Source: an uncultured Gammaproteobacteria bacterium
GTDB taxonomy: Bacteria; Pseudomonadota; Gammaproteobacteria; CAZDOC01
Assembly: GCA_964506945.1 (NCBI GenBank)
Contig: CAZDOC010000002.1
Coordinates: forward strand, 42,834-106,833
Length of the DNA stretch: 64,000 bases
Direction: 5' to 3'
Shown: one piece after another, positions 1-64,000 of the stretch
How the letters are laid out: each line of letters starts with the position of its first letter
How positions within the stretch are numbered: position 1 is the stretch's first letter
The notes under the pieces: generated by a model
Told to the model about the DNA's origin: nothing
The model's input: only the letters and a program-made list of their open reading frames with translations
Databases searched by the model: none
Made by a program: the position numbers and the translations under genes

Positions 1-813
1 CCTCCGACTGCAGGGGATTGCAGTCCAGCAGTCTCAGGTTCGGATCGTCGTCCTCGCCGTCGAAACGGGTCAGGCTGATCGGCGTCGCGCCCGCCGCCAG
101 GTCGATGACGAAATAGGCCGCCGGGTGTTCATGTGGCTGATAGGGCAGGATGTTCACGCGCGAGGACCAGTCCCCGAGTTGATCATAGATCCGCCAGACC
201 GCCCCGTAAGGCAGATGGTGTGGATCGACCAGGGCGGTGGCGCAGATCTGTTTGTAGCTGCGCGCCACACTGCCCTTGCCGTCGTCATCCTCCAGTGGGT
301 ATTCGACCGGGTCGTTCTCCCGTCGCAGTTGTTCGGCCGTGGCGTAGAGGTCATGGATCTCGCGCCACAGCATCTGGGTCACGGGGGCATATTCCTGGTA
401 GTTCAGCAGCAGGGCGTGGGAGAGCAGGCGCAGGGCCATATTGATGGCGGGGATGGGGGGTTTGCTGTGCAGCCAGCGGGTCTTGCGCATCAGGCTTTCA
501 TCGATGCCCAGTTTCAGACCATAGGCAATCTCCTGGGCAATCTTCTTGACCCGTTCGATATGTGCCAGGGTGATGTCCATGGTCTGCAGGCTGGGGGGAT
601 CCCCGTGCTTGATCCAGGTGTCCAGCAGATATTCGTAGGGACGTATGTACTGCTTCATCAGGTCCAGGCGCACGCTGGACTTCACATCAGCCCGATGGGT
701 CTCCTCCAGGGCCTGGATCAGGCGCTGGCAGGTCTTGTCGAAGTCGGCATAGGGCAGGGCGTCGAGCCATTCTTCGAGATAGGCTGGACGCAATTCGGCG
801 TTGGGCAGTGTCA
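1..813 (-). CDS. Conserved hypothetical protein, N-terminal 271 codons; the gene continues beyond the window start.
   Basis: Manual reverse-complement translation from the ATG at 813-811 gives an uninterrupted protein-like sequence (MTLPNAELRPAYLEEWLDALPYADFDKTCQRLIQALEETHRADVKSSV...) with normal amino-acid composition and no stop before position 1. The + strand ORF 125..946 is its Q/G/V/H-rich antisense shadow. I could not assign a family from memory. Confidence 0.5.
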
Positions 814-1087
814 TCGTATCATTGTGGCCATGGTCTTGATCTTTTGGAGTACGGGCACAGGACGATGCAGTTTATGTACCAGAACCCGATCGGTCACTGT
901 CTGCCCTCCCCTGGGCCCCGTTCCGCACGCGCCCGCACCTTCATGATGGCGCCGTGGCTTTGTTTTATACTGAGTATATGCCAATCAGGGCCTGGCTCCA
1001 TCATTGGAAATCGTTCCGCTGCCGTTGTCTCCGGGAGGCGACAATGCTCGCGTGCGTGCCGCGCCGGATCACGGGGGTGAAACCGTG

Positions 1088-1369
1088 ATGACCTGCCGGC
1101 ACTGTTTTGTCTCGGGGCGGGTGCAGGGCGTTTTCTTCCGCGCCACCACCTGCGACCTGGCGCGGCGCCTGGGACTGCGTGGCTGGGTGCGAAACCTGCC
1201 GGACGGGCGCGTGGAGGTGCTGGCAGGCGGCGCGGAGGCAGCGGTCCTGGAGTTGTGCGCATGGTTGCGCCACGGTCCGCCGACGGCCCGGGTCAGCGAG
1301 CTGCACGTGGACGAGGTGCCGCCTGCAGACTGCGAACGGGGTTTGCCCGGTGGCTTCGAACTGCGCTGA
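1088..1369 (+). CDS. acyP: Acylphosphatase.
   Basis: Classic acylphosphatase motifs VSGRVQGVFFR and GWVRNLPDGRVEVLAGG. The ATG at 1088 gives a protein of about 93 aa, the typical size. The track ORF starts upstream at 1004. Confidence 0.8.
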   Translation: MTCRHCFVSGRVQGVFFRATTCDLARRLGLRGWVRNLPDGRVEVLAGGAEAAVLELCAWLRHGPPTARVSELHVDEVPPADCERGLPGGFELR

Positions 1370-1612
1370 ACCAGGCCGCCGCACTCACACGAAGGGGCGG
1401 AATATCAGGTCGCGGCCCGGCCTGGGTGGGGCGCCACACGAACAAGAGCAAGGGAACCCTCGCCGGGTCGCGGAGCACACGCGGGAGCCCCCTGGTCTCG
1501 AAGGCGCCGCGCAGCGGCGAGCATGATGCGATCCGGGTCCTGGCGCCCCGATGCGGGGCCATGCCGCGTTAATCCGGGTTTCGGTTCTTCGCGTGCCCGG
1601 TGATCGTGGCTT

Positions 1613-3328
1613 TCATCCACGCATCTCCAGGCGCTCACGGATGAAGTCCACCGCCCCGGCCAGGTCGATATCACGCGGCTCAGCGTCGCAGCGGCCCTTG
1701 TATTCGGCGCTGCCCTGATCCAGTCCCCGGTCGGAAAGCACCAGGCGGTGCGGTATGCCGATCAGCTCCATGTCCGCGAACATGACCCCCGGACGTTCGC
1801 GGCGGTCGTCCAGCAGGACCTCGATGCCGGCGCCCGTCAATTGTGCGTGGAGGGTCTCGACCGCCTCGCGCAGGCGTTCCGACTTGTGCATGTTGATGGG
1901 CACCAGGGCCAGCTGGTAGGGCGCGATGGCCGGTGGCCAGACGATGCCGCGATCATCGTGATTCTGTTCGATGGCGGCGGCGACGATACGCGACACCCCT
2001 ATCCCGTAACATCCCATCTGCAGTGTCACGGCCCGGCCCTGCTCGTCCAGACAGGTGGCCTTGAGGGCCCGGCTGTACTTGTCGCCGAGCTGGAAGATAT
2101 GTCCGACCTCGATACCTCGGGCTATGCGCAGGCGGCCCTGGCCGTCGGGGCTGGGATCGCCGGCCTGGACGTTGCGGATATCCGCGCACTCCGGTTCCGG
2201 CAGGTCCCGGCCCCAGTTGACCCCAAGCAGATGCCAGCCGTCCCGGTTGGCGCCACAGACGAAATCCGCGACCCCTGTCGCGGCCCGGTCGACCCAGACG
2301 GGGATGTCCAGTCCGCGCGGTCCCAGCGAGCCGACGCCACAGCCGAGTTCGGCCCGGATCCGATCCGCCGTGGCCATGCTCAGAGGGGTGGCGACGCCGG
2401 GCAGCTTGGCCGCCTTGACGGCATTGAGTTCATGGTCGCCGCGCAGCACCAGGGCCACCAGGGTGCCCGATTCGCCCTCGACGATCAGGGTCTTGAGGCA
2501 GCGTTCCGCAGGGACTTCGAGATACGCGCTGACCTCGGCGATGCTGTGCTGGTCCGGGGTCTCCACAGGTGTCATCTCCATGCCGGGCGTGTTCCTGGGA
2601 GCGGCCGGTGGCAGGGCCTCGGCGAGTTCGACGTTGGCGGCGTAATCGCCGTCATCGCTGAAGGCGATGGCATCCTCCCCGGAATCGGCCAGGACATGGA
2701 ATTCGTGCGAGGTCGCGCCACCGATGTTGCCGGAATCGGCCGCCACGGCGCGGAAACGCAGCCCCAGTCGGGTGAATATGCGGCCATAGGCCTGGTACAT
2801 GTCCTGGTAGGTCTGTTCCAGCGAGGCCGTATCGAGATGGAAGGAGTAGGCATCCTTCATCAGGAATTCCCGCGCCCGCATGATGCCGAAACGGGGCCGG
2901 ATCTCGTCCCGGAACTTGGACTGGATCTGGTAGAAATTGGCCGGCAGCTGTTTGTAGGAACGGATCTCGCGGCGCACCAGGTCGGTGATGATCTCCTCGT
3001 GGGTGGGGCCGAGACAGAATTCACGGTCGTGTCGATCACTGAAGCGCAGCAACTCCGGGCCATATTCGTCCCAGCGACCGGATTCCCGCCACAGCTCCGC
3101 CGGCTGGACGCCGGACATCAGCAGTTCCTGGGCGCCACTGGCATCCATCTCCGCACGGACGATGGCCTCGACCTTGCGCAGCACCCGCAGGCCCAGTGGC
3201 AACCAGGTGTAGATACCGGAGGCCAGCTTGCGGATCATGCCGGCTCGCAGCATCAGCTGGTGGCTGATGATCTCGGCATCCGCGGGGGCCTCTCTGAGGG
3301 TGGGTAGCAGCAGTCGTGATACGCGCAT
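1613..3328 (-). CDS. proS: Proline--tRNA ligase.
   Basis: The 571-aa product is near-colinear with E. coli ProS: [44 protein letters not shown]..., [22 protein letters not shown] and AYSFH. Confidence 0.95.
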
Positions 3329-3426
3329 CTTGTAGGTCCGGTATTCGTGGAGAGAGCGGATTCTAACCGATCCTCAGGGCAGGTACAGGACCAGGACCCC
3401 GCGCCACCGCCGGGATGCCGCGGATC

Positions 3427-3879
3427 CTATTTGCAGTATTTGGCGATATCCTCCCGGACCTGCTTGATCCGGGCCTGGCGCTCTTCCTCGCCGATACGCA
3501 CGCGCTCGCCGGCGGCATCGGTCTTGTAGATCCGTTGTGACTGCTGCAGGCCGGTCAGGCGCTGGCGCGCGTTGTCGCAGGCGGCCTTGATCCGGGCCTG
3601 CTCCCCGGCCTTTTGTTTCGCCGCCTTCCGGGCCTCTTCACGCTGCTTGAAATACTCGCTGGATCTCGCCTTCTGCTGCTCCAGGCGTTTCAGGGCGCCG
3701 GGGTCCTCCCGGACATGGATGTCCAGGCTTTCCGCCTGGGCGTCGGGCGGGGGGGTCCTGGAGTAATGCATGACGCCATGGGCATCCTTCCATTTATAGA
3801 CCTTGGCGGCCAGGACGACGGTGCTCGTCAGGGCGCTCAGCAACAGCGCGGCAAGAAAGATCTTGGAGAGTCTGGGCAT
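3427..3879 (-). CDS. DUF4124 domain-containing periplasmic protein.
   Basis: Signal peptide followed by the DUF4124 signature KVYKWKDAHGVMHYSRTPPP, then a charged coiled-coil-like tail. Confidence 0.65.
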   Translation of the reverse strand: MPRLSKIFLAALLLSALTSTVVLAAKVYKWKDAHGVMHYSRTPPPDAQAESLDIHVREDPGALKRLEQQKARSSEYFKQREEARKAAKQKAGEQARIKAACDNARQRLTGLQQSQRIYKTDAAGERVRIGEEERQARIKQVREDIAKYCK

Positions 3880-4097
3880 CGGTTCGTCACATCCGGATTG
3901 GAGGGTTCGCCTAACTATAGCCAGTGACCGGGGCGGTGTCAGCCGCCGGTCCTGGAAACCCTCGTGATTTGTCGGGAAATCAGCAGCATGGCCGATTCGT
4001 TCTTGACCTCAATCCCCTTTGGCAGTAGTTTTGGCTGTTTGTTCAACGCGAAGCGGGTCCATCCGTCTGGATCCAGGCATCTCCCCCGGGGCTGTCT

Positions 4098-5870
4098 GTG
4101 CTCCGGTCCCCGGCCTGTCGTCATGCTGGTATTGCAGCGGGAAGAATCAACGTGGGAAAAAAGATCAGAGGCGCGGAAATCTTCATCAAATGCCTTGAAG
4201 ATGAAGGCGTGGAATTCGTCTTCGGATATCCGGGTGGCGCGGTACTGCATATCTATGACGCCTTGTACAACCAGGACAAGGTCAAGCATATCCTGGTGCG
4301 GCACGAGCAGGGCGCCACCCATGCCGCGGACGGTTACGCCCGCGCCACCGGACGGCCCGGCGTGGTCCTGGTGACCTCGGGTCCGGGCGCCACCAATACC
4401 GTGACCGGCATCGCCACCGCCTATATGGATTCCATCCCCATGGTGGTCTTTACCGGCCAGGTACCCACTCAGCTGATCGGCAACGATGCCTTCCAGGAAG
4501 TCGACAATCTCGGCATCACCCGTCCCTGTGTCAAGCACAACTTCATGGTCAAGGACGTGCGCGACATGGCCGAAACCATCAAGAAGGCATTCTATGTCGC
4601 CAGCACCGGGAGGCCAGGTCCGGTGGTGGTCGATCTGCCCAAGGACGTGACCGCCGATCTCAGCGAATACGCCTATCCCGAGAGCGTGGAAATGCGATCC
4701 TACAAGCCGGTGGTCAAGGGTCACCCCGGGCAGATCAAGAAGGCGGTCAATCTGCTCCTGAGGGCGCGCAAGCCGATGATCTACAGTGGCGGCGGCGCGG
4801 TGCTGGACAACGCGGATGCCGAACTGACCGAACTGACGCGCATGCTGGGCTTCCCCATCACCAATACCCTGATGGGCCTGGGCGCCTATCCGGGCACCGA
4901 CCGGCAATTCGTCGGCATGCTGGGCATGCATGGCACCTATGAGGCCAATATGGCCATGCACCAGTGCGATGTGCTGCTGGCCATCGGCGCGCGTTTCGAT
5001 GACCGCGTGACCGGCAACCTGGAAAAATTCTGTCCGCACGCAAGCATCATCCATATCGATATCGACCCGGCCTCGATCGCCAAGAACGTGCCGGTGGATA
5101 TTCCCATCGTCGGCAGCGTAAGGAACGTCCTGGGGGACATGATCAAGCTCCTGCAGGCCACCGACAAGCGCCCGGACGAGCAGGCGCTGGCGGAATGGTG
5201 GGAGCGGATCGACGCCTGGCGCAAGGTCGACTGTCTCGCCTACGAGCGCGGCACCGAGGTCATCAAGCCCCAGTTCGTGGTCGAGACCCTGTATGAGCTG
5301 ACCGGGGGCGATGCCTTTATCACCTCGGATGTCGGCCAGCATCAGATGTGGGCGGCGCAGTATTACAAGTTCAACAAGCCCAGACGCTGGATCAACTCCG
5401 GCGGGCTCGGCACCATGGGCTTTGGCGTGCCCGCGGCGATGGGGGTGCAACTGGCATACCCGCAAGAGACCGTTTGCTGCATCAGTGGCGAGGCCTCTCT
5501 GGTGATGTGCATACAGGAGTTGTCCACCTGCCTGCAGTACGGCCTGCCGATCAAGATCGTCAGTCTGAACAATCGCTACATGGGTATGGTCAGGCAGTGG
5601 CAGGAATTCTTCTATGACCGGCGTTACTCACATTCCTACATGGATGCCCTGCCGGACTTTTCGGCCCTGGCGGAGAGCTTTGGCCACGTCGGCATGCGCA
5701 TCGAGAAGAGCGCGGACGTCGAGGCCGCGCTGAAGGAGGCCCTGGCCATGAAGGAACGTCTGGTATTGATGGACTTCGTCACCGATCAGACCGAGAACGT
5801 CTACCCGATGATCGCCGCCGGCAAGGGACATAACGAAATCCTGCTACCAACCGACAGGGAGCTGGCCTGA
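4098..5870 (+). CDS. ilvI: Acetolactate synthase III large (catalytic) subunit. An alternative GTG start at 4152 fits homolog N-termini better.
   Basis: Recalled IlvI/IlvB motifs FGYPGGAVLHIYDAL, VTSGPGATNTVTGIATAYMDSIP and GRPGPVVVDLPKDV. The small-subunit gene follows 2 nt downstream. Confidence 0.9.
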   Translation: MLRSPACRHAGIAAGRINVGKKIRGAEIFIKCLEDEGVEFVFGYPGGAVLHIYDALYNQDKVKHILVRHEQGATHAADGYARATGRPGVVLVTSGPGATNTVTGIATAYMDSIPMVVFTGQVPTQLIGNDAFQEVDNLGITRPCVKHNFMVKDVRDMAETIKKAFYVASTGRPGPVVVDLPKDVTADLSEYAYPESVEMRSYKPVVKGHPGQIKKAVNLLLRARKPMIYSGGGAVLDNADAELTELTRMLGFPITNTLMGLGAYPGTDRQFVGMLGMHGTYEANMAMHQCDVLLAIGARFDDRVTGNLEKFCPHASIIHIDIDPASIAKNVPVDIPIVGSVRNVLGDMIKLLQATDKRPDEQALAEWWERIDAWRKVDCLAYERGTEVIKPQFVVETLYELTGGDAFITSDVGQHQMWAAQYYKFNKPRRWINSGGLGTMGFGVPAAMGVQLAYPQETVCCISGEASLVMCIQELSTCLQYGLPIKIVSLNNRYMGMVRQWQEFFYDRRYSHSYMDALPDFSALAESFGHVGMRIEKSADVEAALKEALAMKERLVLMDFVTDQTENVYPMIAAGKGHNEILLPTDRELA

Positions 5871-5871
5871 G

Positions 5872-6366
5872 ATGCGACACATCATCTCCATCCTGATGGA
5901 AAACGAATCCGGCGCCCTGTCGCGCGTGGCCGGGCTGTTCTCCGCACGTGGCTACAATATCGAATCGCTGACCGTGGCGCCGACCGAGGACCCGACGGTG
6001 TCGCGCATGACCCTGGTGACCCGGGGTTCCGACGCGATCATCGAGCAGATCACCAAGCAGCTGAACAAGCTGATCGATGTGATCAAGCTGGTGGACCTGA
6101 ACGAGAGCCGCCATATCGAGCGCGAACTGATGCTGATCAAGCTGCGCGCCCGGGGCGCGGATGTGCGCGAAGAGGTCAAGCGCCTGGTGGATATCTTCCG
6201 CGGCCGTGTTCTCGATGTCGCCGACACCACCTTCACCGTGGAGCTGACGGGTGACGGGGGCAAGCTCGATGCCTTTATCGATGCCGTGGATGAACGCCAG
6301 ATCATCGAGGTGGTGCGTACCGGCATATCCGGGATCGCCCGTGGCGAGAAGCACCTGGCCGTCTGA
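5872..6366 (+). CDS. ilvH: Acetolactate synthase small (regulatory) subunit.
   Basis: ACT-domain N-terminus MRHIISILMENESGALSRVAGLFSARGYNIESLTV, typical of IlvH/IlvN. It directly follows ilvI. Confidence 0.9.
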   Translation: MRHIISILMENESGALSRVAGLFSARGYNIESLTVAPTEDPTVSRMTLVTRGSDAIIEQITKQLNKLIDVIKLVDLNESRHIERELMLIKLRARGADVREEVKRLVDIFRGRVLDVADTTFTVELTGDGGKLDAFIDAVDERQIIEVVRTGISGIARGEKHLAV

Positions 6367-6404
6367 AACGAAACCTTTACCCGATAGTTGCAACCACTGA
6401 CTGA

Positions 6405-7439
<1,035 letters not shown>

Positions 7440-7456
7440 GTGCGGAGCACGGCGCG

Positions 7457-8221
7457 ATGACCGGGGCGGGCAAGAAGGGTCAGCGGCGCGGCATCTATCT
7501 GCTGCCCAACCTGTTCACCACGGCCTCGCTGCTGGCCGCTTTCTACGCCATCGTCGCGGCCATGGACGGTCGTTTCGAACCGGCCGCCATGTCGATCTTC
7601 GTGTCCATGGTACTGGATGGCATGGACGGCCGTATCGCCCGTCTGACCAATACCCAGAGCGCCTTCGGCGCGGAGTATGACAGCCTCTCCGATCTGATCG
7701 CCTTCGGCCTGGCGCCGTCGCTGGTGATCTATACCTGGTCCCTGCAGTCACTGGGCAAGATCGGCTGGCTGGCGGCCTTTATCTACGCCGCCTGCACCGC
7801 GCTGCGTCTGGCCCGCTTCAATACCCAGATCGGCAGTGTCGACAAGCGTTATTTCCAGGGCCTGGCCAGCCCCGCGGGGGCGGCCCTGGTCGCGGGACTG
7901 GTGTGGTTCGTGGAGGAGTCCCATCCCGGCATGGGCGCGGCCATGGCCCCGGTCAGCCTGCTGGTGACGGTGCTGTCGGCGGCCTTGATGGTCAGCAATA
8001 TCCGTTACCACAGCTTCAAGGACCTGGACCTGCACGGCAAGGTGCCGTTCGTCAGCGTGCTGGTGATCCTGCTGGTATTCGTTTTCATCTCCCTGGACCC
8101 CTCGCTGGTGCTGTTCACCATCTTTTCCTTCTATGCCCTGTCCGGCCCGGTGCTGACCCTGGTCCACCTGCACCGCCATCGCCGCGCCCGCCACAACACC
8201 GAACCGGGTACGGAAGACTAG
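7457..8221 (+). CDS. pssA: CDP-diacylglycerol--serine O-phosphatidyltransferase (CDP-alcohol phosphatidyltransferase family).
   Basis: CDP-OH phosphatidyltransferase motif DGMDGRIARLTNTQSAFGAEYDSLSDLIAFGLAPS, plus multiple transmembrane segments. Confidence 0.85.
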   Translation: MTGAGKKGQRRGIYLLPNLFTTASLLAAFYAIVAAMDGRFEPAAMSIFVSMVLDGMDGRIARLTNTQSAFGAEYDSLSDLIAFGLAPSLVIYTWSLQSLGKIGWLAAFIYAACTALRLARFNTQIGSVDKRYFQGLASPAGAALVAGLVWFVEESHPGMGAAMAPVSLLVTVLSAALMVSNIRYHSFKDLDLHGKVPFVSVLVILLVFVFISLDPSLVLFTIFSFYALSGPVLTLVHLHRHRRARHNTEPGTED

Positions 8222-8562
8222 CGGGGCGGGCGCTTGCGGCATAAACCGGCGAGGGTTATAGTGCTGCGGACCAGCACCTGTTCGTAGACGATTCATGCCT
8301 CATCAGCGCGACAACAGTTCGACATGCACCCGCCCCGGCTGGCCCGGTGCGGTCGGCTCGCGACTGTCCTTCCCGACCTTCCACGAGGGACTGCTGCTGC
8401 CCCCCGGGGCATAACACGCAGATCCCAGCCCGGTAACGGGACCCCAGCATAGAACCACCATCCGCGCGGCCGTCGCGTGTGTCACGCAGCGTGCTCGCGG
8501 GTTAAACTATACCCATGCCCCGGCCATGTCCTGGTCGCCGGCAAGGGTCCGTGGAGGAAGTG

Positions 8563-10110
8563 ATGAAAGACCAGTTGATTATATTCGACACCACCTTGCG
8601 TGATGGCGAGCAGAGTCCGGGCGCGTCCATGAACAAGGACGAGAAAGTGCGCATCGCCAAGGCCCTGGAACGCCTGCGCGTGGATGTGATCGAGGCCGGC
8701 TTCCCGATCGCCAGCCCGGGTGATTTCGAGGCCGTCAAGGCCGTCGCCGAGTGCGTTACCGAGAGTACCGTGTGTGGCCTCGCGCGGGCCCTGGACAAGG
8801 ACATCGATCGCGCCGGAGAGGCCCTGGGGGCGGCGGCCTCGGCGCGCATCCATACCTTCCTCGCGACATCTCCCATCCATATGGAGATGAAGCTCAAGAT
8901 GAGCCCCGACGAGGTCGTCGAGCAGGCCGTGCGCGCGGTCCGGCACGCACGCCGGTACACCGACGATGTGGAGTTCTCACCCGAGGATGCCGGACGCTCG
9001 GAGTTCGATTTTCTCTGCCGGGTGCTGGAGGCGGTGATCGACGCCGGCGCCACCACGGTCAACATCCCGGATACCGTGGGCTACAATCTGCCGCCGATCT
9101 TCGGCGACCTGATCCGGCGTCTGATCGAGAACGTGCCCAACAGCGACAAGGCGGTGTTCTCGGTGCATTGTCACAATGACCTGGGGCTGGCCGTGGGTAA
9201 TTCCCTGTCCGCGGTGATGAACGGCGCGCGTCAGGTCGAGTGCACCATCAACGGCCTCGGCGAACGCGCCGGCAACGCCTCCCTGGAAGAGGTGGTGATG
9301 GCGGTGCGCACGCGCCAGGATCAGTTCAGTTGCCAGACCCGCCTGGACACGACCCAGATCGTGCACTGCTCCAGGCTGGTGTCGAACATCACCGGATTCC
9401 CGGTGCAGCCCAACAAGGCCATCGTCGGCGCCAACGCCTTCGCGCACGAATCCGGCATCCACCAGGACGGGGTGCTCAAGAGTCGCGAGACCTACGAGAT
9501 CATGCGTGCCGAGGATGTCGGCTGGAACGCCAATCGCATGGTCATGGGCAAGCATTCCGGGCGCAATGCCTTCCGCGCCCGGCTCAAGGAACTGGGTTGT
9601 GAATTCGAGCGCGAGGAGGAACTCAACGCCGCCTTCATGCGTTTCAAGCAACTGGCCGACAAGAAGCACGAGATCTTCGACGAGGACCTGCAGGCCCTGG
9701 TCACCGAGACCAGCCAGAACATACTCAATGAACGCATCAGGTTGCTGGCCCTGAAGGTCTGCTCCGAGACCGGCGAAACCCCGCGGGCCGAGGTCACCCT
9801 GCTGGTCGATGGCGAGGAACGCCAGGGCGAGGCCGAGGGCAGCGGCGCGGTGGACGCCAGTTTCAGGGCCATCGAGAGCATCGTCAACAGCGGCTGCAAG
9901 CTGTTGCTGTATTCGGTCAACAATATCACCACCGGCACCGATGCCCAGGGCGAGGTCACGGTGCGCCAGGACCATGCCGGCCGCATCGTCAATGGTCAGG
10001 GTTCGGATACCGATATCGTCATTGCCTCGGCGCGCGCCTATATCAACGGTTTGAACAAGGTCATGGATGACTCGCAGCGCCGGCATCCACAGGTAGAGGA
10101 ACACCTCTGA
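8563..10110 (+). CDS. leuA: 2-isopropylmalate synthase.
   Basis: [23 protein letters not shown]...[20 protein letters not shown] matches the LeuA N-terminus. The start is set at the ATG at 8563; the track ORF begins in-frame at 8515. Confidence 0.93.
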
Positions 10111-10120
10111 GGACGACGGC

Positions 10121-10807
10121 ATGAGGCGGCGTCAGGAATATCTCCGCGAGATGGGGGTCCAGCTCTGGACCCGGCGCGAGGCCGGAGCACGGGTCGTCGA
10201 GGCCGCGCCCCCGGGGGGGAATGCGGAGCCCCCCATCGCCGCGATGGACTGGCCGGAACTGCGTGCCTGCGTGGCTGCTTGCCGGCGCTGCGAGCTGGGC
10301 GCGCAGCGGGGGCAGGCGGTCTTCGGCACCGGTGATCCGCGCGCCGACTGGTTGATCATCGGCGAGGCTCCCGGGGCCGAGGAGGATCGCCAGGGCGAGC
10401 CCTTCGTCGGTCGCGCCGGGCAGTTGCTGAACGCCATGCTCGCGGCCATCGGTCTGGCCCGTGAGCAGGTCTATATCGCCAATATCCTCAAGTGCCGTCC
10501 GCCGGGAAACCGCGATCCCCGACCCGCCGAGGTGGCCAGCTGCGGTCCTTTCCTGGCCCGCCAGGTGGCGTTGATCCAGCCCCGCATCATCCTCGCCCTG
10601 GGGCGGATCGCCGCCCACAACCTGCTGGTCACGGATACGCCGATAGGCAAGCTGCGCGGCCGGTGCTATCGCTATGGTGACGACGGCATTCCCCTGGTGG
10701 TGACCTACCATCCTGCCTATCTGCTGCGGTCGCCGCGCGAGAAGCGCAAGGCCTGGGCGGATCTGCAACTGGCCATGGACTGTCTGCGCGGGGCGGACCG
10801 CGCATGA
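10121..10807 (+). CDS. Uracil-DNA glycosylase, family 4.
   Basis: Family-4 UDG motifs [24 protein letters not shown] and a 4Fe-4S cysteine pattern ([18 protein letters not shown]). Confidence 0.8.
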
Positions 10808-11271
10808 GCGCGGTACTACAGGAGGGCGTGGGGATCCGGCCGATGCAGGAGACCGATATCCATGTGGTCCACGGCATCGAGACCGAGGTGCATGCCTATC
10901 CATGGACCCGGGGGATCTTCCAGGATTGCCTGCGGGTGGGGTATTGCTGCTGGGTCGAGGAGTTGCGCGACGCCGTAGCCAGTTACGGCATCATGAGTAT
11001 CGCCGCCGGGGAATCGCATATCCTCAACATCGGCGTCGACCATGACCGGCAGCGCCAGGGCCTGGGCAGTCGCATGCTGCGGCATATGCTGGAACTGGCC
11101 TCGCGGCATCAGGCCGAGACGACCTTTCTGGAGGTGCGGCCCTCGAATGTGGCCGCGCTGGCGCTCTATCATCGCTTTGGTTTCACCGAGGTCGGCCTGC
11201 GGCGGGCTTATTATCCGGGTGACAAGGACCGCGAGGATGCGGTGATCCTGGCCCTGCAGCTCAAATGCTAG
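10804..11271 (+). CDS. rimI: Ribosomal-protein-alanine N-acetyltransferase (GNAT).
   Basis: GNAT fold motifs HILNIGVDHDRQRQGLGSRML. The start overlaps the UDG stop as ATGA, and UDG-rimI adjacency is common. Confidence 0.7.
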   Translation: MSAVLQEGVGIRPMQETDIHVVHGIETEVHAYPWTRGIFQDCLRVGYCCWVEELRDAVASYGIMSIAAGESHILNIGVDHDRQRQGLGSRMLRHMLELASRHQAETTFLEVRPSNVAALALYHRFGFTEVGLRRAYYPGDKDREDAVILALQLKC

Positions 11272-11294
11272 GAGTCTGTCGATGAGATGGTCTC

Positions 11295-12032
11295 CTAGGG
11301 CCGGGGTTCGCGCCGCTCCAGCAGCGGGCCGATCAGGCGCAAGAGCAGGTCCACGCTTGCCAGGCCCCGTTCCGGGGGACCGGACCTCAGGCTTCGTTCC
11401 AGCTTCATCGCCGCCCGGGAGAGCGTGGAGACGCCACAGATTGCGGCGTTTCCGGCCAGGCCATGGGCGATGCGCGACAGGGTGTCCCGATCGCCGCGAT
11501 CCCGGGCCTGGCACAGACGCCGATACTCGCCGGGGAGGCTGTCGACCAGCAGGGCATGGAGTTCCGCGCGCAGTTGCGGCGCCATGTCCATGCTCGCGGG
11601 TTCCCGCGCCCGGTCCGCGGCCAACGGCAGATAGCGGTTCAGGAGTGCCTCCAGCCGGGCCAGGTCCAGCGGCTTGTACAGGTACTCGCTAAAACCCTCC
11701 CGTCGCAGGCGGATGCGGGTCTCCGGGCGGGTGTCGGCGGTCAGGCAGAACATCGGCGGAATGGCCTTCCCGGCCAGGAGGTCGAGGAGATGCCGGCGGG
11801 TGGCGTAACCGTCCATCCCCGGCATGTGCAGGTCCATCAGGATCAGTCCGAAGTCCTGGCGCCGGCACAGCGCCAGGGCCTCCGGACCGCTGGCGGCCGC
11901 CACCAGCGGTCGTTCCAGCCTGTCCATCATGTCCTGGAGCAGGTGACGGCTGATCGGATCATCCTCGATCAGCAGCAGTTGGGGTGTGCTCGCGGTGCAG
12001 GTGTCGATCATCATGCATCCCTTCATGTTCAC
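11295..12032 (-). CDS. Orphan response regulator with an N-terminal receiver domain and a C-terminal HPt-like domain.
   Basis: LLLIEDDPISRHLL...LILMDLHMPGMDGYA (REC domain), and C-terminal IAHGLAGNAAICGVSTLS (HPt-like His motif). Confidence 0.6.
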   Translation of the reverse strand: MNMKGCMMIDTCTASTPQLLLIEDDPISRHLLQDMMDRLERPLVAAASGPEALALCRRQDFGLILMDLHMPGMDGYATRRHLLDLLAGKAIPPMFCLTADTRPETRIRLRREGFSEYLYKPLDLARLEALLNRYLPLAADRAREPASMDMAPQLRAELHALLVDSLPGEYRRLCQARDRGDRDTLSRIAHGLAGNAAICGVSTLSRAAMKLERSLRSGPPERGLASVDLLLRLIGPLLERREPRP

Positions 12033-12072
12033 GCGCTGTCGATAGCCCGGGGTTTATCGTAGAATCCCCGCC

Positions 12073-12963
12073 ATGGACTATCCCGGTATCGAAGCCTTCG
12101 TCGGTAATACGCCCCTGGTGCGACTGCAGCGCCTGCCCGGCGAGACCAGCAATATTATCCTGGCAAAACTGGAGGGCAACAACCCCGCCGGCTCGGTCAA
12201 GGACCGTCCCGCCCTGAGCATGATCCAGCACGCCGAGGCGCGTGGGGAGATCCGCCCGGGAGACACCTTGATCGAGGCCACCAGTGGCAATACCGGTATC
12301 GCCCTGGCCATGGCCGCGGCCATGAAGGGCTATCGCATGCGTCTGATCATGCCGGAAAACATGAGCGTCGAACGGCGGGCGGTGATGCGGGCCTTTGGCG
12401 CCGAGATCGTTCTGACCTCGGCCGGGGGCAGTATGGAGGAGGCCATCGATACCGCCCGGGCGATGCAGCAGCGTGGCGAGGGAAGGGTGCTGGACCAGTT
12501 CTCCAACCCCGACAATCCACTGTCCCACTACCAGGGTACCGGTCCCGAGATCTGGCGCGACACACAGGGCGGGATCACCCATTTCGTCAGCTCCATGGGA
12601 ACCACCGGCACCATCATGGGGACCTCCCGCTATCTCAAGGAACAGAACCCGGAGATAGAGATCGTCGGTGTGCAACCCACCGGCGAGGCCCATATCCCCG
12701 GTATCCGTCGATGGCCCGAGGCCTACCTGCCGGCGATATACGACCCCGGTCGCGTGGATCGGGTCATCGATGTCGGTCAGCAGGCGGCCGAGGATACCAC
12801 CCGCGCGCTGGCCGCGCGGGAAGGGATCTTCGCCGGCATCTCTTCCGGCGGGGCGGTGGCCGCGGCGCTGGAGTTGTCCGCCACACTGGAAGACGCGGTG
12901 ATCGTGGTGATCATCTGTGACCGCGGTGATCGCTATCTGTCCACCGAGGTCTTTCCGGCCTGA
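12073..12963 (+). CDS. cysM: Cysteine synthase B (O-acetylserine sulfhydrylase B).
   Basis: Near-colinear with E. coli CysM: GNTPLVRLQRL, KLEGNNPAGSVKDRPALSMI, ATSGNTGIALAMAAAMKGY and IICDRGDRYLST. Confidence 0.9.
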   Translation: MDYPGIEAFVGNTPLVRLQRLPGETSNIILAKLEGNNPAGSVKDRPALSMIQHAEARGEIRPGDTLIEATSGNTGIALAMAAAMKGYRMRLIMPENMSVERRAVMRAFGAEIVLTSAGGSMEEAIDTARAMQQRGEGRVLDQFSNPDNPLSHYQGTGPEIWRDTQGGITHFVSSMGTTGTIMGTSRYLKEQNPEIEIVGVQPTGEAHIPGIRRWPEAYLPAIYDPGRVDRVIDVGQQAAEDTTRALAAREGIFAGISSGGAVAAALELSATLEDAVIVVIICDRGDRYLSTEVFPA

Positions 12964-12992
12964 GCCAGGGCGACGGCCGAGACAGCGACCCC

Positions 12993-15104
12993 GTGCGTCG
13001 TCGCGCCCACCACGGATCCTGGCCGTTTCCGGTCCTGTTGCTGTCCCTGTGCCTGGCCCAGGCCCTGCAGGCGCGTGGCCTGCTCGATCTCAGCCTTGCG
13101 CGTATCGCGGCGCGGGCCTGGTCGGCGGATGCCGTCAGCCTGTCACTGGAGCCGCTGGGGGTGGACGATTACCGCCTGCACCTGCGCCTCGGGCGTCTGC
13201 ATCTGCCAGCCATCCCGGTGCTCCAACGGATCGACCTGCGCTGTCCCCATGTCCGCGTGACGGGCCAACGGCTGAGCTGTACCCGGGCCCGGCTGGGTCT
13301 TCACGGCGCCGATGGCCGGCAACTGAGCGCGGTCGTGGCGCTGGAATATCATCGCGATACCCGGGTACTGCGCTTCCACCTCTCCGGGCTTGACCCTTTC
13401 CCGGGCGATTTGCGTCTGGAGGGTCACCTGCGTGGCGCGGACTGGTTCCTGCGGCTCACGGGCACGGACCTCGATCTGGCGGCGTTGCCGGGTCTGCTGT
13501 CGCCCCTGACCGCCGCGCTCGGCGGGATCGGCGAGGTCGCCGGCAAGGCGACGTTGCAGGCCACGATCAGCGGTCATGGCGCCATCCCCACACGCGTACA
13601 GCTAGGCGCGGAGGTCCGGGATATGGCCTTCAACGGCGTGAATGTGGCCGAGGCCGTGAACGCGGGACTGGAACTGGACTGCCGCCGGGCGGCGCGACAA
13701 CGGTGCCGGGTCGCGCTCGAACTGCGGCATGGCGGTGTCTATATCGAGCCGGGTCTGCAACTGGGCGCTTACCGTCCGGGTTTCACCCTGCAGGCCGGAG
13801 CGCGACCCCTGCGCCTGGATGCGCAACTCGATGCACCGCTGGCAACCACCCTGGGACGGGGCCCTGTCTACCTGAAAGCGCTCACGCTGGAGCATCCCGG
13901 GGTGATGGATCTGCGCCTGTCCGGGCTCTGGGATCAGGACCACGGGGCTCGGCCGGAGCACCTGGAGCTACATCTGCAAAGCCCTGATCTGGCGCGCCTG
14001 TATGCCGTCTATCTGCAACCGCTGTGGTTGAATACCGCGCTCAGCACACTGGAAACCAGCGGCGCCCTGAACCTGGATCTGGAGCTTGGACGCGATGCTG
14101 CGCAGCGGGTCAGGTTGAAACTGGATGATGTCTATGCCGATGACGAGGGCGCTCGCTTCAGGGTCTCGGGCCTGAGTGGTGTGTTGGCATTCACTACCGG
14201 CAATGAGCCTCTGTCATCCCGCTTGCACTGGGATGGCGCCGGGGTCTACCGGCTCGATTTCGGGGCCACGGAATTGCCCATGGTATCTCGCCAGGGGCGT
14301 CTCGAACTCACCGCTCCGGTCAGTATCCCGATCCTGGATGGCGAGTTGCGGGTCGCGCGACTGCGCCTCGGGCGCCTGGCGCAGGGTGATGCCGACATCC
14401 TCCTGGATGGTGAATTGACCCCGGTCTCCCTGCAGGAGCTGACCCAGGCCCTGGGCTGGCCACTGATGAGCGGGACCCTGTCCGGCAGGATCCCCGGCCT
14501 GCACTATGGCCAGGGGGATCTTCAGGTCCATGGTGAATTGGAGGTCGAGGCCTTCGATGGCCGTATCGGGATCCGCAACCTGCGTCTGCAGAACCTGTTC
14601 GGCCCGGTACCGGTCCTGGATGCCGATATCTCGATCCAGGGCCTGGACCTGGCGCGGCTGACCCGGACCTTTTCCTTTGGCGGCATCAGCGGGCGCCTGG
14701 ACGGGGCCATCGAGGGCCTGCGCCTGGAGGCCTGGCAACCGTTGCGTTTCGACGCCTGGCTGGCCACGCCGGATGATGATGACAGCCGCCACCGCATCAG
14801 CCAGCGGGCGGTGGACAACCTCACCCGCATCGGTGGCGGCGCCACCACCAGCGCCATCTCACGCGCCTTCCTGGGGGTCTTCAAGGCCTTTGACTATGAC
14901 CGTCTGGGGCTGCGTTGCCGATTGCGCAACGGCATCTGTCAGATGGATGGTGTGGCCCCGGCAAAGTCGGGTTACTATATCGTCGAACATGGCCTGCTGC
15001 CCCCCTGGCTGGACATCATCGGTTATAACCGTAGCGTGAACTGGGAGGTGCTGGTCGAGCGTCTGCGGGCCATCGTTCAGGGCCAGGCGCCGGTCATGCG
15101 CTAG
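12993..15104 (+). CDS. YdbH-like AsmA-family protein (DctA-YdbH domain), a large periplasm-spanning envelope protein.
   Basis: N-terminal signal or anchor, long repetitive beta-rich body, C-terminal conserved block GYYIVEHGLLPPWLDIIGYNRSVNW. It is followed by a YnbE/YdbL-like gene, as in the E. coli ydbH-ynbE-ydbL operon. Confidence 0.6.
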   Translation: MRRRAHHGSWPFPVLLLSLCLAQALQARGLLDLSLARIAARAWSADAVSLSLEPLGVDDYRLHLRLGRLHLPAIPVLQRIDLRCPHVRVTGQRLSCTRARLGLHGADGRQLSAVVALEYHRDTRVLRFHLSGLDPFPGDLRLEGHLRGADWFLRLTGTDLDLAALPGLLSPLTAALGGIGEVAGKATLQATISGHGAIPTRVQLGAEVRDMAFNGVNVAEAVNAGLELDCRRAARQRCRVALELRHGGVYIEPGLQLGAYRPGFTLQAGARPLRLDAQLDAPLATTLGRGPVYLKALTLEHPGVMDLRLSGLWDQDHGARPEHLELHLQSPDLARLYAVYLQPLWLNTALSTLETSGALNLDLELGRDAAQRVRLKLDDVYADDEGARFRVSGLSGVLAFTTGNEPLSSRLHWDGAGVYRLDFGATELPMVSRQGRLELTAPVSIPILDGELRVARLRLGRLAQGDADILLDGELTPVSLQELTQALGWPLMSGTLSGRIPGLHYGQGDLQVHGELEVEAFDGRIGIRNLRLQNLFGPVPVLDADISIQGLDLARLTRTFSFGGISGRLDGAIEGLRLEAWQPLRFDAWLATPDDDDSRHRISQRAVDNLTRIGGGATTSAISRAFLGVFKAFDYDRLGLRCRLRNGICQMDGVAPAKSGYYIVEHGLLPPWLDIIGYNRSVNWEVLVERLRAIVQGQAPVMR

Positions 15105-15330
15105 ACCGGCATGGAAACATGAACCATTCAGGGTCTCTGCGGGACGAGGCGATATCACCGGAATCGATTGCCGCCGGTGAAGGATTCTGGAACACGGTGC
15201 GAATCGTATTTGCACCGAGGCGTGCGTTGATCGATCCAGGACGGATTCATTCAGCGTTTCCTCTCTCCTGAGTTGCCGCCCTGCCCTGGGTGCCAAGACT
15301 ATCAGCAGCAAGGTCTTCAAGGAGTCACAA

Positions 15331-15969
15331 ATGAAATCCACGCATCAGTTCTCACTGGCCAGCATGTGTCTGCTGCTGGTCGCCTGCGTTACGGTCAATG
15401 TCTATTTCCCCGCCGCGGCGGCGGAAAAGGCCGCGGACCGTTTCATCCGCGATGTCTATGGCGAACAGCCCGGCAAGATAACACGGCCGGCGCCGGAGCA
15501 GACCCCGCAAAGCGGACAGCCGGAGGTCCAGACCCCGCCGCAGTCGTCGCTGCAACCGTCCTTGCCGCTACTCGGATGGCTGCTCGACAGCCTGGTTCCG
15601 GAGGCCTCGGCCGCAGCGCTGGACATCAGTATCTCCTCCCCCGGCATCAACCGCCTGAAGGCCGCGATGCGATCGCGAAATCGCGCCCTGGCGCCGTTTT
15701 ACAACAGCGGCGCCGTGGGCATGACCGCCAACGGCCTGCTGACCCTGCGCAATCCCAGGGCCGTCGGACTGAAGGACCGTAACCGCGTCAAGCAATTGAT
15801 CGCCGATGAAAACCGCGATCGCAACGCCCTCTATGCCGAGGTCGCCCGCGCCAACGGTCATCCGGAGTGGGAGCCGGAGATACGAGCGACCTTCGCCAGC
15901 CGCTGGGTCGGCAATGCCCCGCGGGGCTGGTGGTATCAGGACGGGCGCGGCAACTGGAAGCAGAAATAG
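15331..15969 (+). CDS. Fused YnbE-like lipoprotein and YdbL-like (DUF1318) periplasmic protein.
   Basis: Lipobox LLVAC followed by CVTVNVYFPAAAA (YnbE-like). The C-terminal half, SGAVGMTANGLLTL...ENRDRNALYAEVARANGHPEW...GWWYQDGRGNWKQK, resembles DUF1318/YdbL. Confidence 0.55.
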   Translation: MKSTHQFSLASMCLLLVACVTVNVYFPAAAAEKAADRFIRDVYGEQPGKITRPAPEQTPQSGQPEVQTPPQSSLQPSLPLLGWLLDSLVPEASAAALDISISSPGINRLKAAMRSRNRALAPFYNSGAVGMTANGLLTLRNPRAVGLKDRNRVKQLIADENRDRNALYAEVARANGHPEWEPEIRATFASRWVGNAPRGWWYQDGRGNWKQK

Positions 15970-15994
15970 GCCTGCGGGCAGGGGAGGGTTCGCG

Positions 15995-16687
15995 ATGAAT
16001 TGCCTGATCTTCGCCATAGCAACGGCGCCGGATCTCGATGCCGGGCGGCATCTGCATCAGCTGCAGGACATCGATGACGAGGATGTCGCCACGGCCTTGT
16101 CGACGCTGCGTTATCAGCAGACCGACGGTGGTACCGATCGTCTCCCGGCCCACCTGCAACGGGTGGTGACGATCTCCCTGCTGGAATCCCGTGACGGGGA
16201 ACTGGACCTGTGCCGCCTGGGCGCCGATGAGAGGGATGAGCAGGATCTGCTGGAGAGGTTCTTTGACCGGGTCCGTACCCATGAGCGGGAGCTGGTGAGC
16301 TGGGATGGGGCCGCCTTCGCGCTGCCGGTGCTGAACTACAGGGCGCTGGTGCATGCGCTCTGTGTGCCCTGGCAGGAGGATGACGGGATCCTGGGCTGGC
16401 CGCATACGGATCTGCGCGCCGCCCTCTCCGCGCCGGGCGGCGGGGACGTGGTGCGGCTGGACGAGATCGCGCGCCTGCTGGGTTTCCCCGGCGGTATCGA
16501 TGCCGACGCCGGGGCGGATACGCAGCGGGACGTGCTCAATGCCTATCTGATCTACCTGCGCCTGGAGCGCCTGCGCGGACACTTGTCCGCGGCCGACTGC
16601 GAGCAGGAATATTCACGGCTGCGGGAATGGCTGTGGCAGTCGGGGCAGGAGTCCCTGCAGGCCTTCCTGCAGGCCTGGGGCACCTGA
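15995..16687 (+). CDS. PolB-exonuclease-like (COG3298, RNase H-like) protein with degenerate catalytic motifs.
   Basis: Start at the ATG giving MNCLIFAIATAPDLDAGR.... Colinear with the COG3298 predicted 3'-5' exonuclease family (HLQRVVTISLL, LVSWDGAAFALPVLNYRAL, IARLLGFPGG, DVLNAYLIYLRL). The Exo I, II and III acidic residues are substituted (FAIAT, FALP, and no Y-x3-D). Confidence 0.6.
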   Translation: MNCLIFAIATAPDLDAGRHLHQLQDIDDEDVATALSTLRYQQTDGGTDRLPAHLQRVVTISLLESRDGELDLCRLGADERDEQDLLERFFDRVRTHERELVSWDGAAFALPVLNYRALVHALCVPWQEDDGILGWPHTDLRAALSAPGGGDVVRLDEIARLLGFPGGIDADAGADTQRDVLNAYLIYLRLERLRGHLSAADCEQEYSRLREWLWQSGQESLQAFLQAWGT

Positions 16688-16695
16688 GTCCGGTG

Positions 16696-18318
16696 CTATT
16701 CACCCGCGTGGGCGAAGGCCCGCGGGTGGTCACGGATCTGGCTACTGCTGTACAGGGCCAGGATGCGTGAGCTGCGATAGGGCTGCTGGTAGAGGGGGGC
16801 GACGGCACGCGGCAGGTGGCCGTATTTGAAATAGGTGACGATATAGCCGCCGGCATGGCGCTCCGCCCAGGCCGTCACGCCCCCCCGCGGTATCTTTTCC
16901 AGTGGCGCCTGCAGCCGGCCCAGCAGCATGAACTGTTCCCGGTGTGTGCCACGGTGCCCCAATGGATGGCCGCTGGCCTGTAACGCCGCCAGGCGCCGGC
17001 TGATGACGCTGAGGTCATGGTAGGGGGCGGCGCTGTGGAATGCGCCGACCAGGGCGGTGGCGATGGCCAGGGTGGAGGCCAGGGCCAGGGCGCGGTCGTG
17101 GCCCGCCGGCCGACGGCTGCGCAGCGCCACGAACAAACCGATGCCCATCACCAGCAGGCCCCACAGGGGCGACAGTTCGCGCAACCAGCCATGTCCGGGG
17201 ACGTGGCGCAGATAGAGTGGCGTGGCACTCAGGAGCAGCCCGACCAGGGCGATGAGCAGGCCCGGAAGCCAGCAGGCCGTGTTGGCCGTGGCGGGGTCCC
17301 GCTGGCTGAGCAAGCGGCTGATCAGGAGTGCCGCCGGAGGCAGCAGCGGCACCAGATAGTGCACCTTCTTGCCCCCGATCAGGGACAGCAGCAGGAGCAC
17401 GGGCAGCAACCAGGCCAGGCAGAAGCGCAGGCCGCGATCGTCCGGCAGCGAGCCTTGCAGGCCCCGCCACAGGCCGGGGAGGAACAGCCACGGGAACAAC
17501 AGCGGGATCAGCAGCGGCAGATACCACCACCAGGGCCGCGCATGCATGTAGCCCTTGCCGAGGCGGTCGGCGGTCTGGTGCCAGCCTATCATGCGCGCGT
17601 ATTCCGCTCCGCCTTGCAGCGCCGCCGGCACCGCCCAGGCCAGCGCCAGCAGGCTGCCGGCGATCGTGGCCAGCAGCACACCCAGATACCAGCGTCCCCA
17701 GCGCCTGTCCCCCGGCACAACCCACATCGGCGCCAGCAGGATCACCGGCAGGCTGTCCAGCAGCATCACCGGCCCCTTGGTCAGCAGCCCCAGGGCCAGC
17801 CCCAGGGCCAGATAGACCCAGCCCCGGCCTTCTCGCCGCAGGCTCAGCAGGGCGCCATAGATGCTCAATAGCACGAAATACACCAGTACCAGATCGAATA
17901 GCAGCATGCCCGAGTAAAACAGCCACAATGGCAGGCTCAGAAGCACCAGAGGGACCCGTTGCGCGGGACCTTCGCGAGCCGGCCACAGCAGCAGGGCCAG
18001 GCGCCGCACCAGCAACAGGGAGGCCAGGGCGAACAGGGTCGGTATCAGCCGTGGCCACCACTCACTGACACCGAACAGCCACCAGCCCGCCTGCATCAGC
18101 CAGAACAGCAACGGGGGCTTGTGGCTGTAAGGCATGGCGTTGACATAGGGGACGAGGAAATCGTGTCGCAGCCACATCTCCCAGGCCACCGCCAGGTAGC
18201 GGGTTTCATCGAAGGGGAAGGCGTGCCGCAGGAGCAGTTGCAGCAGACCGTAGCTCAGCAGCAGGATAGCGGCCAGCGGCAGGGTATCGCCTGGCAGCAA
18301 GGGGGAGGGACGGGCCAT
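16696..18318 (-). CDS. Glycosyltransferase family 39/83, ArnT-like undecaprenyl-phosphate-sugar transferase (polytopic membrane protein).
   Basis: The 540-aa product has about a dozen hydrophobic helices, the ArnT/PMT signature YSHKPPLLFWLMQAGWWLFG, and periplasmic loops. Confidence 0.75.
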   Translation of the reverse strand: MARPSPLLPGDTLPLAAILLLSYGLLQLLLRHAFPFDETRYLAVAWEMWLRHDFLVPYVNAMPYSHKPPLLFWLMQAGWWLFGVSEWWPRLIPTLFALASLLLVRRLALLLWPAREGPAQRVPLVLLSLPLWLFYSGMLLFDLVLVYFVLLSIYGALLSLRREGRGWVYLALGLALGLLTKGPVMLLDSLPVILLAPMWVVPGDRRWGRWYLGVLLATIAGSLLALAWAVPAALQGGAEYARMIGWHQTADRLGKGYMHARPWWWYLPLLIPLLFPWLFLPGLWRGLQGSLPDDRGLRFCLAWLLPVLLLLSLIGGKKVHYLVPLLPPAALLISRLLSQRDPATANTACWLPGLLIALVGLLLSATPLYLRHVPGHGWLRELSPLWGLLVMGIGLFVALRSRRPAGHDRALALASTLAIATALVGAFHSAAPYHDLSVISRRLAALQASGHPLGHRGTHREQFMLLGRLQAPLEKIPRGGVTAWAERHAGGYIVTYFKYGHLPRAVAPLYQQPYRSSRILALYSSSQIRDHPRAFAHAGE

Positions 18319-18391
18319 GCTCGGATTCCTTCTCAGTGAGTCGACATGCGCGTGTACCAGGCCGCGCTCCCTGGGGGCGCCCGCAAGGCGG

Positions 18392-18943
18392 TCAGTCGCG
18401 CGCGAGGCCCTGTTCCACCGCCTCGCGGGTATCGTGGTCGCTGAGCGCCTCGATCAATTCCAGGGCAAAGTCCATGGCCGTGCCGGGTCCGCGTGAGGTG
18501 ATGACCTGGCCGTCACGTACCACGGCCTCGCCGGTCACATCGACGTCCGGCCAGTCCCCGGCTTCCAGGACCCCGGGATAGGCCGTGGCCCGCTTGCCGT
18601 CCAGCAGGCCCTGGCTGGCCAGAACCTTGGGCGCGGCGCAGATGGCGGCGGTAAAACGGCCGCTGTTGGCCAGTTGCCTGAGCAATTCACCGATGCGCGC
18701 GTCCCGCTGCAGATGATCGGCGCCCGGCAGGCCGCCAGGCAAGACCACCATGTCGTAATCACGTTCCAGGGCGGTGTCGAGGCTGACATCGGGGATCAGC
18801 ATCACATCCCGGCTGGCGTGTACCGGGCCGTCCCGCAGGCCGGCGGTTATGACCTCGATGCCCGCGCGGCGCAGCAGGTCGATGATGGTGACGGCCTCTA
18901 GTTCTTCGCAGCCGTCGGCGAGGGGGACAAGGACAGTTGCCAT
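18392..18943 (-). CDS. DJ-1/PfpI family protein.
   Basis: MATVLVPLADGCEELEAVTIIDLLRRAGI...AAICAAPKVL matches the DJ-1/ThiJ nucleophile-elbow region. Confidence 0.8.
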   Translation of the reverse strand: MATVLVPLADGCEELEAVTIIDLLRRAGIEVITAGLRDGPVHASRDVMLIPDVSLDTALERDYDMVVLPGGLPGADHLQRDARIGELLRQLANSGRFTAAICAAPKVLASQGLLDGKRATAYPGVLEAGDWPDVDVTGEAVVRDGQVITSRGPGTAMDFALELIEALSDHDTREAVEQGLARD

Positions 18944-19725
18944 GAGGGATGCCTCTCTTCCAGTTTGACCAGGCGTCCCAGTCTGATCAGACGGACGCCA
19001 TGGCGTTGTTCGATATCGGGGAGTTCCGCCGCCAGCAGGGCCAGCGTCTGTGGGTGTGGGTGGGCGATGGCCAGGGCATAGCCCTGTTCACGGGCCTTGT
19101 CGAGCAGGCGATGGAATTGCATGGCGATGGCCGTGGGGCTGAGGTCGTCATCGAGGAATACATCGCGGGAGATACTGGGGATCCCCTGCTCCAGGGCGAT
19201 CTCCTCGGCAACGGTGCCGCTGGTGGTGCGGCTGTCGATGAAGAACAGGCCGCGATGACGGTGGATCGCGGTCATCAGCCACTGCATCCTGTCGGCCTGC
19301 GTGGTCAGCAGGCTGCCCATGTGGTTGTTGACACCAATCGCCCGGGGCACCGACTCCAGCGCCATGCGCAGGCGGGTGGCGATCTCCACCTGATCCATGT
19401 CGCTGCGCAGGGCCCCCGGACCCAGCAGGTGATTGTGATGCTCGGCCTCCATGGGCAGGTGCAGCAGGATCTCCTTGCCCAGGGCGTGGGCGGTCTCGGC
19501 CAGGCGCGCGCCATTGGGTGTGAAGGGCAGGAAGGAGTAACTCAGGGGTCCAGGCAGTGCCAGGGCGCGCCGGCCCTGTTCCAGGCGATAGCCCATGTCA
19601 TCGATGATGATGCTGATGACCGGGGTGGCGTCGTTGGCCGTGGCCGGCATCGCCGGCAGGCACAGCAGCGCAAGCACGGCGAGGCCGCTGATCCAAGATG
19701 CGCCGATACCCCGGGACAGGTTCAT
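18898..19725 (-). CDS. yibQ: Divergent polysaccharide deacetylase, YibQ family.
   Basis: Signal peptide followed by PVISIIIDDMGYRLEQGRRALALPGPLSYSFLPFTPNG. Conserved position downstream of envC. The 3' end overlaps the DJ-1 start by 46 nt. Confidence 0.8.
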   Translation of the reverse strand: MNLSRGIGASWISGLAVLALLCLPAMPATANDATPVISIIIDDMGYRLEQGRRALALPGPLSYSFLPFTPNGARLAETAHALGKEILLHLPMEAEHHNHLLGPGALRSDMDQVEIATRLRMALESVPRAIGVNNHMGSLLTTQADRMQWLMTAIHRHRGLFFIDSRTTSGTVAEEIALEQGIPSISRDVFLDDDLSPTAIAMQFHRLLDKAREQGYALAIAHPHPQTLALLAAELPDIEQRHGVRLIRLGRLVKLEERHPSWQLSLSPSPTAAKN

Positions 19726-19731
19726 GCCGAT

Positions 19732-21042
19732 CTATTTTTTTGCCTGCTGCAGCAGGGCCAGACCCTTGAGCAGGTTGAAGGCCTCGTAGAGTTCAAAGTC
19801 ACGCGAGACCAGTTGCTTGATGTTTTTTGCGTTGTTCTTGCCGCCCTTGTTCTTCAACGCCTCGATCAGCTTGCCGTTGCGCAGGTGGTGGCTGAGGTCG
19901 GCCTCCTTCACGCTGCTGGCGGGACTCTTCTCCCTGGGTTTGATGCTGAGGGGTTCCAGGACGATGTCCGGGGTGATCCCCTGGGCCTGTATGGAACGCC
20001 CCGAAGGGGTGTAATAGCGCGCCGTGGTGAGTTTCACCGCGGTCTCGTTGGTCATCGGCAGGATGGTCTGCACCGAGCCCTTGCCGAAGCTCTGCTGACC
20101 CATGATGATCGCGCGCCTGTGGTCCTGCAGCGCCCCGGCGACGATCTCCGAGGCCGAGGCCGAACCGCCGTTGATCAGCACCACCATCGGCGCGTCATGG
20201 ATCAGGTCCATGGGCTTGGCGTTGAAGCGGATATCGGAGTCCTTGATGCGGCCCTGGGTATAGACGAGCAGGCCCTTGGAGATGAAGGCGTCGGAGACCT
20301 CCACGGCGGCGTCGAGAACCCCGCCGGGATTGTTGCGCAGGTCCAGGATGAGGCCCTTGATCCGATCCTGATTGTCCTTGTTCAGGCGTGTGATGGCCTT
20401 GCGCAGGTCCTCGCCGGTATGGGACTGGAACTGCGAAATGCGCACGTAGGCGAAGCCGGGCGCGAGGGTCTCGCTGCGTACGCTCCTGACCTTGACGATG
20501 GCCCGTGTGATTTCGATCTTCAGGGGCTTTTCCACGCCTTCGCGGACCACGGTCAGGGTGATCTTGCTGCCGGGTTTGCCGCGCATGATCTTGACCGCAT
20601 CGCTCAGCGACATGCCCTTGACCGGGGTGTCGTCGAGGCGAATGATCAGGTCACCGGCCTGGATCCCGGCCTTGGCGGCCGGGGTGTCGTCTATCGGCGA
20701 GATGACCTTGATGAAACCATCCTCCTGTCCCACCTCGATGCCCAGGCCACCGAACTCACCCGAGGTGCCTTCCTGCAGATCCCGGAACGCGGCCTTGTCC
20801 AGGTAGGCCGAATGGGGATCCAGGCCGGTGAGCATGCCACGGATGGCGTTCTCCAGCAGGGTCTTGTCATCCACCGGCTCGACATAATCGTTCTTGATCT
20901 TGGCGAAGACCTCGGTAAAGGTGCGCAACTCGCGCAATGGCAGTGGATCCGTATCCTTGCCTGCTGGCGCCGCGGCCGTCACATTCAGGCCGAGGAACAG
21001 CCCGGCTGCCAGCACAAGGATTTGCGTCGGTACTTTTTTCAT
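19732..21042 (-). CDS. ctpA: Carboxy-terminal processing protease (S41).
   Basis: Signal peptide, PDZ domain (FGGLGIEVGQEDGFIKVISPIDDTPAAKAGIQAGDLII) and S41 catalytic region (VVLINGGSASASEIVAGALQDHRRAIIMGQQSFGKGSVQ). Confidence 0.9.
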   Translation of the reverse strand: MKKVPTQILVLAAGLFLGLNVTAAAPAGKDTDPLPLRELRTFTEVFAKIKNDYVEPVDDKTLLENAIRGMLTGLDPHSAYLDKAAFRDLQEGTSGEFGGLGIEVGQEDGFIKVISPIDDTPAAKAGIQAGDLIIRLDDTPVKGMSLSDAVKIMRGKPGSKITLTVVREGVEKPLKIEITRAIVKVRSVRSETLAPGFAYVRISQFQSHTGEDLRKAITRLNKDNQDRIKGLILDLRNNPGGVLDAAVEVSDAFISKGLLVYTQGRIKDSDIRFNAKPMDLIHDAPMVVLINGGSASASEIVAGALQDHRRAIIMGQQSFGKGSVQTILPMTNETAVKLTTARYYTPSGRSIQAQGITPDIVLEPLSIKPREKSPASSVKEADLSHHLRNGKLIEALKNKGGKNNAKNIKQLVSRDFELYEAFNLLKGLALLQQAKK

Positions 21043-21222
21043 AAGCGATTTGTCTTCTAACTCAGCCTGTTACGGTGCGAACCCGTGAGGATACGCGCGC
21101 CGGACCCGGGCCACAAGTGCCCAGGGGTCCCGAGCCGGATGCGCGGCCACCCCGTGGCTCCATCGCCCGGCCCCGGTCTGGCCGGCTGCGGCCGCTACGC
21201 GGTCATCCGCCGAGTCCTGCGC

Positions 21223-22413
21223 TCAGGGGCGTTTTGCCAGCCAGCGCAAGGGGTTGGCTGGCTTTCCCTGTCGGCGTATCTCGAAATAAAGCCCCGCGCG
21301 AGTGGCGCCGCCGGTGTCACCCGCTGCGGCGATGATCTCTCCGGCGCGGACCCGCTCGCCCTCATCGCGGTACAGGGACTGATTCTGGCCGTACAGGCTC
21401 ATATAGCCCTGTCCGTGGTCGATGATGATCAGCAGACCCAGGTTGCGGAACCAGTCGGCGAAGACCACCTGGCCGGCGGCGACGGCATGGACATCCTCGC
21501 CGGCGCGGGTGGCGATCACCACACCCCGGGATTTCAGACTGCCATCCTTGCGCGTGCTGCCGAAATGCCGGGCGATCCTGCCCTTTAACGGCCATTGCAG
21601 CCGGCCCTTGAGGCGGGCAAAGGGGGTCGGCTCTTGCTCGTGCCGCGAACGCTGGCGCAGCCTCGCCAGCAGGCGGGAGAGCTGTTCGGCGTCCTCGCGC
21701 AGGTCGGCCAGGCGCCGCCGTTTGTCCGAGAGCCGGGAATCCAGCCTGCTCAGAACCTGCTTGCGTTCCCGCTGCAGTCGCTGCAGCCCCTGGATCTGGC
21801 CCTGTATGCGTCGTTCCAGGTCCTGCTGGGTGAGCGCTTCGAGGCGCATGGCCTGTTCGATCTCGCGCAGCCGGGTGAGTCGCAGACCGATCCCTTCCAG
21901 GTCCCGCGCCCGCGCCCGGTTGTCGTAGCGGTAATACACCAGGGTGCGGCCCAGCAGGGCCGGGTCTTCCTGGTTCAGCAGCAGTTTCAGGGTGTTCTCC
22001 CGGCCGTGGACATAGGCGTCACGCACCTGGGCGGCCAGCCGTGATCGCGCCTTTTCCAGCAGGGCCTGTTCCTGTTGGCGTTGCTGGCGCATGGCGCGCA
22101 GACGCGACCGGATCCGCTCGCTGCGTTGTCGCAGCTGGCGCTGCCGGGCCTGCAGCTTGCCTATCGCCACCTCCTTTTCACGCAGTCGGCCAAGTAATGC
22201 CGTCTTTTGCCCCCGTTCCCTGGCGATGGTGCGCTCCAGTCCGGAGATACGGCCGCGCACCTCCTGCAGCCTTTGCCGCTGGGTCTCGATGCCGGGGTCC
22301 CCCGCCCGTAGCGGACAGGGGGCCAGCAACAGCAGCAGCATCCACGGCCAACCCGGCCATGTGGTTATCCGGTGGCTGGCGGCATGTGCCGCGCGGCGGC
22401 GGACTCGGCGCAT
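21223..22413 (-). CDS. envC: Murein hydrolase activator EnvC (coiled-coil plus LytM/M23 domain).
   Basis: Long Q/R/L-rich coiled coil, then an M23 domain (IIIDHGQGYMSLYGQNQS...GDTGGATRAGLYFEIRRQGKPANP). It lies between gpmI and yibQ, as in E. coli. Confidence 0.85.
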   Translation of the reverse strand: MRRVRRRAAHAASHRITTWPGWPWMLLLLLAPCPLRAGDPGIETQRQRLQEVRGRISGLERTIARERGQKTALLGRLREKEVAIGKLQARQRQLRQRSERIRSRLRAMRQQRQQEQALLEKARSRLAAQVRDAYVHGRENTLKLLLNQEDPALLGRTLVYYRYDNRARARDLEGIGLRLTRLREIEQAMRLEALTQQDLERRIQGQIQGLQRLQRERKQVLSRLDSRLSDKRRRLADLREDAEQLSRLLARLRQRSRHEQEPTPFARLKGRLQWPLKGRIARHFGSTRKDGSLKSRGVVIATRAGEDVHAVAAGQVVFADWFRNLGLLIIIDHGQGYMSLYGQNQSLYRDEGERVRAGEIIAAAGDTGGATRAGLYFEIRRQGKPANPLRWLAKRP

Positions 22414-24059
22414 CAGCCCAGCAGTCGTCCCAGTCGCGTGTGGGTGCGGCGTTCCCCGGTATCCTCCAGCACCACCAGGGGCTGCCCGGTCATCTCCTCC
22501 GGGATGGGCAGTGCCATCAGCGCCAGCATGGTGGGGGCGATATCGGCCAGGGAACCGCTGTTGATCATGCCCGCCGGGCGGCCCACGTACAGCAGGGGTA
22601 CCGGACCACTGGTATGCGCGGTGTAGGGCTGGCCGCGTTTCTTCTTGGTGGAGACCTCGCGCATGCGCTCGGCATTGCCATGGTCGGCCGTGATCAGCAA
22701 TTCGCCGCCGACCGACTGGATGGCCGCCACCACCCGCCCGAGACAGCGGTCCAGGGCCTCGATGGCGCGTACCGCGGCATCGAAATTGCCGCTATGGCCG
22801 ACCATGTCGGCATTGGCGTAATTGCAGATGATGACGTCGTACTTGCCACTGTGGATGGCCTCGACCAGGCGATCAGTGACCTGATAGGCGCTCATCTCCG
22901 GTTTTTCGTCATAGGTCTTCACATGGGGCGAGGGGACGAGGATACGGTCCTCGCCGGGGAACACGCGTTCCTCGCCGCCATTGAAGAAAAAGGTCACATG
23001 GGCGTATTTCTCGGTCTCCGCGAGACGCAGCTGGTGCAGTCCCAGCGTGGAGATGTATTCCCCAAAGGTGTTGTTCAGGCGCACCCGCGGGAAGGCCACC
23101 GGGATATCGAAGTCCGGGTGGTAGCGGGTCAGGCTGACGAAGGCCGACAGCGCCGCTCTGCGCCCGCGGATGAAGCAGTCGAAATCCTCCTCGATGAACG
23201 CCTGGGTGATCTGGCGGACGCGATCGGCGCGATAGTTCATGGCGATGACGACATCGCCGTCGTTCACCCGCACCGGCTTGGCATCCCGGGGATGAATGGC
23301 GGTGGCGCTGACGAATTCGTCGGTCTCGTCACGCTTGTAGGCCATGTCCAGGGCGATGAAGGGGTCGCTGTAGTCGTATTCGGCCTTGCCATCGACGATC
23401 AGGCGATAGGCCGCCTTGGTGCGATCCCAGTTCATATTGCGGTCCATCGCGTAGAAACGTCCGATCAGGGTGGCGATGGCGCCGTGCCCCAGCTCGGCGA
23501 ATTTCAGCTTGACCTTGAGCAGCGAGTCGGCGGCGCTCTTGGGGGGCATGTCGCGGCCGTCCAGGAAGGCATGCAGATAGATGCGATCGACGCCACAACG
23601 GTGCGCCATTTCGATCGCGGCGATGATGTGGTCCTCGTGACTGTGGACCCCGCCGGGTGACAGCAGCCCCATCAGGTGTACCGCATGATCGCCGTCCGCG
23701 GCCTTGTTGAAGGCATCGACCATGACCGGGTTGTCGAAGAAGCTGCCGTCCTCGATGGCCTGGCTGATGCGGGTGAATTTTTGCGGGATCACCCGTCCGG
23801 CGCCGATGTGCATATGGCCGACTTCCGAATTGCCCATCTGCCCGTCGGGCAGGCCGACATCCATGCCGGAGCAGCGGATCAGCATATGAGGGTAATGCGT
23901 CCAGAGGCTGTCCCAGGTCGGTTTGCTGGCGCTGTGGATGGCGTTGTACTGGGTACTCTCGCTGTAACCCCAGCCATCCAGCACGATCAGCAGCATGGGG
24001 CGGTATTGAGGATGTGTCCCGGTCTCGCTGAGTTCGAGGGGGCTGTGGGATTGTTCCAT
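22413..24059 (-). CDS. gpmI: 2,3-bisphosphoglycerate-independent phosphoglycerate mutase.
   Basis: LLIVLDGWGYSE...NSEVGHMHIGAGRV...ADHGNAE are hallmark iPGM motifs. Confidence 0.95.
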   Translation of the reverse strand: MEQSHSPLELSETGTHPQYRPMLLIVLDGWGYSESTQYNAIHSASKPTWDSLWTHYPHMLIRCSGMDVGLPDGQMGNSEVGHMHIGAGRVIPQKFTRISQAIEDGSFFDNPVMVDAFNKAADGDHAVHLMGLLSPGGVHSHEDHIIAAIEMAHRCGVDRIYLHAFLDGRDMPPKSAADSLLKVKLKFAELGHGAIATLIGRFYAMDRNMNWDRTKAAYRLIVDGKAEYDYSDPFIALDMAYKRDETDEFVSATAIHPRDAKPVRVNDGDVVIAMNYRADRVRQITQAFIEEDFDCFIRGRRAALSAFVSLTRYHPDFDIPVAFPRVRLNNTFGEYISTLGLHQLRLAETEKYAHVTFFFNGGEERVFPGEDRILVPSPHVKTYDEKPEMSAYQVTDRLVEAIHSGKYDVIICNYANADMVGHSGNFDAAVRAIEALDRCLGRVVAAIQSVGGELLITADHGNAERMREVSTKKKRGQPYTAHTSGPVPLLYVGRPAGMINSGSLADIAPTMLALMALPIPEEMTGQPLVVLEDTGERRTHTRLGRLLG

Positions 24060-24250
24060 CGACGGGTTCGGCTACCTGGGTGGGGGCTCTGGTCTGCGGG
24101 TAAATATATCATGATTTACGGCCAGGAACCGCAGCCCGGGGGCGACGAATCCGCGCTGCTTAGTGATCCCGGGGGCCTGGATCCGGTATCATGCCGGCCG
24201 GATATCGGTTCGCGGCAGTGGCCGTACCGGCGGAACCACGAGGAGCGGCA

Positions 24251-24676
24251 ATGCAGCAGTACCTGGAATTCGTAGGCAATCATCCCATCCTGTTTCTGAT
24301 GCTGGCCATCGTCCTGGCCCTGCTCAGCTGGAATCTGTTCAGCAGCGCCGCCACTGGCGGGCAGCTGGATGCGGCCGCGGTGACCCGGCTGATCAACCAC
24401 GAGGGGGCGCTGCTGATAGACATCCGCGAAGCGGATGCCTATGCCCGGGGACATATCCTGAATGCGGTCAATATCCCCGAAAAGGAGATCCACAAGCGTC
24501 TCGGGAAGCTGGCTTCCCACAAGGACAAACCGGTGATCCTGTGCTGTAATTCCGGCACCACCACCGGGCGGGCGGCAAGCGCCATGAAAGAGGCGGGATT
24601 CACCCGTGTTTCGAGCCTCAAGGGGGGTATAATGGCATGGCAGAACGCCGGTCTGCCGCTGGTCAAGGGTTCCTGA
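24251..24676 (+). CDS. yibN: Membrane-anchored rhodanese-domain protein (YibN-like).
   Basis: Start at MQQYLEFVGNHPILFLMLAIV (compare E. coli YibN MQEIMQFVGRHPIL). Rhodanese active-site loop CCNSGTTTGRAA. Divergent from gpmI, as in E. coli. Confidence 0.8.
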   Translation: MQQYLEFVGNHPILFLMLAIVLALLSWNLFSSAATGGQLDAAAVTRLINHEGALLIDIREADAYARGHILNAVNIPEKEIHKRLGKLASHKDKPVILCCNSGTTTGRAASAMKEAGFTRVSSLKGGIMAWQNAGLPLVKGS

Positions 24677-24761
24677 TGGCGTGGGGCGCGCCAGGGATGG
24701 GGCCGGCACCGCCATCACCCGCATACTATTCAATCAACCACACAAGTAATGGAAACGAATC

Positions 24762-25265
24762 ATGACAGATAACAACGAAGCCGCCGCACAGCCGGAACAG
24801 CCGCAGGGCGGCCAGCTGGGGATCCAGAAGATCTATATCAAGGACCTGTCCTTCGAGAGTCCGAACGCACCGCAGATCTTCCGCGGTGAATGGCAGCCGC
24901 AGGTGGACGTGCAACTGGCCAACAAGGCCCAGAAACTGGAAGACGACGTCTATGAGGTCACCCTGACGGTGACCGTGACGGTCAAGCACGAGGAGCAGAC
25001 CTCGTATCTGATCGAGGTGCAACAAGCCGGTGTCTTCACCATCACCGGATTCCAGGAGCAGCACACCACGGCGATGATGGCCACGGTGTGTCCGAATATC
25101 CTCTTCCCGTTCGCGCGCGAGGCGATCTCCGATGTCGCCACCCGTGGCGGTTTCCCGCAATTGCTGCTGGCACCGGTCAACTTCGAGGCCATGTATGCCC
25201 AGGAACTGCAGCGCCAGCAGGCCGCCGCGGCAGAGTCGGACAACACCGAAGTCTCCACCCACTGA
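24762..25265 (+). CDS. secB: Protein-export chaperone SecB.
   Basis: GGQLGIQKIYIKDLSFESPNAPQIF...LTVTVTVK...CPNILFPFAREAISDVATRGGFPQLLLAPVNFEAMY. Confidence 0.92.
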   Translation: MTDNNEAAAQPEQPQGGQLGIQKIYIKDLSFESPNAPQIFRGEWQPQVDVQLANKAQKLEDDVYEVTLTVTVTVKHEEQTSYLIEVQQAGVFTITGFQEQHTTAMMATVCPNILFPFAREAISDVATRGGFPQLLLAPVNFEAMYAQELQRQQAAAAESDNTEVSTH

Positions 25266-25347
25266 CGGATGTCCCTGCCCGTGTGGCGGTTCCATGCGGC
25301 GGCTTCCCGCCTGGCGATAGCGCAGGGGAGGCGGCGCCCGGGTCCGG

Positions 25348-26367
25348 GTGGTCATGAACCCCGCTAAACCGTCCCCGATACTGGTGCTGGGCGCCGGCTC
25401 CTGGGGCACGGCCCTGGCAATATTGCTGGCCGGGAATGCGCAGCCCACGCGCCTGTGGGGGCATCGTCCCGGGCATATCCGCGAACTGCAGCGGCAGCGG
25501 CGGAATCCGCGTTATCTGCCTGATGCGGAATTCCCCACCGGCCTGGAAGTCGTTGAACACATGCGCGAGGGCCTGCGTGATGGCGCCGAGGTCTTGGTGG
25601 CGGTGCCGGCCAAGGGCCTGCGCGAAGTCCTGCGGCAACTGCGCGAGTGCGGGATGGATGGACTGCGGCTGAGCTGGGCCTGCAAGGGCCTGGAACACGG
25701 CACGCGCAAGTTTCCCCACCAGGTGGTGGCGGAGGAACTGGGCGCGGGCTTCCCCACCGCGGTGATCTCCGGTCCGACCTTCGCCGCGGAGGTCGCCAGG
25801 GGACTGCCGACCGCGGTTACCGTGGCCTCCGCGGATCCCGACTACGCCGCGGCCCTGGCGGGCCGTCTGCATGGGGGCGCCTTCCGCGCCTATACCAGCG
25901 CCGATGTCGTCGGTGTCGAACTCGGCGGCGCGGTGAAGAATGTGCTCGCCATCGCCGCCGGGATCGCCGACGGCCTGGGTTTCGGCGCCAACACCCGCGC
26001 CGCCCTGATCACCCGGGGCCTGGCCGAGATGATGCGTCTGGGCACGGCCCTGGGCGCGCAGCGCGAAACCTTCATGGGGCTGGCCGGCATCGGCGACCTG
26101 GCCCTGACCTGCACCGATGACCAGTCACGCAACCGCCGCATGGGACTGGCCCTGGCCCGGGGCCTGGACCCGGCGCAGGCGGCCGCGGAGATCGGGCAGG
26201 CGGTGGAGGGCGTGAAGACCGCTCCGGAGGTGGTGGCGCTGGCGGTATCGGTGGGTGTCGAGATGCCGATCAGCGAACAGGTCGCCGCGGTGATAGCCGC
26301 GAGGGTGACCCCGGAGGAGGCCGTGACCGCGCTGTTGCGGCGTGAGCCGAAGGTGGAACGGGCCTGA
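25348..26367 (+). CDS. gpsA: NAD(P)H-dependent glycerol-3-phosphate dehydrogenase.
   Basis: ILVLGAGSWGTALAILLA Rossmann motif with a GpsA-like body. It follows secB, as in E. coli. Confidence 0.95.
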   Translation: MVMNPAKPSPILVLGAGSWGTALAILLAGNAQPTRLWGHRPGHIRELQRQRRNPRYLPDAEFPTGLEVVEHMREGLRDGAEVLVAVPAKGLREVLRQLRECGMDGLRLSWACKGLEHGTRKFPHQVVAEELGAGFPTAVISGPTFAAEVARGLPTAVTVASADPDYAAALAGRLHGGAFRAYTSADVVGVELGGAVKNVLAIAAGIADGLGFGANTRAALITRGLAEMMRLGTALGAQRETFMGLAGIGDLALTCTDDQSRNRRMGLALARGLDPAQAAAEIGQAVEGVKTAPEVVALAVSVGVEMPISEQVAAVIAARVTPEEAVTALLRREPKVERA

Positions 26368-26458
26368 ACAGGGCCCCCGGGTCGATCGAGGCGGGCAAGG
26401 CGGCGCGTTAACGGATACACTTTCAGCAGTCATGCGTTCACGGGAAGCGAACCGGCCG

Positions 26459-29400
26459 ATGATGGCGCGCCACAAATCCGCTGTTGCCACCGGGCTGTTG
26501 TGCCTGGTCCTGCTGCTGGCCGGCCGCCCGGCCCTGGCCGCGACCTACCGCCATGTCACGGAAAGCTTTGCCCTGATCGACCCGGCCACGCACACCGATA
26601 TCGTCTGGACCCGGGCGCCGGGTCCCCCGGCGAACGCATGCAGCGGCGCCAGCGCCCCCATCGACGACGATATCAGCCAGGAGATCCCGCTGGGCTTCAG
26701 CTTCCGTTTCGGCACGGTGGCCTATACCAGCGTGCGCGTCATGAGCAACGGCCGCCTGCAGTTCAATAACAGCTTCTGTGGCTATGGCACGCAACGGGTC
26801 GGGCCACCCCGGCGTTACCCATACGATTATCCCTATTTCCGCCTGCAGCGGACCCTGCGCGTCTTCGGCGCCGACTGGGACCCCTCCGCCGGGGGCACGG
26901 TGCGCTATGCCCGCCTCGGCAGCGCACCCAACCGGGAATTCGTGGTGACCTGGTCCGCCGTGCCGGAGTGGAATGCCCCCGGCAGCGCCATGACGGCGCA
27001 GGTGATCCTGCGCGAGAACGGCGAATTCCTGTTTCAGTACGGCAACATGAACTACACCACCGGAGGCCTGCCGCAGATAGGCTGGGAACTGGGCACCGGC
27101 GACTTCGATACCATCAGCTATGCCAGCCCGGCGGCCCTGGCCAATACCGCGATCCGCTTCATCCCCCCGCTGGCCAGTTCCACCATCGCCGGTTACGACA
27201 TGGATGAGAGTGCCTGGAACGGCACCGCCGGCGAGGTCATCGACGGCACCGGCAACGGTCATGACGGCACCGCCTCCGGCGGTGTCAGCACCGCCGCTTC
27301 GAACCCGGCCATCCCCGGCAGTCCGGGGACCTGCGGTTATGCCCTGATCCCCGGCAACACCACCATCGCCCCGCCCCAGGCGGTGGATACCGGCATCGAT
27401 CCCCGTAGCGTGCTGGGGGATCGCTTTACCATCAGCCTCTGGCACAACTTTCAGAATACCGCGGCCACCTCGGGCTGGCATACCCTGTTCGACGCCACCC
27501 CCGCGGGCAGTTCGGACTGGTTCCTGCTCGCCCATCTGGGTGATCAGGCCCTGTTCCTGATCCACAACGGCGCCGGGTTTGGGTTTATCTTTCTCAATGT
27601 CCCGGCCATCAACAGCAATACCTGGCACTACCTTACGGTCACCTATGACCGTTTTCCGCGGCAGATGCGCCTGTATGTCGACGGGGCCCTGGTGCAGCAA
27701 AGCACCATTCCGGACGGTGGCCTGCTGCCGACCCAGAACCTGTTCCTGGGAGACAACGTCAGTGGCAATACCTTCCTGGCCGGGGCCGCCGATGGCCTGA
27801 TCGACGAGGCGCGGGTCTATAACCGGGTCCTGACAGCCACCGAGATCGCCGCCGAGATGGCCCGCGTCCGGCCCTGCCCGGTGCTGCTGGACCATTTCGT
27901 GATCAGCCACGACGGCAATGGCATCAGCTGCCTGGCCGAGCCGGTGCGGGTCAGCGCGATCACCACCGGCGGCGGTGTGTTCAGCTCCTATACCGGCACC
28001 ATCAGCCTGGATACCGGCAGCGGCAAGGGCGACTGGTCGCTGATCGGTGGCAATGGCGTCCTGAACAACGGCGTCGCCAATGACGGCCTGGCCAGCTACA
28101 GCTTCGCGGCCGGCGACAATGGTGTCGTGGTCCTGGCCCTGGATTACCGCGAGGGCACCAGTCCGGTCAATATCGCGGTCGCCGATGGTGCCGCCACGGA
28201 TGACGACAGCGAAGGCCTGCTGGCCTTCTCACCCAGCGGCTTTACGGTCACCGCCAGCACCCTGCCGAATCCCCCCCCCGGGGTGATCAACGATCCGATC
28301 GGGACCCAGACCGCCGGCAGCAACTTCGCCCTGCACATCACCGCCTATGGCCAGACCCCGACCGATCCGGTCTGCGGCGTGATCGAATCCTATGCCGGCA
28401 ACAGGCCGCTCAGGTTCTGGTCGGCCTATCTCGATCCCGGCAGCGGCACGGTCCCGGTCACGATCGACGGCAGCGGCATCGCCACCAGCGAGGCCGCTGC
28501 CGGGACCCGCACCGTGGTCTTCAACCAGGGCCAGGCGCAGGTCACGGCCAAGTACAAGGACGTCGGCCGCATCCGGATCTCGATGAAGGACGATTCGGTG
28601 CCGGATCCCGACCTGCCGAACGGTATCCGCGGCGCCAGCAATCCCTTCGTGGTGCGGCCCGCGGATTTTCGTCTCAGCGCCATCCGGCGCAGTAGCGACG
28701 GCTTTGCCAATCCGGCCGCTGCGGACCAGAATGGTCTTGTATTCATCCGTGCCGGTTCGCCCTTCAGCGTCACCGTCGAGGCCCTGGACGCCGAGGGCGG
28801 CGTGACCCCGAACTACGGCCGCGAGAGCAGTCCCGAGGGCGTGCTGCTGAGCCCCACCCTCATCGCCGGCGGTGGCACGAACAACCCGCCGATCCAGTTC
28901 ACCACCGGCTTCGGTGCCTTCAGCGCCGGCACCGCCACGGGCACGGACTTCAGCTGGGGCGAGGTCGGCATCATCAGCCTGACAGCGTCGGTGGCCGATG
29001 GCGATTACCTGCTCAGTGGTGACGTCACGGGCACGGCCAGCGGCAATGTCGGGCGCTTCATCCCCTTCGATTTCGGCATCAGCAAGAACACCCCGAGGTT
29101 TACCACCGCCTGTGCCGGTTTCGGCTATGTCGGCCAGCCCTTCCGCTATGCGACCGCGCCGGCGATCACGGTCACCGCCCGCAACCGGGCCGGAGGCACC
29201 ACGCGGAACTATACCGGGGACTTCTGGAAGCTCACCGACGCCAAGCTCACGAGCAGTGGCAACAAGACCTACAGTACCGCCAGCGGGACCCTGGATACCG
29301 GCGCCGTGCCCACGCCGGACCCGGTGATCGTCGATTCCGGCAACGGTACCGGTACGCTCGGTTTCAGCGATGGCGGCGGCCTGGCCTTCCTGCGTGGTGC

Positions 29401-30001
29401 CCCGGTGGCGCCCTTCGATGCCGAGATCGCCCTGTCCTTGAGCGTGATCGACGAGGATGACACGGCCTATGCCGGAAACCCGATCTCCTTTGGCGCCGCC
29501 TCGGCCGGCAATGGTATCGCCTTCACCGCCGGCAAGCAGCAGCGCTGGGGGCGGCTGGCCATGGCCAATGCCTTCGGTTCCGAACTGCTGCCGCTGCCGG
29601 TGCCCCTGCGGGCGGAGTACTTCGATGGCGCGAGTTTCCTCGGCAACAGCCTGGATGGATGTACCACGCTGGGGATCGGGGACCTGGTGCTCTCCAGTGC
29701 GGTAGAGGCCGGGCAGACGGATGGCACCGTGGTCATCAACACCGGTGGCGGCACCACCACGGCCAGTATCGCCAACAGCCCGCTGGCAGCCGGCGATGCC
29801 GGCCTGAGCCTTTCCACCCCGGTGCCCAGCGGCACCGGGGACGCCGACATCCGCGTGGACCTGGGCGCCGCCGGCCTGCCCTGGCTGCGCTTCGACTGGG
29901 ACGGCAACGGCGTCCACGACAACGACCCCACGGCGCGGGCCAGCTTCGGCATCTTCCAGGGCGGGCGCGAATTCATCTATGAGCGGGAACCCTGGAACTG
30001 A
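26459..30001 (+). CDS. mshQ: MshQ-like MSHA pilus biogenesis protein: a large secreted protein with a LamG/concanavalin-like lectin domain.
   Basis: Signal peptide MMARHKSAVATGLLCLVLLLAGRPALAA. LamG-type jellyroll signature (TWHYLTVTYD...LYVDGALV...GLIDEARVYNRVLT). The Thr/Gly/Ser-rich beta-repeat body runs to about 1180 aa. It sits directly upstream of mshI. An earlier in-frame ATG lies at 26432. Confidence 0.65.
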   Translation: MMARHKSAVATGLLCLVLLLAGRPALAATYRHVTESFALIDPATHTDIVWTRAPGPPANACSGASAPIDDDISQEIPLGFSFRFGTVAYTSVRVMSNGRLQFNNSFCGYGTQRVGPPRRYPYDYPYFRLQRTLRVFGADWDPSAGGTVRYARLGSAPNREFVVTWSAVPEWNAPGSAMTAQVILRENGEFLFQYGNMNYTTGGLPQIGWELGTGDFDTISYASPAALANTAIRFIPPLASSTIAGYDMDESAWNGTAGEVIDGTGNGHDGTASGGVSTAASNPAIPGSPGTCGYALIPGNTTIAPPQAVDTGIDPRSVLGDRFTISLWHNFQNTAATSGWHTLFDATPAGSSDWFLLAHLGDQALFLIHNGAGFGFIFLNVPAINSNTWHYLTVTYDRFPRQMRLYVDGALVQQSTIPDGGLLPTQNLFLGDNVSGNTFLAGAADGLIDEARVYNRVLTATEIAAEMARVRPCPVLLDHFVISHDGNGISCLAEPVRVSAITTGGGVFSSYTGTISLDTGSGKGDWSLIGGNGVLNNGVANDGLASYSFAAGDNGVVVLALDYREGTSPVNIAVADGAATDDDSEGLLAFSPSGFTVTASTLPNPPPGVINDPIGTQTAGSNFALHITAYGQTPTDPVCGVIESYAGNRPLRFWSAYLDPGSGTVPVTIDGSGIATSEAAAGTRTVVFNQGQAQVTAKYKDVGRIRISMKDDSVPDPDLPNGIRGASNPFVVRPADFRLSAIRRSSDGFANPAAADQNGLVFIRAGSPFSVTVEALDAEGGVTPNYGRESSPEGVLLSPTLIAGGGTNNPPIQFTTGFGAFSAGTATGTDFSWGEVGIISLTASVADGDYLLSGDVTGTASGNVGRFIPFDFGISKNTPRFTTACAGFGYVGQPFRYATAPAITVTARNRAGGTTRNYTGDFWKLTDAKLTSSGNKTYSTASGTLDTGAVPTPDPVIVDSGNGTGTLGFSDGGGLAFLRGAPVAPFDAEIALSLSVIDEDDTAYAGNPISFGAASAGNGIAFTAGKQQRWGRLAMANAFGSELLPLPVPLRAEYFDGASFLGNSLDGCTTLGIGDLVLSSAVEAGQTDGTVVINTGGGTTTASIANSPLAAGDAGLSLSTPVPSGTGDADIRVDLGAAGLPWLRFDWDGNGVHDNDPTARASFGIFQGGREFIYEREPWN

Positions 30002-30182
30002 GTCCCGGAAGCGCCCGCGCAGCCCTGACCGCAAGCAAGCTCCCGGCGGGGCATTCCCCAAGTCGGGGATCATCCAGATTCAGTATATATAACAGTCACT
30101 TGTGTTGATGGCGCCGCCTCTCCATCCCCAGTGGGCAGGACGGTGCTCCCGTCCCTGTCCCGCGTGTTCCTGCCTGCGCGAT

Positions 30183-30272
30183 ACTGGAAAAAGATAGAAT
30201 ATTTATTAAAATAGTTATATAAGTGCTACAATTCATTAGTAATATTAAAAAATATCATCATTAGGTATGGAG
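30183..30272 (+). promoter_or_regulatory. Strongly AT-rich island upstream of mshI, a probable promoter, UP-element or nucleoid-protein-binding region for the MSHA secretion operon.
   Basis: aaaaagatagaatatttattaaaatagttatataagtgctacaattcattagtaatattaaaaaatatcatcattagg sits in an otherwise GC-rich genome. It lies about 45-130 bp upstream of the mshI ATG. Confidence 0.4.
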
Positions 30273-30313
30273 TCGGCGTGGCGGCATGACTTGCCTGGGG
30301 AGGGCAAGAACGC

Positions 30314-31273
30314 ATGGGACTTTTCTCGAAAAAGCGGGTAAGCGGGGCCATCTCGGCGGGGATCGTTCCCGGCGCCAGGGGCATCGCCGCGGCCCAGGTG
30401 CGCCAGCAGCCGGGGCGGGCGCCGGTGCTGGATTTCTGTGACTACCTCCCCCTGTCGCCGGATCAGGACCCGGGTCGTGTGTTTGCCCGCCTGGTGAAAT
30501 CCCGTCATCTGGGCCATGTGCCCTGCAATGTCATGCTGGGCCTGGACGACTACACCCTGTTGCTGGTCGAGTCCCCCGATGTCCCTGCCGAGGAGCGACG
30601 CGCGGCGATCCGCTGGCGCATCAGGGACCTGATCGATTTCGATGTCGATGAGGCCGTGATCGACGTGTTCGAGCTGCCCCCGCACAAGGGCGCGGAGCAG
30701 GGCCCGATGATCTATGCCGTGGTGGCCAGGGCCGAGCGCATCGATCGCTGTACCGAACTGTTCAAGCGCGCCGGGGTCCAGCTGCGGGCCATCGATATCC
30801 CCGAGATGGTGATCCGCAATATCGCCGCCCTGTTGCCGGAGGATGCCAGTGGCGTGGTCTTCCTCTACCTGGACGAGGATACCGGTCTGATCACCCTGAC
30901 CCGACAGGATGTGCTGTACCTGTCCCGGCGCATCGACAGGGGCCAGTCGGCGATCCGTGGGCTGGCGCCCGACGGGCGTCTGGGCCCGGGGCTGGAGGGC
31001 TGGCTGGACAGCATCATCATCGAGATCCAGCGCTCCCTGGATTATTACGAAAGCCATTACGCCCAGCCGCCCGTGTCCGGGCTGGTGATCAGCCCCCTGC
31101 AGGAGTCCGTCGCCGGCCTGAGTGACTATCTTGCCGGCCAGCTGGGGATCAGCGTGCGGATCCTGGATCTCAACAGCCTGGTGGACAGCAGTACCCCGAT
31201 CCCGGATGAACTGCAGGGTGTCTGTCTGCCGGCGCTGGGCGCGGCCCTGCGTGAAGTGGAGAGGGGCGCATGA
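30314..31273 (+). CDS. mshI: MSHA biogenesis protein MshI (PilM-like actin-fold protein).
   Basis: The 319-aa PilM-like protein heads a PilMNOP-secretin-like gene series. The fold is assigned by position and size, not by motif. Confidence 0.75.
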   Translation: MGLFSKKRVSGAISAGIVPGARGIAAAQVRQQPGRAPVLDFCDYLPLSPDQDPGRVFARLVKSRHLGHVPCNVMLGLDDYTLLLVESPDVPAEERRAAIRWRIRDLIDFDVDEAVIDVFELPPHKGAEQGPMIYAVVARAERIDRCTELFKRAGVQLRAIDIPEMVIRNIAALLPEDASGVVFLYLDEDTGLITLTRQDVLYLSRRIDRGQSAIRGLAPDGRLGPGLEGWLDSIIIEIQRSLDYYESHYAQPPVSGLVISPLQESVAGLSDYLAGQLGISVRILDLNSLVDSSTPIPDELQGVCLPALGAALREVERGA

Positions 31274-31902
31274 AACAGCAGGTCAATCTCTATCAGCCGC
31301 GGGTGAGGAAGCCGGGGCCGCTGCTGTCGTCCACGCGCGCGGTGGTGCTGGTGGCCGGTCTGGCGGTCTTGCTCGGCGCCTGGTTTGCGGTGCGCTACGT
31401 GCAGCTGCGCGGGCTGGAGAGCCGCCTGCAGTCCGTGGAGATGCAGAGGCAGGCCGAGAGCCGGCGGGTCGCGGATTACCGGCGCCGCTATCCACCGAAA
31501 CACAAGAGCGCGCAATTGCAGAACAAGCTGGCCACCCGCGAACGGGTCCTGCATACCCGCCAGCGGGTGCTGGAGATGCTCGAGAGTGGTGAAGTGGGCA
31601 ATACCCAGGGTTTTTCCGCCTACCTCGCGGCCCTGGCGCGGCAGAGGGTGGAGGGGACCTGGCTGACCGGTTTCACCCTCGCCAATGGTGGCCGCGCGGT
31701 CAGCCTCAGCGGCAGCACGGTCGAGCCGGATCTGGTGCCGGCCTATATCCGCAATCTGACCCTGGAGGATGTGTTCAGGGGGCTGTCGTTCGAGCAGATG
31801 GAACTGCGGCGAGCGGACGAGGCCCCACGCCGGATCGACTTCAGGCTGTGGTCTCCCGGGATACCGGAAACAGCGGCCAGGGGAGGGCATGCCAATGGCT
31901 AG
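31270..31902 (+). CDS. MshI2 (PilN-like) inner-membrane pilus assembly protein.
   Basis: MKQQVNLYQPRVRKPG followed by a single transmembrane helix, the typical PilN N-terminus. The start overlaps the mshI stop. Confidence 0.7.
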   Translation: MKQQVNLYQPRVRKPGPLLSSTRAVVLVAGLAVLLGAWFAVRYVQLRGLESRLQSVEMQRQAESRRVADYRRRYPPKHKSAQLQNKLATRERVLHTRQRVLEMLESGEVGNTQGFSAYLAALARQRVEGTWLTGFTLANGGRAVSLSGSTVEPDLVPAYIRNLTLEDVFRGLSFEQMELRRADEAPRRIDFRLWSPGIPETAARGGHANG

Positions 31903-32566
31903 CGGCAGCGGGCTGATGAAACGTTTCGATGCCCTCAAGGGCAATGAACGCCTGCTGCTGACGATCGTGGCGCTGTTGTTACTGCTGCTGCTCTGGGACA
32001 GCCTGCTGATGGGGCCGCTGCGCCAGCGGCAGCGCATCCTGGATACCGAACTGGGGGCCACGCAGCAGCAATTGTCCTTGTTGCGGGAACAGGCCCGCGC
32101 GATCCTGGCCGCGCACCAGGCCGATCCGGACGCACCGCTGCGCCAGCGGCTGGCGGAGGTGGAGGTCTCCATCGGCCAGGTGAGAGCACAACTACGGCAA
32201 CGCACCAGCCACCTGATCGCGCCGGAGAAGATGGCCGAGGTCCTGGAGACGGTGCTGAAAAAGTCCGATGGTCTGAGTGTCGTCGGCATGCGTGGGCTGG
32301 GCGCGCGTAGCCTGTTGCCGTCGGCCGCGGATGATGCGGGCGCGACAGGGACGGGGGAGGATTTTCACGGGGCCTATCTGCATGGTCTGGAGATCACCTT
32401 CACGGGTGGCTACCTGGAGACCCTGGAATATCTGCGGCGACTGGAGCGCTTGCCCTGGGTGTTCTACTGGAAAGAGATGGATTATCGGGTCGGTGAGTAC
32501 CCACAGGCCCGCACCACGATCCGGGTCTATACCCTGAGTCTGAATCGTGAATGGATAGGGGTCTGA
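31889..32566 (+). CDS. mshJ: MshJ (PilO-like) pilus assembly protein.
   Basis: Start at ATGCCAATGGCT. LLLTIVALLLLLLLW transmembrane helix followed by a coiled coil. It lies after the PilN-like gene. The track ORF starts upstream at 31769. Confidence 0.65.
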   Translation: MPMASGSGLMKRFDALKGNERLLLTIVALLLLLLLWDSLLMGPLRQRQRILDTELGATQQQLSLLREQARAILAAHQADPDAPLRQRLAEVEVSIGQVRAQLRQRTSHLIAPEKMAEVLETVLKKSDGLSVVGMRGLGARSLLPSAADDAGATGTGEDFHGAYLHGLEITFTGGYLETLEYLRRLERLPWVFYWKEMDYRVGEYPQARTTIRVYTLSLNREWIGV

Positions 32567-32568
32567 GC

Positions 32569-32913
32569 ATGCGCGGGATCGCCCTGGCACTGCTTTTCTT
32601 GCTGCCGGGCGGGCAGGTGGCGGCGCTGGAAACCGGACTGCAGGATCCGACCCGGCCCTATGCCTGGCAGGAGGTCAGGCCGGTGGTGGAGATCCCGCGT
32701 GAGGTGATGGAATGGCGGGTCACCGCGGTGCGCATCGGCGAGCACGGCCGCAGCGCCATCGTCAACGGCCTGCTGGTGCATGTGGGCGACGGTCTGGGCG
32801 AGGCCAGGGTGGTGGCCATCTCGGCCAGTGAGGTGGTACTGGATTACCAGGGTGAGCGGATCCGGGTCGGGCTGTTGCGACCGGTGATCAAACGGTTGAG
32901 TGAGCGCAAGTGA
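32569..32913 (+). CDS. mshK: MshK (PilP-like) small periplasmic pilus assembly protein.
   Basis: Signal peptide MRGIALALLFLLPGGQVAA. Small beta-rich protein immediately upstream of the secretin. Confidence 0.6.
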   Translation: MRGIALALLFLLPGGQVAALETGLQDPTRPYAWQEVRPVVEIPREVMEWRVTAVRIGEHGRSAIVNGLLVHVGDGLGEARVVAISASEVVLDYQGERIRVGLLRPVIKRLSERK

Positions 32914-32949
32914 AGACGGGTACAGGCTGGGCAGTGGAGATCGGAACAG

Positions 32950-34719
32950 ATGATGAATGATATCGGCATCGGAACACCGGGGCGCTGGATGTTGCTGGCG
33001 GGATGCGTGCTCTTGAGCACCGGCTGTGACCACGGCCTGACTCGCAAGGCCACCCTGGACACCATCGATCAGGCCGTGGCCGAGGCAGCCGCCACCAACA
33101 GGGAGCAGGAGGCGATACCGCGGGACGTGGCCGATGCCCTGTTGCCGACGATCGAGCTGGACAAGGACAAGACGCCCGTCAGCAAGGACAGGCAGTACTT
33201 CGACATCTCCGTCAACGACGTGCCGGCGCAGCAGTTCTTCATGAGCCTGGTGGATGGCACGGACTACAACATGGTCGTCCATCCCGAGGTGCGGGGGCGG
33301 ATCACCCTGAACCTGAAAAAGGTCACCATTCCGCAGGTGATGGAGGCCGTACGCGATGTCTATGGCTATGAATTCGTGCAGACCCGATACGGTTTCCAGG
33401 TCCTGCCCAGTCGCCTGTCGGCGCGTATCTACCAGATCAATTACCTCAACGTGAAACGTTCCGGCAGTTCCTCTACCTTCGTCAGCTCCGGGGCCCTGAC
33501 CTCGGGCCCGAACGCCCCCCTGACCGGTCAGACCTCGGCTCAGAACTCCTCCACCAACACCCAGGGCACGACCCGCCGCAATGTCGTCGGCACCCAGATC
33601 AGCACCGAGCAGCTGGGGGTCTCGTTCTGGAATGAACTGCGCACCTCCATCTCGGCCATCATCGGCAATGGCGAGGGTCGCAGCGTGGTGGTCAATCCCC
33701 AGTCCGGGGTGGTGGTGGTGCGTGCCATCCCCAACGAGCAGCGCGAGGTGGAGACCTATCTGCGCGCCACCCAGCTGATCGTCGAGCGTCAGGTGATCCT
33801 GGAGGCCAAGATCATCGAAGTGGAACTCAAGGACGGCTACCAGTCCGGCATCAACTGGGCCGCGCTCAAGGGAGAGTTCACCGCCGCCCATGTGGGTGGT
33901 GGTTCGATCCTGGTGAACGAATCCGGGACCAGCGACATCGCCGGGCAGGCCGGCGCCACCCTGCGTCCGGGCGGGACGCCGGCGCTGGACGGTACGCTCA
34001 GCTCGGCCTTTGGCGGGGTCTTCTCCCTGGCCGTGAATGCGAACAATTTCGCCGCCTTCGTGGAACTGCTGAAGACCCAGGGCAATGTCCAGGTGCTGTC
34101 CAGCCCCAGGGTCTCCACGATGAACAACCAGAAGGCCCTGATCAAGGTCGGCTCGGACGAGTTCTTCGTCACCGATGTGTCCACCACCACGGTGACCGGT
34201 ACCAGTACCACGTCGACGCCGAACGTGGAACTGACGCCGTTCTTCTCCGGCATCGCCCTGGACGTGACCCCGCAGATCAGCCAGGACGGCGAGGTCACGC
34301 TCCATATCCATCCGTCGGTCAGCAAGGTGGTGGATCAGCAGAAGAACATCACCGTCGGCGGCATCAGTCAGCAGTTGCCGCTGGCGCGCAGCACGGTGCG
34401 TGAATCCGACAGCATCGTGCGCGCGCGTTCCGGCCAGATCATCGTCATCGGCGGCCTGATGCAGGACCGCACCGATGACCAGGACGCCCAGACCCCGTTG
34501 CTGGGGGACCTGCCGCTGCTCGGGGGCCTGTTCAAGCATCAGAAACAGTCCTCGCAGAAGAGCGAGCTGGTGATCCTGCTGCGGCCGCTGGTGGTCTCGG
34601 GCGCGGACGACTGGACGCGTGAGCTGGCGCAATCGCAACAGCGCCTGGGGGAGATGCGCCAGGTGTTGCAGCGGCGTGACGACGAGTCCGCCCGCTTCAC
34701 GCGCCGGGTGGCCGAATGA
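32950..34719 (+). CDS. mshL: MshL secretin (GspD/PilQ family).
   Basis: Secretin C-domain: NQKALIKVGSDEFFVT...IVIGGLMQDRTDDQDAQTPLLGDLPLLGGLFKHQKQSSQKSELVILLRPLVV. Confidence 0.9.
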   Translation: MMNDIGIGTPGRWMLLAGCVLLSTGCDHGLTRKATLDTIDQAVAEAAATNREQEAIPRDVADALLPTIELDKDKTPVSKDRQYFDISVNDVPAQQFFMSLVDGTDYNMVVHPEVRGRITLNLKKVTIPQVMEAVRDVYGYEFVQTRYGFQVLPSRLSARIYQINYLNVKRSGSSSTFVSSGALTSGPNAPLTGQTSAQNSSTNTQGTTRRNVVGTQISTEQLGVSFWNELRTSISAIIGNGEGRSVVVNPQSGVVVVRAIPNEQREVETYLRATQLIVERQVILEAKIIEVELKDGYQSGINWAALKGEFTAAHVGGGSILVNESGTSDIAGQAGATLRPGGTPALDGTLSSAFGGVFSLAVNANNFAAFVELLKTQGNVQVLSSPRVSTMNNQKALIKVGSDEFFVTDVSTTTVTGTSTTSTPNVELTPFFSGIALDVTPQISQDGEVTLHIHPSVSKVVDQQKNITVGGISQQLPLARSTVRESDSIVRARSGQIIVIGGLMQDRTDDQDAQTPLLGDLPLLGGLFKHQKQSSQKSELVILLRPLVVSGADDWTRELAQSQQRLGEMRQVLQRRDDESARFTRRVAE

Positions 34720-34795
34720 GACGGGCCGGATGACAGCGGGGAGGCCGGCCGGTGATGCGCGACAGAGGTTTGACTTGGAGTAAGGAGAGACGGGG

Positions 34796-35740
34796 ATGTA
34801 CACAAAACACTTCGGTCTGACGGAGATGCCGTTCACGCTGACACCGGACACCAGTTTCTTCATGAACCGTTCCGGTTACCAGGACGCGCTGAATGTACTG
34901 CTGGTGGCCTTGCGCAGCGGTGAGGGCTTCATCAAGGTCACCGGCGAGGTGGGAACCGGCAAGACCCTGCTGTGTCGCAAGCTGCTGAAGACACTGGGCA
35001 CGGAGTACATGACCGTCTATATCCCCAATCCCTATCTGAAACCGGCGACGCTGTTCCTGACCATCGCCGAGGAATTGGGGGTGGCCTGTGAAGCCGGCAT
35101 GGACCAGCATTTCGTGCTCCGCGAGATCACCCGTGCGCTGGTGCGTTTCCATCTCAGGGGACGGCCGGTGGTGATCTGCCTGGACGAGGTCCAGGCCATG
35201 CCGCTGGAGACCCTGGAGACCCTCAGGCTGCTGACCAACCTGGAGACCGAGAAGACCAAGCTGATCCAGGTGGTGCTGTTTGCCCAGCCGGAACTGAATT
35301 TCCTCCTCGAGAGCCCCTCGATCCGCCAGTTGCGCCAGCGCATCACCTTCTCCTACGAGCTGTTGCCACTGAATCGCGCCGGGCTGGCGAGCTATGTGCG
35401 TCATCGCCTGGCGGTGGCCAACTACGACGGTCGAGACCTGTTCAGCCGCAAGGCCCTGGACCTGTTGTACCGGGGCAGTGGCGGGATCCCCCGGCTGGTC
35501 AACATCCTGGCCAACAAGGCCCTGATCTGCGCCTTTGGCCGGGGTGATATCGAGATCCGGGCGCGTCATGTACGCGAGGCCCTGGCCGACAGCAGCGAGG
35601 CGCGCGACTGGAAGACGCCGCGGGGCCATCGTTGGCTGCAGCTGTGGCGCGTGCTGAGCGGCGCCGGCGGCGCCGCGGCGATGGTCGCGCTGTTGTCGCT
35701 GGCCGGGGTCCGTGAGACGCTGGCGGCCCTGTTCAGATGA
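34796..35740 (+). CDS. mshM: MshM (ExeA-like AAA ATPase).
   Basis: Walker A GEVGTGKT. ExeA/MshM-type N-terminus HFGLTEMPFTLTPDTSFF. Confidence 0.85.
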   Translation: MYTKHFGLTEMPFTLTPDTSFFMNRSGYQDALNVLLVALRSGEGFIKVTGEVGTGKTLLCRKLLKTLGTEYMTVYIPNPYLKPATLFLTIAEELGVACEAGMDQHFVLREITRALVRFHLRGRPVVICLDEVQAMPLETLETLRLLTNLETEKTKLIQVVLFAQPELNFLLESPSIRQLRQRITFSYELLPLNRAGLASYVRHRLAVANYDGRDLFSRKALDLLYRGSGGIPRLVNILANKALICAFGRGDIEIRARHVREALADSSEARDWKTPRGHRWLQLWRVLSGAGGAAAMVALLSLAGVRETLAALFR

Positions 35741-36996
35741 GCCTGATCAACAACATGCTGCAGGATCTGGAACACCGCCGCGGCGGCCGGCCCTTGCAGG
35801 GACATCAGATCCTGTCTGGTCTCGACGCCGTGGGCATGGGCGCGCAGCATGAGGGTCACTGGCGGCAGGCCCGGCCGCTGGCGATCATGAGCCTGGGACT
35901 GGCCATGCTGGCGCTGGCATGGCTGGTGATCCAGGGGCGCCCGGGATGGGCCGGCCGCTGGCCCGCGCCCGCGCCGGCAGCACCGGTGACGGAGGAACGC
36001 GCGCCGGCCACCCCGGCCGTCGAAAGACCCGGTCCGCAGGTCGGTCGGCGGGGGCGGACGCAGGCCTTCGGCGAGACCGCCGGTCCGCACCGGGCCGGGG
36101 CCACGCCGGCGGCGCGCACCAGCCAGGTCATGGTGGTGAATGACCCCGGCGTGAGCGTGCCGGTGTGGTTCGGACCGGTCGCGGCGGCGGGCGCCGAAGC
36201 GGCGGCCGTGACCACGCCCCGGCCAGCGCGGGTCATGGGCGAAAACGGCGACGGCGCCCCGGTGTCGGTGCGGGACGCGGCCAGGGCGCCCACGTCACCC
36301 CGGTCCGCCATCGCGGCCACACCCGAAGCTCATGCCACGATCCGCTCACAGGGCGCCAGCGGCGGTGGTGACGCGTCTGCCGATGCGGGCGGCTTCCACC
36401 GTGAGTCCGCCCGCGGGGATGGATCCGCGGTCTCGCCCCTGAGCCGGGCGCGGGCGCGCCTGGCCAGTGGCCAGGTCGCCGCGGCCCTGGCGGGTTTCCG
36501 GGAGGTACTGAGGCAGGCGCCGGACAACACCGATGCCCGCATCGAGCTGGCGGGTGTCCTGGTACGCATGGGCCGTGCCGACGCCGCCCTGCGGGTGCTG
36601 GAAGCGGGTCTGGAAGTGGCTCCCGGGGCCTGGTCGCTGGCACTGTCCGGGGCGCGGATCCTGGTCTCGCACGCCGAGGCCGGGCGGGCGGCGCGCCTGC
36701 TGGAGGCGCATCGGCCGGCGCTGGCGGAGGCGCCGGAATACTATGCCTACATGGCTGGCCTGGCGCAGCGTCAGGGGGATGACGAGCAGGCCATATCACT
36801 CTATCGCATGCTCACCGCCCGGGATGGCGCCCGGGGGGTCTGGTGGATGGGGCTGGCGATCTCGCTCAAGCGCGAGAACCGGCTGCGGGAATCATTGCGG
36901 GCTTTCCAGCGCGCCTATGCGGACACCGGCCTGTCGGACAATCTGCGCCGCTATATCGGTTCGCAGATAGCCGGTCTGCGGCGGGAACGCGGCTGA
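35737..36996 (+). CDS. mshN: MshN (TPR-repeat protein).
   Basis: N-terminal transmembrane segment, Ala/Pro-rich linker, C-terminal TPR repeats. It sits between mshM and mshE. Confidence 0.7.
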   Translation: MSLINNMLQDLEHRRGGRPLQGHQILSGLDAVGMGAQHEGHWRQARPLAIMSLGLAMLALAWLVIQGRPGWAGRWPAPAPAAPVTEERAPATPAVERPGPQVGRRGRTQAFGETAGPHRAGATPAARTSQVMVVNDPGVSVPVWFGPVAAAGAEAAAVTTPRPARVMGENGDGAPVSVRDAARAPTSPRSAIAATPEAHATIRSQGASGGGDASADAGGFHRESARGDGSAVSPLSRARARLASGQVAAALAGFREVLRQAPDNTDARIELAGVLVRMGRADAALRVLEAGLEVAPGAWSLALSGARILVSHAEAGRAARLLEAHRPALAEAPEYYAYMAGLAQRQGDDEQAISLYRMLTARDGARGVWWMGLAISLKRENRLRESLRAFQRAYADTGLSDNLRRYIGSQIAGLRRERG

Positions 36997-38744
36997 TGCC
37001 CTCGCGCAGGAAGATACGCCTCGGCGATCTGCTGGTGGAGAACGGCATGATCACCGCCGCGCAGCTGGAGCAGGCCCTGGCGGATCAGAAGAAATCCGGG
37101 CGCAAGCTGGGTCGCATCCTGATCGAAAATGCCTACATCGCCGAGGACGATTTGCTGAAGTTCCTGTCTCAGCAGCTGAAGGTCCCCTTCATAGACCTGG
37201 TGCATTACCAGTTCGATGCCGAGGTGGTGCGGCAGTTGCCGGAGATCTATGCGCGGCGTTTTCGCGCGGTGGCCCTCAAGCGCCTGGACGACGGCCTGCT
37301 GATCGGGATGTCGGATCCGACCAATATCTTCGCCTACGATGAACTCGGGCGGATCCTGAAACAGGATATCAAGCTCGCGGTGGTGCGCGAGAGCGAGTTG
37401 CTCAAGACCATCGACCTGGTCTATCGCCGCACCGAGGAGATCAGCGATTTCGCCGAGCAGCTGAGTGACGAACTGGGCGAGACGGACATCGATATCGAGG
37501 ATCTGCTGTCCGGGGCCGATGTCGCCGATGCCCCGGTCGTCAAGCTATTGCAGTCGCTGTTCGAAGACGCCTTGCAGGTCGGCGCCTCGGACATCCACCT
37601 GGAACCGGACGAGAACGTGTTGCGCATACGCCAGCGTGTCGATGGCATCCTGCAGGAACACGTGATGGACGAAAAGCGCATCATGCCGGCGCTGGTGTTG
37701 CGCCTGAAATTGATGGCGAGCCTGGATATCTCCGAGAAGCGCCTGCCGCAGGACGGGCGCTTCAGCCTCAAGGTCAAGCAGCACAGCATCGACGTGCGCA
37801 TGTCCACCATGCCCGTGCAGCATGGTGAATCCGTGGTCCTGAGGCTGCTGGATCAGAGCGCCGGGATACTGGATCTGGAACAGCTCGGCATGGCGGAGGC
37901 CCTGCGCCTGCGCTTCGAGGGCATGGTCAGGCGGCCGCATGGCATGGTCCTGGTCACCGGCCCCACGGGTAGCGGCAAGACCACCACGCTGTATAGCACG
38001 CTCAAGATCCTGAACCGGCCCGAGGTCAAGATCATCACCGTCGAGGATCCGGTCGAATACCGCCTGCCGCGAGTCAATCAGGTGCAGGTGAAACCCGATA
38101 TCGACCTGACCTTCGCGCGCGTGCTGCGTTCCTCACTGCGCCAGGATCCGGATATCGTGCTGATCGGCGAGATGCGCGACGAGGAGACGGTGGATATCGG
38201 TCTGCGCGCGGCCATGACCGGACATATGGTGTTGTCCACCCTGCATACGAATGATGCGATCGCCACCGTGAACCGACTGCTGGACATGGGCGCCCCCGGT
38301 TACCTGCTGGCCTCCTCGCTGCATTCCATACTCGCCCAGCGGCTGATCCGGCGTATCTGCGAGAGCTGCAAGATGGCCGGTGAAGCGGACAAGCAGGAAC
38401 GGGCCTGGCTGGCGCGCAACGCCGATGCCGAGTCCATGCGGCAAGACTACTATCGCGGCAGTGGTTGCAGTCATTGCAACAATACCGGTTACCGCGGTCG
38501 TATCGGGGTATATGAACTGCTGGAGATCGACGAAGCCATGGCCCTGGCCCTGAGTCGCAGTGACACCGCGGCATTCGTCGAACATGCCGAGCATGCCAGG
38601 GGCTACCGCCGCCTGGACCTGGTGGCGCTGGATTATGCCCGTGCCGGGGTGACCTCGCTGGAGGAGGTGCTGCGGGTCTCCGCGGACAGTGGTGACGTGA
38701 CCGTGGCCGCCATCCGCCACCGCGCCGAGGGCGCCGGGACCTAG
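36996..38744 (+). CDS. mshE: MshE extension ATPase (GspE family) with an N-terminal c-di-GMP-binding MshEN domain.
   Basis: Two MshEN repeats (RLGDLLVENGMITAAQLEQALADQ and KLGRILIENAYIAEDDLLKFLSQQ). Walker A GPTGSGKTTT. Tetracysteine CESC...CSHC. The ATG overlaps the mshN TGA. Confidence 0.9.
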   Translation: MPSRRKIRLGDLLVENGMITAAQLEQALADQKKSGRKLGRILIENAYIAEDDLLKFLSQQLKVPFIDLVHYQFDAEVVRQLPEIYARRFRAVALKRLDDGLLIGMSDPTNIFAYDELGRILKQDIKLAVVRESELLKTIDLVYRRTEEISDFAEQLSDELGETDIDIEDLLSGADVADAPVVKLLQSLFEDALQVGASDIHLEPDENVLRIRQRVDGILQEHVMDEKRIMPALVLRLKLMASLDISEKRLPQDGRFSLKVKQHSIDVRMSTMPVQHGESVVLRLLDQSAGILDLEQLGMAEALRLRFEGMVRRPHGMVLVTGPTGSGKTTTLYSTLKILNRPEVKIITVEDPVEYRLPRVNQVQVKPDIDLTFARVLRSSLRQDPDIVLIGEMRDEETVDIGLRAAMTGHMVLSTLHTNDAIATVNRLLDMGAPGYLLASSLHSILAQRLIRRICESCKMAGEADKQERAWLARNADAESMRQDYYRGSGCSHCNNTGYRGRIGVYELLEIDEAMALALSRSDTAAFVEHAEHARGYRRLDLVALDYARAGVTSLEEVLRVSADSGDVTVAAIRHRAEGAGT

Positions 38745-38746
38745 TC

Positions 38747-39973
38747 GTGGCGCGTTATCGCTACAGCGGCAGGAAGGGCGACGGCGAGGCGGTCGATGGC
38801 GTGCTGGAGGCGGTCTCCACCGACGCGGTGCTGGTGCAACTGGAGGGCTTCGGCATCATCCCGCTGGAGATCGACCGGGTCGGGGGTGAGGACGACACCG
38901 GCAACGCGCCGGTCAGCCTGTTCAGGAAGCGGCCGGACCTGACCGAACTGATCCTGTTCACCCGGCAGATGTACAGCCTGATGCATGCCGGGGTGCCGAT
39001 AAACCGCGCCATGATCGTCCTGATCCGCTCCAGCCGCAACCCGATCCTGATCGAGGCGCTGAAGGAGATCCACGCCCAGCTCGAATCGGGGCGGGAGCTT
39101 TCCAGCGCGATGTCGCTGTATCCCGGTATCTTTCCCAGTCTTTATGTCAGCATGGTGCGGGTGGGCGAGAACACCGGCCGTCTGGATGAGGCCCTGATGC
39201 GCGTCGCCGGTTATCTGGAGCGGGAAAAGGATACCCGGCAGAAGGTCAAGTCGGCGCTGCGCTACCCCTCGTTCGTGCTCATCGCCATCGCCGCCGCGGT
39301 GACCATATTGAATATCTTCGTGATCCCGGCCTTCAAGACCATCTTCGAGCGCGCGCACACGCAACTGCCGCTGCCGACCCGGATCCTGATCGGTACCTCG
39401 GACTTCTTCGTCGACTACTGGGCCGGGATGCTGGTGGTCGTGGTGCTGGCGGTCATCGGCGCGCGCTGGTACGTCGCCACCGAGCGGGGGCGCTATCGAT
39501 GGGATCGTTACAAGCTGCGCATCCCCATCGCCGGCAACATCATCGAGCGCGCGGTGCTGGGCCGCTTCGCGCGCGCCTTTGCGATGGCGACCTCGGCGGG
39601 CGTGCCCCTGTTGCAGACACTTGCGGTTTTGTCGAAAGCGGTCGATAACGAGTACATCGGTGGACATATAGCGGACATGCGCCACGGCATCGAACGGGGC
39701 GACACCCTGACCCGCACCGCCGTGGCCACCGGCATGTTTTCACCCCTGGTGATCCAGATGCTCAGTATCGGCGAGGAGACCGGGGCGGTGGATGACCTGA
39801 TGGTCGAGGTGGCGGATTTCTATGAACGCGAGGTGGACTACGACGTCAGGAATCTGAGTACCGCGATCGAGCCGATCATGATCACGGTGATCGCGGTGAT
39901 GGTGTTGATCCTGGCCCTGGGTATCTTCCTGCCGATGTGGGACCTGGCCAGCATCAGTTTCCGGCACGGCTAG
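38747..39973 (+). CDS. mshG: MshG platform protein (GspF/PilC family).
   Basis: The 408-aa product has a duplicated GspF-domain architecture with three transmembrane segments and follows mshE. Confidence 0.88.
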   Translation: MARYRYSGRKGDGEAVDGVLEAVSTDAVLVQLEGFGIIPLEIDRVGGEDDTGNAPVSLFRKRPDLTELILFTRQMYSLMHAGVPINRAMIVLIRSSRNPILIEALKEIHAQLESGRELSSAMSLYPGIFPSLYVSMVRVGENTGRLDEALMRVAGYLEREKDTRQKVKSALRYPSFVLIAIAAAVTILNIFVIPAFKTIFERAHTQLPLPTRILIGTSDFFVDYWAGMLVVVVLAVIGARWYVATERGRYRWDRYKLRIPIAGNIIERAVLGRFARAFAMATSAGVPLLQTLAVLSKAVDNEYIGGHIADMRHGIERGDTLTRTAVATGMFSPLVIQMLSIGEETGAVDDLMVEVADFYEREVDYDVRNLSTAIEPIMITVIAVMVLILALGIFLPMWDLASISFRHG

Positions 39974-40137
39974 GAGCCTGTCGGATTTAGGCGATTGTAG
40001 CGAGGGGAAGCCTTTTTGAGTCAGATTTTTTGGTCATTTGAGGAGAATAGTGAGCCTATTTAACGAGAATGAGCGGAAAATCTGGCCAAAAGGGCTTTTC
40101 CGCAGTAGATCTGTCCTAAGTCCGACAGGCTCCTAGG
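39970..40137. repeat. 168-bp low-GC intergenic element bounded by 22-bp inverted repeats (21/22 match). It may be a MITE-like insertion or a structured regulatory element.
   Basis: Left arm CTAGGAGCCTGTCGGATTTAGG (39970-39991). Right arm CCTAAGTCCGACAGGCTCCTAG (40116-40137), its reverse complement except for one T/C. The 124-bp spacer is visibly AT-richer than the flanks and contains an internal 8-bp hairpin GCGGAAAA...TTTTCCGC (40073-40103). Confidence 0.6.
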
Positions 40138-40164
40138 CCGTGGTGAAGTGATCGGGGACGGTAC

Positions 40165-40689
40165 ATGGCGGGTCTGAATCGCAACCTGTCGCGACTGGAA
40201 CTGGCCTTGATGATCATGGTGATCGCCCTGCTGGTCGCGATGGCCATCAACCGGACCTCGGTGTTGTTCGTGGAGGCGGAGCGGCTGTCCGTGGACATGA
40301 CCCTGAACAGCCTGCGCAACGGCATCACCTACTACACGGCCGAGAGGATGATGCTGGGGCAGATGCGGCAACTGGCGCAGCTGGATGGGGCCAATCCGGT
40401 GGGCCTGGTGATCGTGGCGCCCAAGGGCTATCGTGGGGCGATCAACCCGGGCCAGGGCCAGAAGTTCGAGCCGGGGGACTGGTATTTCGACAAGGACCGT
40501 GGCGTGCTGGTGTACCGGGTGGTCAACCCCGAGCGCCTGTGGAGCGAGGACGGGGACAGCAGCAGGCTGGAGTTCAGGCTCAAACTGGATTACAGGGATC
40601 GGAACGGCAACGGCCGGTATGACCCGGGGATCGACAGTATCATCGGCCTCAGGCTCGTGACCCTGCATCCCTACCGCTGGGAGATCTGA
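40165..40689 (+). CDS. MshF-like protein (putative).
   Basis: The 174-aa product has an N-terminal hydrophobic helix (LELALMIMVIALLVAMAI) but no canonical G/FTLIE prepilin motif. It sits between mshG and the major pilin gene, where mshF lies in Vibrio. Confidence 0.45.
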   Translation: MAGLNRNLSRLELALMIMVIALLVAMAINRTSVLFVEAERLSVDMTLNSLRNGITYYTAERMMLGQMRQLAQLDGANPVGLVIVAPKGYRGAINPGQGQKFEPGDWYFDKDRGVLVYRVVNPERLWSEDGDSSRLEFRLKLDYRDRNGNGRYDPGIDSIIGLRLVTLHPYRWEI

Positions 40690-40735
40690 GGCGGTTTCGC
40701 AATCGACAGTGTGACAATACAAGAGGTGCAAGACA

Positions 40736-41181
40736 TGAACGGCAAGCAGCAAGGTTTCACCCTCATAGAACTGGTACTGGTGATCACCATCCTCGGTATC
40801 CTGGCGGCCTTCGCCATCCCGCGTTTCGCCGGCATCGAGACCCAGGCGCGCATCTCGGTGATGCAGGGCGTGGCCGGCTCACTGGAGGCGGCCGCGGCCC
40901 TGGCCCATGCCAAGCAGCTGGCGCAGGGGGTCTCCGCCGGTGGAAATATTTCTATGGAAGGCATCACCATCAATATGGTCAATGGCTATCCCAGTGCCGC
41001 AGACATTGACAAGGCAATACGTACAGGGAGCAATTCCAAAATACTTTCCAATAGTGCGGGAACATTTAATTATAGTGGTTTCCTAAGTTGTTCGGTGCAA
41101 TACACAGAGGCTCCGGCCACCCCGGCCGGCTCACCACCAACAATCATAACGACGAATCTGACAACAGCGAATTGTGAATAA
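40736..41181 (+). CDS. mshA: MSHA major pilin (type IVa prepilin, MshA/MshB-like).
   Basis: Prepilin leader MNGKQQG|FTLIELVLVITILGILAAFAIP with Glu5. C-terminal disulfide loop C...C. The 3' half of the gene is low-GC and the tail is Ser/Thr/Pro/Ala-rich (TEAPATPAGSPPTIITTNLTTANCE). Confidence 0.85.
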
Positions 41182-41201
41182 CAACAACAAATAACACCCA
41201 T

Positions 41202-41228
41202 GAGGCTGCGATTGCAGCCTCTTTTTTA
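41202..41228 (+). terminator. Rho-independent terminator after the major pilin gene.
   Basis: GAGGCTGC-GATT-GCAGCCTC stem-loop followed by TTTTTT, 21 nt past the pilin TAA. Confidence 0.75.
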
Positions 41229-41298
41229 TACGCCTGCGCCTGGGTGTGCCGGTGCAAGGCGATCCGGCGGTTTTCCGGCCGTGAAGGAGACCGGATAC

Positions 41299-43239
41299 TT
41301 GGCATCGACACGCACATCCCCGGCCCTGGCCCTGCCGGCCGTGGCCCTGGCCCTGGCGCTGTGGTACCAGGGGTTCACCCTGCTGCCGGTATGCGCGGTG
41401 CTGGCCGTGCTGCTGCTGGGCCTGCTGGTCGGCCCTGGCCGGCGGCACCGGCGCTGGACCTGGCCACGGCCCGATGCCCTTGTCATCAGCCTGTCCCTGT
41501 TGCTCGTCTGGAGCGCCTGGATCACCCTGAGCGGTCCCGGCCGCCTGCTGGCCCAGTATGGCCTGCTGGTCTGCGGTGTGTTCGCCAGCGCGCTGCTCTG
41601 CGCCCTGCTGGCCTCCCGGCAGCGGGCCTGGTGGCCGCTGATGGTGCCGGTGTCGCTCGTCGTGCTGGCCGAGGCCCTCTACGGCGGCTGGCAGTTCCTC
41701 GCTGGCCAGGGTCCGCCACGGGGGCTGTTCGTGCAGCCGAACACCCATGCCGGCTGGTTGCTGCTGTTCAACCTGCCCCTGACGGCCCTGGCCGCGTGGC
41801 TGCGGCGGTATCGCAGGCGCAGCTGGCCGTGGGTGCTGGCCGGGCTGGCCCTGCTGGACCTGAATATCGCCGCCTCGCTGAGCCGTGGCGTGGCCCTGGC
41901 GCTGTCGGCGGGGCTGCTGGTCCTTGGCGTGAGTCTTCCGCCAGGCTGTCGACGCGGCCTGTTGATCCCCGTGGTGCTGGTGATCAGCGCCTACGGTCTG
42001 GTCGATGTCCTGGACGCCGGCCGGGTGGCCGGGCGCATGGACAGCGGCCTGGCGAGCGTGGGCCGCCTGCTGCTGGATAGCCAGGAGGATGGATCCCCGG
42101 CGACGGGGCAGGGGGATTCCATCCGCGCGCGCGTGCTGATCTGGCGGGGGGCCTGGCGTATGTGGCGGGAGACCCCCTGGCAGGGCTGGGGCCTGTACCG
42201 CTTCCGGCTGATCTATCCCCGCTTCCAGTCCGATGCGGATCAGAGTGCCGGGCAATATGCCCACAACGAGCTGCTGCAATTGTTACTGGAGATCGGTCTA
42301 CCGGGCCTGTTGCTGGTGCTGTTGAGCATGGTCCTGGTTGCCAGGCGGGGCTGGAAGCGTCTGCATGGCCCCGGCATGGACGAGGCCCGGCGTTGTGAGA
42401 TCGCCGGTCTGCTGGCGGCGATGGCGGCGATCTCCGTACACAGCCTGCTGTCCTATGATTTCCATATCCTGCCGGTGCTGCTGGTCGTGGGGCTGATCAC
42501 GGGGCGTTACCTGGACCGGGTCAGCATGGAGGCATCGGTTTCTGAGCGCATGACCGTGACGGGGGGGCGGCCCGGCCGCCGGCCGGCCCGGATCCTGTTG
42601 CTGGCGATCCTGCTGGCGCTGGCGCTACCCGCCGGCATGGCCTGGTATATGGGCCAGGCTCGGGCGGCCCTGGCCCGGGGCGATCTGGCCGCGGCCGAGC
42701 AGGCCCTGGGGCGGGCGGCCATGCTCGATGATACCGACGAGATCGCCCATGCGCGCGCCTTGACCTATATCGAGGCACTGAAGGCCCTGCCCGGGCGGGA
42801 TGAGAGACGCCCCAGGCTGTTCCAGTGGGCCATGGACAGCCTGGATGCGGCCGCGCGCATGAACCCGGAACTGGCCGCGGTGCCCTGCGCCCGCGGACTG
42901 TTGTTCGCCAGGGCCCCGGGGCTGGCCGGGCGGGATGCCTACCGGCGTGCGGAGGATGCATTTCGTCAGGGCCTGCGCCTGGCACCGAGACAGTATCTGT
43001 GCCGCCTGCACTATGCCCGCCTGCTGTTGCGGCTCGGACGCAAGCCACAAGCGCGTACCCTGCTGGAGGCCGGCCTGCCCGCCGGTCTGCCGGATGCTGC
43101 CGGGATCATCCCCTATGTGCAGCTGTTGATCCGCCTGCGCCGTGACATGGGGCAAGCCGCCGCCGCGGAGCGCCTGGCCCGGCGCCTGCTGAACTTGCGC
43201 GGGCACTGGCGTAACATAGGCGCCGGTACGCGGATATGA
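41299..43239 (+). CDS. O-antigen ligase family (Wzy_C) protein with a C-terminal TPR region: a putative pilin O-oligosaccharyltransferase (PglL/TfpO-like).
   Basis: Ten or more transmembrane helices. Wzy_C signatures SLSRGVALAL and the periplasmic loop YAHNELLQLLLEIGLPGLL. The C-terminal roughly 200 aa are Ala/Arg/Leu-rich and TPR-like. It lies immediately downstream of the pilin gene, the same arrangement as P. aeruginosa pilA-tfpO. The start is set at the TTG at 41299, which follows a GAAGGAGA Shine-Dalgarno sequence. The track's ATG at 41200 lies inside the terminator. Confidence 0.7.
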   Translation: MASTRTSPALALPAVALALALWYQGFTLLPVCAVLAVLLLGLLVGPGRRHRRWTWPRPDALVISLSLLLVWSAWITLSGPGRLLAQYGLLVCGVFASALLCALLASRQRAWWPLMVPVSLVVLAEALYGGWQFLAGQGPPRGLFVQPNTHAGWLLLFNLPLTALAAWLRRYRRRSWPWVLAGLALLDLNIAASLSRGVALALSAGLLVLGVSLPPGCRRGLLIPVVLVISAYGLVDVLDAGRVAGRMDSGLASVGRLLLDSQEDGSPATGQGDSIRARVLIWRGAWRMWRETPWQGWGLYRFRLIYPRFQSDADQSAGQYAHNELLQLLLEIGLPGLLLVLLSMVLVARRGWKRLHGPGMDEARRCEIAGLLAAMAAISVHSLLSYDFHILPVLLVVGLITGRYLDRVSMEASVSERMTVTGGRPGRRPARILLLAILLALALPAGMAWYMGQARAALARGDLAAAEQALGRAAMLDDTDEIAHARALTYIEALKALPGRDERRPRLFQWAMDSLDAAARMNPELAAVPCARGLLFARAPGLAGRDAYRRAEDAFRQGLRLAPRQYLCRLHYARLLLRLGRKPQARTLLEAGLPAGLPDAAGIIPYVQLLIRLRRDMGQAAAAERLARRLLNLRGHWRNIGAGTRI

Positions 43240-43262
43240 GATGGACGAAGCGATTGCATACG

Positions 43263-43751
43263 ATGACTCGATCACGGATCCCGGGCTTTACCCTGGTGGA
43301 ACTGGTCAGCGTGATCGTGGTGCTCGGCATCATGGCCGCGTTCATCGCCCCGCGCTTTTTCCAGCGTGATGCCTTCGAGGAGATGGGCTTCGCCGCGCAG
43401 GCCCTCTCGGCCATCCATTATGCGCAGAAACTGGCCCTGGCCTCCGGTTGCGACATGCGGGTGGCGATCTCCTCCGGCGGCCTGCGGGTGGATCGTTTCG
43501 GCAGCGCCGACTGCCGCGCCAATCCGGGCGCGGCGCTGATCGGCATGAAGCGCTTTGGGGGCGGTTCCCTGGCGCTGCCGCTGCCGGACGGGATCAGCGT
43601 CACCACCGTCAGTTTCTACTTCGACAAGATCGGTCGTCCACATGATGCCGCCGGCAGCTTCGGCGCCCTGCTGGGTGCGCCCCTGGACATCGCCGTCGGC
43701 AGCCACGACCTGAGGGTGGAGCCCGAAACGGGCTACACGCACAGCCTGTGA
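43263..43751 (+). CDS. mshC: MshC-like minor pilin.
   Basis: Prepilin motif MTRSRIPG|FTLVELVSVIVVLGIMAAF. The track ORF starts in-frame upstream at 43236. Confidence 0.7.
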   Translation: MTRSRIPGFTLVELVSVIVVLGIMAAFIAPRFFQRDAFEEMGFAAQALSAIHYAQKLALASGCDMRVAISSGGLRVDRFGSADCRANPGAALIGMKRFGGGSLALPLPDGISVTTVSFYFDKIGRPHDAAGSFGALLGAPLDIAVGSHDLRVEPETGYTHSL

Positions 43752-44272
43752 GGAGATGCCGCCGCGAGCATGGCCTGACCCTGATCGAGCTGGTCATCTC
43801 CCTGGTCATCCTGGCCATCGCCTCGGTGGCGATCCTGCGGGTGCTGTCGGACGCCAACAGACGCAGCGCCGATCCCATGATCCAGCAGCAGGCCAGCGCC
43901 ATCGCCCAGGCCTATCTGGAGGAGGTGTTGCTCAAGCCCTATTGTGACCCGGACCTCAGCACCGACTGTGCGAGCACCTGCGCGGTCGCCAACATCTGCG
44001 CCACACCCGCCTGCAGCAGTCCCGAGGCCGGGCGCACGGCCTTCGACGAGGTCTGCGACTACGACGGCCTCGTCGACAGCGGCGCGCGTAACCAGCTCGA
44101 CCAGGCCATCCCCGCGCTGGCGGATTACACCGTCACGGTGCGGGTCGACGACAGCGGGGTCGATATCAACGGCCTCTCGGCCGATGCGGGCCAGGCCCTG
44201 CGCATCACCGTGAGCGTGGACCACCCGGCCATGGCGCCCATCAGCCTGTCGGCCTACCGGACGAATTTCTGA
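43748..44272 (+). CDS. mshD: MshD-like minor pilin.
   Basis: Prepilin motif HG|LTLIELVISLVILAIASVAIL, with a Cys-rich C-terminal region. Confidence 0.7.
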   Translation: MRRCRREHGLTLIELVISLVILAIASVAILRVLSDANRRSADPMIQQQASAIAQAYLEEVLLKPYCDPDLSTDCASTCAVANICATPACSSPEAGRTAFDEVCDYDGLVDSGARNQLDQAIPALADYTVTVRVDDSGVDINGLSADAGQALRITVSVDHPAMAPISLSAYRTNF

Positions 44273-45117
44273 TGCGCGATGCCACGGGCTTCACCCTGAT
44301 AGAGATGGTCTCGGTGATCGTGATCACCGGCATCCTGGCGACCGTGGTGGGCATGAACATCTCGCGGCCGATCCAGGGCTATCTGGATACCGCGCGGCGG
44401 GCCGAACTGGTGGACAAGGCGGAGACCGCACTCAACCGCATGACCCGCGAGATCCGCCTGGCCCTGCCGAACAGCATCCGTGTCTCAGGTGGCTCGATGG
44501 AGTTCCTGCGCAGCCTGAGCGGTGGCCGTTATCGCGCCCGCCCGGATCCCGGCGGCGGCAGTGACGAACTCGATTTTGCCGCCGATGCCGATAGCTTCGA
44601 TGTCCTCGGTGGCATGCCCAGTCTGCTGAACATCATCGCCGGCGCCGGCGGACGCGCCGATTGCCTGAGCGGCGTCAGCGATTGCCTGGTGATCTTCAAC
44701 ACCGGCCAGCCCGGTGCGGATGCCTATCGGGGCGACAATATCGCCGGTATCTCCCTGGTCGACAAGGGTCCGCCGGTGGTCCGGCTCAGCTTCGACAACT
44801 CCGATGTTCCCGGCTGGCACTTCCCGTTCGCCTCTCCGCGCCAGCGTTTCTATGTCGTCGATACCCCGGTCAGCTTCGTCTGCGACCTGGCGAGCGGTCG
44901 CATCACCCGGCATGCACAATACCCGATCAGCGCGGTACAAAACCCGGCCCCGGCCGGTAACGGCAGCCTGCTGGTGGACAGGGTCAGCGCCTGTTCCTTC
45001 AGCTACAGTCCCGGCAGCGCGACCCGCGACGGTCTGGTGACCCTGGCGCTGAGCATTACCGACAGTGGCGAGAGCGTGCACCTGCTGCAGCAGGTGCACA
45101 TACCCAACCAGCCATGA
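44272..45117 (+). CDS. mshO: MshO-like minor pilin.
   Basis: Prepilin motif MRDATG|FTLIEMVSVIVITGILATVV. The 281-aa product is in the size range expected of MshO. Confidence 0.7.
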   Translation: MRDATGFTLIEMVSVIVITGILATVVGMNISRPIQGYLDTARRAELVDKAETALNRMTREIRLALPNSIRVSGGSMEFLRSLSGGRYRARPDPGGGSDELDFAADADSFDVLGGMPSLLNIIAGAGGRADCLSGVSDCLVIFNTGQPGADAYRGDNIAGISLVDKGPPVVRLSFDNSDVPGWHFPFASPRQRFYVVDTPVSFVCDLASGRITRHAQYPISAVQNPAPAGNGSLLVDRVSACSFSYSPGSATRDGLVTLALSITDSGESVHLLQQVHIPNQP

Positions 45118-45542
45118 AGCGTGATGCCGACATTGCCGGCTTCTCCCTGGTGACAGCGCTGTTCCTGCTGGTGATCCTGGCCGCGCTGGGGGTGTTCGTG
45201 ATCACCATAGGCAGCACCCAGCAGGCCACCTCGACCCTGTCCATCCTGGATGCCAGGGCCATGGCCGCCGCCGAGAGCGGCCTGGAGTGGGCCGTGCATC
45301 GGGCCAGGAACCAGCCGGCGGACCTGGGCTGTGGCGGCGCCGGGGCCACCTTCAATCTGCAGGGTCCCGGGCTGGATGGTTTCAGTGTCGGCATCAGCTG
45401 CGTGGTCACGCCCAATATCGTCGAGGGCGCCGCGCCGCCGTACTCGATGTATGCCCTGACCGTGACCGCCAGCCGCGGCGTGACGGGCAGCCCCGACTAT
45501 GTCCGGCGTATCCTGCAGGCCACGGTCACGGACGCGCCCTAG
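45114..45542 (+). CDS. mshP: MshP-like (PilX-like) minor pilin.
   Basis: MKRDADIAG|FSLVTALFLLVILAALGVFVI, the last gene of the cluster. Confidence 0.65.
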   Translation: MKRDADIAGFSLVTALFLLVILAALGVFVITIGSTQQATSTLSILDARAMAAAESGLEWAVHRARNQPADLGCGGAGATFNLQGPGLDGFSVGISCVVTPNIVEGAAPPYSMYALTVTASRGVTGSPDYVRRILQATVTDAP

Positions 45543-45549
45543 GGCGCGA

Positions 45550-45981
45550 CTAGCGACGGGCGCCCAGGCCCATGGCCAGCAGGCCGAACAGCAGCGTTCT
45601 TGCCCTGGCTCGCCGGGTGCGGGCCTGTCCCCGGTGCAGATCCCGGCGACTGATCAGCTTGTCCAGCAGGCGCTCGCTGGCGGGGAAGGCGGCCAGTCCT
45701 GCAGGGTTACCGGTATTCAGCCAGTTGGCATAGGGATCCCGCCGGTCGGCGCCATCACCCGGGTTGGGAAAATAGTCCCGGCGCGAGTAGGCCACGGTCC
45801 GCGCTGGCGGATCCGGGATCCAGGCCGGGGCCCGATCCGGCGCGGGCGGCTGGCGCAGCATCGACGCAGGCAGCAGGTAGGCGCTGTTCGGGCCGGGCGC
45901 GGAGCCGTAACATTCATCGGCCAGGGCGCTGGCCGTGATCCCCAGTAGTAACAGACAACTCAAAACGATGTTCATGGTCAA
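45550..45981 (-). CDS. Hypothetical secreted protein.
   Basis: The 143-aa product has a signal peptide (MTMNIVLSCLLLLGITASALA), a Pro/Asp/Arg-rich body and a C-terminal hydrophobic stretch followed by Arg-Arg (TLLFGLLAMGLGARR). No family recognised. Confidence 0.45.
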   Translation of the reverse strand: MTMNIVLSCLLLLGITASALADECYGSAPGPNSAYLLPASMLRQPPAPDRAPAWIPDPPARTVAYSRRDYFPNPGDGADRRDPYANWLNTGNPAGLAAFPASERLLDKLISRRDLHRGQARTRRARARTLLFGLLAMGLGARR

Positions 45982-46090
45982 ACCCCCTGTCTGACCTCCC
46001 CTGCAGCATTAATAGCCGCTCTGCGGGGAGCGCGCCAATACCCCGCGCGGATACTGTGAACGGGATCACGCTCAGGGTTCCGGGCGCGTC

Positions 46091-46555
46091 TCACTCCATA
46101 TCCGGGAATCCCTGTTGCCGGCAGGCCTCGTACACTGCGATGGCGACGGTATTGGACAGGTTGAGGCTGCGACTGTGGCCGCGCATGGGGATGCGCAGTC
46201 GTTGCCCGGCGGGCAGTCCGTCGAGTACCGCCCCGGGCAGGCCGCGAGTCTCCGGGCCGAACAGCAGGGCGTCCCCCGGGCGATAGGCAATCGCGCTATA
46301 ATGCCGCTCCGCGCGGGTGCTGAAGGCCAGCAGGCGGGGTTGCCCCAGGGTTCGCAGGCAGTCATCCAGGCTGGCATGGTCGCGCACCTCGGCCCATTCA
46401 TGGTAATCCAGCCCGGCACGGCGCAATTGCCGATCCTCCAGGGTGAAGCCCAGCGGGTGGACCAGGTGCAGGCCGATGCCGGTATTGGCGCACAGGCGAA
46501 TGATATTGCCGGTGTTGGGCGGGATCTCCGGCTGATAGAGGATGATGTGGAACAC
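46091..46555 (-). CDS. trmL: tRNA (cytidine/uridine-2'-O-)-methyltransferase TrmL (SPOUT).
   Basis: GTG start giving [37 protein letters not shown]...LDYHEWAEV, near-identical in pattern to E. coli TrmL ([26 protein letters not shown]). Only the last 154 codons of the long track ORF 46091..47260 are real. Confidence 0.85.
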   Translation of the reverse strand: [154 protein letters not shown]

Positions 46556-46556
46556 G

Positions 46557-47504
46557 ATGTCAGATAAACAAGCGAATGATCGGCGTCTGACGCTGGATTT
46601 TTGTGGCCTGCGTTTCGACACCCCGCTGGTGTTGCTCTCGGGTTGCGTCGGTTTTGGCGAAGAGTACACGCGCGTCACGGGTTTTTCCAACCGTGATGCC
46701 GGCGCCGTGTGCCTGAAGGGCACGACCCTGGAGGCGCGTCTCGGCAATCGTCCCCACCGCGTCTGCGAGACCCCGATGGGCATGCTCAACGCCATCGGCC
46801 TGCAGAACCCGGGCGCCGAGCGGGTCATCAACGGCATTCTGCCTGGCCTGGATTTCTCCGAGACCCGCTTCATCGCCAACGTGTCCGGCTCCACGGTGGA
46901 GGAGTACGAGGCCGTCACCCGCCTGTTCGACGATTCGCCCATCGACGCCATCGAGATCAATATCTCCTGCCCCAATGTCAAGCAGGGCGGCGTGGCCTTC
47001 GGCAACGATCCGGACATGTCCGCGCGCGTGGTGGAGGCCTGTCGGCGGGCCACCGGCAAGCCCCTGATCACCAAGCTTTCCCCCAACCAGACCGATATCG
47101 CCGACAATGCCCGGCGCTGCATCGAGGCCGGCACGGATGCCTTCGCGGTGATCAACACCCTGATGGGCATGGCCATCGACATCGACAGCCGGCGGCCGGT
47201 GATCGGCAACAACCAGGGTGGCCTGTCCGGCCCCGCAATCAAGCCGGTCGCCCTGCTCAAGGTGCATCAGGTCTATCAAGTGACGAAAGCGCATGACATT
47301 CCCATCATCGGTCAGGGCGGCGTCAACGGCGCCAGGGACGCGATCGAGTTTCTGCTTGCCGGGGCCAGCGCGGTCGGCGTCGGCACCGGGCTGTTCTACG
47401 ATCCGCTGATCCTGCCCAGGATCAACGACGGGATCCTCGATTACCTGCGCCAGCACGGCCTGGACAGGGTCTCCGATCTGACCGGGGCACTGGAGACCTG
47501 GTGA
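46557..47504 (+). CDS. pyrD: Dihydroorotate dehydrogenase family protein, class 1 (Cys catalytic base).
   Basis: TIM-barrel DHOD motifs LLSGCVGFGEEY, NAIGLQNPG, EINISCPNV (Cys base, as in class 1 rather than the class-2 Ser) and GGVNGARDAIEFLLAGASAVGVGT. It has no N-terminal membrane or quinone extension. Confidence 0.75.
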   Translation: MSDKQANDRRLTLDFCGLRFDTPLVLLSGCVGFGEEYTRVTGFSNRDAGAVCLKGTTLEARLGNRPHRVCETPMGMLNAIGLQNPGAERVINGILPGLDFSETRFIANVSGSTVEEYEAVTRLFDDSPIDAIEINISCPNVKQGGVAFGNDPDMSARVVEACRRATGKPLITKLSPNQTDIADNARRCIEAGTDAFAVINTLMGMAIDIDSRRPVIGNNQGGLSGPAIKPVALLKVHQVYQVTKAHDIPIIGQGGVNGARDAIEFLLAGASAVGVGTGLFYDPLILPRINDGILDYLRQHGLDRVSDLTGALETW

Positions 47505-47527
47505 GCCTGTCGCCGCCGGCCCGCCGA

Positions 47528-47851
47528 TCAGGATGAGGGGGGCTTCTCCAGCCGGCGCAGGAACACCCGCATCTCCTTGGCCGCCTGGATGTCCCCTTTT
47601 TGCTCGGCCACGGTGATGCCCTGGCGAAAGGCCGTCAATGCATCCTCCCGCCGCCCGGCGTCTGCCAGCGCCCGGCCATACAATTTCCAGGCCGCGGAAT
47701 AGTCCGGCTGCATCGCCAGCGCCCGTTCCAGATGCGTGATGGCGGCGGGGGGATCCCCTTCCCGCAACAGGGCGCCGCCCAGGCTGAAACGCAGCAGGAC
47801 GCTGTCCTGACCGGAATCCAGTAATTGCTGCAGTTTTTCCCGGGTGCTCAT
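47528..47851 (-). CDS. Small TPR-like repeat protein.
   Basis: The 107-aa product carries TPR-like helical repeats (ALAMQPDYSAAWKLYGRALADAGRREDALTAFRQG). Confidence 0.5.
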   Translation of the reverse strand: MSTREKLQQLLDSGQDSVLLRFSLGGALLREGDPPAAITHLERALAMQPDYSAAWKLYGRALADAGRREDALTAFRQGITVAEQKGDIQAAKEMRVFLRRLEKPPSS

Positions 47852-48053
47852 CGGGGGTCAGCATAACCCGGGGATGAGGCCGAAGTCACCGGGGACCACC
47901 GGCAGACGGGGCTCACCGCCGCCAACGCCGGGCCATGGGGCAAAGTCGCCACGGAATTGATCTGGATCAATGCGCCTCCGGCCACATGCACCTACCCTGT
48001 GCGGGCGAGTGTCCCGGGAGCCTCGATGGGATCCCTTTCCTATAGGAGTGGTC

Positions 48054-48506
48054 ATGCAAACGATATCAGGATTCATGAGCCAGCATCACGCGGAGCTGGA
48101 CAGCCTGTTCGAGGAATTTGTCGGCCGGCAGGCTGACGAGCCGGCTCAGGCCATACCGCTGGCGCAGCGATTCAGGCTTGGGCTTTTGAATCATATCGTC
48201 TGGGAAGAGGAGATCCTGTTCCCGATCTTCGATGATCGATCCGGTATGCGGGGGGGCGGTCCCACGGCCGTCATGCGTTCGGAGCATGGCCGCATCAAGG
48301 CATTGCTCGAGGAGATAGCCGGGAGACTGTCAGGGAATGAACTGGCGGGGCTGGCGGAATCGGAGGAAGAACTGGCCGATATCCTGCGGTCGCATAACCG
48401 AAAGGAAGAAGCCATCCTCTATCCCTCGATCGACGCCCTGCTGAGTGACGAGGAGCGAGCGGATATCCTGGCCAGGATCGCGGCCATGGATCCTGTGGCG
48501 GCCTAG
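48054..48506 (+). CDS. Hemerythrin-like (HHE cation-binding domain) protein.
   Basis: His/Glu pattern (MSQHHAELDSLFEEF...HIVWEEEILFPIFD...MRSEHGRI...HNRKEEAILYP) typical of hemerythrin-domain proteins. Start set at MQTISGFMSQHH. Confidence 0.65.
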   Translation: MQTISGFMSQHHAELDSLFEEFVGRQADEPAQAIPLAQRFRLGLLNHIVWEEEILFPIFDDRSGMRGGGPTAVMRSEHGRIKALLEEIAGRLSGNELAGLAESEEELADILRSHNRKEEAILYPSIDALLSDEERADILARIAAMDPVAA

Positions 48507-48678
48507 TGCTCAGGGGCAGGGCGGGGACAGATGGGTAAATCTTCCTGTCCGGGGCGGGAATACCCTCCTTCGTTGACACGGTTTGCCGGTGATATAAAGG
48601 CATTCTCCATGTGGTATCGGGATCCCGGCCCGGATGGACCGGGGTATGGGTGTTGTCAACGCGTGCCGGGCAGGGATG

Positions 48679-50802
48679 ATGGAACGCTCTCAGGTGGCAG
48701 ACAGCGGTTTGTGGGCACTGTGCCTGGTGGCGCGGTATCATGGGGTGGCGGTCGACCCGGCTGCGCTGGCGCAGCGTTTCCGTACTGCTGAGGGCCTCGA
48801 CGAGGCGGCGATCCTGCGTGCGGGGCGCAGCCTGGGGCTGAAATGCCGGGCCTGCACCCTGTCGGAAGCCCGCATGAGGAAGGCCCCATTGCCGGTGATC
48901 GCCGCTCTGCGTGGCGGCGGTTTTGTACTGATCCTGAGACTCGCCGGGGATGACCTGCTGGTTCAGCGGGGGGAGGATGTGGCCCCCGCGCGCCTGGCCT
49001 GGGTGGATTTTGGTCGTGAATGGAACGGGCGACTGATCCTGATCACCCGGCGTCACGGGCTGGAAACCGCGGCGCGACGCTTCGGCTGGCGCTGGTTTGT
49101 GCCCTTCATCCTCAAGTACCGGGCCTATCTCCTGGAGGTGTTGCTGGCCTCCTTCATGCTGCAGCTTTTCGCCCTGGTCACGCCGTTGTTCTTTCAGGTG
49201 GTGATCGACAAGGTATTGGTGCACAAGGGTCTGACCACGCTGGACGTACTCGCCGGCGGCCTGCTGGTGGTGTCGCTGTTCGATGCGCTGCTGGCTGGCT
49301 TGCGCGGCTATGTCTTCAGCCACACCAGCAACCGCATCGACGTGGCCCTGGGCGCGGCCTTGTTCCGTCACCTGCTGCGCTTGCCGATCGCCTATTTCGA
49401 GCATCGGCGGGTCGGCGACACGGTCGCCCGGGTGCGCGAACTGGAGACCCTGCGCCAGTTCCTCACCGGTTCCTCCCTGACCTTGCTGGTGGATGTGAGC
49501 TTTACCCTGGTGTTCTTCGCGGTGATGTATCTGTACAGCCCCCGGCTGACGCTCGTCGTGGCCGGGGTCCTGCCGGTGTATGTCTTGCTGGCGGTGTCGG
49601 TGACGCCGGCGTTGCGCGCGCGCCTGAATGAGAAATTCGATCGCGGCGCGGATTCCCAGGCCTTCCTGGTGGAGACCGTCGCCGGGATCGAGACCCTCAA
49701 GGCCAGCGCGGTGGAGGCCGGTGCCGGACAACGCTGGGAGGAACGCCTGGCGGCCTATGTCGCGGCCGGGTTCCGGGCCGGTAACCTGGCCAATATCGCG
49801 GGCCAGTGCGCGCAGTTGATCAACAAGCTGATGACCCTGCTGATCCTCTGGCTGGGGGCGCGCCTGGCCATCGATGGCGCGATCACGGTGGGTCAGCTGG
49901 TGGCCTTCAATATGCTCGCCGGACGGGTGGCCGGGCCGATCCTGCGCCTGTCGCAGTTATGGCAGGACCTTCAGCAGGCCGGCATCTCCCTGGCCCGGCT
50001 GGGCGATATCCTCGACGCCGCGCCCGAGCCCGGTTTCCGTCCCGGTCATATCGCCCTGACCGAGGCGCCGGGCGCGGTGGTCTTCGAGCGGGTCGTGTTC
50101 CGTTATCGCAGCGATGGGCCCGAGGTTCTGCGGGGTATCGATCTGCGGGTGGCCCAGGGGGAGGTGATCGGTATCGTCGGGCGGTCCGGGTCGGGCAAGA
50201 GCACACTGGCGAAACTGATCCAGGGGCTCCATGTCCCGTGCAGCGGCCGGGTGCTGATCAACGGCGTGGACCTGGCCCAGCTCGACAGCAGCTGGCTGCG
50301 CAGCCGCCTGGGCGTGGTGCTGCAGGACAGCCGGCTGTTCAATCGCACGGTACGCGAGAATATCGCCCTGGCCGATCCCGGCCTGCCGATGGCGCGGGTG
50401 ATCCAGGCCGCGCGCATGGCCGGGGCGCACGATTTCATCCTCGATCTGGCGCAGGGCTACGACACGGTCATCGGCGAATATGGCGCCGCTCTCTCCGGGG
50501 GGCAGCGGCAGCGGATCGCCATCGCCAGGGCCTTGATCACGGATCCCTCGATCCTGATCTTCGATGAGGCCAGCAGCGCCCTGGACTATGAGTCGGAATA
50601 TGCCCTGCAGCGGAACATGCGGTATATCTGCAAGGGTCGCACGGTGTTCCTGATCGCCCATCGCCTGTCCACGCTGCGCCATGCCGATCGCATCATCGTG
50701 CTGGACCAGGGCCGGGTGGTGGAGCAGGGCGATCACTCGGACCTGCTGGCCCGGGCCGGGTATTACGCGCGCTTGCACCGGCACCAGCTGGGCATGGCAT
50801 GA
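48679..50802 (+). CDS. Type I secretion system ABC transporter (HlyB family) with an N-terminal C39-like domain, a transmembrane domain and an ABC ATPase.
   Basis: N-terminus ADSGLWALCLVARYHGVAVDP parallels the HlyB C39-like domain ([20 protein letters not shown]). Six transmembrane helices. Walker A GRSGSGKST, ABC signature LSGGQRQRIAIARAL, Walker B ILIFDEASSALD. Start set at MMERSQ; the track ORF starts at 48634. Confidence 0.9.
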   Translation: MERSQVADSGLWALCLVARYHGVAVDPAALAQRFRTAEGLDEAAILRAGRSLGLKCRACTLSEARMRKAPLPVIAALRGGGFVLILRLAGDDLLVQRGEDVAPARLAWVDFGREWNGRLILITRRHGLETAARRFGWRWFVPFILKYRAYLLEVLLASFMLQLFALVTPLFFQVVIDKVLVHKGLTTLDVLAGGLLVVSLFDALLAGLRGYVFSHTSNRIDVALGAALFRHLLRLPIAYFEHRRVGDTVARVRELETLRQFLTGSSLTLLVDVSFTLVFFAVMYLYSPRLTLVVAGVLPVYVLLAVSVTPALRARLNEKFDRGADSQAFLVETVAGIETLKASAVEAGAGQRWEERLAAYVAAGFRAGNLANIAGQCAQLINKLMTLLILWLGARLAIDGAITVGQLVAFNMLAGRVAGPILRLSQLWQDLQQAGISLARLGDILDAAPEPGFRPGHIALTEAPGAVVFERVVFRYRSDGPEVLRGIDLRVAQGEVIGIVGRSGSGKSTLAKLIQGLHVPCSGRVLINGVDLAQLDSSWLRSRLGVVLQDSRLFNRTVRENIALADPGLPMARVIQAARMAGAHDFILDLAQGYDTVIGEYGAALSGGQRQRIAIARALITDPSILIFDEASSALDYESEYALQRNMRYICKGRTVFLIAHRLSTLRHADRIIVLDQGRVVEQGDHSDLLARAGYYARLHRHQLGMA

Positions 50803-52139
50803 AGGAGCGCGAACTGCAGGCCTTTCTGCCGGCGGCGCTGGAGCTGCAGCAGACCCCTCCGCTGCCGGGCAGCCGCATGATCCTGTGGGCGATCCTGGTC
50901 TTGACCGGGATCGCGATTTTCTGGGCCTGTATCGGCCGGGTCGATATCGTCGCCGTGGCCCGGGGGCGGATCATACCCGATGGCCGGGTCAAGACCGTGC
51001 AGCCCCTGCAGGCGGGGGTGGTGAAGGCCATCCATGTGCACGACGGGCAGCATGTCGCCGCCGGGGATCTGCTGCTGGAACTCGACCCGACCGTCACCGC
51101 TGCCGATCTCGAACGCCTGCTGCGCAGACAGCAGGCCCTGCGCCGGGACAGCGCCCGCTTGCGGGCCACCCTGGCGGCTGCGGACGCGGTCTGCGTGGCC
51201 GGGGCGGCCTGCGCCTTGCCGACGCTGGAGTGCAGCGGGCCGGCGCGGCTCTGTGGTCTGGACCGGCGCCAGCTCCGGCAGGCCGTGGACGAATATCGCG
51301 GCCGGCTGGCGGCCTTGCGTCAGCAGGGCCGGGAAAAGCAGGCCGCGTTGCGGGGTCTCAGGCAACGCCTGGAACTGGTCGAGGCCATCCTGCCGATGAT
51401 CACGGAGCGGGCGCGGGCGCAGCAGGCCCTGTATGAAAAACATCTGGCCTCGCGTGTGGACTGGCTGAAACTCGAACAGCAGCGGATCGAACAGGAAAAA
51501 CAGCGCGGCATACTGCGCGCGGGCATCGAGGAGGCGGTCGCCGGGGTGGCGCACATCGAGGCGCGGGTACGGGCCATGCGGGCCGGTTTCCGGCAGGAGA
51601 TCCTGAGCGGTCTGGATGAGACCGGACGGCGTCTGGCGGAACTGGATCAGGAACTGCGCAAGGCCGGTCGGGACAACCGGCTGCAGACCCTGCGCGCGCC
51701 TGTCGCCGGCACCGTACAGCAACTGGCGGTACATACCCTGGGCGGCGTGGTCACCCCGGCGCAGGTACTGATGCGGATCGTGCCCGCCAACCAGGGCCTG
51801 AAGGTCCAGGCCTGGGTCAGGAACCAGGACATCGGCCACATCCATGCCGGCCAGGCGGCGGAGATCAAGATCGAGGCCTTCCCCTTTACGCGTTACGGGG
51901 TGATCGCCGGGCGGGTGCTGCGAGTCTCCGCCGACGCGGTGACCGATGAGCGCCGCGGCCTGGCCTACCTGGCCGAGGTCGCCATGGCCCGGGACCGGAT
52001 CCGGGTCGGAGACCGGGACCTGAAGCTGGGGCCGGGCATGGCGGTCGCGGTCGAGGTGCGCGAGGGCCGGAGACGGCTGATACAATTCCTGCTCGAGCCG
52101 CTGTTGCGCTATCGCGACGAGGCCCTGCGCGAGCGCTAG
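50799..52139 (+). CDS. Type I secretion membrane fusion protein (HlyD family).
   Basis: Single N-terminal transmembrane segment, long coiled coil and a lipoyl/beta-barrel (LRAPVAGTVQQLAVHTLGGVVTPAQVLMRIVP). It overlaps the ABC gene stop. Confidence 0.9.
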   Translation: MKERELQAFLPAALELQQTPPLPGSRMILWAILVLTGIAIFWACIGRVDIVAVARGRIIPDGRVKTVQPLQAGVVKAIHVHDGQHVAAGDLLLELDPTVTAADLERLLRRQQALRRDSARLRATLAAADAVCVAGAACALPTLECSGPARLCGLDRRQLRQAVDEYRGRLAALRQQGREKQAALRGLRQRLELVEAILPMITERARAQQALYEKHLASRVDWLKLEQQRIEQEKQRGILRAGIEEAVAGVAHIEARVRAMRAGFRQEILSGLDETGRRLAELDQELRKAGRDNRLQTLRAPVAGTVQQLAVHTLGGVVTPAQVLMRIVPANQGLKVQAWVRNQDIGHIHAGQAAEIKIEAFPFTRYGVIAGRVLRVSADAVTDERRGLAYLAEVAMARDRIRVGDRDLKLGPGMAVAVEVREGRRRLIQFLLEPLLRYRDEALRER

Positions 52140-52164
52140 GGCGGGCCGGGTTGCGACAGATGTC

Positions 52165-52569
52165 CTACAGCGCGGCGGCCCCGGCGGCAGCGATCTGGCC
52201 GTCCTCGCTGGATTTGACGCCGCTGATGCCGATGGCGCCGACGATATCGCCATCGTGTTCCAGCGGGATGCCGCCTTCGATGGGCAGCATGCCCGGCATG
52301 GCCAGGTAGCCCTGGCGGCCGCTGGCGACGGTCTCCTCCCAGAACACGGTCGGGCGGCGGAACATCAATGCGACCTTGGCCTTGGTGATGGCGACCTCGA
52401 TGCTGCCGAGCTGGACCTTCTCGCGTTGCAGGTACATCAGATGACCGCCGTCGTCGACGATGGCGATGACCACGTTCCAGCCGTTCTTTTCGGCCTCCGC
52501 CTGGGCGGCGGCGGCGACACGCTTGGCATCATCCAGGCTCAGGATTTCTTTTGAATACATTGATTTCAC
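52165..52569 (-). CDS. GlcG/HbpS-like heme-binding (DUF336) protein.
   Basis: MKSMYSKEILSLDDAKRVAAAAQAEAEKNGWNVVIAIVDDGGHLMYLQR...GGIPL...GAIGISG. Confidence 0.7.
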   Translation of the reverse strand: MKSMYSKEILSLDDAKRVAAAAQAEAEKNGWNVVIAIVDDGGHLMYLQREKVQLGSIEVAITKAKVALMFRRPTVFWEETVASGRQGYLAMPGMLPIEGGIPLEHDGDIVGAIGISGVKSSEDGQIAAAGAAAL

Positions 52570-52639
52570 CTTATGTCAGCTATCGTGGAAAACCGGGCCG
52601 GCATTATCTCATATTCCCGGTCGTGGTGGGGCCGGCCGT

Positions 52640-54088
52640 TCAACTGCGCCAGTAGGCCGGACTCAACAGCACCAGCAGGGTGAATATCTCCAGGCGACCG
52701 AGCAGCATGGCCAGGGTCAGCAGGTATTTGGCGGTATCGCTGAGGCTGCCGTAATCCGAACTGACCGCGCCCATCCCGGGGCCCAGGTTATTGATGCAGG
52801 CGGCCACCGCGGAGAAGGCCGTGACCTGGTCCAGGCCGGTGGCCATCAGCGCCAGCAACAGCAGCGCGAAGACCACCACATAGGTGGCGAAGAAACCCCA
52901 CACCGCGTCGATGATGCGATCCGGCACCGGCCGGCCGCCGATCTTGATGGGGATGATGGCGTTGGGGTGGATCAGGCGGCGGATCTCGCGCTTGCCCTGG
53001 CGATAGAGCAATAGCACCCGGATCACCTTGATGCCGCCACCGGTGGACCCGGCGCAGCCGCCGATGAAACTGGCGAACAGCAGCAGCACCGGGACGAAGC
53101 CGGGCCAGGCCGAGAACGAGGTGGTGCCAAAGCCGGTGGAGGTGGCGATGGTCACGGTCTGGAATACGCCGTGACGGATGGCGAAATCCAGGGAATAGGT
53201 ACCGGTCCAGACCAGGTAGGCGACCGTCAGCAGGCTGGTCCCCGCGATGATGGTCAGATAGGTGCGGAATTCGGCATCCCTGAAATAGGTCTTCAGGCTA
53301 AGGCCCCGCCAGCCGAGATAGTGCAGGGAGAAATTGACCCCGGCGAAGAAGGCGAAGAAGGTGGCGATGGCCTCGATCACGCGGCTGTCGAAATAGCCGA
53401 TGCTGAGATCGTGGGTGGAGAAACCGCCGGTGGAGACGGTGGCGAAGCTGTGACCGATGGCGTCGAAGGCGGTCATGCCCGCCAGCCAGTAGCCCAGCGC
53501 GCAGGCGATGGTCATGCCCAGGTAGATATACCACAGGGCCTTGGCGGTCTCGGCGATGCGCGGTGTCAGCTTGGCATCCTTCATCGGTCCCGGGGTCTCG
53601 GCGCGATAGAGCTGCATGCCGCCGATACCGAGCATCGGCAATATGGCCACCGCCAGCACGATGATGCCCATGCCGCCCATCCACTGCAACTGCTGGCGGT
53701 AGAAAAGGATGGACCTGGGCAGGTCGTCGATGCCGGTGAGTACCGTGGCTCCGGTGGTGGTGAGGCCGGACATGGACTCGAACAGGGCATTGGCCAGGTG
53801 CATGTGCGGATGTTCGGCCAGCATCAGGGGGATGGCGCCGCTGCTGCTGAGCGCGGTCCAGAACAGGACCACGACCATGAAACCGTCGCGCAGGCGCAGT
53901 TCCTGGCGCACCTTGTACACCGGCAACCACAGCAGCAGTCCGGCGGCCAGGGTCAGGACGAAGGCCAGCAGGAACGGACGCAGGGCGCCGTCATGGGTCC
54001 ACCAGGAGATCACCGTGGGTGGCAGCAGGGTGATGCTGAACAGGGCCAGCAACAGTCCCAGGATGCGTTGTATGGTGCGCAGGCGCAT
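52640..54088 (-). CDS. trkH: Trk system potassium uptake protein TrkH.
   Basis: The 482-aa polytopic protein has the recalled TrkH motifs SMSGLTTTGATVL and LGRLEIFTLLVLL. Confidence 0.9.
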   Translation of the reverse strand: MRLRTIQRILGLLLALFSITLLPPTVISWWTHDGALRPFLLAFVLTLAAGLLLWLPVYKVRQELRLRDGFMVVVLFWTALSSSGAIPLMLAEHPHMHLANALFESMSGLTTTGATVLTGIDDLPRSILFYRQQLQWMGGMGIIVLAVAILPMLGIGGMQLYRAETPGPMKDAKLTPRIAETAKALWYIYLGMTIACALGYWLAGMTAFDAIGHSFATVSTGGFSTHDLSIGYFDSRVIEAIATFFAFFAGVNFSLHYLGWRGLSLKTYFRDAEFRTYLTIIAGTSLLTVAYLVWTGTYSLDFAIRHGVFQTVTIATSTGFGTTSFSAWPGFVPVLLLFASFIGGCAGSTGGGIKVIRVLLLYRQGKREIRRLIHPNAIIPIKIGGRPVPDRIIDAVWGFFATYVVVFALLLLALMATGLDQVTAFSAVAACINNLGPGMGAVSSDYGSLSDTAKYLLTLAMLLGRLEIFTLLVLLSPAYWRS

Positions 54089-55470
54089 CAGAAGAAGGTG
54101 ATGCCGACCTGGAACAGTTGTTCCACCTCACGCACGCGGTGTTTTTCCGTCAGCAGCAGGATGACGTGATCCTCGGCCTCGATGCGGGTGTCGTGGTGGG
54201 CGATGATGACCTCCTCACCGCGGACGATGGCGCCGATGGTGGTGCCGGCGGGCAGGTCGATGTCCTCGATGCGCCGGCCGACCACCTTCGAGGTCTTGCG
54301 ATCGCCATGGGCGATGGCCTCCAGGGCCTCGGCGGCGCCGCGGCGCAAGGAGTGGACCTGGACGATGTCGCCACGGCGGACGTGACGCAGCAGATTGCCG
54401 ATGGTGGCCTGCTCCGGGGAGATGGCGATGTCGATGTCGATGATATTGCTCTGCACCAGGTCCACGTAGGCGGTCCGGTTGATCAGCGCCATGACCTTGC
54501 GCGCGCCCAGGCGCTTGGCCAGCATGGCGGAGATCATGTTGGCCTCGTCGTCATTGGTCAGGGAACAGAAGACATCGGTGTTCTCGATATTCTCCTCCTT
54601 GAGCAGTTCCTCGTCCGCGGCGTCGCCGGCCAGCACGATGGCCTTGTCCAGGTCCTCGGAGATGAAGCGCGCCTGTTTCTGATCGATCTCGATCAGCTTG
54701 ACCTGCATGCGGTCCTCGAGATTGGCCGCGAGGCGCCGGCCGATGTTGCCGCCGCCGGCGATGATGACCCGCTTGACCGGCTTGTCCAGCTGGCGCATCT
54801 CGCGCATTACGGTCTTGATGTGTTTCGGTCCGGCGAGGAAGAAGACCTCGTCATCGACCTCGACCCGGGTCTCCCCGGTCACGGCGATGGATTGTCCACG
54901 GCGGTAGATGGCGGCGATGCGGACCTCGACGTTGGGGATGTGTTCGTTCAGGCGCTTGACCCGGTGGCCGACCAGCGGGCCACCGTGATAGGCGCGGATG
55001 GCGGCCAGCTGGATCTTGCCATCGGCGAAGTCCAGCACCTGCAGCGCGCCGGGGAACTCGATCAGTTTCTGGGTGTAGAGGGTGACGGCCTCCTCGGGGC
55101 TGATGAGGACATCGACCGGCACCGCCTCGGTGGCGAACAGTTCGTCATGGCGCAGGTACTCTATCTCGCGCACCCGCGCGACCTTGGTCGGGGTGTGAAA
55201 CAGGGTGTAGGCGACCTGGCAGGCGAGCATGTTGGTCTCGTCGCTGTTGGTGACCGCGATGATCATGTCGGCGTCATCGGCGCCGGCCTGTTTCAGGACC
55301 CTGGGGTGCGAGGCCACGCCGTGTATGGTGCGCAGATCCAGGCGGTTTTGCAGCCGCTGCAGGGCCTCACCGTCGGTATCGACGACAGTGATATCGTTGG
55401 CCTCGCTGACCAGGTTTTCCGCGACCGAGGTGCCGACCTGGCCGGCGCCGAGAATGATGACTTTCATCTT
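54088..55470 (-). CDS. trkA: Trk system potassium uptake protein TrkA (tandem RCK/NAD-binding).
   Basis: MKVIILGAGQVGTSVAENL followed by a second Rossmann repeat (VIIAGGGNIGRRLA). The track ORF extends 14 codons upstream. Confidence 0.9.
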   Translation of the reverse strand, partial: KMKVIILGAGQVGTSVAENLVSEANDITVVDTDGEALQRLQNRLDLRTIHGVASHPRVLKQAGADDADMIIAVTNSDETNMLACQVAYTLFHTPTKVARVREIEYLRHDELFATEAVPVDVLISPEEAVTLYTQKLIEFPGALQVLDFADGKIQLAAIRAYHGGPLVGHRVKRLNEHIPNVEVRIAAIYRRGQSIAVTGETRVEVDDEVFFLAGPKHIKTVMREMRQLDKPVKRVIIAGGGNIGRRLAANLEDRMQVKLIEIDQKQARFISEDLDKAIVLAGDAADEELLKEENIENTDVFCSLTNDDEANMISAMLAKRLGARKVMALINRTAYVDLVQSNIIDIDIAISPEQATIGNLLRHVRRGDIVQVHSLRRGAAEALEAIAHGDRKTSKVVGRRIEDIDLPAGTTIGAIVRGEEVIIAHHDTRIEAEDHVILLLTEKHRVREVEQLFQVGITFF

Positions 55471-55551
55471 GTTGTTATTGCTCCGGTGCCGGATGCTGCC
55501 CTGCAGCATCATATACCCATCCCGGCGCCCTGTGAACCGGCATGGGTGCGC

Positions 55552-56934
55552 TCAGTCCCGCTTCGGCTTTTCCCTGGCCAGGGCCTTGGGATCGATGCCC
55601 AGGGTACGCATCTTGCGATACAGGTGGGTGCGCTCCATGCCCACCCGATGGGCCAGCTTGCTGACGTTGCCGCCGGTCTGTTGCAACTGGTATTCGAGAT
55701 AGGCGCGCTCGAACAATTCGCGTGCCTCGCGCAGGGGGCGATCGAATCCCGGCATGGCGTCGGGTACCGGGTTCCGGGGCTCCAGTCCCAGGGCCTGCTC
55801 CACCTCCGGGGTCTGGATATCCTCCTGGTTGCCGAGGATCAGCAGGCGTTGCACCAGGTTCTTGAGTTCCCGCATGTTGCCGGGCCACTCGTAGCCGTGC
55901 AGGCGACGCAGCGCCGCCGGGGTGAAATGCCGCGGTGGCAGGGCGTCGCGTTCACTGAAGCTTGCGAGGTAATGCTGCAGGAACAGGGGGATGTCGTCGG
56001 GGTGTTCACGCAGCGCGGGCACATGCACGGGGACGATGTTCAGGTGGTAGTAGAGGTCGTCGCGAAAGCGGCCGGTCTCGACCAGCTGCTGGAGATCATG
56101 GCGGGTGACGGCGAGCAGGCGGCAAGCGATGGCGACCGGCTCGCGCGCGCCGACCCGGATCAGGGTGCCTGATTCCAGCACCCCCAGCAGCCGCGCCTGG
56201 ATGTCCAGGTCCAGATCGGCGATGTCCTTGAGCAGCACGCTGCCCTCGCCGGCCTGTTCCAGCAGGCCATAGCTGATGTGCTCGCCCTGTTCCTGGCCGA
56301 ACAGGAAACCGGCATGGTTCTCGCGCGGCAGGCCGGCGATATTGACCTGCAGGAAGGGCGCGTCGGCGCGCGGACTGTGCTCGTGCAGGAAGCGCGCGAA
56401 GCTTGCCTTGCCGGTTCCCGACTCACCATGGATCAGGACGCTGGTGTCATGCGCGGCGATACGCAGGATCTGTTGCCGCAGACCCTCGAAGGCCTGGCAT
56501 TCCAGCACCGGATCGGTCTCCGTCTCGGTGCGCCGGCGCAGGCTGATATTCTCCTGGCGCAGCTGGTGGGTCTCCAGGGCGCGCTGTACGGTGACCAGCA
56601 GCTTGGCCATGGACAGGGGTTTTTCGATGAAGTCATAGGCCCCCAGGCGGGTGGCCTCGACCGCGGTCTCGACCGTGCCGTGCCCGGACATCATCACCAC
56701 CGGGCAGTCCAGGCCCTCATTGCCGGCCCAGTCCTTGAGCAGGCTGATGCCATCCTCGCCGGGCATCCAGATATCCAGCAGGATCAGGTCCGGGCGCTGG
56801 TTGCGGCGCGCCTCGCGCGCCTCCTCGGCATTCGCGGCCAGGGCGGTCTGGTAACCCTCGTCATCGAGGATCTCCCGCAATACCGAACGGATGTCCGGTT
56901 CATCGTCCACTATCAGGATATGTGGCCCTGTCAT
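55552..56934 (-). CDS. ntrX: Sigma-54-dependent response regulator (NtrC family), NtrX-like.
   Basis: REC domain (ILIVDDEPDIRSVL...DLILLDIWMPGEDG). AAA+ sigma-54 activator domain (GESGTGKASFARFLH, GAFTGA-region analog, ESGTLIRVG). C-terminal helix-turn-helix. Immediately downstream of the ntrY-like kinase. Confidence 0.75.
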   Translation of the reverse strand: MTGPHILIVDDEPDIRSVLREILDDEGYQTALAANAEEAREARRNQRPDLILLDIWMPGEDGISLLKDWAGNEGLDCPVVMMSGHGTVETAVEATRLGAYDFIEKPLSMAKLLVTVQRALETHQLRQENISLRRRTETETDPVLECQAFEGLRQQILRIAAHDTSVLIHGESGTGKASFARFLHEHSPRADAPFLQVNIAGLPRENHAGFLFGQEQGEHISYGLLEQAGEGSVLLKDIADLDLDIQARLLGVLESGTLIRVGAREPVAIACRLLAVTRHDLQQLVETGRFRDDLYYHLNIVPVHVPALREHPDDIPLFLQHYLASFSERDALPPRHFTPAALRRLHGYEWPGNMRELKNLVQRLLILGNQEDIQTPEVEQALGLEPRNPVPDAMPGFDRPLREARELFERAYLEYQLQQTGGNVSKLAHRVGMERTHLYRKMRTLGIDPKALAREKPKRD

Positions 56935-59186
56935 ACGGCCTCCTCGTCTGTCGCTGTGGTGGTGCTGGTCATGCCCGGGACCGGTAGCTGGATCACCGCG
57001 CAGGCGCCCCCCTGTGCCCGGTTTTCCAGCCATACCACGCCACCGTGCTCCTCGATGATCTTCTTGACGATGGCCAGTCCCAGGCCGGTGCCCCGGGCCT
57101 TGCTGGTGACATAGGGCTCGAAGATACGTCCCAGCAGTTCTTCCTCGATGCCCGGTCCGCGGTCCTCGATGCGCAGCTCGACCACGGCCGCGGCCGCGTC
57201 CGCCAGCATCCTGCTGCTGATCCTGACCCATGGCGTCCCGTCACCGACCGCTTCCAGGGCATTCTTGATCAGGTTGTTCAACACCTGCCGCAGGCGCGCC
57301 GGGTCCGCCTGCAGGGGCGGCAGGTCAGCGGCCAGATCGGTAACGACGGCGGCCTTCGGATCGACGTTGCGGAACAGGTCGACGACCTCGTTGACCAGAT
57401 CGTTCAGGGCCAGGGGCTGGGGCTGGATACGTGGGCTGCGGGCATAGTCGGAGAAGGTGTTGACCATCACCTTCATGGTCTCGACCTGTTGCACGATGGT
57501 ATGGGTCAGGCGGTCCAGGACCTCGGCATCCCGCGCCGGCATGCTGTGCAGGTATTTGTGGCGCAGCCGTTCCGCCGACAGCTGTATGGGGGTCAGCGGG
57601 TTCTTGATCTCGTGCGCCAGGCGTCGGGCGACCTCGCTCCAGGCGGCATCGCGCTGGCCCCGCAACAGGGCGGTGATGTCATCGAAGACGATGACGTGAT
57701 CGGTGTCCTCGCGGTCGCTGTCCACAAGCGCGGTGCCACGGCACATCAGTACCTGGTGCCCGCCACTGCCGAACAGCTCCAGCTGTTGTTGCCAATCGCC
57801 CGTGTGCTCATCCAGATGCGGGACGATGGCCGTTTCGAAGGCCTCCAGATGCGGGAAGCGGCCGCTGATCTCATGCAGGGTGCGACCGATGATCTCGGCC
57901 AGCGGAACCCTCAGGATCTGCGCCACGCTGGGGTTGGCGGTGCGGATGCGATGTCCACGGCCCAGGGTCAGAACGCCGGAGGAGAGGCGGTCGAGTACGG
58001 CCTCGAGGTAGGCGCGCTGGTTCTCCAGATGGTCCCGGCTGCGGCGGATCTCGTCCCGGGCCTGGGCGATCTTGCGGGTCATCTGGTTGAAGGACTTGAC
58101 CAGGAAGCCGAGGTCGTCCTGGGAACTGACCTGGATGGTGGTCTCGTATTCTCCCTCGGCCACCGCCGCGGTACCGGCCGCCAGGTCCAGGATCGGCGCG
58201 GTCAGCCGACGGGCGGTATAGAAGGCCGCCCACACCGCCGCCAGCACCGTCGACAGCAGTACCAGGGTCAGGGTCATGGTAAAGCTGATCTTGAGCTGCT
58301 CGCGCAGATAGGAGAGTTCCTGGTATTCGGCGAAGGCCGCCTGCACCGTCTCGGCCTGTTCGTTCATGTCCGAGCTGATGGGATAGATCGCCTGCAGGAT
58401 CATGGCGTTGCCGGAGGCATCCTTCTGCCCCGGAACCCGCACCACCACCCGCACCACCAGGCGTTTGTCCGCCAGTGGGTCCAGGGCGATATAGTTGCTG
58501 CCTTGCTGCAGTTGCAGGAGGATGGTCTCGTCGGGGGAATTGGGGACGATATTCGTCTCGCTGCTGCTGGAGGCGATCATGCGGCCCTTGATCGACATCA
58601 GCGCCAGTTCCTCGGCGCCGCTGCGATCGCGCATGGTATCCAGGTTGTAGCCGGCTGGATAGGTATTGACCACCAGGGTACTGCCCGGATTATGCAGTTG
58701 TTCCAGGTTCAAGGGGCTGATGGACTGCCCCGGCTGGTCGAGCTCCTCGGCCATCTGCGTGGTCTGGCGCAGCAGCTCGCGCATGCGCAGGTCCAGGGCG
58801 TCGCGGCTCAACTGCATGGAATCCGTCAGGGCCTGGCCGATGCGCACATCGAACCAGCTGTCGATGCCCTGGCGCAGGAAATCCAGGGAGAAGGCATAGA
58901 CGATGGTGACCGGGATCACGGCCATGATGATGAACATCTTCACCAGCCGGCGGGTCAGCTTGGCCCCCGGGGTACCGCTGCGCAGCTGATGGATCAGGCG
59001 GCGGATGTTGGCGCCGATGAGGGTGATGAGGATGATCAGTCCGGTGGCGTTCAGCAGCAGCAGGGGGATGTACAGGCGACCGAACTGGGCGGAATTCTGG
59101 GTCGCGCCTCCCATCAGGAACAGGGACGTGAGCAACAACAGGCACAGGACCGACACCCCGAGCAGGACCTTGGCGCGTTGCTTCAT
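56931..59186 (-). CDS. ntrY: NtrY-like sensor histidine kinase (transmembrane, HAMP, PAS, HisKA, HATPase).
   Basis: Two transmembrane helices plus HAMP. H-box LAHEIKNPLTPIQLSAERL. ATPase G-boxes (DRGPGI, GTGLGLAIVKKIIEEHGG). Start set at MKQRAKVLL. Confidence 0.75.
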   Translation of the reverse strand: MKQRAKVLLGVSVLCLLLLTSLFLMGGATQNSAQFGRLYIPLLLLNATGLIILITLIGANIRRLIHQLRSGTPGAKLTRRLVKMFIIMAVIPVTIVYAFSLDFLRQGIDSWFDVRIGQALTDSMQLSRDALDLRMRELLRQTTQMAEELDQPGQSISPLNLEQLHNPGSTLVVNTYPAGYNLDTMRDRSGAEELALMSIKGRMIASSSSETNIVPNSPDETILLQLQQGSNYIALDPLADKRLVVRVVVRVPGQKDASGNAMILQAIYPISSDMNEQAETVQAAFAEYQELSYLREQLKISFTMTLTLVLLSTVLAAVWAAFYTARRLTAPILDLAAGTAAVAEGEYETTIQVSSQDDLGFLVKSFNQMTRKIAQARDEIRRSRDHLENQRAYLEAVLDRLSSGVLTLGRGHRIRTANPSVAQILRVPLAEIIGRTLHEISGRFPHLEAFETAIVPHLDEHTGDWQQQLELFGSGGHQVLMCRGTALVDSDREDTDHVIVFDDITALLRGQRDAAWSEVARRLAHEIKNPLTPIQLSAERLRHKYLHSMPARDAEVLDRLTHTIVQQVETMKVMVNTFSDYARSPRIQPQPLALNDLVNEVVDLFRNVDPKAAVVTDLAADLPPLQADPARLRQVLNNLIKNALEAVGDGTPWVRISSRMLADAAAAVVELRIEDRGPGIEEELLGRIFEPYVTSKARGTGLGLAIVKKIIEEHGGVVWLENRAQGGACAVIQLPVPGMTSTTTATDEEAV

Positions 59187-59731
59187 GGCGCCAGGGCCTC
59201 GCTGTGCCAGGGGCTGGACAGCCACCATTGCGGGGACAGATAGGCGATGGGCTGCAGCGGCGCCGGCAGGCTTTCGGTGGCCAGGGCCAGCCTCATCTCG
59301 ACCACGTGACCGTGGGGATCGGGCAGGCGTTCCTGCTCGATCACCGGCAGGGACTGGATATGACCCAGGGCCAGCAGGGCCTGGTCCAGGTCGTGGAAGC
59401 TCTCCTGGGTCCCCAGGGTCAGATTGCTGACCAGGTAGCGCTGACTGAGGGCATGGTAGGCGATGCGATAGTCCTGGCGCAGGCGGCTGACCGTCTCATC
59501 CCACAGGTAACGGCGCTTGCGCACGACCTTGATGGTCATGGCGAAGGTCAGCGGCACACCGCTGCGCAAGGCCTTGAGGGCCTCCGCGCCGAGGTCGTAA
59601 TCGAGTGAGGCATTGAGCATGTAGACGCCGTTTCGCAGATGGATGGTGACGTGATCGATGCGGATCTCTCCACCCATGGCCGGGCGGCAGCCCAGCCACA
59701 GGAGGCAGGCCCACAGGCCCGCCAGGCGCAT
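59183..59731 (-). CDS. DUF4390 domain protein.
   Basis: Signal peptide MRLAGLWACLLWLGC and a body with the layout recalled for the DUF4390 gene conserved between rsmB and ntrY. Confidence 0.55.
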   Translation of the reverse strand: MRLAGLWACLLWLGCRPAMGGEIRIDHVTIHLRNGVYMLNASLDYDLGAEALKALRSGVPLTFAMTIKVVRKRRYLWDETVSRLRQDYRIAYHALSQRYLVSNLTLGTQESFHDLDQALLALGHIQSLPVIEQERLPDPHGHVVEMRLALATESLPAPLQPIAYLSPQWWLSSPWHSEALAP

Positions 59732-59762
59732 GATGGCGATGACGCGGGCGGGCAAGGCCGGA

Positions 59763-61058
59763 CTAGCCCCGCTTGTCGATAGCACAGTAATAGAAGCCAT
59801 CCCGATCGGATTCCCCCGGTAATACCTGGCGGCCATAATCGCGCTCGTGACCATACTCCGGCGCCAGCGGTGGCAGGCTGGCGCCGGGCAGGCAGGTGAG
59901 CAGGCCCGCGATCATGCGGTCGTTTTCCTCCGCCAATACCGAGCAGCTTGCATAGACCATCCTGCCTCCTGCCCGCAGCAGGGGCCAGAGGGCCAGGACC
60001 AGGCGCCGCTGGCGTGCCGCAAGGGTAGCAATATCCCCACTCCTGCGCAGCAGCTTGATGTCGGGGTGACGGCGGATGACCCCGGTGCCGGAGCAAGGCG
60101 CATCGATGAGGATCCGGTCGAAGTCCTCGCCGGCGGCCCATTCCCCGGGCCGCGTGGCGTCACCGAGGCGGGTCTCGGCATCCAGGCCCAGACGCTTCAG
60201 GGTTTCTTCGAGGCGTTGCATGCGACCTGCATCCGGATCCAGGGCCAGGAGCCGCCGCAGTTCCGGTTCCGACTCCAGGATATGGGCGCTCTTGCCACCG
60301 GGGGCGGCACAGGCATCCAGGACCTCCAGTCCCGGGCGCAGGTCCAGCAGTGGGGCCACGGCCTGGGCGGCGGCATCCTGGACCGAGACCGCGCCCGTGG
60401 CAAAGCCCGGCAGGCGGTCCACATCCAGCGCCCGGGCCAGGGTGATGCCGTGGCGGGTGTGCGGCGCCGGGGCGGCGGCGATACCGCTGGCGGCGAGACG
60501 TTGCAGGTAATCCTCACGCTGGTGCTGGCGCGCATTCACGCGCAGGGTCATCGGCGCCCGGCGGTTGTTCGCGGCCGCGATCGCCTGCCAGTCGTCGGGC
60601 CAGTCCCGGCGCAGTCGGCGCAACAGCCAGCCGGGGTGGGCGTAATGGCAGGTTTCTGATTGCCGGCACGCCTCGCGCAGGGCATCCTGTTCCCTGATGG
60701 CGCGGCGCAGCACCGCATTGATCAGGCCGACGCTCCAGGCTTTGCGCAAGCCGCGTCCGGCCCCGGCGGTGGCCGAGACCACGGCATGGGCGGGGGTGTC
60801 GAGATGCAGGATCTGATACAGCCCGATCAGCAGCAGCGCCTGAACATCGCCATCCTTGCCGCGCAAGGGTCGTTCCAGCAGTCCTTCCAGCAGCGAACTC
60901 AACTGCGGCTGCCAGCGCAGCACGCCATAGCAGAGTTCGCGCGCATGGGCGCGGTCCCTGGATTCGGTGAGCCGGGCCAGCGGGGCCAGGCTGCTATCCA
61001 GCGAGCGACCGGTGCTGACGGCGGCGATGGCGCGGGCGGCGATGGCGCGGGCATCCAT
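59763..61058 (-). CDS. rsmB: 16S rRNA (cytosine967-C5)-methyltransferase RsmB.
   Basis: NusB-like N-terminal domain followed by a SAM methyltransferase (LDACAAPGGKSAHIL, DRILIDAPCSGTGVIRRHPDIK). It is downstream of fmt. Start set at MDARAIAARAI. Confidence 0.85.
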   Translation of the reverse strand: MDARAIAARAIAAVSTGRSLDSSLAPLARLTESRDRAHARELCYGVLRWQPQLSSLLEGLLERPLRGKDGDVQALLLIGLYQILHLDTPAHAVVSATAGAGRGLRKAWSVGLINAVLRRAIREQDALREACRQSETCHYAHPGWLLRRLRRDWPDDWQAIAAANNRRAPMTLRVNARQHQREDYLQRLAASGIAAAPAPHTRHGITLARALDVDRLPGFATGAVSVQDAAAQAVAPLLDLRPGLEVLDACAAPGGKSAHILESEPELRRLLALDPDAGRMQRLEETLKRLGLDAETRLGDATRPGEWAAGEDFDRILIDAPCSGTGVIRRHPDIKLLRRSGDIATLAARQRRLVLALWPLLRAGGRMVYASCSVLAEENDRMIAGLLTCLPGASLPPLAPEYGHERDYGRQVLPGESDRDGFYYCAIDKRG

Positions 61059-61065
61059 GGAGCGG

Positions 61066-62007
61066 TCAGCGGGCACTGAAAAAATCGGGATGGGCATTGA
61101 GGAAATCACGCACCGCCACGGGTTTCCTGCCCGGTAACTGCAGGCGCGTGATACGGACAACGCCGTCGGCGGCGGCGACATCGATCCCGGCCGTGGTGCA
61201 GGCGATCACCGTGCCGGGCGGGGTCCGGCATTCGGCGCTCAGTGGCCGGGCTTCCCAGATGCGCATGTCCTGGCCCTGCAAGCGGGTATGGGCGATCGGT
61301 CGCGGGTTGAAGGCACGGATATCGCGGCCGATCTCGATGGCGCTGCGGCTCCAGTCGATGGCGGCTTCCTGCTTGCTGATCTTGTCGGCATAGGTGGCCA
61401 GCGCCTCGTCCTGGGGACGGGCCGGGCAGCGATCGGCAAGGATGTCATCCAGGTTCTCCAGCAGGGTCTCCGCACCCAGCGCGGCCAGGCGTCGATGCAG
61501 GCTGGCGGCGGTGTCATGGTCCTCGATGGGCATACTGCGCTGGCTCAGCACCGGACCGGTATCGAGGCCGATCTCCATGCGCATCAGGCTGATCCCGGTC
61601 TCGCGGTCACCGGCCTGCAGGGCGCGCTCTATCGGCGCCGCCCCCCGCCAGCGGGGCAGCAGCGAGGCATGGACGTTGACGCAGCCCCGGCGGGGAATAT
61701 CCAGGACCGCCTGCGGCAGCAGCAGGCCGTAGGCGACCACGATCATCAGGTCCGGGCGTAGCGCGGCCAGTACCTCCCGGGTCTCCGTATCGCGCAGGCC
61801 CGGAGGCTGGTACAGTTCCAGGCCATGCCCCAGGGCCAGTTCCTTGACCGCCGAGGGTCGGGGCCTGCGGCCCCTGCCGGCGCGCCGGTCGGGCTGGGTA
61901 TAGACGCCCACGATGTCATGTCCCCCCTGCCGGATCAGTGCTTCCAGGCAGCGTGCGGCGAATTCTGGCGTGCCGGCGAAGACCAGTCGTTTTCGTGTCG
62001 GGTTCAT
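61066..62007 (-). CDS. fmt: Methionyl-tRNA formyltransferase.
   Basis: LVFAGTPEFAARCLEALI...GCVNVHASLLPRWRGAAPIERA. It forms a def-fmt pair. Confidence 0.92.
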   Translation of the reverse strand: MNPTRKRLVFAGTPEFAARCLEALIRQGGHDIVGVYTQPDRRAGRGRRPRPSAVKELALGHGLELYQPPGLRDTETREVLAALRPDLMIVVAYGLLLPQAVLDIPRRGCVNVHASLLPRWRGAAPIERALQAGDRETGISLMRMEIGLDTGPVLSQRSMPIEDHDTAASLHRRLAALGAETLLENLDDILADRCPARPQDEALATYADKISKQEAAIDWSRSAIEIGRDIRAFNPRPIAHTRLQGQDMRIWEARPLSAECRTPPGTVIACTTAGIDVAAADGVVRITRLQLPGRKPVAVRDFLNAHPDFFSAR

Positions 62008-62061
62008 GGTGTCCGTCGGGGTGTCAAAGGGTCCGCCGCCATGGATGGCCGGGACCAGGCG

Positions 62062-62565
62062 TCACAGATTCTGGCGCTGGTGTTTCTCCAGCTTCTTGCG
62101 GATGCGGCGTTGCTTCAGTGGGGACAGATAGTCCACGAACAGTTTGCCATCCAGGTGGTCGATCTCGTGTTGTATGCATACCGCCAGGAGACCTTCGACC
62201 TGCATTTCAAACACCTCACCCTCCAGGTTCAGGGCGCGGAAACGGATGTGCTCGGCGCGCTGCACGGTTTCGTAGATACCCGGTACCGACAGGCAGCCCT
62301 CCTCCATCTCCTCGCTGCCCTCGCTGGACAGGATCCGGGGGTTGATCAGGCACAGCGGACTTTCCTTGTTCTCCGAGACATCCACCACCAGCAGGCGTTT
62401 GTGGATGTTGACCTGGGTTGCCGCCAGACCGATCCCCGGGGCGGCGTACATGGTCTCCAGCATGTCCGCGCCGAGTTGGCGGATGCTCTCATCGACCGTT
62501 TCCACCGGGGTGGCCTTGTTGCGCAGCCGTGGGTCGGGATAGTGCAGTATTTCCAGGATCGCCAT
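62062..62565 (-). CDS. def: Peptide deformylase.
   Basis: Start at [15 protein letters not shown]. Motifs [17 protein letters not shown] and QHEIDHLDG. The track ORF extends 25 codons upstream. Confidence 0.92.
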
Positions 62566-62608
62566 ACGGAACGGCTCGTCTCGCAAAAAAATCTGTTTAT
62601 CTAAGGTA

Positions 62609-62636
62609 CTGATAATAACGCAATTCCGGCAGTCAA
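62609..62636 (-). promoter_or_regulatory. Candidate sigma-70 promoter for def-fmt-rsmB.
   Basis: On the - strand, TTGACT (complement of 62636-62631), a 16-nt spacer, then TATCAG (62614-62609), about 40 nt upstream of the def ATG. The -10 element is only a partial match. Confidence 0.3.
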
Positions 62637-62642
62637 CCAATG

Positions 62643-62692
62643 AATTTCAGGGAACAGGGGGGGAATGGCTTCATTTTTCCCTGAAATTTTTG
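62643..62692 (+). promoter_or_regulatory. Perfect 12-bp inverted repeat with a 22-nt loop and a trailing T-run in the def/LysM divergent intergenic region.
   Basis: AATTTCAGGGAA (62643-62654), then cagggggggaatggcttcattt, then TTCCCTGAAATT (62677-62688) followed by TTTTT. It lies about 40 bp upstream of the LysM gene. A second small palindrome GTCCTAAGGAC overlaps the RBS region. Confidence 0.4.
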
Positions 62693-62729
62693 CTAAACTA
62701 CGTTAAACAGTTGTCCTAAGGACTATGAT

Positions 62730-63932
62730 ATGACAGCAAAAAATCTCATCGGACTCGTTCTGTTGTTGTTCGCGCTCCCGCTCGCCGCCGATGTCGTAAA
62801 GCTGAACCCCAATCATCCGGATCGCTACGTGGTGGTCAAGGGGGACACCCTTTGGGATATCTCCGGGCGTTTCCTGGAGAAGCCCTGGCGCTGGCCGGAG
62901 ATCTGGCATATCAATCCCCAGATCGAGGATCCGCACTGGATCTATCCCGGTGACGTGATTGCGCTGGAGTATGTCAACGGCCAGCCCGTGCTGACCCTCC
63001 AGCGTGGCGGCGGCATGCGCAACGGGCGCGACATCAAGCTCTCGCCGAGCGTACGTGAATACAGCCACGATGAGGCCATCAAGCCGATCCCGCTGGACGC
63101 CATCCAGCAGTTCCTGAGCCGCCCGCGGGTGGTGACCAAGGAGCAACTGGACGCCGCGCCCTATGTGGTGGCCAGTTATGACGAGCACCTGGTTGCCGGC
63201 AGTGGCAACAAGATCTATGTGCGCAGTCTCGACGCCAAGGACCGCGATACCGCCTATGGCGTCTATCGTCCTGGCGAGGTCTATCGCAATCCCGGCGCCG
63301 CCAAGGACGATATCCTGGGCTATGAGGCCTTGTTCGTCGCCGATGCCAGCGTCGAGAAAACCGGGGATCCCGCCTCGCTGGTGGTGACCCGCGCCGAGCG
63401 CGAGGTACTGATCGGTGATCGCCTGCTGCCCCTGACCCAGGAGCCCATCCCCTATTTCGTCCCCCATGCCCCGGCCGCCGGGATCGATGGCAGCATCATC
63501 GCGGTCGTCGATGGGGTCTCCCAGATCGGTCAGTACCAGATCGTGGTCTTGAACAAGGGTGGCAATGACGGGCTAGACCAGGGAACGGTACTCGCGATCT
63601 TCCAGAGCGGCGCCATGGTCAGGGACCGGATCGGCACCGAGCCGGACGAAAAGACCCGCAAGCGCCAGGAACAGGAACATGAAGCCGGGCGCATCCACTT
63701 CCAGCATGAGGATAGCGGCGCCATCGACAGCGCCCTGACCCATATCGTCAACGACGTGCGCGAGAACTGGCATGCCCTGACCAAGCGGCGCTATGGCGGG
63801 GTCGATGTGGAACTGCCGGAGGAACGGATCGGGGAACTGATGGTGTTCCGCAGCTTTGACCGCATCAGCTATGCCTTGATCATGCAGATCAGCCGGCCGG
63901 TTCACATCCACGACAGCGTACGCAATCCCTGA
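62730..63932 (+). CDS. LysM peptidoglycan-binding domain protein.
   Basis: Signal peptide, then the LysM motif YVVVKGDTLWDISGRFLEKPWRWPEIWHINPQIEDPHWIYPGDVI. A large periplasmic body follows. It is divergent from def, as in many gammaproteobacteria. Confidence 0.8.
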   Translation: MTAKNLIGLVLLLFALPLAADVVKLNPNHPDRYVVVKGDTLWDISGRFLEKPWRWPEIWHINPQIEDPHWIYPGDVIALEYVNGQPVLTLQRGGGMRNGRDIKLSPSVREYSHDEAIKPIPLDAIQQFLSRPRVVTKEQLDAAPYVVASYDEHLVAGSGNKIYVRSLDAKDRDTAYGVYRPGEVYRNPGAAKDDILGYEALFVADASVEKTGDPASLVVTRAEREVLIGDRLLPLTQEPIPYFVPHAPAAGIDGSIIAVVDGVSQIGQYQIVVLNKGGNDGLDQGTVLAIFQSGAMVRDRIGTEPDEKTRKRQEQEHEAGRIHFQHEDSGAIDSALTHIVNDVRENWHALTKRRYGGVDVELPEERIGELMVFRSFDRISYALIMQISRPVHIHDSVRNP

Positions 63933-64000
63933 GATCGCGCCGGGAGGGTCAGGGATGACAGCCGCAGCGGACCCGGCATCGCTGAAATACTGGCTGGCCC

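Follow-up and report, generated by a model that had tools for sequence, protein, structure and literature searches.

A PF10108-family exonuclease homologue with degenerate catalytic motifs, probably a maintained pseudo-nuclease, behind ydbL in an uncultured gammaproteobacterium

The window studied here (the whole stretch of 64,000 nucleotides analysed) carries at 15995..16687, on the plus strand, a degenerate homologue of the PolB-like exonucleases, referred to below as the window copy, which encodes 230 amino acids plus the stop codon. The mechanical ORF opens at 15806 and is intact to the stop at 16687, and the continuity of the 15995-16687 frame claimed in a preliminary description is thus confirmed. 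We placed the start at the ATG at 15995 because of the N-termini of the homologues (MNCL...) and of a Shine-Dalgarno-like sequence, GGGGAGGG (15981..15988, plus strand), which is visible in the sequence itself 6 nt ahead of the ATG; purine-rich equivalents are also found upstream of the genes of three metagenomic relatives (L001, L002 and L011). The gene ydbL (DUF1318; 15331..15969, plus strand), assigned by PF07027 (E=1.2e-21) and by BLASTP with E. coli YdbL (E=2e-5), ends 25 bp before the window copy. It is preceded by a 703-aa ORF (12993..15104, plus strand) with syntenic equivalents in L012, L013 and L017, and by a cysM-like PALP gene (12073..12963, plus strand; PF00291, E=3e-74). The latter is the gene that ancestrally lies to the left of the exonuclease in related genomes, and is 73% identical to a gene of Ectothiorhodospira mobilis that directly abuts an active exonuclease. 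On the other side, a convergent ArnT/PMT_2-like glycosyltransferase gene (16696..18318, minus strand; PF13231, E=5.8e-7; NF009784, E=2e-33, below the cutoff) ends 8 bp from the stop of the window copy and occupies the place that rlmD has in relatives.

The upstream genes had been described as a YdbH-YnbE/YdbL set, and only the position and identity of ydbL held. The 703-aa ORF is in the right position for ydbH, but it had no Pfam, NCBIfam or PDB match and its similarity to E. coli YdbH was insignificant (BLASTP, E=0.06), and sequence searches thus leave that label unsupported. As to ynbE, the 226-bp gap at 15105-15330 contains no suitable ORF and tblastn with E. coli YnbE found nothing there; a fusion of YnbE into the long YdbL N-terminus was rejected, as this N-terminal half is not YnbE-like. 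The neighbourhood of PF10108 genes in gammaproteobacteria is rnc-era-recO-pdxJ-acpS / cysM-exo-rlmD, and the slot of the family consists of pdxJ/acpS or cysM or ydbL, followed by exo and then rlmD. In the window, the left side of this slot is kept (cysM, the 703-aa ORF and ydbL) and the right side is changed (the convergent PMT_2 gene, with no rlmD); a tblastn search of the 64 kb did not find rlmD. Neither structured RNAs nor tRNAs were found over the window with Rfam and ARAGORN, a promoter and terminator scan gave 0 promoters and terminator-like sites at chance level, and the repeats around the gene were short chance matches only. PADLOC gave no matches for the three proteins scanned, on which ground the idea of a defence system was rejected, and horizontal acquisition was discarded since the regional GC content was unremarkable. 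We infer that the window copy is probably expressed, likely as a co-transcript with ydbL.

The product matched PF10108 (DNA_pol_B_exo2) with E=1.7e-34 and 119.8 bits (cutoff, 24) along profile positions 3-213 of 213, and is 36-58% identical to 67 homologues. It is therefore a member of the stand-alone PolB-like 3'-5' exonuclease family PF10108 / COG3298, in agreement with the initial assignment. NCBIfam had no model for the protein, and no second PF10108 copy was found within the window. The GC contents at codon positions 1, 2 and 3 (0.75, 0.44 and 0.81) were like those of neighbouring genes. In the AlphaFold2 model (pLDDT 89.1, pTM 0.88) a PolB exonuclease fold is predicted, with low-pLDDT stretches at residues 128-131 and 170-173, and the order of secondary-structure elements is that of the model of an active homologue minus two deleted helices. 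Foldseek searches of the PDB with this model gave exonuclease domains of Pol epsilon and archaeal PolB as best matches (E=1.5e-5; query TM about 0.5).

We mapped the catalytic motifs on alignments with 22-65 homologues and on an alignment of the family profile to structures of archaeal PolB and Pol epsilon; the profile was necessary to reach these structures, as a single sequence was insufficient and the PDB search with the protein alone yielded only weak Pol epsilon matches (E about 0.1). The Exo I remnant (residues 6-10; 16010..16024, plus strand), located in beta-strand 1 of the model, reads FAIAT where active members have FDIET, with Asp7 changed to Ala (GCC) and Glu9 to Ala (GCA). The Exo II remnant (residues 103-111; 16301..16327, plus strand) is WDGAAFALP in place of WNGxGFDLP and aligns with NGDFFDWP of Pol epsilon and NGDSFDLP of Pfu and Deep Vent; here Asp109 is replaced by Ala (D109A) and Asn104 by Asp (N104D). 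The two Exo I substitutions and the Asp to Ala change of Exo II (FALPVL for FDLPVL) had been noticed previously, and the alignments bear them out and add the change at Asn104. The absence of Y-x3-D at Exo III, on the other hand, was correct for the Tyr but not for the Asp. The family motif YCETD, which aligns with YSMED of Pfu, has become DTQRD, with Asp175 at the Tyr position and Asp179 (D179) kept. In total, four of the five DEDDy residues are lost. The concern that the acidic residues might be present but offset by a misalignment was dispelled, since Ala falls at Exo I and Exo II in the multiple alignment, in the alignment of the profile to PDB structures and in the predicted fold alike.

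The window copy also carries two in-frame deletions relative to all homologues. One, of 15 aa, directly precedes the Exo III remnant DTQRDVLN (residues 175-182; deletion site and remnant, 16514..16540, plus strand) and takes in, on the active-homologue model, helix 183-191 together with the first part of the Exo III helix. The other, of 13 aa, lies between G131 and I132 (16385..16390, plus strand) and removes part of a low-confidence loop and helix 140-147 of that model. The motif H137-T-D139 (16403..16411, plus strand), in beta-strand 5 and aligned with HFDL of archaeal PolB, is retained, and the DLMD motif that follows it is eroded to DLRA. Both positions of the former are widely conserved in the family (H in 168 of 184 sequences, and D likewise in 168 of 184), most degenerate members included. 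Further family-invariant residues near the active site (F49, D142, K167 and T183) are gone.

Neither a sequencing error nor a strain-specific mutation, the other doubts raised about these substitutions, can account for them. An identical protein was found on an independent contig of a second assembly, and three diverged metagenomic relatives (P0002/L001, P0003/L002 and L011), which are 46-60% identical to the window copy at dS of about 0.8-1.1 and whose genes each lie 25-39 bp after ydbL, share the Asp to Ala change of Exo I and also miss most other catalytic residues. Within this clade, A or R stands in place of the Exo I Glu, A or E in place of the Exo II Asp and D or H in place of the Exo III Tyr, while the Exo III Asp position holds D, A or E; every catalytic substitution can be reached from the active codon in a single step. 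The Asn104 position is H in L001, N in L002 and G in L011, and L011 also lacks the otherwise near-invariant His137 and Gly166. Among the four members, erosion has gone furthest in the window copy, with its two extra deletions. L011 was the one further member obtained in a metagenome scan, and when GTDB species genomes were scanned with the clade alignment, four loci only were returned, all of them FDIET-type active genes. The same slot is filled by an active DEDDy gene in L014 and L015 (ydbL-exo-rlmD) and also in L003 (cysM-exo-rlmD), and conservation of ydbL on the left side extends to the whole degenerate clade of four as well as to active outgroups. The window copy is thus the positional orthologue of the intact DEDDy gene of its nearest outgroups.

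Catalytic loss is not confined to this clade. Degenerate copies were also found in the canonical slot, directly before rlmD, in at least three other lineages (L016, L017 and L018). Of 165 near-full-length family sequences sampled, 61 have no more than three of the five DEDDy positions left, and all 47 of these 61 that were tested matched PF10108; several other degenerate representatives present the Asn104 to Asp change. A large protein search with a profile built on 47 degenerate representatives did not enlarge this set, as 117 of the 119 proteins returned had all motifs (consensus-like, active).

To see how the gene has evolved, we confined the rate comparison to a close active pair and the neighbouring gene, because dN/dS of distant pairs is uninformative, dS saturating near 1 for active-active pairs too. 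In the active pair (L014-L015), exo had an omega of 0.13, and the ratio of its dN to that of ydbL was 0.74. For the degenerate clade this ratio was 4.2 (window-L011), and amino-acid change in the window copy was about 5 times faster than expected. The omega (dN/dS) of the degenerate genes was 0.30-0.45, with bootstrap upper bounds of at most 0.62 that exclude 1, at dS near saturation (0.8-1.1) and in a genome with a strong GC3 bias. When the dS of ydbL was taken as the yardstick, omega ranged from 0.3 to 1.1, and selection is therefore clearly relaxed.

These rates bear on the possibility that the window copy is a decaying relic, that is, an unprocessed pseudogene whose function was lost with catalysis and whose ORF is open merely because stops are rare at 65% GC. 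The accelerated nonsynonymous change would fit such decay, with omega reaching about 0.7-1.1 once scaled to ydbL dS, and so would the extra deletions, the downstream flank, which differs among all four clade members and from which rlmD is gone, and the frequency of long spurious ORFs in this region (e.g. 15788-16582 on the minus strand). However, four lineages that are at least 0.6 apart in dS all have an intact ORF, and in simulations under drift the chance that it stayed open was 0.015-0.145 per lineage and at most 4e-4 for the four. Moreover, the three indels of the clade are all in frame (multiples of 3), the omega of the gene itself excludes 1, codon-position GC is typical of coding sequence, the Shine-Dalgarno-like sequences are kept and the fold is predicted with confidence. 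The substitutions also spare the structural core of the family: positions conserved within the clade tend to be those conserved in the family as a whole (Spearman 0.31, p=6e-7), with structural residues kept and active-site residues lost. A dN/dS below 1, the in-frame indels, the survival of the ORF in four lineages and the conserved structural core support the view that the gene is not simply decaying, and we regard the relic as an improbable explanation, if the least improbable of those weighed against ours. Sequence comparison indicates that the gene is maintained by selection after catalytic loss, under relaxed constraint and with dS near saturation.

On the basis of these comparisons and of the structural model, we believe that the window copy is probably a selectively maintained, folded pseudo-nuclease that would have lost metal-dependent exonuclease chemistry. 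The pseudo-nuclease reading of the preliminary description is in this way supported by the loss of four DEDDy residues, the predicted fold, the omega of 0.30-0.45 and the low probability of ORF survival by chance (at most 4e-4). The standard way to make DEDD and family-B enzymes exo-minus is to replace the Asp and Glu of Exo I with Ala, and by analogy with the known effect of this change the protein should be truly inactive. It may have a non-catalytic role as a binding or structural partner. The loss of the family-invariant, non-catalytic residues N104, K167, F49 and T183, which adjoin the catalytic motifs in the sequence, would weakly argue against canonical 3'-end binding in the old active site. 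As a plausible course of events, the ancestor of a small gammaproteobacterial clade would have gained the Asp to Ala change of Exo I (GAY to GCY). Once catalysis had ceased, constraint would have been lifted from the other catalytic positions and from invariant residues close to them (Exo I Glu, Exo II Asn/Asp, Exo III Tyr/Glu/Asp, Lys167 and Phe49), and these would have decayed along separate paths in the descendants. The window copy would further have lost two helical segments flanking the former active-site region, and rlmD, the usual next gene, would have become separated from it.

The displacement of rlmD is also what could suggest an active PF10108 paralogue elsewhere in the genome, for instance beside a relocated rlmD, with the window copy being a duplicated, degenerating or regulatory spare and not the sole orthologue. 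This usual right neighbour is missing from the window, and our search covered 64 kb of the 160 kb or more that the contig spans. Nevertheless, the left synteny (cysM, the 703-aa ORF and ydbL) is exactly as in the lineages that carry the active gene in the slot, the window holds no second copy, and the degenerate copies of L016, L017 and L018 are themselves directly before rlmD, for which reasons we give a redundant paralogue little credit. We give hardly any to the protein still being an enzyme that hydrolyses through a rewired site of polar residues (D13, D104, H137, D139 and D179): H137 and D139 persist in most degenerate members and N104D, recurrent among them, puts an extra carboxylate beside the old Exo II position, but both Exo I carboxylates, which to our knowledge ligate two metal ions in all DEDD exonucleases, are Ala, the classical exo-minus genotype, N104D is not common to the clade, D179 and H137 are themselves missing in sister sequences, and the fast lineage-specific decay at every catalytic position points to no compensating site under selection.

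To find a pseudoenzyme in an uncharacterised family is, taken alone, of modest weight and resolves no long-standing question. The family, however, is widespread (2,605 clusters at 50% identity in a profile search at E<=0.001), and PF10108/COG3298 is, as far as we know, annotated throughout as "3'-5' exonuclease". Our search of the literature found almost no functional characterisation of it, and no biochemical proof of 3'-5' exonuclease activity even for canonical members. Since positional orthologues have lost DEDDy at least four times (the window clade and L016-L018) and stay intact, folded and in place, a conserved role of PF10108 in gammaproteobacteria that is independent of exonuclease chemistry is conceivable, and we put it forward as a speculation. 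Were it true, there would be a selectable non-catalytic function, such as binding of a partner or of RNA/DNA ends in ribosome biogenesis or repair, the window copy would exemplify a class of bacterial pseudo-nucleases that is widespread and so far undescribed, and a sizeable share of PF10108 would be misannotated by the blanket label. More generally, if selection keeps dead members recurring in one operon slot, automatic annotation is wrong for those genes, the function of the family is probably separable from hydrolysis, and pairs of dead and active orthologues provide a natural experiment for finding that function.

The closest systems for comparison are the active PF10108 / COG3298 members, which the window copy resembles in profile match, length class, predicted fold and position after cysM or ydbL. 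It also keeps T10-x-P12-D13, E82, W103, G105, P111, R116, H137-x-D139, G163-x-P165-G166 and N182 of the family. What sets it apart from them is the loss of the invariant Lys167 and of all but one of the five DEDDy residues, the two deletions (13 and 15 aa), a rate of evolution about 5 times higher and the absence of rlmD as the next gene. The family has been placed beside the PolB exonuclease domains in the RNase H-like superfamily (PMC3985635), and for one member, Cj1132c, a pull-down on DNA and a lower rate of spontaneous mutation in the deletion mutant have been reported (PMC4611032).

The natural sequence of the window copy is that of the FDIET to FAIAT double substitution which abolishes proofreading in engineered exo-minus polymerases. 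In these family-B enzymes, the Exo I Asp and Glu are changed to Ala, as in Pfu D141A/E143A and Pol epsilon D275A/E277A. The engineered enzymes, however, have an otherwise unchanged site and bind the primer terminus, whereas in the window copy Exo II, the Exo III Tyr and neighbouring invariants are gone and there is no polymerase domain. Natural inactivation is reportedly found in eukaryotes, as Tahirov, Makarova, Rogozin, Pavlov and Koonin are said to have described in 2009 for the exonuclease domains of Pol alpha, Pol zeta and the C-terminal half of Pol epsilon. There, as in the window copy, a PolB-type exonuclease fold stands without the catalytic carboxylates and is kept for structure, although those domains are inside large polymerases and have a clear structural role, while the window copy is a free-standing bacterial protein of 230 aa.

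Pseudonucleases are also known outside the polymerases. Drosophila Exuperantia is cited as a DEDD-like pseudonuclease in PMC5125753, and fungal Ssd1 and RNase II/Dis3L2-like proteins are pseudonucleases that arose repeatedly in an active family (PMC8097288, PMC8934651). The latter belong to another fold family (RNase II) and to another domain of life, and their RNA binding has been demonstrated. They share with the family of the window copy a repeated and independent loss of catalytic residues with the fold and purifying selection kept.

The gene at 15995-16687 (+), assigned to COG3298 with degenerate catalytic motifs in a preliminary description, is confirmed as such here with two small corrections, which concern the Exo III aspartate and the neighbourhood. 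The mechanical ORF spans 15806-16687; the start was placed at the ATG at 15995 because all homologues begin there (MNCL...) and a Shine-Dalgarno sequence, GGGGAGGG, lies upstream (15981-15988), giving a product of 230 aa. GC at codon positions 1/2/3 (0.75/0.44/0.81) was similar to that of neighbouring genes. A 264-aa ORF is antisense to it (15788-16582, -); long antisense or out-of-frame ORFs (100-700 aa) are common across the 65% GC window, as exemplified by 703 aa at 18949-21060, and were rejected as compositional artefacts, GC3 favouring the annotated frames. The protein matched PF10108 (DNA_pol_B_exo2, E=1.7e-34) and no NCBIfam model; a weaker match was to PF13482 (RNase_H_2). Its AlphaFold2 model, built on a 66-sequence alignment, was confident (pLDDT 89.1, pTM 0.88), and among PDB structures Foldseek ranked exonuclease domains from Pol epsilon and from archaeal family-B polymerases highest (E ~1e-5). 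Majorek et al. placed the PF10108 family beside PolB exonuclease domains (PMC3985635).

Alignments with 22 and with 65 homologues disclosed a family consensus of FDIET (Exo I), WNGxGFDLPVL (Exo II) and YCETD (Exo III), the last two aligning in the family profile to NGDSFDLP and YSMED of the Pfu and Deep Vent polymerases; in a single-sequence search, the Exo II region of the window protein aligned to NGDFFDWP of Pol epsilon. In this protein, FDIET has become FAIAT (D7A, E9A), WNGxGFDLP has become WDGAAFALP (N104D, D109A), and YCETD is replaced by DTQRD, where a 15-aa deletion precedes the missing Tyr. Homologue and profile alignments thus agree with the earlier manual alignment on the losses in Exo I, Exo II and the Exo III Tyr, but not on the Exo III Asp, which survives as Asp179. 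FAIAT is the exact Exo I double-alanine genotype used for exo-minus family-B polymerases. F49, D142, K167, G172, E177 and T183, positions with 92% or higher conservation among active members, are altered too, and a second in-frame deletion removes 13 aa. When an active homologue, P0007, was modelled (pLDDT 91.2), the 13-aa gap fell on a low-confidence loop and helix 140-147, and the 15-aa gap on helix 183-191 and the first part of the Exo III helix. Family-wide (proteins P0069-P0216), 168 of 184 sequences keep the H-x-D of beta-strand 5, which is H137 and D139 in this protein, and they include most of those that lack the DEDDy residues; the Exo II Asn to Asp change is seen again in several degenerate representatives.

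In related genomes, the slot filled by the degenerate gene contains active genes of the FDIET type. The order is ydbL-exo-rlmD in contigs L014 and L015 (YdbL 66-67% identical to that of the window), cysM-exo-rlmD in Ectothiorhodospira mobilis (L003; CysM 73% identical) and recO-pdxJ-exo-rlmD in L005, while the window carries cysM (12073-12963), a 703-aa ORF (12993-15104, +), ydbL (15331-15969, +) and the degenerate exo; neither rlmD nor a second PF10108 copy was found within the 64 kb. A PF10108 gene often follows an rnc-era-recO-pdxJ-acpS block and lies 2 to 57 bp from rlmD, which encodes a 23S rRNA m5U methyltransferase, in five loci (L003, L005, L016, L017, L018), a conserved neighbourhood that to our knowledge nobody has discussed; one database protein (P0045, 393 aa) unites ACPS and PF10108 domains. 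Before cysM, the stretches 10121-11271 and 11295-12032 hold genes for a family-4/5-type uracil-DNA glycosylase (PF03167) and a GNAT acetyltransferase, which overlap by 4 bp, and, immediately upstream of cysM on the opposite strand, a stand-alone response-regulator-Hpt gene; the sister lineage L013 shows the same arrangement.

As to the claimed YdbH-YnbE/YdbL neighbourhood, ydbL was verified and ynbE is absent: the 226-bp gap at 15105-15330, the position of ynbE in E. coli, held no ynbE-like ORF and no Rfam match. The equivalent place is a 576-bp gene-free gap in L013 (5425-6000), and L017 has no gap. The window YdbL has 212 aa, twice the 108 aa of E. coli, with an N-terminal lipoprotein-like signal (LLLVAC), a Pro/Gln-rich linker that is the part varying among clade members, and a DUF1318 domain at residues 115-212. 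The 703-aa ORF is conserved 5' of ydbL in L012, L013 and L017. Its sequence matched nothing in Pfam, NCBIfam or the PDB, and its resemblance to E. coli YdbH is not significant; it may encode a YdbH/AsmA-like protein that has diverged strongly, or something else.

Three diverged relatives (P0002/L001, P0003/L002 and L011 655-1425; 46-60% identity among themselves and with the window protein) lie 25-39 bp 3' of a ydbL highly similar across the clade. As the ortholog comparison proposed earlier now shows, the Exo I Asp is Ala (GCY) in all four members. The remaining catalytic positions vary by single steps from the active codons: Ala or Arg replaces the Exo I Glu, Ala or Glu the Exo II Asp, and Asp or His the Exo III Tyr, while the Exo III Asp is either kept or changed to Ala or Glu. 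The simplest reading is that one inactivating Exo I hit would have occurred in the common ancestor, after which the catalytic site, freed from selection, would have eroded independently in each lineage. The downstream gene differs in every member, which points to a recurrent rearrangement breakpoint: in the window (junction at 16687-16698) a convergent ArnT/PMT_2-like gene at a distance of 8 bp, an isocitrate/isopropylmalate dehydrogenase-family gene in L001 (1091 onward), a BD-FAE esterase gene in L002 (934 onward) and another ORF in L011 (1425 onward).

Searching 1.84 billion cluster representatives with a profile yielded 2,605 family members (E<=0.001). Among 165 near-full-length sequences, 104 kept all five DEDDy residues and 61 kept three or fewer; the proportion does not estimate prevalence, since the sample is biased by a query profile that was itself degenerate and by clustering at 50%, which inflates the count of fast-evolving lineages. 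All 47 degenerate representatives tested matched PF10108 (best E 6.7e-65); several of their clusters occur on many contigs, one including a Chromatiales MAG member. Gene contexts were readable for three degenerate lineages outside the window clade: rnc-era-recO-pdxJ-acpS-Hpt-cysM-exo-rlmD (L016, P0035), cysM, a 670-aa ORF, ydbL, exo and rlmD (L017, P0110) and cysM-exo-rlmD (L018, P0078 cluster). Their proteins share 30-41% identity among themselves and with the window clade but 40-48% with active ones, and their catalytic replacements differ. The pattern fits independent DEDDy losses in positional orthologues, though some of these lineages could share an early Asp-to-Ala hit.

Constraint on the degenerate gene is clearly relaxed. 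In the active pair L014-L015 (dS 0.40), exo had an omega of 0.13 and evolved slightly more slowly than ydbL (dN 0.054 versus 0.073), whereas in the degenerate clade dN was 0.28-0.48 for exo and 0.01-0.12 for ydbL; the exo/ydbL ratio of 4.2 (window-L011) against 0.74 represents a 5- to 6-fold acceleration. The degenerate gene's own omega was 0.30-0.45 (bootstrap upper limits <=0.62), or 0.3-1.1 when scaled to ydbL dS, dS being near saturation in this clade. The relaxation and the values up to 1.1 are what a decaying relic would give, but three observations, independent of one another, speak against pure drift and make a relic improbable. Positions invariant in the three full-length clade members track conservation in 106 active sequences (Spearman 0.31, p=6e-7; the set comprises the 104 family members, L014 and L015); the core residues F6, T10, P12, D13, E82, W103, G105, F108, P111, R116, H137, D139, G163, P165 and N182 are kept, and losses concentrate at the catalytic motifs and adjoining positions. 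In neutral simulations the ORF remained open in 1.5-14.5% of cases per lineage and <=4e-4 over four lineages, and all three indels in the clade are multiples of three. We therefore consider a maintained pseudo-nuclease the probable explanation, and the motif losses across the clade, together with the selection evidence, support the non-catalytic derivative first suggested, for which a binding or structural role is putative. A sequencing artefact or strain-specific change is ruled out by the identical protein, with the same neighbours, on the independent Logan contig L012 and by the three diverged relatives.

The 25-bp gap and the Shine-Dalgarno sequence suggest that ydbL and exo are co-transcribed; no promoter-like site was found between them. 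No anti-phage defence model matched the exo protein, the 703-aa ORF or YdbL, and the window had no Rfam or tRNA match. In the literature searched, the only family experiments concern C. jejuni Cj1132c, which was captured on DNA and whose deletion decreased the spontaneous mutation rate (PMC4611032). Judged by its sequence, the gene adds a new, naturally dead form to an exonuclease family that is known but uncharacterised, and it belongs to a recurrent pattern of dead copies within PF10108. There is a precedent in the fungal RNase II/Ssd1 proteins (PMC8097288), where pseudonucleases arise repeatedly within an active nuclease family.

Follow-up and report, generated by a model that had tools for sequence, protein, structure and literature searches.

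The window analyzed here is a 64-kb stretch of DNA (64,000 nucleotides) from an uncultured gammaproteobacterium. It contains an msh neighborhood, in which an MshE-type ATPase with a c-di-GMP-binding domain is encoded upstream and pilins are encoded downstream of the junction that concerns us. The upstream gene at this junction is mshG (38747 to 39973, + strand). Its product is a GspF/PilC-family platform protein that matches NCBIfam GspF at 1.4e-100, and its homologues carry the JGI name MshG. The downstream gene (40165 to 40689, + strand) occupies the mshF position and encodes 174 aa with no family match. Between the two genes lies a 161-bp element (39973 to 40133), for which the + strand is the sense strand. 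The element begins with the left terminal inverted repeat GGAGCCTGTCGGATTTAGG (39973 to 39991, +), a sequence that is also found, identical, at the ends of IS1182-family elements, and it finishes with the right terminal inverted repeat CCTAAGTCCGACAGGCTCC (40115 to 40133, +). A TA dinucleotide flanks it on either side. The left TA (39971 to 39972) is within a CTAG at 39970 to 39973, and the right TA (40134 to 40135) is within a CTAG at 40133 to 40136. The TAG stop codon of mshG (39971 to 39973) sits within the left CTAG, as a preliminary description of this DNA had recognized. The original spacer and the GGGGA ribosome-binding region of mshF are retained downstream of the element.

The 22-bp inverted repeat reported in that description is real. 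The left arm, CTAGGAGCCTGTCGGATTTAGG, at 39970 to 39991 pairs with the right arm at 21 of 22 positions. However, the right arm is at 40115 to 40136, one base to the left of the 40116 to 40137 first given, and the arms enclose 123 nt, not 124 nt. The spacer is AT-rich, as noted earlier, with a GC fraction of 0.439, compared with 0.476 for the element and 0.654 for the window. With three mismatches allowed, the 22-mer arm occurs at just two sites in the 64-kb window, and no match is expected by chance (0 in 100 shuffles). In fact, the entire element is an imperfect palindrome that is 72.8% self-complementary over 184 positions, a property that had been missed. The 8-bp pair GCGGAAAA/TTTTCCGC, previously described as a separate hairpin in the spacer, is present (40073 to 40080 and 40096 to 40103), but it is not predicted to form a hairpin of its own. 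Both segments pair with the opposite arm, in the minimum-energy fold as well as in the family-supported fold. The element contains no + strand ORF that reaches 40 aa, in agreement with the earlier claim, and the two - strand ORFs that overlap it (40060 to 40752 and 40116 to 40328) are frames opposite mshF.

To define the family, we scanned species-representative genomes (one per species) with the 20-nt end pattern AGGAGCCTGTCGGAYTTAGG and metagenomes with a 5′-arm pattern. Each scan returned at least 120 loci. From both together we extracted at least 104 full copies, of which 98 are distinct in sequence; nearly all are 161 to 163 bp long. Among the matches listed, full copies are found in Gamma-, Beta-, Zeta-, and "Delta"-proteobacteria and in Nitrospirota. 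A covariance model built from 45 members scores the window copy at 162.4 bits on the + strand and 67.9 bits on the - strand (E = 4e-38), and this is the single family copy in the 64 kb. Several genomes carry more than one copy: at least four in MAG S141_33, at least three in MFD09779.bin.2.228, and at least two in each of the isolates Pseudomaricurvus alcaniphilus, where they differ at one position over the displayed ends, and Massilia glaciei (among the matches listed). Oceanobacter antarcticus has a decayed full-length copy. Remnants, either with internal deletions or as solo ends, are frequent, and one is in Thioalkalivibrio denitrificans. Many matches lie about 100 to 125 nt from contig ends, a typical sign of repeats at which short-read assemblies break. 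A plasmid search was positive for one of 72,556 records, a Pseudomonas plasmid. One match was found in 2.9 million viral contigs, searched for phage carriage, and none in 5,426 E. coli genomes.

In the literature searched, the end and core sequences do not appear as a described element. The family is a new one of a known kind, the MITEs, and it extends across several phyla, mostly in uncultured sediment, hydrothermal, and saline bacteria. The first 17 nt of the Geobacter sulfurreducens primer OmcE_fwd match the element end at all but one position (PMC11077965), which hints that a copy may exist near omcE in that species.

The copies share a target. Among the matches listed, 58 of 103 are flanked by CTA...TAG, and in 69 of 103 a TA adjoins each end. 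The first and last bases of the element, G and C, are constant in the 103 copies listed, whereas the outer flank bases vary (CTA/TAA in five copies, TTA/TAG in two, ATA/TAG in two, and others, among the matches listed). Because the inner bases are constant and the outer ones are variable, the simplest reading is probably that 2 bp, the TA, are duplicated within a preferred CTAG, and it is more parsimonious than a 4-bp duplication. A duplication of the whole CTAG is possible. A 4-bp duplication has been reported for the IS1182-family element ISPse1 (PMC3281130), and one of GGCC for another family member, ISPsy36 (PMC8027508). The window sequence, with CACGGC and GCCGTG on the two sides of the TAG, had suggested that the target context might also be palindromic, but flank complementarity in 100 copies is 1.99 of 8, the same as in shuffled flanks (1.99).

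The preference for CTAG means that TAG stop codons are hit, as at mshG. In 30 of the 104 copies listed, the flanking TAG is the stop codon of a neighboring gene, and this strong habit is a notable property of the family. Each insertion leaves a new CTAG at either junction, and this accounts for tandem arrays (at locus L103) and abutting copies. On the plasmid pMPC6-328K, a copy of the element abuts an IS1182 remnant.

The same ends are found on IS1182-family insertion sequences. In MAG H1-B1 (JBOIEG01), many contig ends have the identical end, CTAGGAGCCTGTCGGACTTAGG, and then, reading inward, the C terminus of an IS1182-family transposase. That frame ends in ...EPVFGIIKAVMRFRQFLLRGVDAVRGEWLLVTMAWNIRRLAVLAG* and matches NF033551 at 2e-13 and PF13751 at 2e-9; a few other genomes show the same arrangement. 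JBOIEG01 also holds full copies of the MITE, so that the insertion sequence and the MITE co-occur in one MAG. Three other loci (L100, L005, and L256), located on contigs of Synergistaceae and Aminivibrio and on one from JGI, have the N terminus of a transposase, with its DUF772 domain, inward of the identical end. Two insertion sequence copies of about 1.4 kb have the ends GCAGCCTGTCGGACTTAGC, cTA...TAg flanks, and ORF pieces that are colinear with NF033551; both are frameshifted and internally shortened. We found no intact single-ORF insertion sequence with the exact end at both termini, the complete copies being degenerate or cut by the ends of their loci. At least four short, unrelated interiors are likewise enclosed by identical ends, as they should be if a transposase recognizes these ends.

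From these shared ends, IS1182-family insertion sequences are the likely mobilizers of the element, and an IS1182 transposase presumably moved it in the source organism. These comparisons now tie non-autonomous elements to a little-studied family. The 64-kb window itself has no IS1182-like coding sequence by tblastn. The lack of a transposase and of a second copy in the window counts against the MITE explanation. We also considered whether the interior of the element derives from the subterminal regions of the insertion sequences, but saw no similarity by eye.

Folding of the mshG-mshF junction had been proposed as a check in the preliminary description. As RNA, the + strand of 39960 to 40146 forms one hairpin of -114.4 kcal/mol (z = -14.6), whereas the - strand folds at -78.2 kcal/mol. 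An RNAalifold consensus from a 45-copy alignment has 63 pairs, 46 of which show compensatory changes. In the structure so named, 94.1% of cells are paired, compared with 78.1% in shuffles. For covariation, the score of 0.471 exceeds those of shuffles (0.178; 0 of 500 reach it) and of slid controls (0.08 to 0.13). The long central helix has changes on both sides in 29 of its 31 pairs. The fold is also strand-specific. With RNA parameters, the sense strand (on which GTAGCGAGG comes first) gives the better fold in 97 of 98 copies, with mean energies of -93.8 kcal/mol for sense and -80.2 kcal/mol for antisense (98 copies; a difference of about 14), and it is favored in 95 of 98 copies with DNA parameters. 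Consensus pairs include 423 G·U pairs versus 62 A·C pairs, and several of the G·U pairs are at fixed positions.

The invariant interior bases, G33, A34, A97, and A135, fall in predicted loops. The 5′ internal-loop motif, GTAGCGAGG (39997 to 40005, +), contains G40002 and A40003, which are invariant in 45 copies and predicted to be unpaired. In the predicted fold, its GA opposes the GCA of the 3′ internal-loop motif, CCGCAGTAG (40100 to 40108, +), in which A40104 is invariant. A GAG with a bulged A is located at 40018 to 40020 (+). Its two Gs pair with the CC at 40086 to 40087, and both are G-C pairs in 44 of 45 copies. No copy varies at the second G, and the bulged A is at least 90% conserved but not invariant. 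The center of the element, TTTGAGGAGAATAGT-GAGC-CTATTTAACGAGAA (40037 to 40069, +), is predicted to form an apical stem-loop with GA-rich internal loops. Its consensus is UUUGAGGCGMAUAGU...CUAUNNAACGARAA, and A40066 is invariant. The distances of the conserved motifs from the two ends mirror each other. In the copy on the Pseudomonas plasmid pMPC6, the ends have diverged with matching changes on both arms, and the interior motifs are kept. Searches of Rfam with the window copy and 14 others assigned no family, giving weak, hairpin-like chance matches to miRNA precursors. A plain MITE model leaves this conserved, strand-asymmetric fold unexplained.

One reading of the fold is that the transposon carries the hairpin core as a functional structured RNA, which may be bound by a protein or processed, for example, by RNase III. 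We regard this as possible but less probable than not. It is compatible with the MITE, and in the window it may mean that the stability or processing of the mshG-mshF transcript would be affected. The compensatory changes in 46 of 63 pairs, with covariation above both shuffles and slid controls, argue for it, as do the better fold of the sense strand in nearly every copy and the excess of G·U over A·C pairs. The placing of invariant bases in loops next to helices that change on both sides, and the retention of the interior motifs on the Pseudomonas plasmid despite diverged ends, point the same way. In the window, the sense strand is also the msh coding strand. However, orientation across the family is unbiased, although a sense RNA at work in host transcripts would be expected to run with its neighbors. 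Relative to co-directional flanking genes, 19 copies are sense and 17 antisense (104 copies, with codon-position GC filtering), and at stop-codon insertions 18 are sense and 12 antisense. A crude gene call had given 18 sense versus 8 antisense, a bias that was lost (19 versus 17) with better calls and twice the copies. Because orientation shows no link with the neighbors, we dropped the argument that the RNA acts in host transcripts. The lack of a promoter-like site in the element and of an Rfam match also weighs against an RNA function, and template switching in imperfect palindromes could yield compensatory changes without selection.

A second reading, which we consider unlikely, is that transposition itself needs the strand-specific hairpin in cis, with a single DNA strand folding during excision or integration or with the loops being bound by the transposase or by a factor of the host. 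What is selected would in that case be mobility and not a host function. Selection for transposition is the simplest account of conservation in non-autonomous copies, and the independence of orientation from host genes, the preference of DNA parameters for the sense strand (95 of 98 copies), and the mirrored distances of the motifs from both ends are all consistent with it. Against it, other non-autonomous elements and insertion sequences use identical ends with unrelated interiors, so that the core is not required for end recognition. DDE transposases of the IS1182 or IS5 type are not known to use single-strand intermediates. Orientation relative to flank GC skew is biased weakly (49 of 79, p = 0.04), which also speaks against this reading and is too weak to use as a replication-strand bias. 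Two further readings of the fold remain. One is an RNA whose benefit goes to the element and not to a host gene, and the other is a palindrome kept by template switching, with its loops selected for binding a protein.

We tentatively suggest, as a minority view, that this rod is a structured nucleic-acid module not described before, most likely RNA, that sits on IS1182-type ends across several bacterial phyla and may have a function of its own. The compensatory changes in 46 of 63 pairs, the nearly invariant GA-rich internal loops, and the fixed G·U pairs speak for this view. Protein binding, processing, and control of transposition are functions that can be envisaged. A module with its own function would not be a by-product of palindromic transposon ends. 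The conserved one-strand fold poses a testable question, namely, whether transposon passengers can carry structured RNAs. The motif TAGCGA presumably resembles the CS-6 motif of single-strand origins, and the rod presumably resembles single-strand promoters. We set this likeness aside because the copies are chromosomal, are unoriented, and have no -35/-10 boxes.

The preliminary description had also offered the element as the boundary between MSHA operons or as a cis-regulatory RNA of the mshG-mshF transcript, and it had proposed a comparison with orthologous loci. In loci whose MshG orthologues are 87, 84, and 64% identical, the mshG-mshF spacers are 29, 21, and 7 bp long, and none contains the element. 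When the element and one TA are removed from the window, a 28-bp spacer is left, near the 29 and 21 bp of the orthologous loci. The C terminus of MshG (...SFRHG*) ends at the same final residue as the 87% orthologue. Two read-set assemblies, apparently of the same organism, encode an identical MshF and have the same insertion. Three orthologous junctions without the element therefore indicate that the insertion is specific to the source lineage.

It is highly improbable, then, that the element is a regulatory feature of the MSHA locus, such as an operon boundary, attenuator, or terminator. Its position between two genes of one operon and its very stable hairpin would suit such a role. However, the element is missing from the junction in the three orthologous loci, and more than 100 unrelated loci carry it. 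We found no promoter-like or terminator-like site within 39970 to 40136. The hairpin is followed by GGCCGUGGUGAAG and has no U-tract, unlike an intrinsic terminator. In the Vibrio cholerae MSHA locus, the boundary between the secretory and structural genes comes after mshF, not before it. Neither the operon boundary nor the cis-regulatory RNA, taken as a feature of this locus, is therefore upheld. A chance palindrome, which would fit the single copy in the window and has nothing else in its favor, can be dismissed as negligibly probable given the 0 arm matches expected, the fold z score of -14.6, and the family model E value of 4e-38.

The MITE-like reading, in contrast, is strongly supported by its many copies, TA duplication in CTAG, empty orthologous sites, and IS1182-family relatives with the same ends. 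A GC fraction below that of the host DNA (0.48 versus 0.65) also speaks for it. The element belongs to a dispersed repeat family, is under 500 bp, and is non-coding. Its core arms are 19 nt long (22 nt with the CTA/TAG), with 0 matches expected. It occupies the family target with a duplication, is absent from the orthologous junctions, and has ends and flanks in common with a transposase-encoding element. We conclude that it is very probably a 161-bp non-coding MITE that landed on the CTAG at the mshG stop codon and is a passenger of the msh operon. An IS1182-family transposase most likely moved it in trans.

We propose the following course of events. An IS1182-family DDE transposase would recognize the 19- to 22-nt terminal inverted repeats and move the element in trans. 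Insertion would occur into the CTAG made by the mshG TAG stop, with duplication of the central TA. MshG is left unchanged, and the 28-bp spacer with the mshF ribosome-binding site stays downstream. The msh transcript would gain a very stable hairpin of about 70 pairs, without a U-tract, between mshG and mshF. Cleavage by an RNase III-type enzyme or altered coupling of mshG and mshF may follow, although a small effect on msh expression is most probable. For studies of MSHA pilus regulation, a false lead is removed because the hairpin is a recent passenger insertion, but processing of the mshG-mshF transcript may still be altered by it.

Among known systems, the closest relatives by their ends are the IS1182-family insertion sequences (NF033551; DUF772 + DDE_Tnp_1 + DDE_Tnp_1_6), such as ISPse1 and ISPsy36. 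Their inverted repeats, GGAGCCTGTCGGACTTAGG and GCAGCCTGTCGGACTTAGC, are identical or nearly identical to those of the element, and they have the same cTA...TAg flanks. Both insert in a palindromic tetranucleotide, which is GGCC for ISPsy36 (PMC8027508). They differ in that the window element is 161 bp long, has no transposase, and has an interior unrelated to the subterminal sequences of the insertion sequence copies examined. By target, the closest described non-autonomous analogue is MITEPsy1 of Pseudomonas syringae, an IS5-related MITE whose transposition has been demonstrated (PMC3189936). Like our element, it is small and non-coding, has inverted ends of about 18 nt, inserts at CTAG or YTAA, and is presumed to be moved in trans by a related insertion sequence. 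However, MITEPsy1 has the ends GGAAGGTCTGAAAAAGCC, a length of 100 nt, and a 4-nt duplication, and it is confined to Pseudomonas (PMC3189936). A conserved structured core such as that of the present family is not reported for it (PMC3189936).

The REP/REPIN repeats, which RAYT (Y1) transposases mobilize, are likewise intergenic and palindromic and share the GTAG tetranucleotide, which occurs twice in the element. The present family, unlike them, is bounded by true terminal inverted repeats with a duplicated TA, and its autonomous relatives are of the DDE type. In addition, both GTAG sequences of the element are on one strand and not arranged as GTAG...CTAC. We therefore rejected a REP/REPIN identity.

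The Correia elements of Neisseria and the ERIC/IRU elements of enterobacteria have no sequence similarity with the element. Our family, unlike them, is spread over several phyla, and an autonomous relative has been identified for it; set against them, its fold is strongly one-stranded with an unbiased orientation. They resemble it in being TA-flanked or intergenic, in their length of about 100 to 170 bp, and in often being co-transcribed with their neighbors. As RNA, Correia and ERIC elements form long hairpins open to processing by RNase III or RNase E, and they are the closest analogues of the element by behavior in transcripts.

The terminal repeats of the MITE family also enclose an unrelated interior (CACAAAAG...CCCCCTTTGAAAAAGGGGG...), forming a second non-autonomous element. 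It is found at positions 62 to 389 of the database locus L103 (MAG CBDUZI01), where the copies stand in a head-to-tail tandem with a common TA and a period of 165 bp, and further in loci L089, L094, L006, and L086.

IS1182-family copies with the related ends GCAGCCTGTCGGACTTAGC lie in loci L130 (1124 to 2527), L131 (6 to 1446), and L129 (2672 to 4374). The transposase in these copies is spread over two or three frames that overlap and, compared with the family model, is about 80 residues short. In L129, an IS630-type (DDE_3) element in turn interrupts the IS copy. Split IS1182-family copies with GCAGCCTGTCGGACTTAGC ends are also the source of many database entries, in the form of 66-aa ORFs for the C terminus. 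On plasmid pMPC6-328K of Pseudomonas sp. MPC6 (L121, 4001 to 4496), a MITE family copy, whose ends have diverged yet match each other, directly adjoins the end of an IS1182-family remnant via one common CTAG. The transposase C terminus of the remnant points to this junction. The plasmid record carries no annotation for either the family copy or the remnant.

In the window, the host sequences flanking the element between mshG and mshF (39963 to 39969 and 40137 to 40143) are mutually complementary, CACGGC...GCCGTG. Therefore, the mshG stop codon would have sat in a small palindrome, CACGGC-TAG-GCCGTG, before insertion. However, flank complementarity over 100 family copies was at chance level, and the palindrome in the window thus looks coincidental. 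The covariance model of the family also matched an 84% GC stretch at 59857 to 59888 on the reverse strand, which we rejected as a family copy because the match was too short and weak (13.7 bits, E = 0.11).

In two Logan assemblies, SRR9849954 (L123) and SRR9849955 (L124), contigs encoding an MshF identical to that of the window begin within the element, which would fit an assembly broken at a repeat in this sample. Compared with the window, these contigs show single-base differences in both the element and the spacer. The pilin gene cluster downstream of the element contains a 679-aa ORF (41200 to 43239, forward strand) that had no match in an NCBIfam search. The near-identical L123 contig encodes a close homologue of 646 aa, likewise after a pilin gene, with Wzy_C (O-antigen ligase-like) and TPR domains. 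The 679-aa ORF may encode a pilin glycosylation enzyme. The GC content falls to 0.48 at 40701 to 40800 and to 0.39 to 0.50 at 41001 to 41200, against 0.65 in the surroundings. Both stretches are located in and just after the first pilin gene (40711 to 41181), and the low GC may be a sign that the major-pilin region is variable or has been exchanged.

The primer OmcE_fwd (GAGCCTGTCGGACTTGGAAAT), listed for Geobacter sulfurreducens in Table 2 of a published study (PMC11077965), starts with the element end. This primer sequence suggests that a copy of the element, or a related insertion sequence, lies upstream of omcE in that model organism.

Follow-up and report, generated by a model that had tools for sequence, protein, structure and literature searches.

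A Wzy_C membrane protein with a predicted periplasmic TPR domain in an MSHA-type pilus locus, a candidate pilin-directed O-oligosaccharyltransferase

A 646-amino-acid protein encoded within an MSHA-type type IV pilus locus is probably a pilin-directed O-oligosaccharyltransferase (O-OTase) of that pilus, equipped with a TPR module for acceptor binding. The window, i.e., the whole 64-kb stretch of DNA analyzed here, was examined for the domain content, fold, conserved catalytic residues and positive-inside topology of this protein, as well as for the layout of its gene and the conserved synteny among its relatives, all of which are observed features. The protein joins a Wzy_C membrane module to a canonical TPR domain, predicted to be periplasmic, which is its most distinctive feature.

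The MSHA-type locus and the layout of the ligase gene

The window contains a whole MSHA-type locus, in which the mshI-Q set includes an MshEN-domain ATPase, MshM (AAA_22), MshN (TPR), an MshL secretin (Secretin_N_2), MshG, MshQ (DUF6701), an MshA-like pilin, and four minor pilins (Table 1). The Pfam families behind the assembly gene block are PilM_2, PilN, T2SSM, Secretin plus Secretin_N_2, AAA_22, TPR_19, T2SSE plus MshEN, and T2SSF. The gene order differs from that of Vibrio, as mshQ precedes mshI and one pilin replaces mshB and mshA; the order of the four minor pilins is also seen in loci L001, L004, L053, and L054 of relatives. The ligase gene (41299-43239) sits between the major pilin and the mshC/D/O/P-like minor-pilin genes of a true MSHA-type locus, as given in the preliminary description. 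Its statement that Vibrio MSHA loci lack such a gene calls for a caveat, because V. cholerae carries pglL (VC0393) immediately before its msh operon on the upstream side, and glycosylation of MSHA has been speculated there (PMC6901666).

Table 1. Features of the MSHA-type locus in the 64-kb window
Feature	Position	Strand	Basis or remark
MshQ-like protein, upstream of mshI	26342-30001	+	Pfam DUF6701 (376.7 bits), Laminin_G_3 (LamG; 78.3 bits)
MSHA assembly gene block	30314-40689	+	Pfam; synteny (tblastn) with further loci including L004 and L054
mshI	30314-31273	+	Pfam
mshJ	31270-31902	+	Pfam
mshK-like gene	about 31892-32566	+	Pfam
Small T2SSB-like gene	32551-32913	+	Pfam
mshL, secretin	32950-34719	+	Pfam
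mshM	34796-35740	+	Pfam
mshN, TPR	35737-36996	+	Pfam
mshE with MshEN domain	about 36993-38744	+	Pfam
mshG	38747-39973	+	Pfam
mshF-like gene	40165-40689	+	Part of the assembly gene block
Major MshA-type prepilin, 148 aa	40735-41181	+	N_methyl (35.9 bits); predicted glycan acceptor
Intrinsic terminator 3' of the pilin gene	41202-41227	+	8-bp GC-rich stem and GAUU loop (41202-41221), T6 (41222-41227)
AAGGAG ribosome-binding site of the ligase gene	41284-41289	+	9 nt before the TTG start; read from the sequence
Wzy_C membrane module, residues 1-449	41299-42645	+	Wzy_C, AF2, Foldseek, profile, topology
C-terminal TPR domain, residues 450-646	42646-43239	+	TPR_19, model, family profile
Four minor pilins, mshC/D/O/P-like	43236-43751, 43748-44272, 44272-45117, 45114-45542	+	N_methyl and PilX_N

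The major pilin gene, which has a ribosome-binding site (GAGGTG) at 40723-40728, is present as first described, but its ATG is at 40735 and not at 40736. Its GC3 is 0.62, compared with 0.80 to 0.90 for the neighboring genes. The product has the prepilin leader MNGKQQG followed by FTLIE, and its best solved-structure match is Shewanella oneidensis MshA (9lab_B, E = 9.7e-13). The C terminus, CSVQYTEAPATPAGSPPTIITTNLTTANCE, with the last residues ...TTANCE, contains a Ser/Thr/Pro/Ala-rich loop bounded by Cys112 and Cys140 of the mature pilin, which had been likened to a PglL-type sequon. This likeness is weak, since S. oneidensis MshA carries a comparable disulfide loop (...NCFLTYTEAKAANTSTNP...) and a recent cryo-EM study of that pilin makes no mention of MshA glycosylation; judged by sequence, the loop is most likely a generic feature of MshA-type pilins that carries no specific sequon signal.

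The hairpin downstream of the pilin gene folds at -15.9 kcal/mol (z = -3.9), with an equally good fold in 0 of 200 shuffles. A strong terminator is thus present between pilin and ligase as proposed, although it ends at 41227 rather than 41228, and the layout of terminator followed by enzyme is kept, with an equivalent hairpin and T-run in 7 of the 10 further loci where the ligase follows the pilin (L001, L004, L005, L049, L053, L054, and L103). The ligase reading frame is open from 41200, where an ATG falls within the terminator hairpin. We place the start at the TTG at 41299, which aligns with the start of a 68%-identical homologue and yields a product matching the public gene call P0001 in both length and sequence. 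Because the first minor-pilin start (43236) overlaps the ligase stop as ATGA, the ligase and the minor pilins make up a single unit with translational coupling. No promoter-like site was found for the ligase gene, which, together with the pilin terminator and the ATGA coupling, suggests low, read-through expression of the enzyme along with the minor pilins.

A WaaL-type membrane module joined to a TPR domain

The membrane module, with 13 predicted transmembrane helices, matches Pfam Wzy_C (PF04932) at residues 183-341, where a score of 73.5 bits exceeds the cut-off (31.7). The AF2 model (pLDDT 81.8, pTM 0.83) has WaaL (7tpg_B) as its only solved-structure match in Foldseek (E = 3.4e-6, TM 0.56/0.63, 440 columns), and the family profile aligns to 7TPG (E = 5.9e-16) with the Arg/Arg/His triad in register; the family motifs SRG, RxLIW, and HND fall on GTRGA, VRLKIW, and HAHND of WaaL. 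The triad of the window protein is composed of R196, R278, and H322 (H322 codon at 42262-42264), the counterparts of PglL R224/R298/H349 and E. coli WaaL R215/R288/H338, which have been listed as functionally important (PMC3643930), and it also aligns to the PglL-type motifs of protein P0072. Among family members sharing 19 to 70% identity, R278, H322, N323, G296, and G298 are invariant, while R196 and N148 are kept in at least 90% of the sequences. The Wzy_C hallmarks recognized in the preliminary description, SLSRG and YAHNELLQLLLEIGLPG, are found in a polytopic product with a WaaL-type fold, and the conserved His and Arg residues are in place on proper alignment.

Short loops predicted to be cytoplasmic contain 29 Arg/Lys residues, versus 3 in short periplasmic loops. 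On the basis of this positive-inside bias, the catalytic loop (residues 241-325; 42019-42273) and the C-terminal tail are both predicted to be periplasmic, consistent with the placement of the loop envisaged earlier. The tail, which had been termed TPR-like, scores 25.3 bits against TPR_19 (cut-off 25) at residues 546-599 and is modeled with high pLDDT as a canonical TPR superhelix that matches MamA (TMt 0.75) and PilF. The family profile likewise matches consensus TPR and OGT TPR domains with E values from 1e-47 to 1e-16. Thus, the tail of roughly 200 residues is predicted to be a canonical TPR domain, which would be periplasmic because it is placed after the 13th transmembrane helix.

Relatives of the protein and known O-oligosaccharyltransferases

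The family is populated (544 clusters at E <= 1e-30) and is without a curated model. A synteny search for the same insertion bore out its recurrence: loci with MshE, MshG, and pilin genes hold 13 of the 16 evaluable closest relatives (27 to 68% identity), these loci being related, metagenomic, and non-independent. The position of the gene varies among them. It follows the major pilin in L001, L003, L004, L005, L049, L053, and L054, lies upstream of mshE in L050 and L051 or between minP and mshQ in L052, and in L010 and L055 points away from the pilin in a divergent arrangement; tandem duplicates occur in L005 and L008. About a fifth of the close relatives (L006, L056, and L057) are away from pilus genes, so that the family is not strictly bound to pilin loci. 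In a looser set of 119 loci, again related, non-independent, and metagenomic, pilus linkage was found for 15 of 28 loci whose matches cover the TPR domain versus 8 of 91 that match the Wzy_C core only (odds ratio 12, p = 1.6e-6). That the gene is linked to pilus loci in independent, divergent relatives as well is more than chance. MSHA-like loci with this gene recur in many uncultured bacteria, and Halorhodospira neutriphila DSM 15116 also has a homologue (L009).

Relative to L001, the pilin is 70% and the ligase 67 to 69% identical, compared with 82 to 89% for the minor pilins and 88 to 89% for pyrD/spoU. Such co-divergence of pilin and ligase is the pattern expected of a pilin-plus-modifier cassette. 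The persistent linkage of relatives to MSHA-like loci argues for a pilin-directed role and is stronger evidence than was available to the preliminary description.

Comparison with characterized enzymes led us to reject membership of the protein in PglL, TfpO, TfpM, PglS, or TfpW. It resembles the general O-OTases PglL/PglO (Neisseria, and the pilin-adjacent PglL homologues of Schulz et al. 2013) in its Wzy_C core with an identical Arg/Arg/His triad, in a spacing of 18 residues between the second catalytic Arg and the GxG motif (R298-G316 in PglL; R278-G296 here), in the shared Q-x-N, P-W-x-G-x-G, and H381 motifs, and in a C-terminal periplasmic domain after the last membrane helix. Five of seven PglL-specific residues are kept (Q146, N148, G296, G298, and H381, corresponding to Q178, N180, G316, G318, and H400). 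PglL E404 and P406, however, are replaced by Ser385 and Asp387, and across the family by Ser and Asp/Asn (family motif HSLxSYNFY versus HSLLEYP in PglL); mutation of E404 strongly lowers PglL activity (PMC12800693). The periplasmic domain of PglL is Wzy_C_2, whereas that of the window protein is a canonical TPR array: PglL_A (PF15864) gave no match to the ligase product at E <= 0.01 and Wzy_C_2/PglL_B (PF11846) remained below its cut-off (17.7 versus 28.5 bits), while the PglL-architecture proteins P0066 and P0072 from the same search carry both PF15864 and PF11846. Like the window gene, PglL homologues often adjoin a type IV pilin gene (21 of 31; PMC3643930), but they are linked to T4a pilins and the window family to MSHA-type pilins.

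TfpO, TfpM, and PglS genes each adjoin their own pilin gene (PMC9829042). With TfpO (PilO; P. aeruginosa group I and Acinetobacter) and TfpM (Moraxellaceae), the window protein shares a gene position directly 3' of the major pilin on the same strand (the pilin gene stops at 41181 and the ligase gene begins at 41299), a Wzy_C catalytic domain with its conserved His, and the pairing of a pilin with its dedicated enzyme in a cassette that differs from strain to strain. TfpO and TfpM are enzymes of 420 to 470 amino acids (440 to 470 for TfpO) that glycosylate the pilin at its C-terminal Ser/Thr (PMC9829042) and have no TPR tail, in contrast to the larger window protein, whose pilin has Cys-Glu as its last two residues. 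The TfpM model NF058641 (NCBIfam equivalog, cut-off 600) scored only 15.6 bits. The earlier "PglL/TfpO-like" label therefore does not hold. PglS of Acinetobacter baylyi is pilin specific and encoded beside its pilin-like acceptor ComP, the acceptor serine of which lies in a disulfide-flanked loop; the window pilin also has a Cys-bounded, Ser/Thr-rich loop, which, as a generic D-region of the MSHA pilin, is at most a putative acceptor site. Both proteins have 13 transmembrane helices and a C-terminal periplasmic domain, large and of the Wzy_C_2 type in PglS (PMC12800693) and TPR here, and no PglS-level sequence similarity was detected for the window protein.

The likeness to TfpW of P. aeruginosa group IV (Pa5196/PA7) is striking. 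TfpW, encoded directly downstream of pilA, is a polytopic membrane protein of 646 amino acids that starts in the cytoplasm and ends in a large periplasmic TPR domain, and it is needed for pilin O-glycosylation (bioRxiv 10.1101/2020.04.19.049825). The window protein is likewise a pilin-adjacent polytopic protein of 646 amino acids, with a predicted cytoplasmic N terminus and a predicted periplasmic TPR domain at its C terminus. TfpW, however, belongs to the GT-C enzymes (ArnT/Emb-like), has a DDX motif, and takes polyprenyl-phosphate-D-Araf as its donor, whereas the window protein combines the Wzy_C/WaaL fold with the R/R/H residues, and its membrane module gave no PMT/ArnT matches. The resemblance is one of convergent domain architecture, the catalytic modules not being homologous.

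Candidate function and implications

The mechanism that we infer concerns the glycan donor, the acceptor residue, the role of the TPR domain, and modification of the pilin itself. The Wzy_C module would take an undecaprenyl-pyrophosphate-linked glycan whose synthesis is encoded at another site of the genome and would bind it on the periplasmic side of the inner membrane, where R196 and R278 may contact the pyrophosphate and H322 may act as the catalytic base. The glycan would then be moved en bloc onto a Ser/Thr of the membrane-anchored pilin prior to polymerization. The TPR domain, in place of the Wzy_C_2 of PglL and PglS, might bind the globular domain of the pilin or a component of the machinery presenting that domain. 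Counting against a pilin O-OTase are the failure of the protein to fall within PglL, TfpO, or TfpM, its Ser385 in place of PglL E404, a pilin without a C-terminal Ser/Thr and with a generic loop, the close relatives located away from pilus genes, and a 64-kb window that lacks the donor pathway; moreover, the literature searched contains no experimental evidence for a glycan on any MSHA pilin.

Alternatively, the protein could be a broad-spectrum, PglL-like "general" O-OTase that resides in a pilus locus merely because pilins are abundant substrates. V. cholerae PglL is such a broad-spectrum enzyme, and its gene is close to the msh operon but outside it (PMC6901666); hhalign ties the family to the PglL-architecture protein P0072 (97.4% probability, E = 1.3e-11), the majority of PglL-specific residues are kept, and some close relatives lie beside housekeeping genes (L056 after pyrD; L006). 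We consider this unlikely, as the gene is inside a structural operon with translational coupling to the minor pilins, its closest relatives are mostly in MSHA-like loci, ligase and pilin co-diverge, the PglL domains are missing or below cut-off, and the presence of a TPR domain hints at a partner protein of its own. More improbable still is a Wzy_C enzyme directed at lipid or polysaccharide, such as a WaaL-type ligase or a Wzy-like polymerase, located here by chance and leaving proteins unmodified. WaaL of C. metallidurans (PDB 7TPG/7TPJ) is indeed the only solved structure of the same fold, with aligned catalytic residues; the Wzy_C family includes ligases and polymerases, relatives are named "O-antigen ligase" in source annotations, and distant ones weakly match PEP_O_lig_1 or IctB models. 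Yet WaaL, whose acceptor is lipid A-core, ends soon after the conserved membrane core (CmWaaL 413 and E. coli WaaL 419 amino acids) without the 13th helix and TPR extension, and E. coli WaaL has no detectable similarity to the window protein. Moreover, the MSHA-type linkage is kept over divergent lineages at differing positions, and the 64-kb window holds no LPS-core, O-antigen, Wzx/Wzz, or polysaccharide-export genes, so that an LPS core cluster, named earlier as a counter-sign, was not encountered.

Least probable is a mainly structural role, in which the protein would be a PilF/PilW-type TPR scaffold anchored in the inner membrane by a catalytically irrelevant Wzy_C module. The tail does resemble PilF (2ho1), one relative weakly matches the PilW model, and a variable position in the locus would suit an accessory subunit. 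The catalytic Arg/Arg/His and their surrounding motifs are nevertheless invariant or nearly so even among the most divergent members, which argues for retained enzyme activity, and we know of no reported need for such a protein in the well-studied MSHA systems of Vibrio and Shewanella.

It is tempting to regard the Wzy_C-TPR family as a fifth, as yet uncharacterized class of bacterial O-OTases beside PglL, PglS, TfpO, and TfpM, dedicated to MSHA pilins, convergent with TfpW, and with TPR replacing Wzy_C_2 in acceptor recognition; we put this forward tentatively, at somewhat less than even chance. Pilin-adjacent Wzy_C O-OTases are a well-established theme, and the concept itself is unsurprising. 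What would be new is glycosylation of an MSHA-type pilin, so far only speculated for V. cholerae (PMC6901666), and the handing over of acceptor recognition to a TPR domain, an arrangement shared with eukaryotic OGT and TfpW, which would make O-OTase substrate selection testable in a modular system. The enzyme would also provide a new sequon/OTase pair for glycoengineering; O-OTases are working tools of bioconjugate vaccine production, for which a new class with another acceptor rule would be of practical use.

MSHA-type pili drive surface attachment and the initiation of biofilms. Were the proposed function correct, the MSHA-type pili of sulfur-oxidizing and halophilic Gammaproteobacteria would be glycoproteins, and an entire branch of the type IV pili would bear glycans that alter adhesion, recognition by phages and predators, and antigenicity.

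An MSHA-type locus with a Wzy_C-TPR gene at its center

Pfam domain assignments outline a complete MSHA-type type IV pilus locus on the forward strand, with the ligase region at its center. The O-antigen-ligase gene that the preliminary description had reported after the MSHA major pilin gene is indeed there; the pilin gene had been recognized correctly, with a start that was one base off. Its product is a 148-aa prepilin (MNGKQQG/FTLIE...) with an N_methyl motif, and the best solved-structure match is the “MSHA major pilin subunit MshA” of Shewanella oneidensis (9lab_B; E = 9.7e-13). The pilin gene has a GC3 of 0.62, compared with 0.80 to 0.90 in its neighbors, and its 3′ half is ~47% GC in a region of 65 to 70% GC.

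The strong terminator said to separate pilin and ligase is likewise present (−15.9 kcal/mol; z = −3.9; 0 of 200 shuffles fold as well), and a terminator-like hairpin with a T-run lies 3′ of the pilin gene in 7 of 10 other pilin-then-ligase loci. The most plausible ligase start is a TTG codon preceded by AAGGAG 9 nt upstream. An in-frame ATG at 41200 was rejected, as it lies inside the terminator hairpin, while the TTG has a good ribosome-binding site and fits public gene calls: the 646-aa product equals the public call P0001, and the homologue P0002 starts at the equivalent aligned position. With no promoter-like site between terminator and ligase, and a stop codon that overlaps the first minor-pilin start (ATGA), the ligase appears to be expressed together with the minor pilins through terminator read-through.

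Genes and sites in and around the pilus locus (window positions)
Feature	Position	Strand	Domains and remarks
703-aa ORF	12993-15104	+	Good coding statistics; no Pfam match at E ≤ 1e-5
540-aa membrane protein	16696-18318	−	Weak PMT_2 match, 30.3 bits
DJ-1/PfpI gene	Between preceding and following genes		
Polysaccharide deacetylase gene	18898-19725		Divergent
S41 peptidase gene	19732-21042		
MshQ-like protein, 1219 aa	26342-30001	+	LamG + DUF6701
mshI	30314-31273	+	
mshJ	31270-31902	+	
mshK-like	End at 32566	+	
mshL secretin	32950-34719	+	Secretin + Secretin_N_2
mshM	34796-35740	+	AAA_22
mshN	35737-36996	+	TPR; low-complexity half, 35737-36600
mshE	End at 38744	+	T2SSE + MshEN
mshG	38747-39973	+	
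mshF-like	40165-40689	+	
Major pilin gene	40735-41181	+	N_methyl
Intrinsic terminator	41202-41227		Stem-loop 41202-41221; T6 run 41222-41227
Ligase gene	41299-43239	+	Wzy_C, TPR_19
ATGA overlap	43236-43239		Ligase stop, first minor-pilin start
Four minor-pilin genes	43236-45542	+	
143-aa ORF	45550-45981	−	No Pfam/NCBIfam match
C39-peptidase ABC exporter and HlyD-family partner	48634-52139		

The MshQ-like gene lies upstream of mshI; its Vibrio counterpart ends the structural operon. The location of this gene varies, since it occupies the downstream end in L052 and L053, two loci of ligase relatives. An extremely GC-rich stretch (75 to 79%) encodes the N-terminal half of the MshN-like TPR protein, which is Ala/Pro/Arg/Gly-rich and of low complexity; this stretch gives rise to a number of long spurious ORFs in both strands. 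Between the last minor-pilin gene and spoU, the 143-aa ORF encodes a product with a signal-peptide-like N terminus that is only 60% identical in the closest locus, L001, and thus evolves fast relative to its neighbors.

The remaining genes are housekeeping genes (proS, ilvBHC, leuA, pgm, secB, gpsA, pyrD, trkAH), together with those for an NtrY-like kinase and, downstream of the locus, the C39-ABC/HlyD exporter, a bacteriocin or type I secretion pair. The membrane protein with the PMT_2 match (GT-C, ArnT/PMT-like), near the deacetylase and S41 peptidase genes, is a candidate for a further lipid-linked-sugar transferase and by position is unrelated to the pilus locus.

Catalytic module and TPR domain of the ligase

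The ligase matches Pfam Wzy_C well above the cut-off (73.5 versus 31.7 bits; residues 183 to 341) and TPR_19 just above it (25.3 versus 25 bits; residues 546 to 599), while Wzy_C_2 stays below threshold (17.7 versus 28.5 bits) and PglL_A was undetected in the Pfam search. The sole NCBIfam match is TfpM, at 15.6 bits against a cut-off of 600; NCBIfam cannot separate the classes, because none of its models covers the ligase family, PglL-architecture proteins, or E. coli WaaL. The Wzy_C assignment of the preliminary description therefore stands, and its label “PglL/TfpO-like” is inaccurate.

A first full-length AlphaFold model, based on a five-sequence alignment, had a confident tail and a poor membrane part (pLDDT 63), and its Foldseek matches were all TPR proteins, e.g., MamA (TMt 0.75) and PilF. 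A second model, of residues 1 to 460 with a 91-sequence alignment (pLDDT 81.8; pTM 0.83), had a single match among 350,542 solved chains, the WaaL of C. metallidurans (CmWaaL; 7tpg_B), with an E value of 3.4e-6 and TM scores of 0.56/0.63 over 440 columns. The family profile finds the 7tpg chain by sequence too (E = 5.9e-16), and the family motifs SRG, RxLIW, and HND align with GTRGA, VRLKIW, and HAHND of WaaL. Profiles were required for such PDB matches; a single-sequence search of the PDB gave nothing useful. CmWaaL served as the reference because hhalign detected no similarity between E. coli WaaL and the family profile.

In alignments of members 19 to 70% identical to the window protein, R278, H322, N323, G296, and G298 are invariant, and at least 90% of the sequences retain R196 and N148. 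Judged by alignment, these are the residues that are functionally important in WaaL (R215/R288/H338) and PglL (R224/R298/H349) (PMC3643930). Thirteen hydrophobic helices are predicted. On the helices of the second model, 29 Arg/Lys residues fall in the short loops on the cytoplasmic side and 3 in the short periplasmic ones, which places the N terminus inside the cell and both the catalytic loop (residues 241 to 325) and the whole C-terminal TPR domain (residues 450 to 646) in the periplasm. The tail had been called “TPR-like”; the C-terminal family profile matches consensus TPR proteins and the TPR domain of O-GlcNAc transferase (E = 1e-47 to 1e-16), so TPR holds and the suffix is too weak for what is a canonical array. 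Alignments and model together show a catalytic module of the WaaL/PglL type, whose active-site residues are intact and predicted to face the periplasm, joined to a periplasmic TPR domain.

Relatives of the ligase and their genomic context

A word-index protein search, with 8 hits and only four relatives, missed most family members. Exhaustive HMMER searching yielded 544 clusters (50% identity) at E ≤ 1e-30, so the family is populated. Among the best 150 of these, ~135 are 580 to 700 aa long and match the profile in both membrane and TPR parts, and the rest are shorter fragments. Source annotations name family members “O-antigen ligase.”

Genomic context was collected from protein look-ups, one genome scan, and one metagenome scan. 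The pilin-then-ligase order, with minor pilins next where the contig extends, is shared by the window, L001, L003, L004 (Thiotrichaceae), L005 (Acidiferrobacterales), L049, L053, and L054, and also by two more distant matches, L085 and L103. In L007 (Halofilum), the ligase lies ~1 kb downstream of a pilin-like gene; elsewhere it is upstream of mshE (L050, L051), between minP and mshQ (L052), divergent from the pilin (L010, Ectothiorhodospiraceae; L055), or present in two copies beside mshE/G (L008). The synteny search proposed in the preliminary description thus found 13 of the 16 evaluable closest relatives to be pilus-linked, in varied positions; L006, L056, and L057 are not, and L009 (Halorhodospira neutriphila DSM 15116) lies at the edge of its contig. 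Counted more crudely over 119 loci, matches reaching into the TPR part were pilus-linked in 15 of 28 cases versus 8 of 91 for those confined to the Wzy_C core (odds ratio, 12; Fisher p = 1.6e-6), an illustration of a trend and no formal test, because the loci are phylogenetically non-independent. The linkage persists although the position and orientation of the gene vary, and no other observation argues as strongly for a functional connection with the pilus; gene order shows a ligase embedded in, and evidently co-inherited with, MSHA-type pilus genes.

Tandem paralogous Wzy_C-TPR copies occur in one pilus locus of an Acidiferrobacterales MAG (L005, 7571-9580 and 9653-11638) and in one of an Ectothiorhodospiraceae MAG (L008, 7362-9359 and 9542-11488); each copy might have its own glycan or its own acceptor. 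In L056 (1236-5793), a Wzy_C-TPR homologue lies directly 3′ of pyrD; its housekeeping neighbors, gpsA, spoU, and pyrD, also border the MSHA island of the window, but L056 lacks MSHA genes. Either loss of the island or its insertion around a resident gene accounts for this, or the family includes stand-alone enzymes as well.

Proposed acceptor, rival functions, and known systems

Pilin-adjacent Wzy_C O-oligosaccharyltransferases (O-OTases) are a well-known theme: 21 of 31 PglL homologues are pilin-adjacent (PMC3643930), and TfpO, TfpM, and PglS are each encoded beside their own pilin (PMC9829042). The ligase is predicted to resemble PglL, TfpO, TfpM, and PglS in mode of action and to be a member of none. 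Unlike PglL, it lacks PglL_A and a significant Wzy_C_2 match, and the positions of PglL E404/P406 are Ser/Asp. TfpO and TfpM differ in size and in acceptor rule, and the TfpM model fails; these enzymes use a C-terminal Ser/Thr of the pilin (PMC9829042), which the window pilin does not have. In PglS and PglL, a C-terminal periplasmic Wzy_C_2 domain, after the 13th helix in PglS (PMC12800693), stands where the ligase has its TPR array. The closest architectural analogue is TfpW of Pseudomonas aeruginosa group IV, which is pilA-adjacent, 646 aa long, and required for pilin glycosylation, with a periplasmic C-terminal TPR domain (bioRxiv 10.1101/2020.04.19.049825). The resemblance is convergent, since the catalytic module of TfpW is ArnT/Emb-like GT-C, unlike the Wzy_C/WaaL-type module of the ligase. 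In Vibrio cholerae, a broad-spectrum pglL is found a short distance upstream of the msh operon, and MSHA glycosylation was suggested and not found (PMC6901666). Neither an MSHA pilin glycan nor a Wzy_C-TPR pilin enzyme is described in the literature searched, the coverage of which was incomplete.

The Cys112-Cys140 loop of the pilin (mature numbering) resembles the disulfide-flanked ComP sequon of PglS, and its Ser/Thr/Pro/Ala-rich composition had been likened to PglL-type sequons. A Ser/Thr-rich loop of the same C-x-(V/L)-x-Y-T-E-A... form, however, occurs in S. oneidensis MshA as well as in most pilins adjoining ligase homologues, and the PglL/PglS-type sequon reading was downgraded for the former reason; a recent cryo-EM study makes no mention of MshA glycosylation in S. 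oneidensis (PMC13334000). The loop composition is compatible with glycosylation, and is no evidence for it. Most pilins adjoining ligase homologues end at or right after Cys; those of L007 (8602-9075; ...AIATST) and L103 (6899-7222; ...GLCT) end in Thr/Ser after the last Cys. Acceptor rules may vary among family members.

A WaaL function is unlikely from gene context: nearby LPS-core genes, named beforehand as evidence against pilin glycosylation, are absent, the 64-kb window holding no LPS-core, O-antigen, Wzx/Wzz, or polysaccharide-export genes. The chief alternative is an O-OTase with the same chemistry and a broader spectrum, to which the PglL-architecture protein P0072 points by aligning with the ligase family over 313 columns at 97.4% probability, as do the three close relatives outside pilus loci; the pilus linkage of the other 13 argues against it. 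Pilin glycosylation is plausible and now backed by comparative evidence, and we consider it moderately probable that the ligase is a pilin-directed O-OTase with a TPR acceptor module. Such an enzyme would take an Und-PP-linked glycan built elsewhere and transfer it to Ser/Thr of the inner-membrane-anchored pilin ahead of polymerization; the TPR domain would recognize the acceptor, and low read-through expression would fix the enzyme-to-pilin ratio.

Between the window and L001, the pilin is 70% and the ligase 67 to 69% identical, versus 82 to 89% for the minor pilins and 88 to 89% for the flanking pyrD and spoU. The faster divergence of pilin and ligase than of their flanks and the low GC3 of the pilin gene are consistent with a pilin-plus-modifier cassette and suggest horizontal exchange of, or diversifying selection on, the pilin/ligase pair.

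Follow-up and report, generated by a model that had tools for sequence, protein, structure and literature searches.

A composition break at the head domain of an MshA-type pilin gene suggests recombinational import

Why would a gene of 148 codons begin with the composition of its genome and end markedly AT-rich? This is the question raised by the pilin gene in the 64,000-nt stretch of DNA analyzed here (the window), in which all of the features described below lie on the + strand. The gene occupies 40735..41181, with an ATG at 40735-40737, a TAA stop at 41179-41181, and a Shine-Dalgarno-like AAGAGG (40721..40726) that can be read from the sequence 8 nt 5' of the ATG. The first-pass annotation of this DNA had given the gene as 40736-41181, which has the correct end and a start one base too late, and had described it as a major pilin with a horizontally exchanged or diversifying C-terminal domain. 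To answer the question, we consider in turn what the gene encodes, where and how its composition changes, and how the two parts relate to those of other alleles.

The product is an MshA-type major subunit, belonging to an adhesive type IVa pilus of the MSHA class. It carries the type IV pilin N-terminal methylation motif, MNGKQQG/FTLIE, in which a short leader ending in Gly (MNGKQQG) is cleaved before F8, the Phe+1, and E12 is the +5 Glu. Matches to Pfam N_methyl (E 4.6e-9) and TIGR02532 (E 2e-8) were found, and a family profile searched against the PDB returned S. oneidensis MshA (9lab_B) with an E of 4.4e-24. The AF2 model of the pilin (mean pLDDT 88.9) has a helix over residues 10-64 and strands between residues 72 and 140 that form a beta-sheet head, and when it was compared with the PDB by Foldseek, the sole significant match was again 9lab_B (E 3.5e-4, probability 1.00). 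Many of the 1615 pilin homologues carry the JGI name "MSHA pilin protein MshA". Together with the setting of the gene in an msh cluster and the strong terminator behind it, these features bear out the earlier description of the gene as encoding a major pilin.

That cluster is a complete msh pilus cluster. Upstream of the pilin gene lie the genes for the MshE ATPase (36996-38744, Pfam T2SSE and MshEN), the MshG platform protein (38747-39973, Pfam T2SSF), and, judged by its place in the cluster, the mshF-position gene (40165-40689); the order of these upstream assembly genes (36996..40689) is identical in the loci L082, L091, and L092. Downstream, four minor-pilin-like genes with N_methyl or PilX_N matches occupy the mshC/D/O/P positions (43236..45542) and have syntenic counterparts in L085, to which they show 82-89% identity in amino acids and a synonymous divergence (pS) of 0.34-0.40. 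By Pfam, the msh-type set near the pilin comprises the MshEN-domain ATPase, MshG, a secretin with Secretin_N_2, an AAA protein, a TPR protein, and the downstream minor pilins, and the cluster is syntenic with those of L082, L085, and L091. Directly behind the pilin gene, a consensus scan located an intrinsic terminator at 41202..41229, in which a T-tract follows a GC-rich hairpin of 8 bp (41202-41221). Its predicted RNA fold of -15.9 kcal/mol is well below that of shuffled sequences (z = -5.6), and the hairpin is kept in L082, L085, and L087. A terminator of this strength would be expected to allow high pilin output with little read-through into the Wzy_C+TPR gene and the minor pilin genes that follow. 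We found neither a sigma-70-like promoter nor a tRNA gene near the pilin gene, and no match to Rfam families.

Within the pilin gene, composition changes abruptly. The maximum-likelihood change point of the third codon positions falls after codon 68, at nt 40939 (Fisher p = 2e-8), and its value was reached by none of 5000 permutations. Codons 1-68 (40735..40938), which encode the leader and the alpha-1 helix, have a GC of 0.667 (GC1/GC2/GC3 0.69/0.44/0.87) against 0.654 for the whole window, so that the N-terminal helix region is indeed GC-rich like the genome, as had been claimed. Codons 69-148 have a GC of 0.463, with GC1/GC2/GC3 of 0.41/0.55/~0.42-0.43. The onset of AT-richness had been put at about 40950, close to where the change point places it. 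All three AT-rich strings quoted in support were found, at 40942, 41032, and 41181; the third had been counted as part of the gene, and since its first letter is the final base of the stop codon it belongs to the 3' UTR rather than to the coding sequence. Together with the stop and ~16 nt of 3' UTR, codons 69-148 make up an AT-rich segment at 40939..41197 that specifies the alpha-beta loop as well as the beta-sheet and disulfide loop. Because the break lies at the end of the alpha-1 helix, the atypical segment corresponds to the whole globular head; we refer to it as the head cassette.

Measured against the rest of the window, the cassette is extreme in both base composition and codon choice. 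The lowest-GC segment spans 40944-41230 (GC 0.44), and 232-nt windows that are equally AT-rich make up 0.3% of the 64 kb, the remaining ones being intergenic. The GC3 of 78-codon windows in 44 putative genes averages 0.838 (sd 0.054) with a minimum of 0.64. A CAI-like index, computed within synonymous families over 80-codon stretches with 32 genes of the window as reference, is 0.70 in the 5' part, level with the reference mean of 0.705, and 0.30 in the 3' part, which is lower than the minimum of 1221 reference windows (0.326). Thus, both sliding GC and codon adaptation, two of the checks proposed along with the original claim, gave a non-uniform gene. Individual codons show the same shift: in the cassette, ACA accounts for 6 of 12 Thr codons (4% in the genome), ATA and ATT for 5 of 8 Ile codons (9%), and AAT for all 8 Asn codons (34%).

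Three simple causes could be weighed on these data. One is that the head, being rich in Asn, Thr, Ser, and Ile, is low in GC merely through its amino-acid content, with codon choice and history unchanged. The fall in GC1 from 0.69 to 0.41 indicates that amino-acid composition does contribute. However, GC2 rises (0.44 to 0.55), third positions fall the most (0.87 to 0.43), and the CAI-like index, which is blind to composition between synonymous families, drops to 0.30. In addition, at residues identical to those of L082, G/C-ending codons number 20 of 48 in this gene and 33 of 48 in L082, so that the codons are AT-shifted even where the amino acid is the same. Composition as the sole cause is refuted by these comparisons, and we regard its probability as negligible. 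Expression-driven codon bias was likewise rejected, given that codon usage is normal in the 5' half of the same mRNA. Lastly, MshA genes do not in general have a low-GC 3' half. Across the 138 pilin-like genes of the loci that we fetched, the 5'-minus-3' difference in GC3 averages 0.05 in high-GC loci and is at most 0.26 in any gene other than this pilin, for which it is 0.43. When 3'-part GC3 was regressed on genome GC, this pilin lay at z = -3.1, and its value would place a donor near 49% GC.

Comparison with related alleles shows that the two parts of the gene have diverged to very different extents. For the 5' half, pS to the four nearest relatives is 0.33-0.37 (0.59 to the more distant L083), while for the 3' half it is 0.76-0.89, i.e., saturated. 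The flanking genes agree with the 5' half, with pS of 0.34-0.45 in nine of ten comparisons; the exception is mshF against L082 (0.60). Nucleotide identity follows the same course, being 0.83-0.92 in the 5' segment and 0.48-0.67 in the cassette, with a sharp fall at 40940 and a recovery that takes in the terminator and the ligase gene. Similarity to the relatives restarts at CCATGAGGCTGC, from 41198. L083 is the farthest relative in the 5' half (0.76, as against 0.86-0.88 for the others), yet the 3' half is equidistant from all relatives (0.57-0.61). The alignment with related alleles that had been suggested as a check for a mosaic C-terminus therefore yields a 3' half discordant with both the 5' half and the flanks, and composition, codon usage, pS, and identity all break at ~40939 and recover past the stop. 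These results agree with a horizontally exchanged C-terminal domain. The other word used of it, "diversifying", does not find the same backing: pairwise dN/dS among the relatives in the 3' half is 0.1-0.3 (five alleles only), and an average below 1 does not show diversifying selection.

Taken together, we consider it fairly likely that the head cassette was imported by recombination from a member of the same pilin clade with a GC of ~49%. A rival account is that the head half diverged in place under relaxed or altered constraint, with no import, because amino acids turned over fast, mutation was AT-biased, selection on codons was weak, or rare codons or weak mRNA structure were selected to slow translation of the head. 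The relatives themselves lend this some weight. All four drop in GC3 in the same direction, by a milder 0.06-0.19, and have a 3' pS (0.43-0.63) above their 5' pS, which means that part of the effect could be a trait of head-coding sequence across the clade rather than the mark of a single import. In L092, an unrelated msh pilin beside a Wzy_C gene also goes down to a GC3 of ~0.4 among neighbors at 0.83-0.95. The head of our pilin also remains collinear with, and nearest to, the heads of its own clade (about 62% identity), and we found no donor or closer head in 1.84 billion representative proteins, in a scan of metagenome contigs, or among 120 homologues. The HMMER search of the 80-aa head against those 1.84 billion proteins gave seven matches, in which the pilins were 42-52% identical and two were long proteins aligned in 7 and 11 separate stretches, probably spuriously; the contig scan with the pilin gave one already-known relative and two N-terminal-only matches. 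Against divergence in place stand the abruptness of the change at one codon and its size (0.87 to 0.42), which puts the head lower than any coding window of the 64 kb. AT-biased mutation restricted to 260 bp has no known mechanism, such a drop is absent from most high-GC genomes that carry this pilin family, and pS is saturated in the cassette as against 0.34-0.45 in the flanks. On balance, we judge divergence in place unlikely.

A mosaic of this kind could also be made by assembly, if reads from a co-occurring relative of lower GC were joined across the conserved alpha-1 and terminator sequences, in which case the mosaic would exist in no single cell. The contig comes from a metagenome (JGI sample 3300023440), a second sample whose JGI number is close (3300023444) contains related pilin alleles, and the cassette is short (about 260 bp) with conserved sequence on both sides. 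However, the exact protein is recorded in three sources (NCBI, JGI, and Logan), where its contigs measure 30 kb and 160 kb, and an artefact would require the assembly to switch twice in 260 bp. Exact matches to known relatives in the bracketing regions reach no more than 13-23 nt, roughly no longer than common assembly k-mers, and the 5' half is identical to that of no known relative, so nothing points to a shared graph path. We therefore consider an assembly origin very improbable.

If import is the correct reading, the first 204 nt, encoding the leader and the alpha-1 helix that forms the conserved filament core, would be native, and the remaining ~260 nt, covering the whole surface-exposed head to just before the terminator, would have been replaced through homologous recombination. 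The donor would be an allele of the same pilin clade resident in a genome of roughly 45-50% GC, and the crossovers would lie in the two conserved blocks that flank the cassette, one coding for alpha-1 and the other comprising the stop codon and terminator. Since the composition of the cassette has yet to drift toward that of the host, the import would be evolutionarily recent. Such a swap would give the pilus a different exposed surface and leave its assembly intact. A swapped outer half is a familiar pattern among pilus genes, and pilin head swaps are usually ascribed to pilus-binding phages, grazers, or receptors; any of these may have been the selective cause here.

The head also carries the loop to which the first-pass annotation assigned a role in glycosylation. 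This D-region, from Cys119 to Cys147 (41089..41175, CSVQYTEAPATPAGSPPTIITTNLTTANC), is a presumed disulfide loop of 29 residues that holds 2 Ser and 7 Thr, and a family alignment of 28 sequences shows no variation at C119, Y123, P135, or C147. It had been called unusually rich in Thr, Ser, Pro, and Ala, but we found it typical of its family: the four residues make up 59% of the loop, compared with 51 +/- 9% in 120 homologues (rank 23 of 120), and Ser plus Thr make up 31%, compared with 24 +/- 8% (rank 17). The sole feature of the loop that stands out is its length, which ranks 3 of 120. Moreover, S/T/P/A-rich loops are seen in about 80 loci with no neighboring Wzy_C gene, which indicates that loop composition is not tied to the ligase.

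The ligase in question is encoded directly 3' of the pilin gene, whose orientation it shares (41299..43239). Its gene, for which a TTG start was set according to the gene call of the source contig and an alignment of homologues, encodes a 646-aa, O-antigen-ligase-like membrane protein with Pfam matches to Wzy_C (E 2.8e-20) and, at the C-terminus, TPR_19 (E 2.3e-5), and it is a candidate pilin O-oligosaccharyltransferase. With a GC3 of 0.84 and a pS to L085 of 0.38, this gene is native and was not imported. Homologues at 68%, 39%, and 29% identity adjoin msh-cluster pilins, the first of them on the same contig as L085. In all, Wzy_C genes were found beside MshA-type pilins in four divergent lineages, i.e., the clade of the window, L091, L092, and L047 (a Methylophilaceae MAG), and tblastn and a custom ligase HMM applied to 80 GTDB loci gave no further such neighbors beyond L047.

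Residues R196, R278, H322-N323, E331, and H381 are invariant in five ligase homologues of 26-69% identity. WaaL (R215/R288/H338) and PglL (R224/R298/H349) have two Arg and one His in periplasmic loops (PMC3643930), and the spacing of R196/R278/H322 is similar to theirs, as compared by position rather than by direct alignment. We found no sequence match between the ligase and solved structures, and no match at E <= 0.01 in the Pfam scan to PglL_A, which together with PglL_B borders Wzy_C in the PglL general O-oligosaccharyltransferases (PMC3643930); a match to Wzy_C_2 was weak (E 0.0046) and below threshold, and the TfpM model NF058641 scored the protein at 15.4 bits against a cut-off of 600. 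In an AF2 model built from five sequences, the membrane core was poor (pLDDT 63) and Foldseek matched TPR proteins only, an outcome that fits a ligase and an O-oligosaccharyltransferase equally. As for the putative substrate, the pilin ends in ...TTANCE, with a C-terminal Glu, and its relatives end in CE or CQ, none with a C-terminal Ser/Thr.

The presence of similar Wzy_C genes beside MshA-type pilins in three other lineages makes O-glycosylation of the pilin by the adjacent protein plausible, and pilin-adjacent O-oligosaccharyltransferases have precedent (PMC3643930). The Wzy_C+TPR protein would probably act in the periplasm from an undecaprenyl-linked glycan. Candidate acceptors are the Ser/Thr residues of the Cys119-Cys147 loop, for instance Ser133 in APATPAGSPPT, by analogy with the Cys-flanked ComP sequon of PglS. 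We also put forward, as a doubtful idea, that the msh-embedded Wzy_C+TPR proteins of the four lineages might constitute an undescribed class of pilin-dedicated O-oligosaccharyltransferases, in which a periplasmic TPR domain would recognize the MshA head and an internal site, such as one in the Cys119-Cys147 loop, would be glycosylated. Heads would then be exchanged while the enzyme is kept, and head and glycan could form a two-layer variable surface against pilus-specific phages. In the MSHA systems themselves, the cryo-EM report on S. oneidensis MshA mentions glycan density on flagellin only (PMC13334000), and glycosylation of the V. cholerae MSHA pilin has only been speculated upon, with pglL lying upstream of the msh operon (PMC6901666). 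The Wzy_C+TPR gene, a recurrent but rare MSHA neighbor, would make MSHA pilin glycosylation directly testable.

None of these results overturns current understanding. Rather, they provide a clean, quantified case of modular pilin evolution beyond the usual pathogen models, in which the core half and the assembly genes are inherited vertically and the exposed head has apparently been swapped between two conserved recombination anchors. For annotation, a sharp GC3 break within one short gene can flag an intragenic import.

How does this locus compare with known systems? The closest is MshA, which builds the mannose-sensitive haemagglutinin (MSHA) type IVa pilus of Vibrio and Shewanella as its major pilin (PDB 9lab, S. 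oneidensis MR-1). The two pilins have in common a prepilin leader, the G/FTLIELV sequence, a long alpha-1 helix, a beta-sheet head, and a C-terminal Cys-Cys loop with a C-x-V-x-Y-T motif, and the genes of both lie in msh-type clusters that also encode an MshEN-domain ATPase, MshG, a secretin, and C/D/O/P minor pilins. They differ in that our pilin is only about 30% identical to the solved MshA and is shorter (148 versus 171 aa). The clusters differ as well: here there is a single pilin gene and no mshB, the Wzy_C+TPR gene sits between the major and minor pilin genes, and the mshQ-like gene is upstream of the assembly genes.

Two enzyme-pilin pairs resemble the arrangement of the ligase gene. 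As in PglS-ComP of Acinetobacter, a Wzy_C-family enzyme is encoded beside a single cognate pilin. The acceptor Ser of ComP lies in a Ser/Ala/Thr-rich loop of 19-23 residues between two Cys (PMC8457361, PMC9829042), which parallels the 29-residue, S/T/P/A-rich, Cys-flanked loop described above, although the loop of ComP is at residues 71-93 and that of our pilin is the C-terminal D-region. The enzymes have no detectable sequence relationship beyond Wzy_C, and ours carries a TPR domain at its C-terminus, roughly 150-190 residues long. In the TfpO (PilO)/TfpM systems, the gene is also just 3' of the major pilin gene, in the same orientation, and encodes a Wzy_C core (PMC9829042). However, those enzymes are 420-460 aa long and modify the C-terminal Ser/Thr of the pilin, whereas the protein here has 646 aa with TPR and the pilin ends in Cys-Glu.

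With respect to the head swap, the pilin alleles of P. aeruginosa have, like ours, a conserved N-terminal helix region and a divergent head. Their GC is below that of the genome. In the P. aeruginosa pilA groups I-V, the variable pilin co-varies with an adjacent accessory or glycosylation gene (tfpO, tfpW, tfpX/Y/Z), and pilus-specific phages are regarded as the force behind exchange between strains (PMC12035536). In our locus, by contrast, only the head-coding part is atypical, the adjacent enzyme is native, no tRNA gene is nearby, and the pilin is of MSHA rather than PilA type. Neisseria pilE/pilS provides a parallel, as the 5' segment is retained and a variable 3' head cassette is replaced via recombination. 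Unlike in Neisseria, no silent pilin cassette copy is present in the 64-kb window, and the foreign codon usage of the head cassette suggests that its donor was external rather than intragenomic.

The pilin gene runs from an ATG at 40735 to a TAA at 41179-41181 and encodes 148 aa, with AAGAGG 8 nt upstream of the start codon. The first-pass annotation (40736-41181) had the correct end but began one base late. The N terminus, MNGKQQG/FTLIELV, carries the N-terminal methylation motif of prepilins (Pfam E 4.6e-9; TIGR02532 E 2e-8), and a protein search returned 1615 homologues aligning over nearly their full length at ~50% identity, many labeled "MSHA pilin protein MshA" by JGI. In a 28-sequence family alignment, G7-F31 is nearly invariant, as are Y85, P86, C119, Y123, P135, and C147. 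The profile of this alignment matched the Shewanella oneidensis MshA pilus subunit in its solved structure (9lab_B, E 4.4e-24), which was also the only significant PDB fold match of our AlphaFold model (pLDDT 88.9; helix at residues 10-64, then a beta-sheet head). The gene sits within a complete msh-type cluster comprising a secretin (32950-34719), an AAA protein (34796-35740), a TPR protein (35737-36996), an MshEN-domain ATPase (36996-38744), a platform protein (38747-39973), the mshF-position gene (40165-40689) and, after the pilin, a Wzy_C+TPR gene (41299-43239, hereafter the ligase) and four minor-pilin-like genes (43236-45542). The earlier call of a major pilin thus holds on motif, profile, fold, and cluster. 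A strong intrinsic terminator 3′ of the pilin (hairpin 41202-41221, then a T-tract; −15.9 kcal/mol, z = −5.6) is in keeping with high expression of a major subunit and reduced read-through.

Other features of the region were also recorded. A low-GC 167-bp segment (39970-40136), present in one copy in the window, separates the mshG stop codon from the mshF-position gene and is edged by the 22-nt inverted repeats CTAGGAGCCTGTCGGATTTAGG and CCTAAGTCCGACAGGCTCCTAG; as this gap is only 21-29 bp in relatives, the segment looks like a MITE-like insertion. An mshQ-like gene (26342-30001; DUF6701 + Laminin_G_3) precedes the assembly genes instead of following mshP. Behind it comes an extremely AT-rich stretch (30180-30270; 100-nt windows down to 25% GC), ahead of the region that leads into the msh secretin and assembly genes; this stretch probably has a promoter or regulatory role. 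About 3 kb past the pilus cluster, an ABC transporter with an N-terminal C39 peptidase domain (48634-50802) has the architecture of a bacteriocin/peptide exporter, and a further low-GC stretch (62469-62876; 232-nt windows ≤50% GC) spans the gap between divergent ORFs at 62062-62640 (−) and 62730-63932 (+).

The compositional break within the pilin is genuine and pronounced. Over codons 1-68, GC is 0.667 (GC1/2/3 = 0.69/0.44/0.87), matching the window (0.654), whereas over codons 69-148 it falls to 0.463 (0.41/0.55/0.43), with the third-position change point after codon 68 (nt 40939; Fisher p 2e-8; 0/5000 permutations as good). For comparison, 78-codon windows across 44 putative genes of the window have a GC3 of 0.838 ± 0.054 (minimum 0.64). 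Against 1221 reference windows from 32 window genes, a CAI-like index gave the reference mean for the 5′ part (0.70) and, for the 3′ part, a value under every reference window (0.30). The cassette (codons 69-148) uses ACA for 6 of 12 Thr, ATA or ATT for 5 of 8 Ile, and AAT for 8 of 8 Asn, versus 4%, 9%, and 34% of the respective genome codons. The AT-rich 3′ half described in the first-pass annotation is therefore confirmed by both GC and codon adaptation; of the three AT-rich strings it quoted as coding, however, the third, from 41181 on, is 3′ UTR. A family habit was rejected: the fall in GC3 from the 5′ to the 3′ part, 0.43 here, has a mean of 0.05 in high-GC loci and does not otherwise exceed 0.26 in a set of 138 pilin-like genes (80 GTDB loci plus close relatives). 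By regression of 3′-part GC3 on flanking GC (r = 0.89 across 107 genes), a locus at 65.4% GC is expected to have 0.74. The pilin's value of 0.43 (z −3.1) would be in keeping with a genome at ~49% GC. Elsewhere, on a 68% GC contig, an unrelated msh-cluster pilin convergent to a Wzy_C gene (L092 3310-3822, − strand) drops to a GC3 of ~0.4 some 70 codons into the called ORF, ~28 codons past its GFTLIEL motif, with neighbors at 0.83-0.95; this may be a second, independent low-GC head.

Comparison with four related alleles and their contigs (L082, L083, L085/L086, and L087; 70-76% amino acid identity) indicates separate histories for the two halves. Nucleotide identity over 40760-40939 is 0.83-0.92 (0.75-0.83 for the more distant L083), drops to 0.48-0.67 over 40940-41179, and rises again both in the ligase gene and at the terminator, which has a conserved hairpin. 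Measured against its relatives, the window has a pS (synonymous differences per synonymous site) of 0.33-0.37 in the 5′ half of the pilin (0.59 against L083) and of 0.34-0.45 in the flanking genes (mshG, mshF, the ligase, and four minor pilins; mshF versus L082, at 0.60, is the exception), but of 0.76-0.89, past the saturation limit, in the 3′ half. L083 is a clear outlier in the 5′ half (0.76 versus 0.86-0.88), whereas the window's 3′ half is as far from it as from the other three (0.57-0.61). At residues identical to L082, 20 of 48 codons end in G/C in the window versus 33 of 48 in L082, so the shift is synonymous and an Asn/Thr/Ser/Ile-rich head was rejected as its sole cause.

Because nucleotide identity, pS, codon choice, and relative distances all break together, the sequences point to a head-coding segment from outside the sampled group, with the 5′ half, terminator, and all neighbors native. 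Since the break falls just past the end of alpha-1, the swapped unit would be the whole exposed head, and the two conserved stretches bracketing it could serve as recombination anchors. A chimeric metagenome assembly is unlikely: although the contig is metagenome-derived, two switches within 260 bp would be required, three sources record the same protein (contigs of 30 kb and 160 kb), and no known relative matches the bracketing regions exactly over more than 23 nt. Part of the signal may instead stem from earlier allelic exchange across the clade or from the nature of head-coding DNA itself, since the four relatives share a smaller GC3 drop (0.06-0.19) and 3′ pS is raised among L082, L085, and L087 pairs (0.43-0.63 versus 0.22-0.34). 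A horizontally exchanged head domain, as first proposed, is nonetheless the best-supported reading, and we hold it with moderate confidence; the diversifying selection proposed alongside was not demonstrated, pairwise dN/dS being 0.1-0.3. A HMMER search with the 80-aa head revealed no donor: among 1.84 billion representative proteins it hit 7, and the pilin-like hits were only 42-52% identical; the closest heads among 120 homologues (~62%) are from the same clade. The 64-kb window contains neither a silent pilin cassette nor a tRNA gene.

The C119-C147 loop, CSVQYTEAPATPAGSPPTIITTNLTTANC, is 59% S/T/P/A and 31% S+T, against means of 51 ± 9% and 24 ± 8% in 120 homologues (ranks 23 and 17). Given these ranks, and because its C-x-V-x-Y-T...P-P-T-I...C motif is a hallmark of the entire family in the 28-sequence alignment, the loop is not "unusually" rich as first described; S/T/P/A-rich loops also occur in ~80 loci without a Wzy_C neighbor. 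Only its length, 29 residues, stands high (rank 3 of 120). A homologue 51% identical overall (P0028) shares the loop motif APATPAGSPP (CEVTYADAPATPAGSPPVITVAVTGC) with the window's allele; in the nearest clade members the loop is shorter and of the QPAAAG type. Convergence or a small patch of mosaicism may account for the match.

The ligase (646 aa, TTG start 41299) combines Wzy_C (E 2.8e-20) with a C-terminal TPR region, and its gene is native (GC3 0.84; pS to L085 0.38). Homologues are rare (six hits in a word-indexed protein search), and those at 68%, 39%, and 29% identity all adjoin MshA-type pilins in msh clusters, as does a Wzy_C protein in a Methylophilaceae MAG. One of four such neighbor pairs is convergent in orientation, and a Wzy_C neighbor occurs in just 1 of 80 GTDB loci. 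R196, R278, H322-N323, E331, and H381 are invariant in five sequences (26-69% identity) and echo the Arg/Arg/His set of WaaL and PglL (PMC3643930); a structure model was too poor for use. Glycosylation of the pilin by this neighbor is a plausible prediction, supported by precedent in that 21 of 31 PglL homologues adjoin pilin genes (PMC3643930) and the ComP residue targeted by PglS is a Ser within a Cys-flanked loop (PMC8457361). Wherever tested, the pair fails to fit described classes. The TfpO/TfpM type was ruled out, as the pilin ends in Cys-Glu rather than Ser/Thr (PMC9829042); the TfpM model scored 15 bits against a cut-off of 600, and a Pfam scan of the ligase detected no PglL_A motif. 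MSHA pilus glycosylation has so far been speculation only (PMC6901666), and the cryo-EM paper on S. oneidensis notes extra glycan density on flagellin only (PMC13334000).

Varied TPR-linked glycosyltransferases recur beside this pilin family, as drawn from ~950-aa TPR + GT41 (O-GlcNAc-transferase-like) + methyltransferase genes just downstream of MshA-like pilins in Noviherbaspirillum and a Burkholderiales MAG (L008 7384-10266; L045 7394-10243) and from a similarly placed Rhodocyclaceae MAG gene with TPR and a weak, sub-threshold GT9 match (L030 6855-8816). The most novel lead is the Wzy_C+TPR protein embedded in the msh cluster. Other type IV pili are well known to combine a conserved pilin helix with a head that is exchangeable and foreign in composition, alongside a neighboring glycosylation gene, and head exchange here would be a modest addition, a known phenomenon in another pilus.
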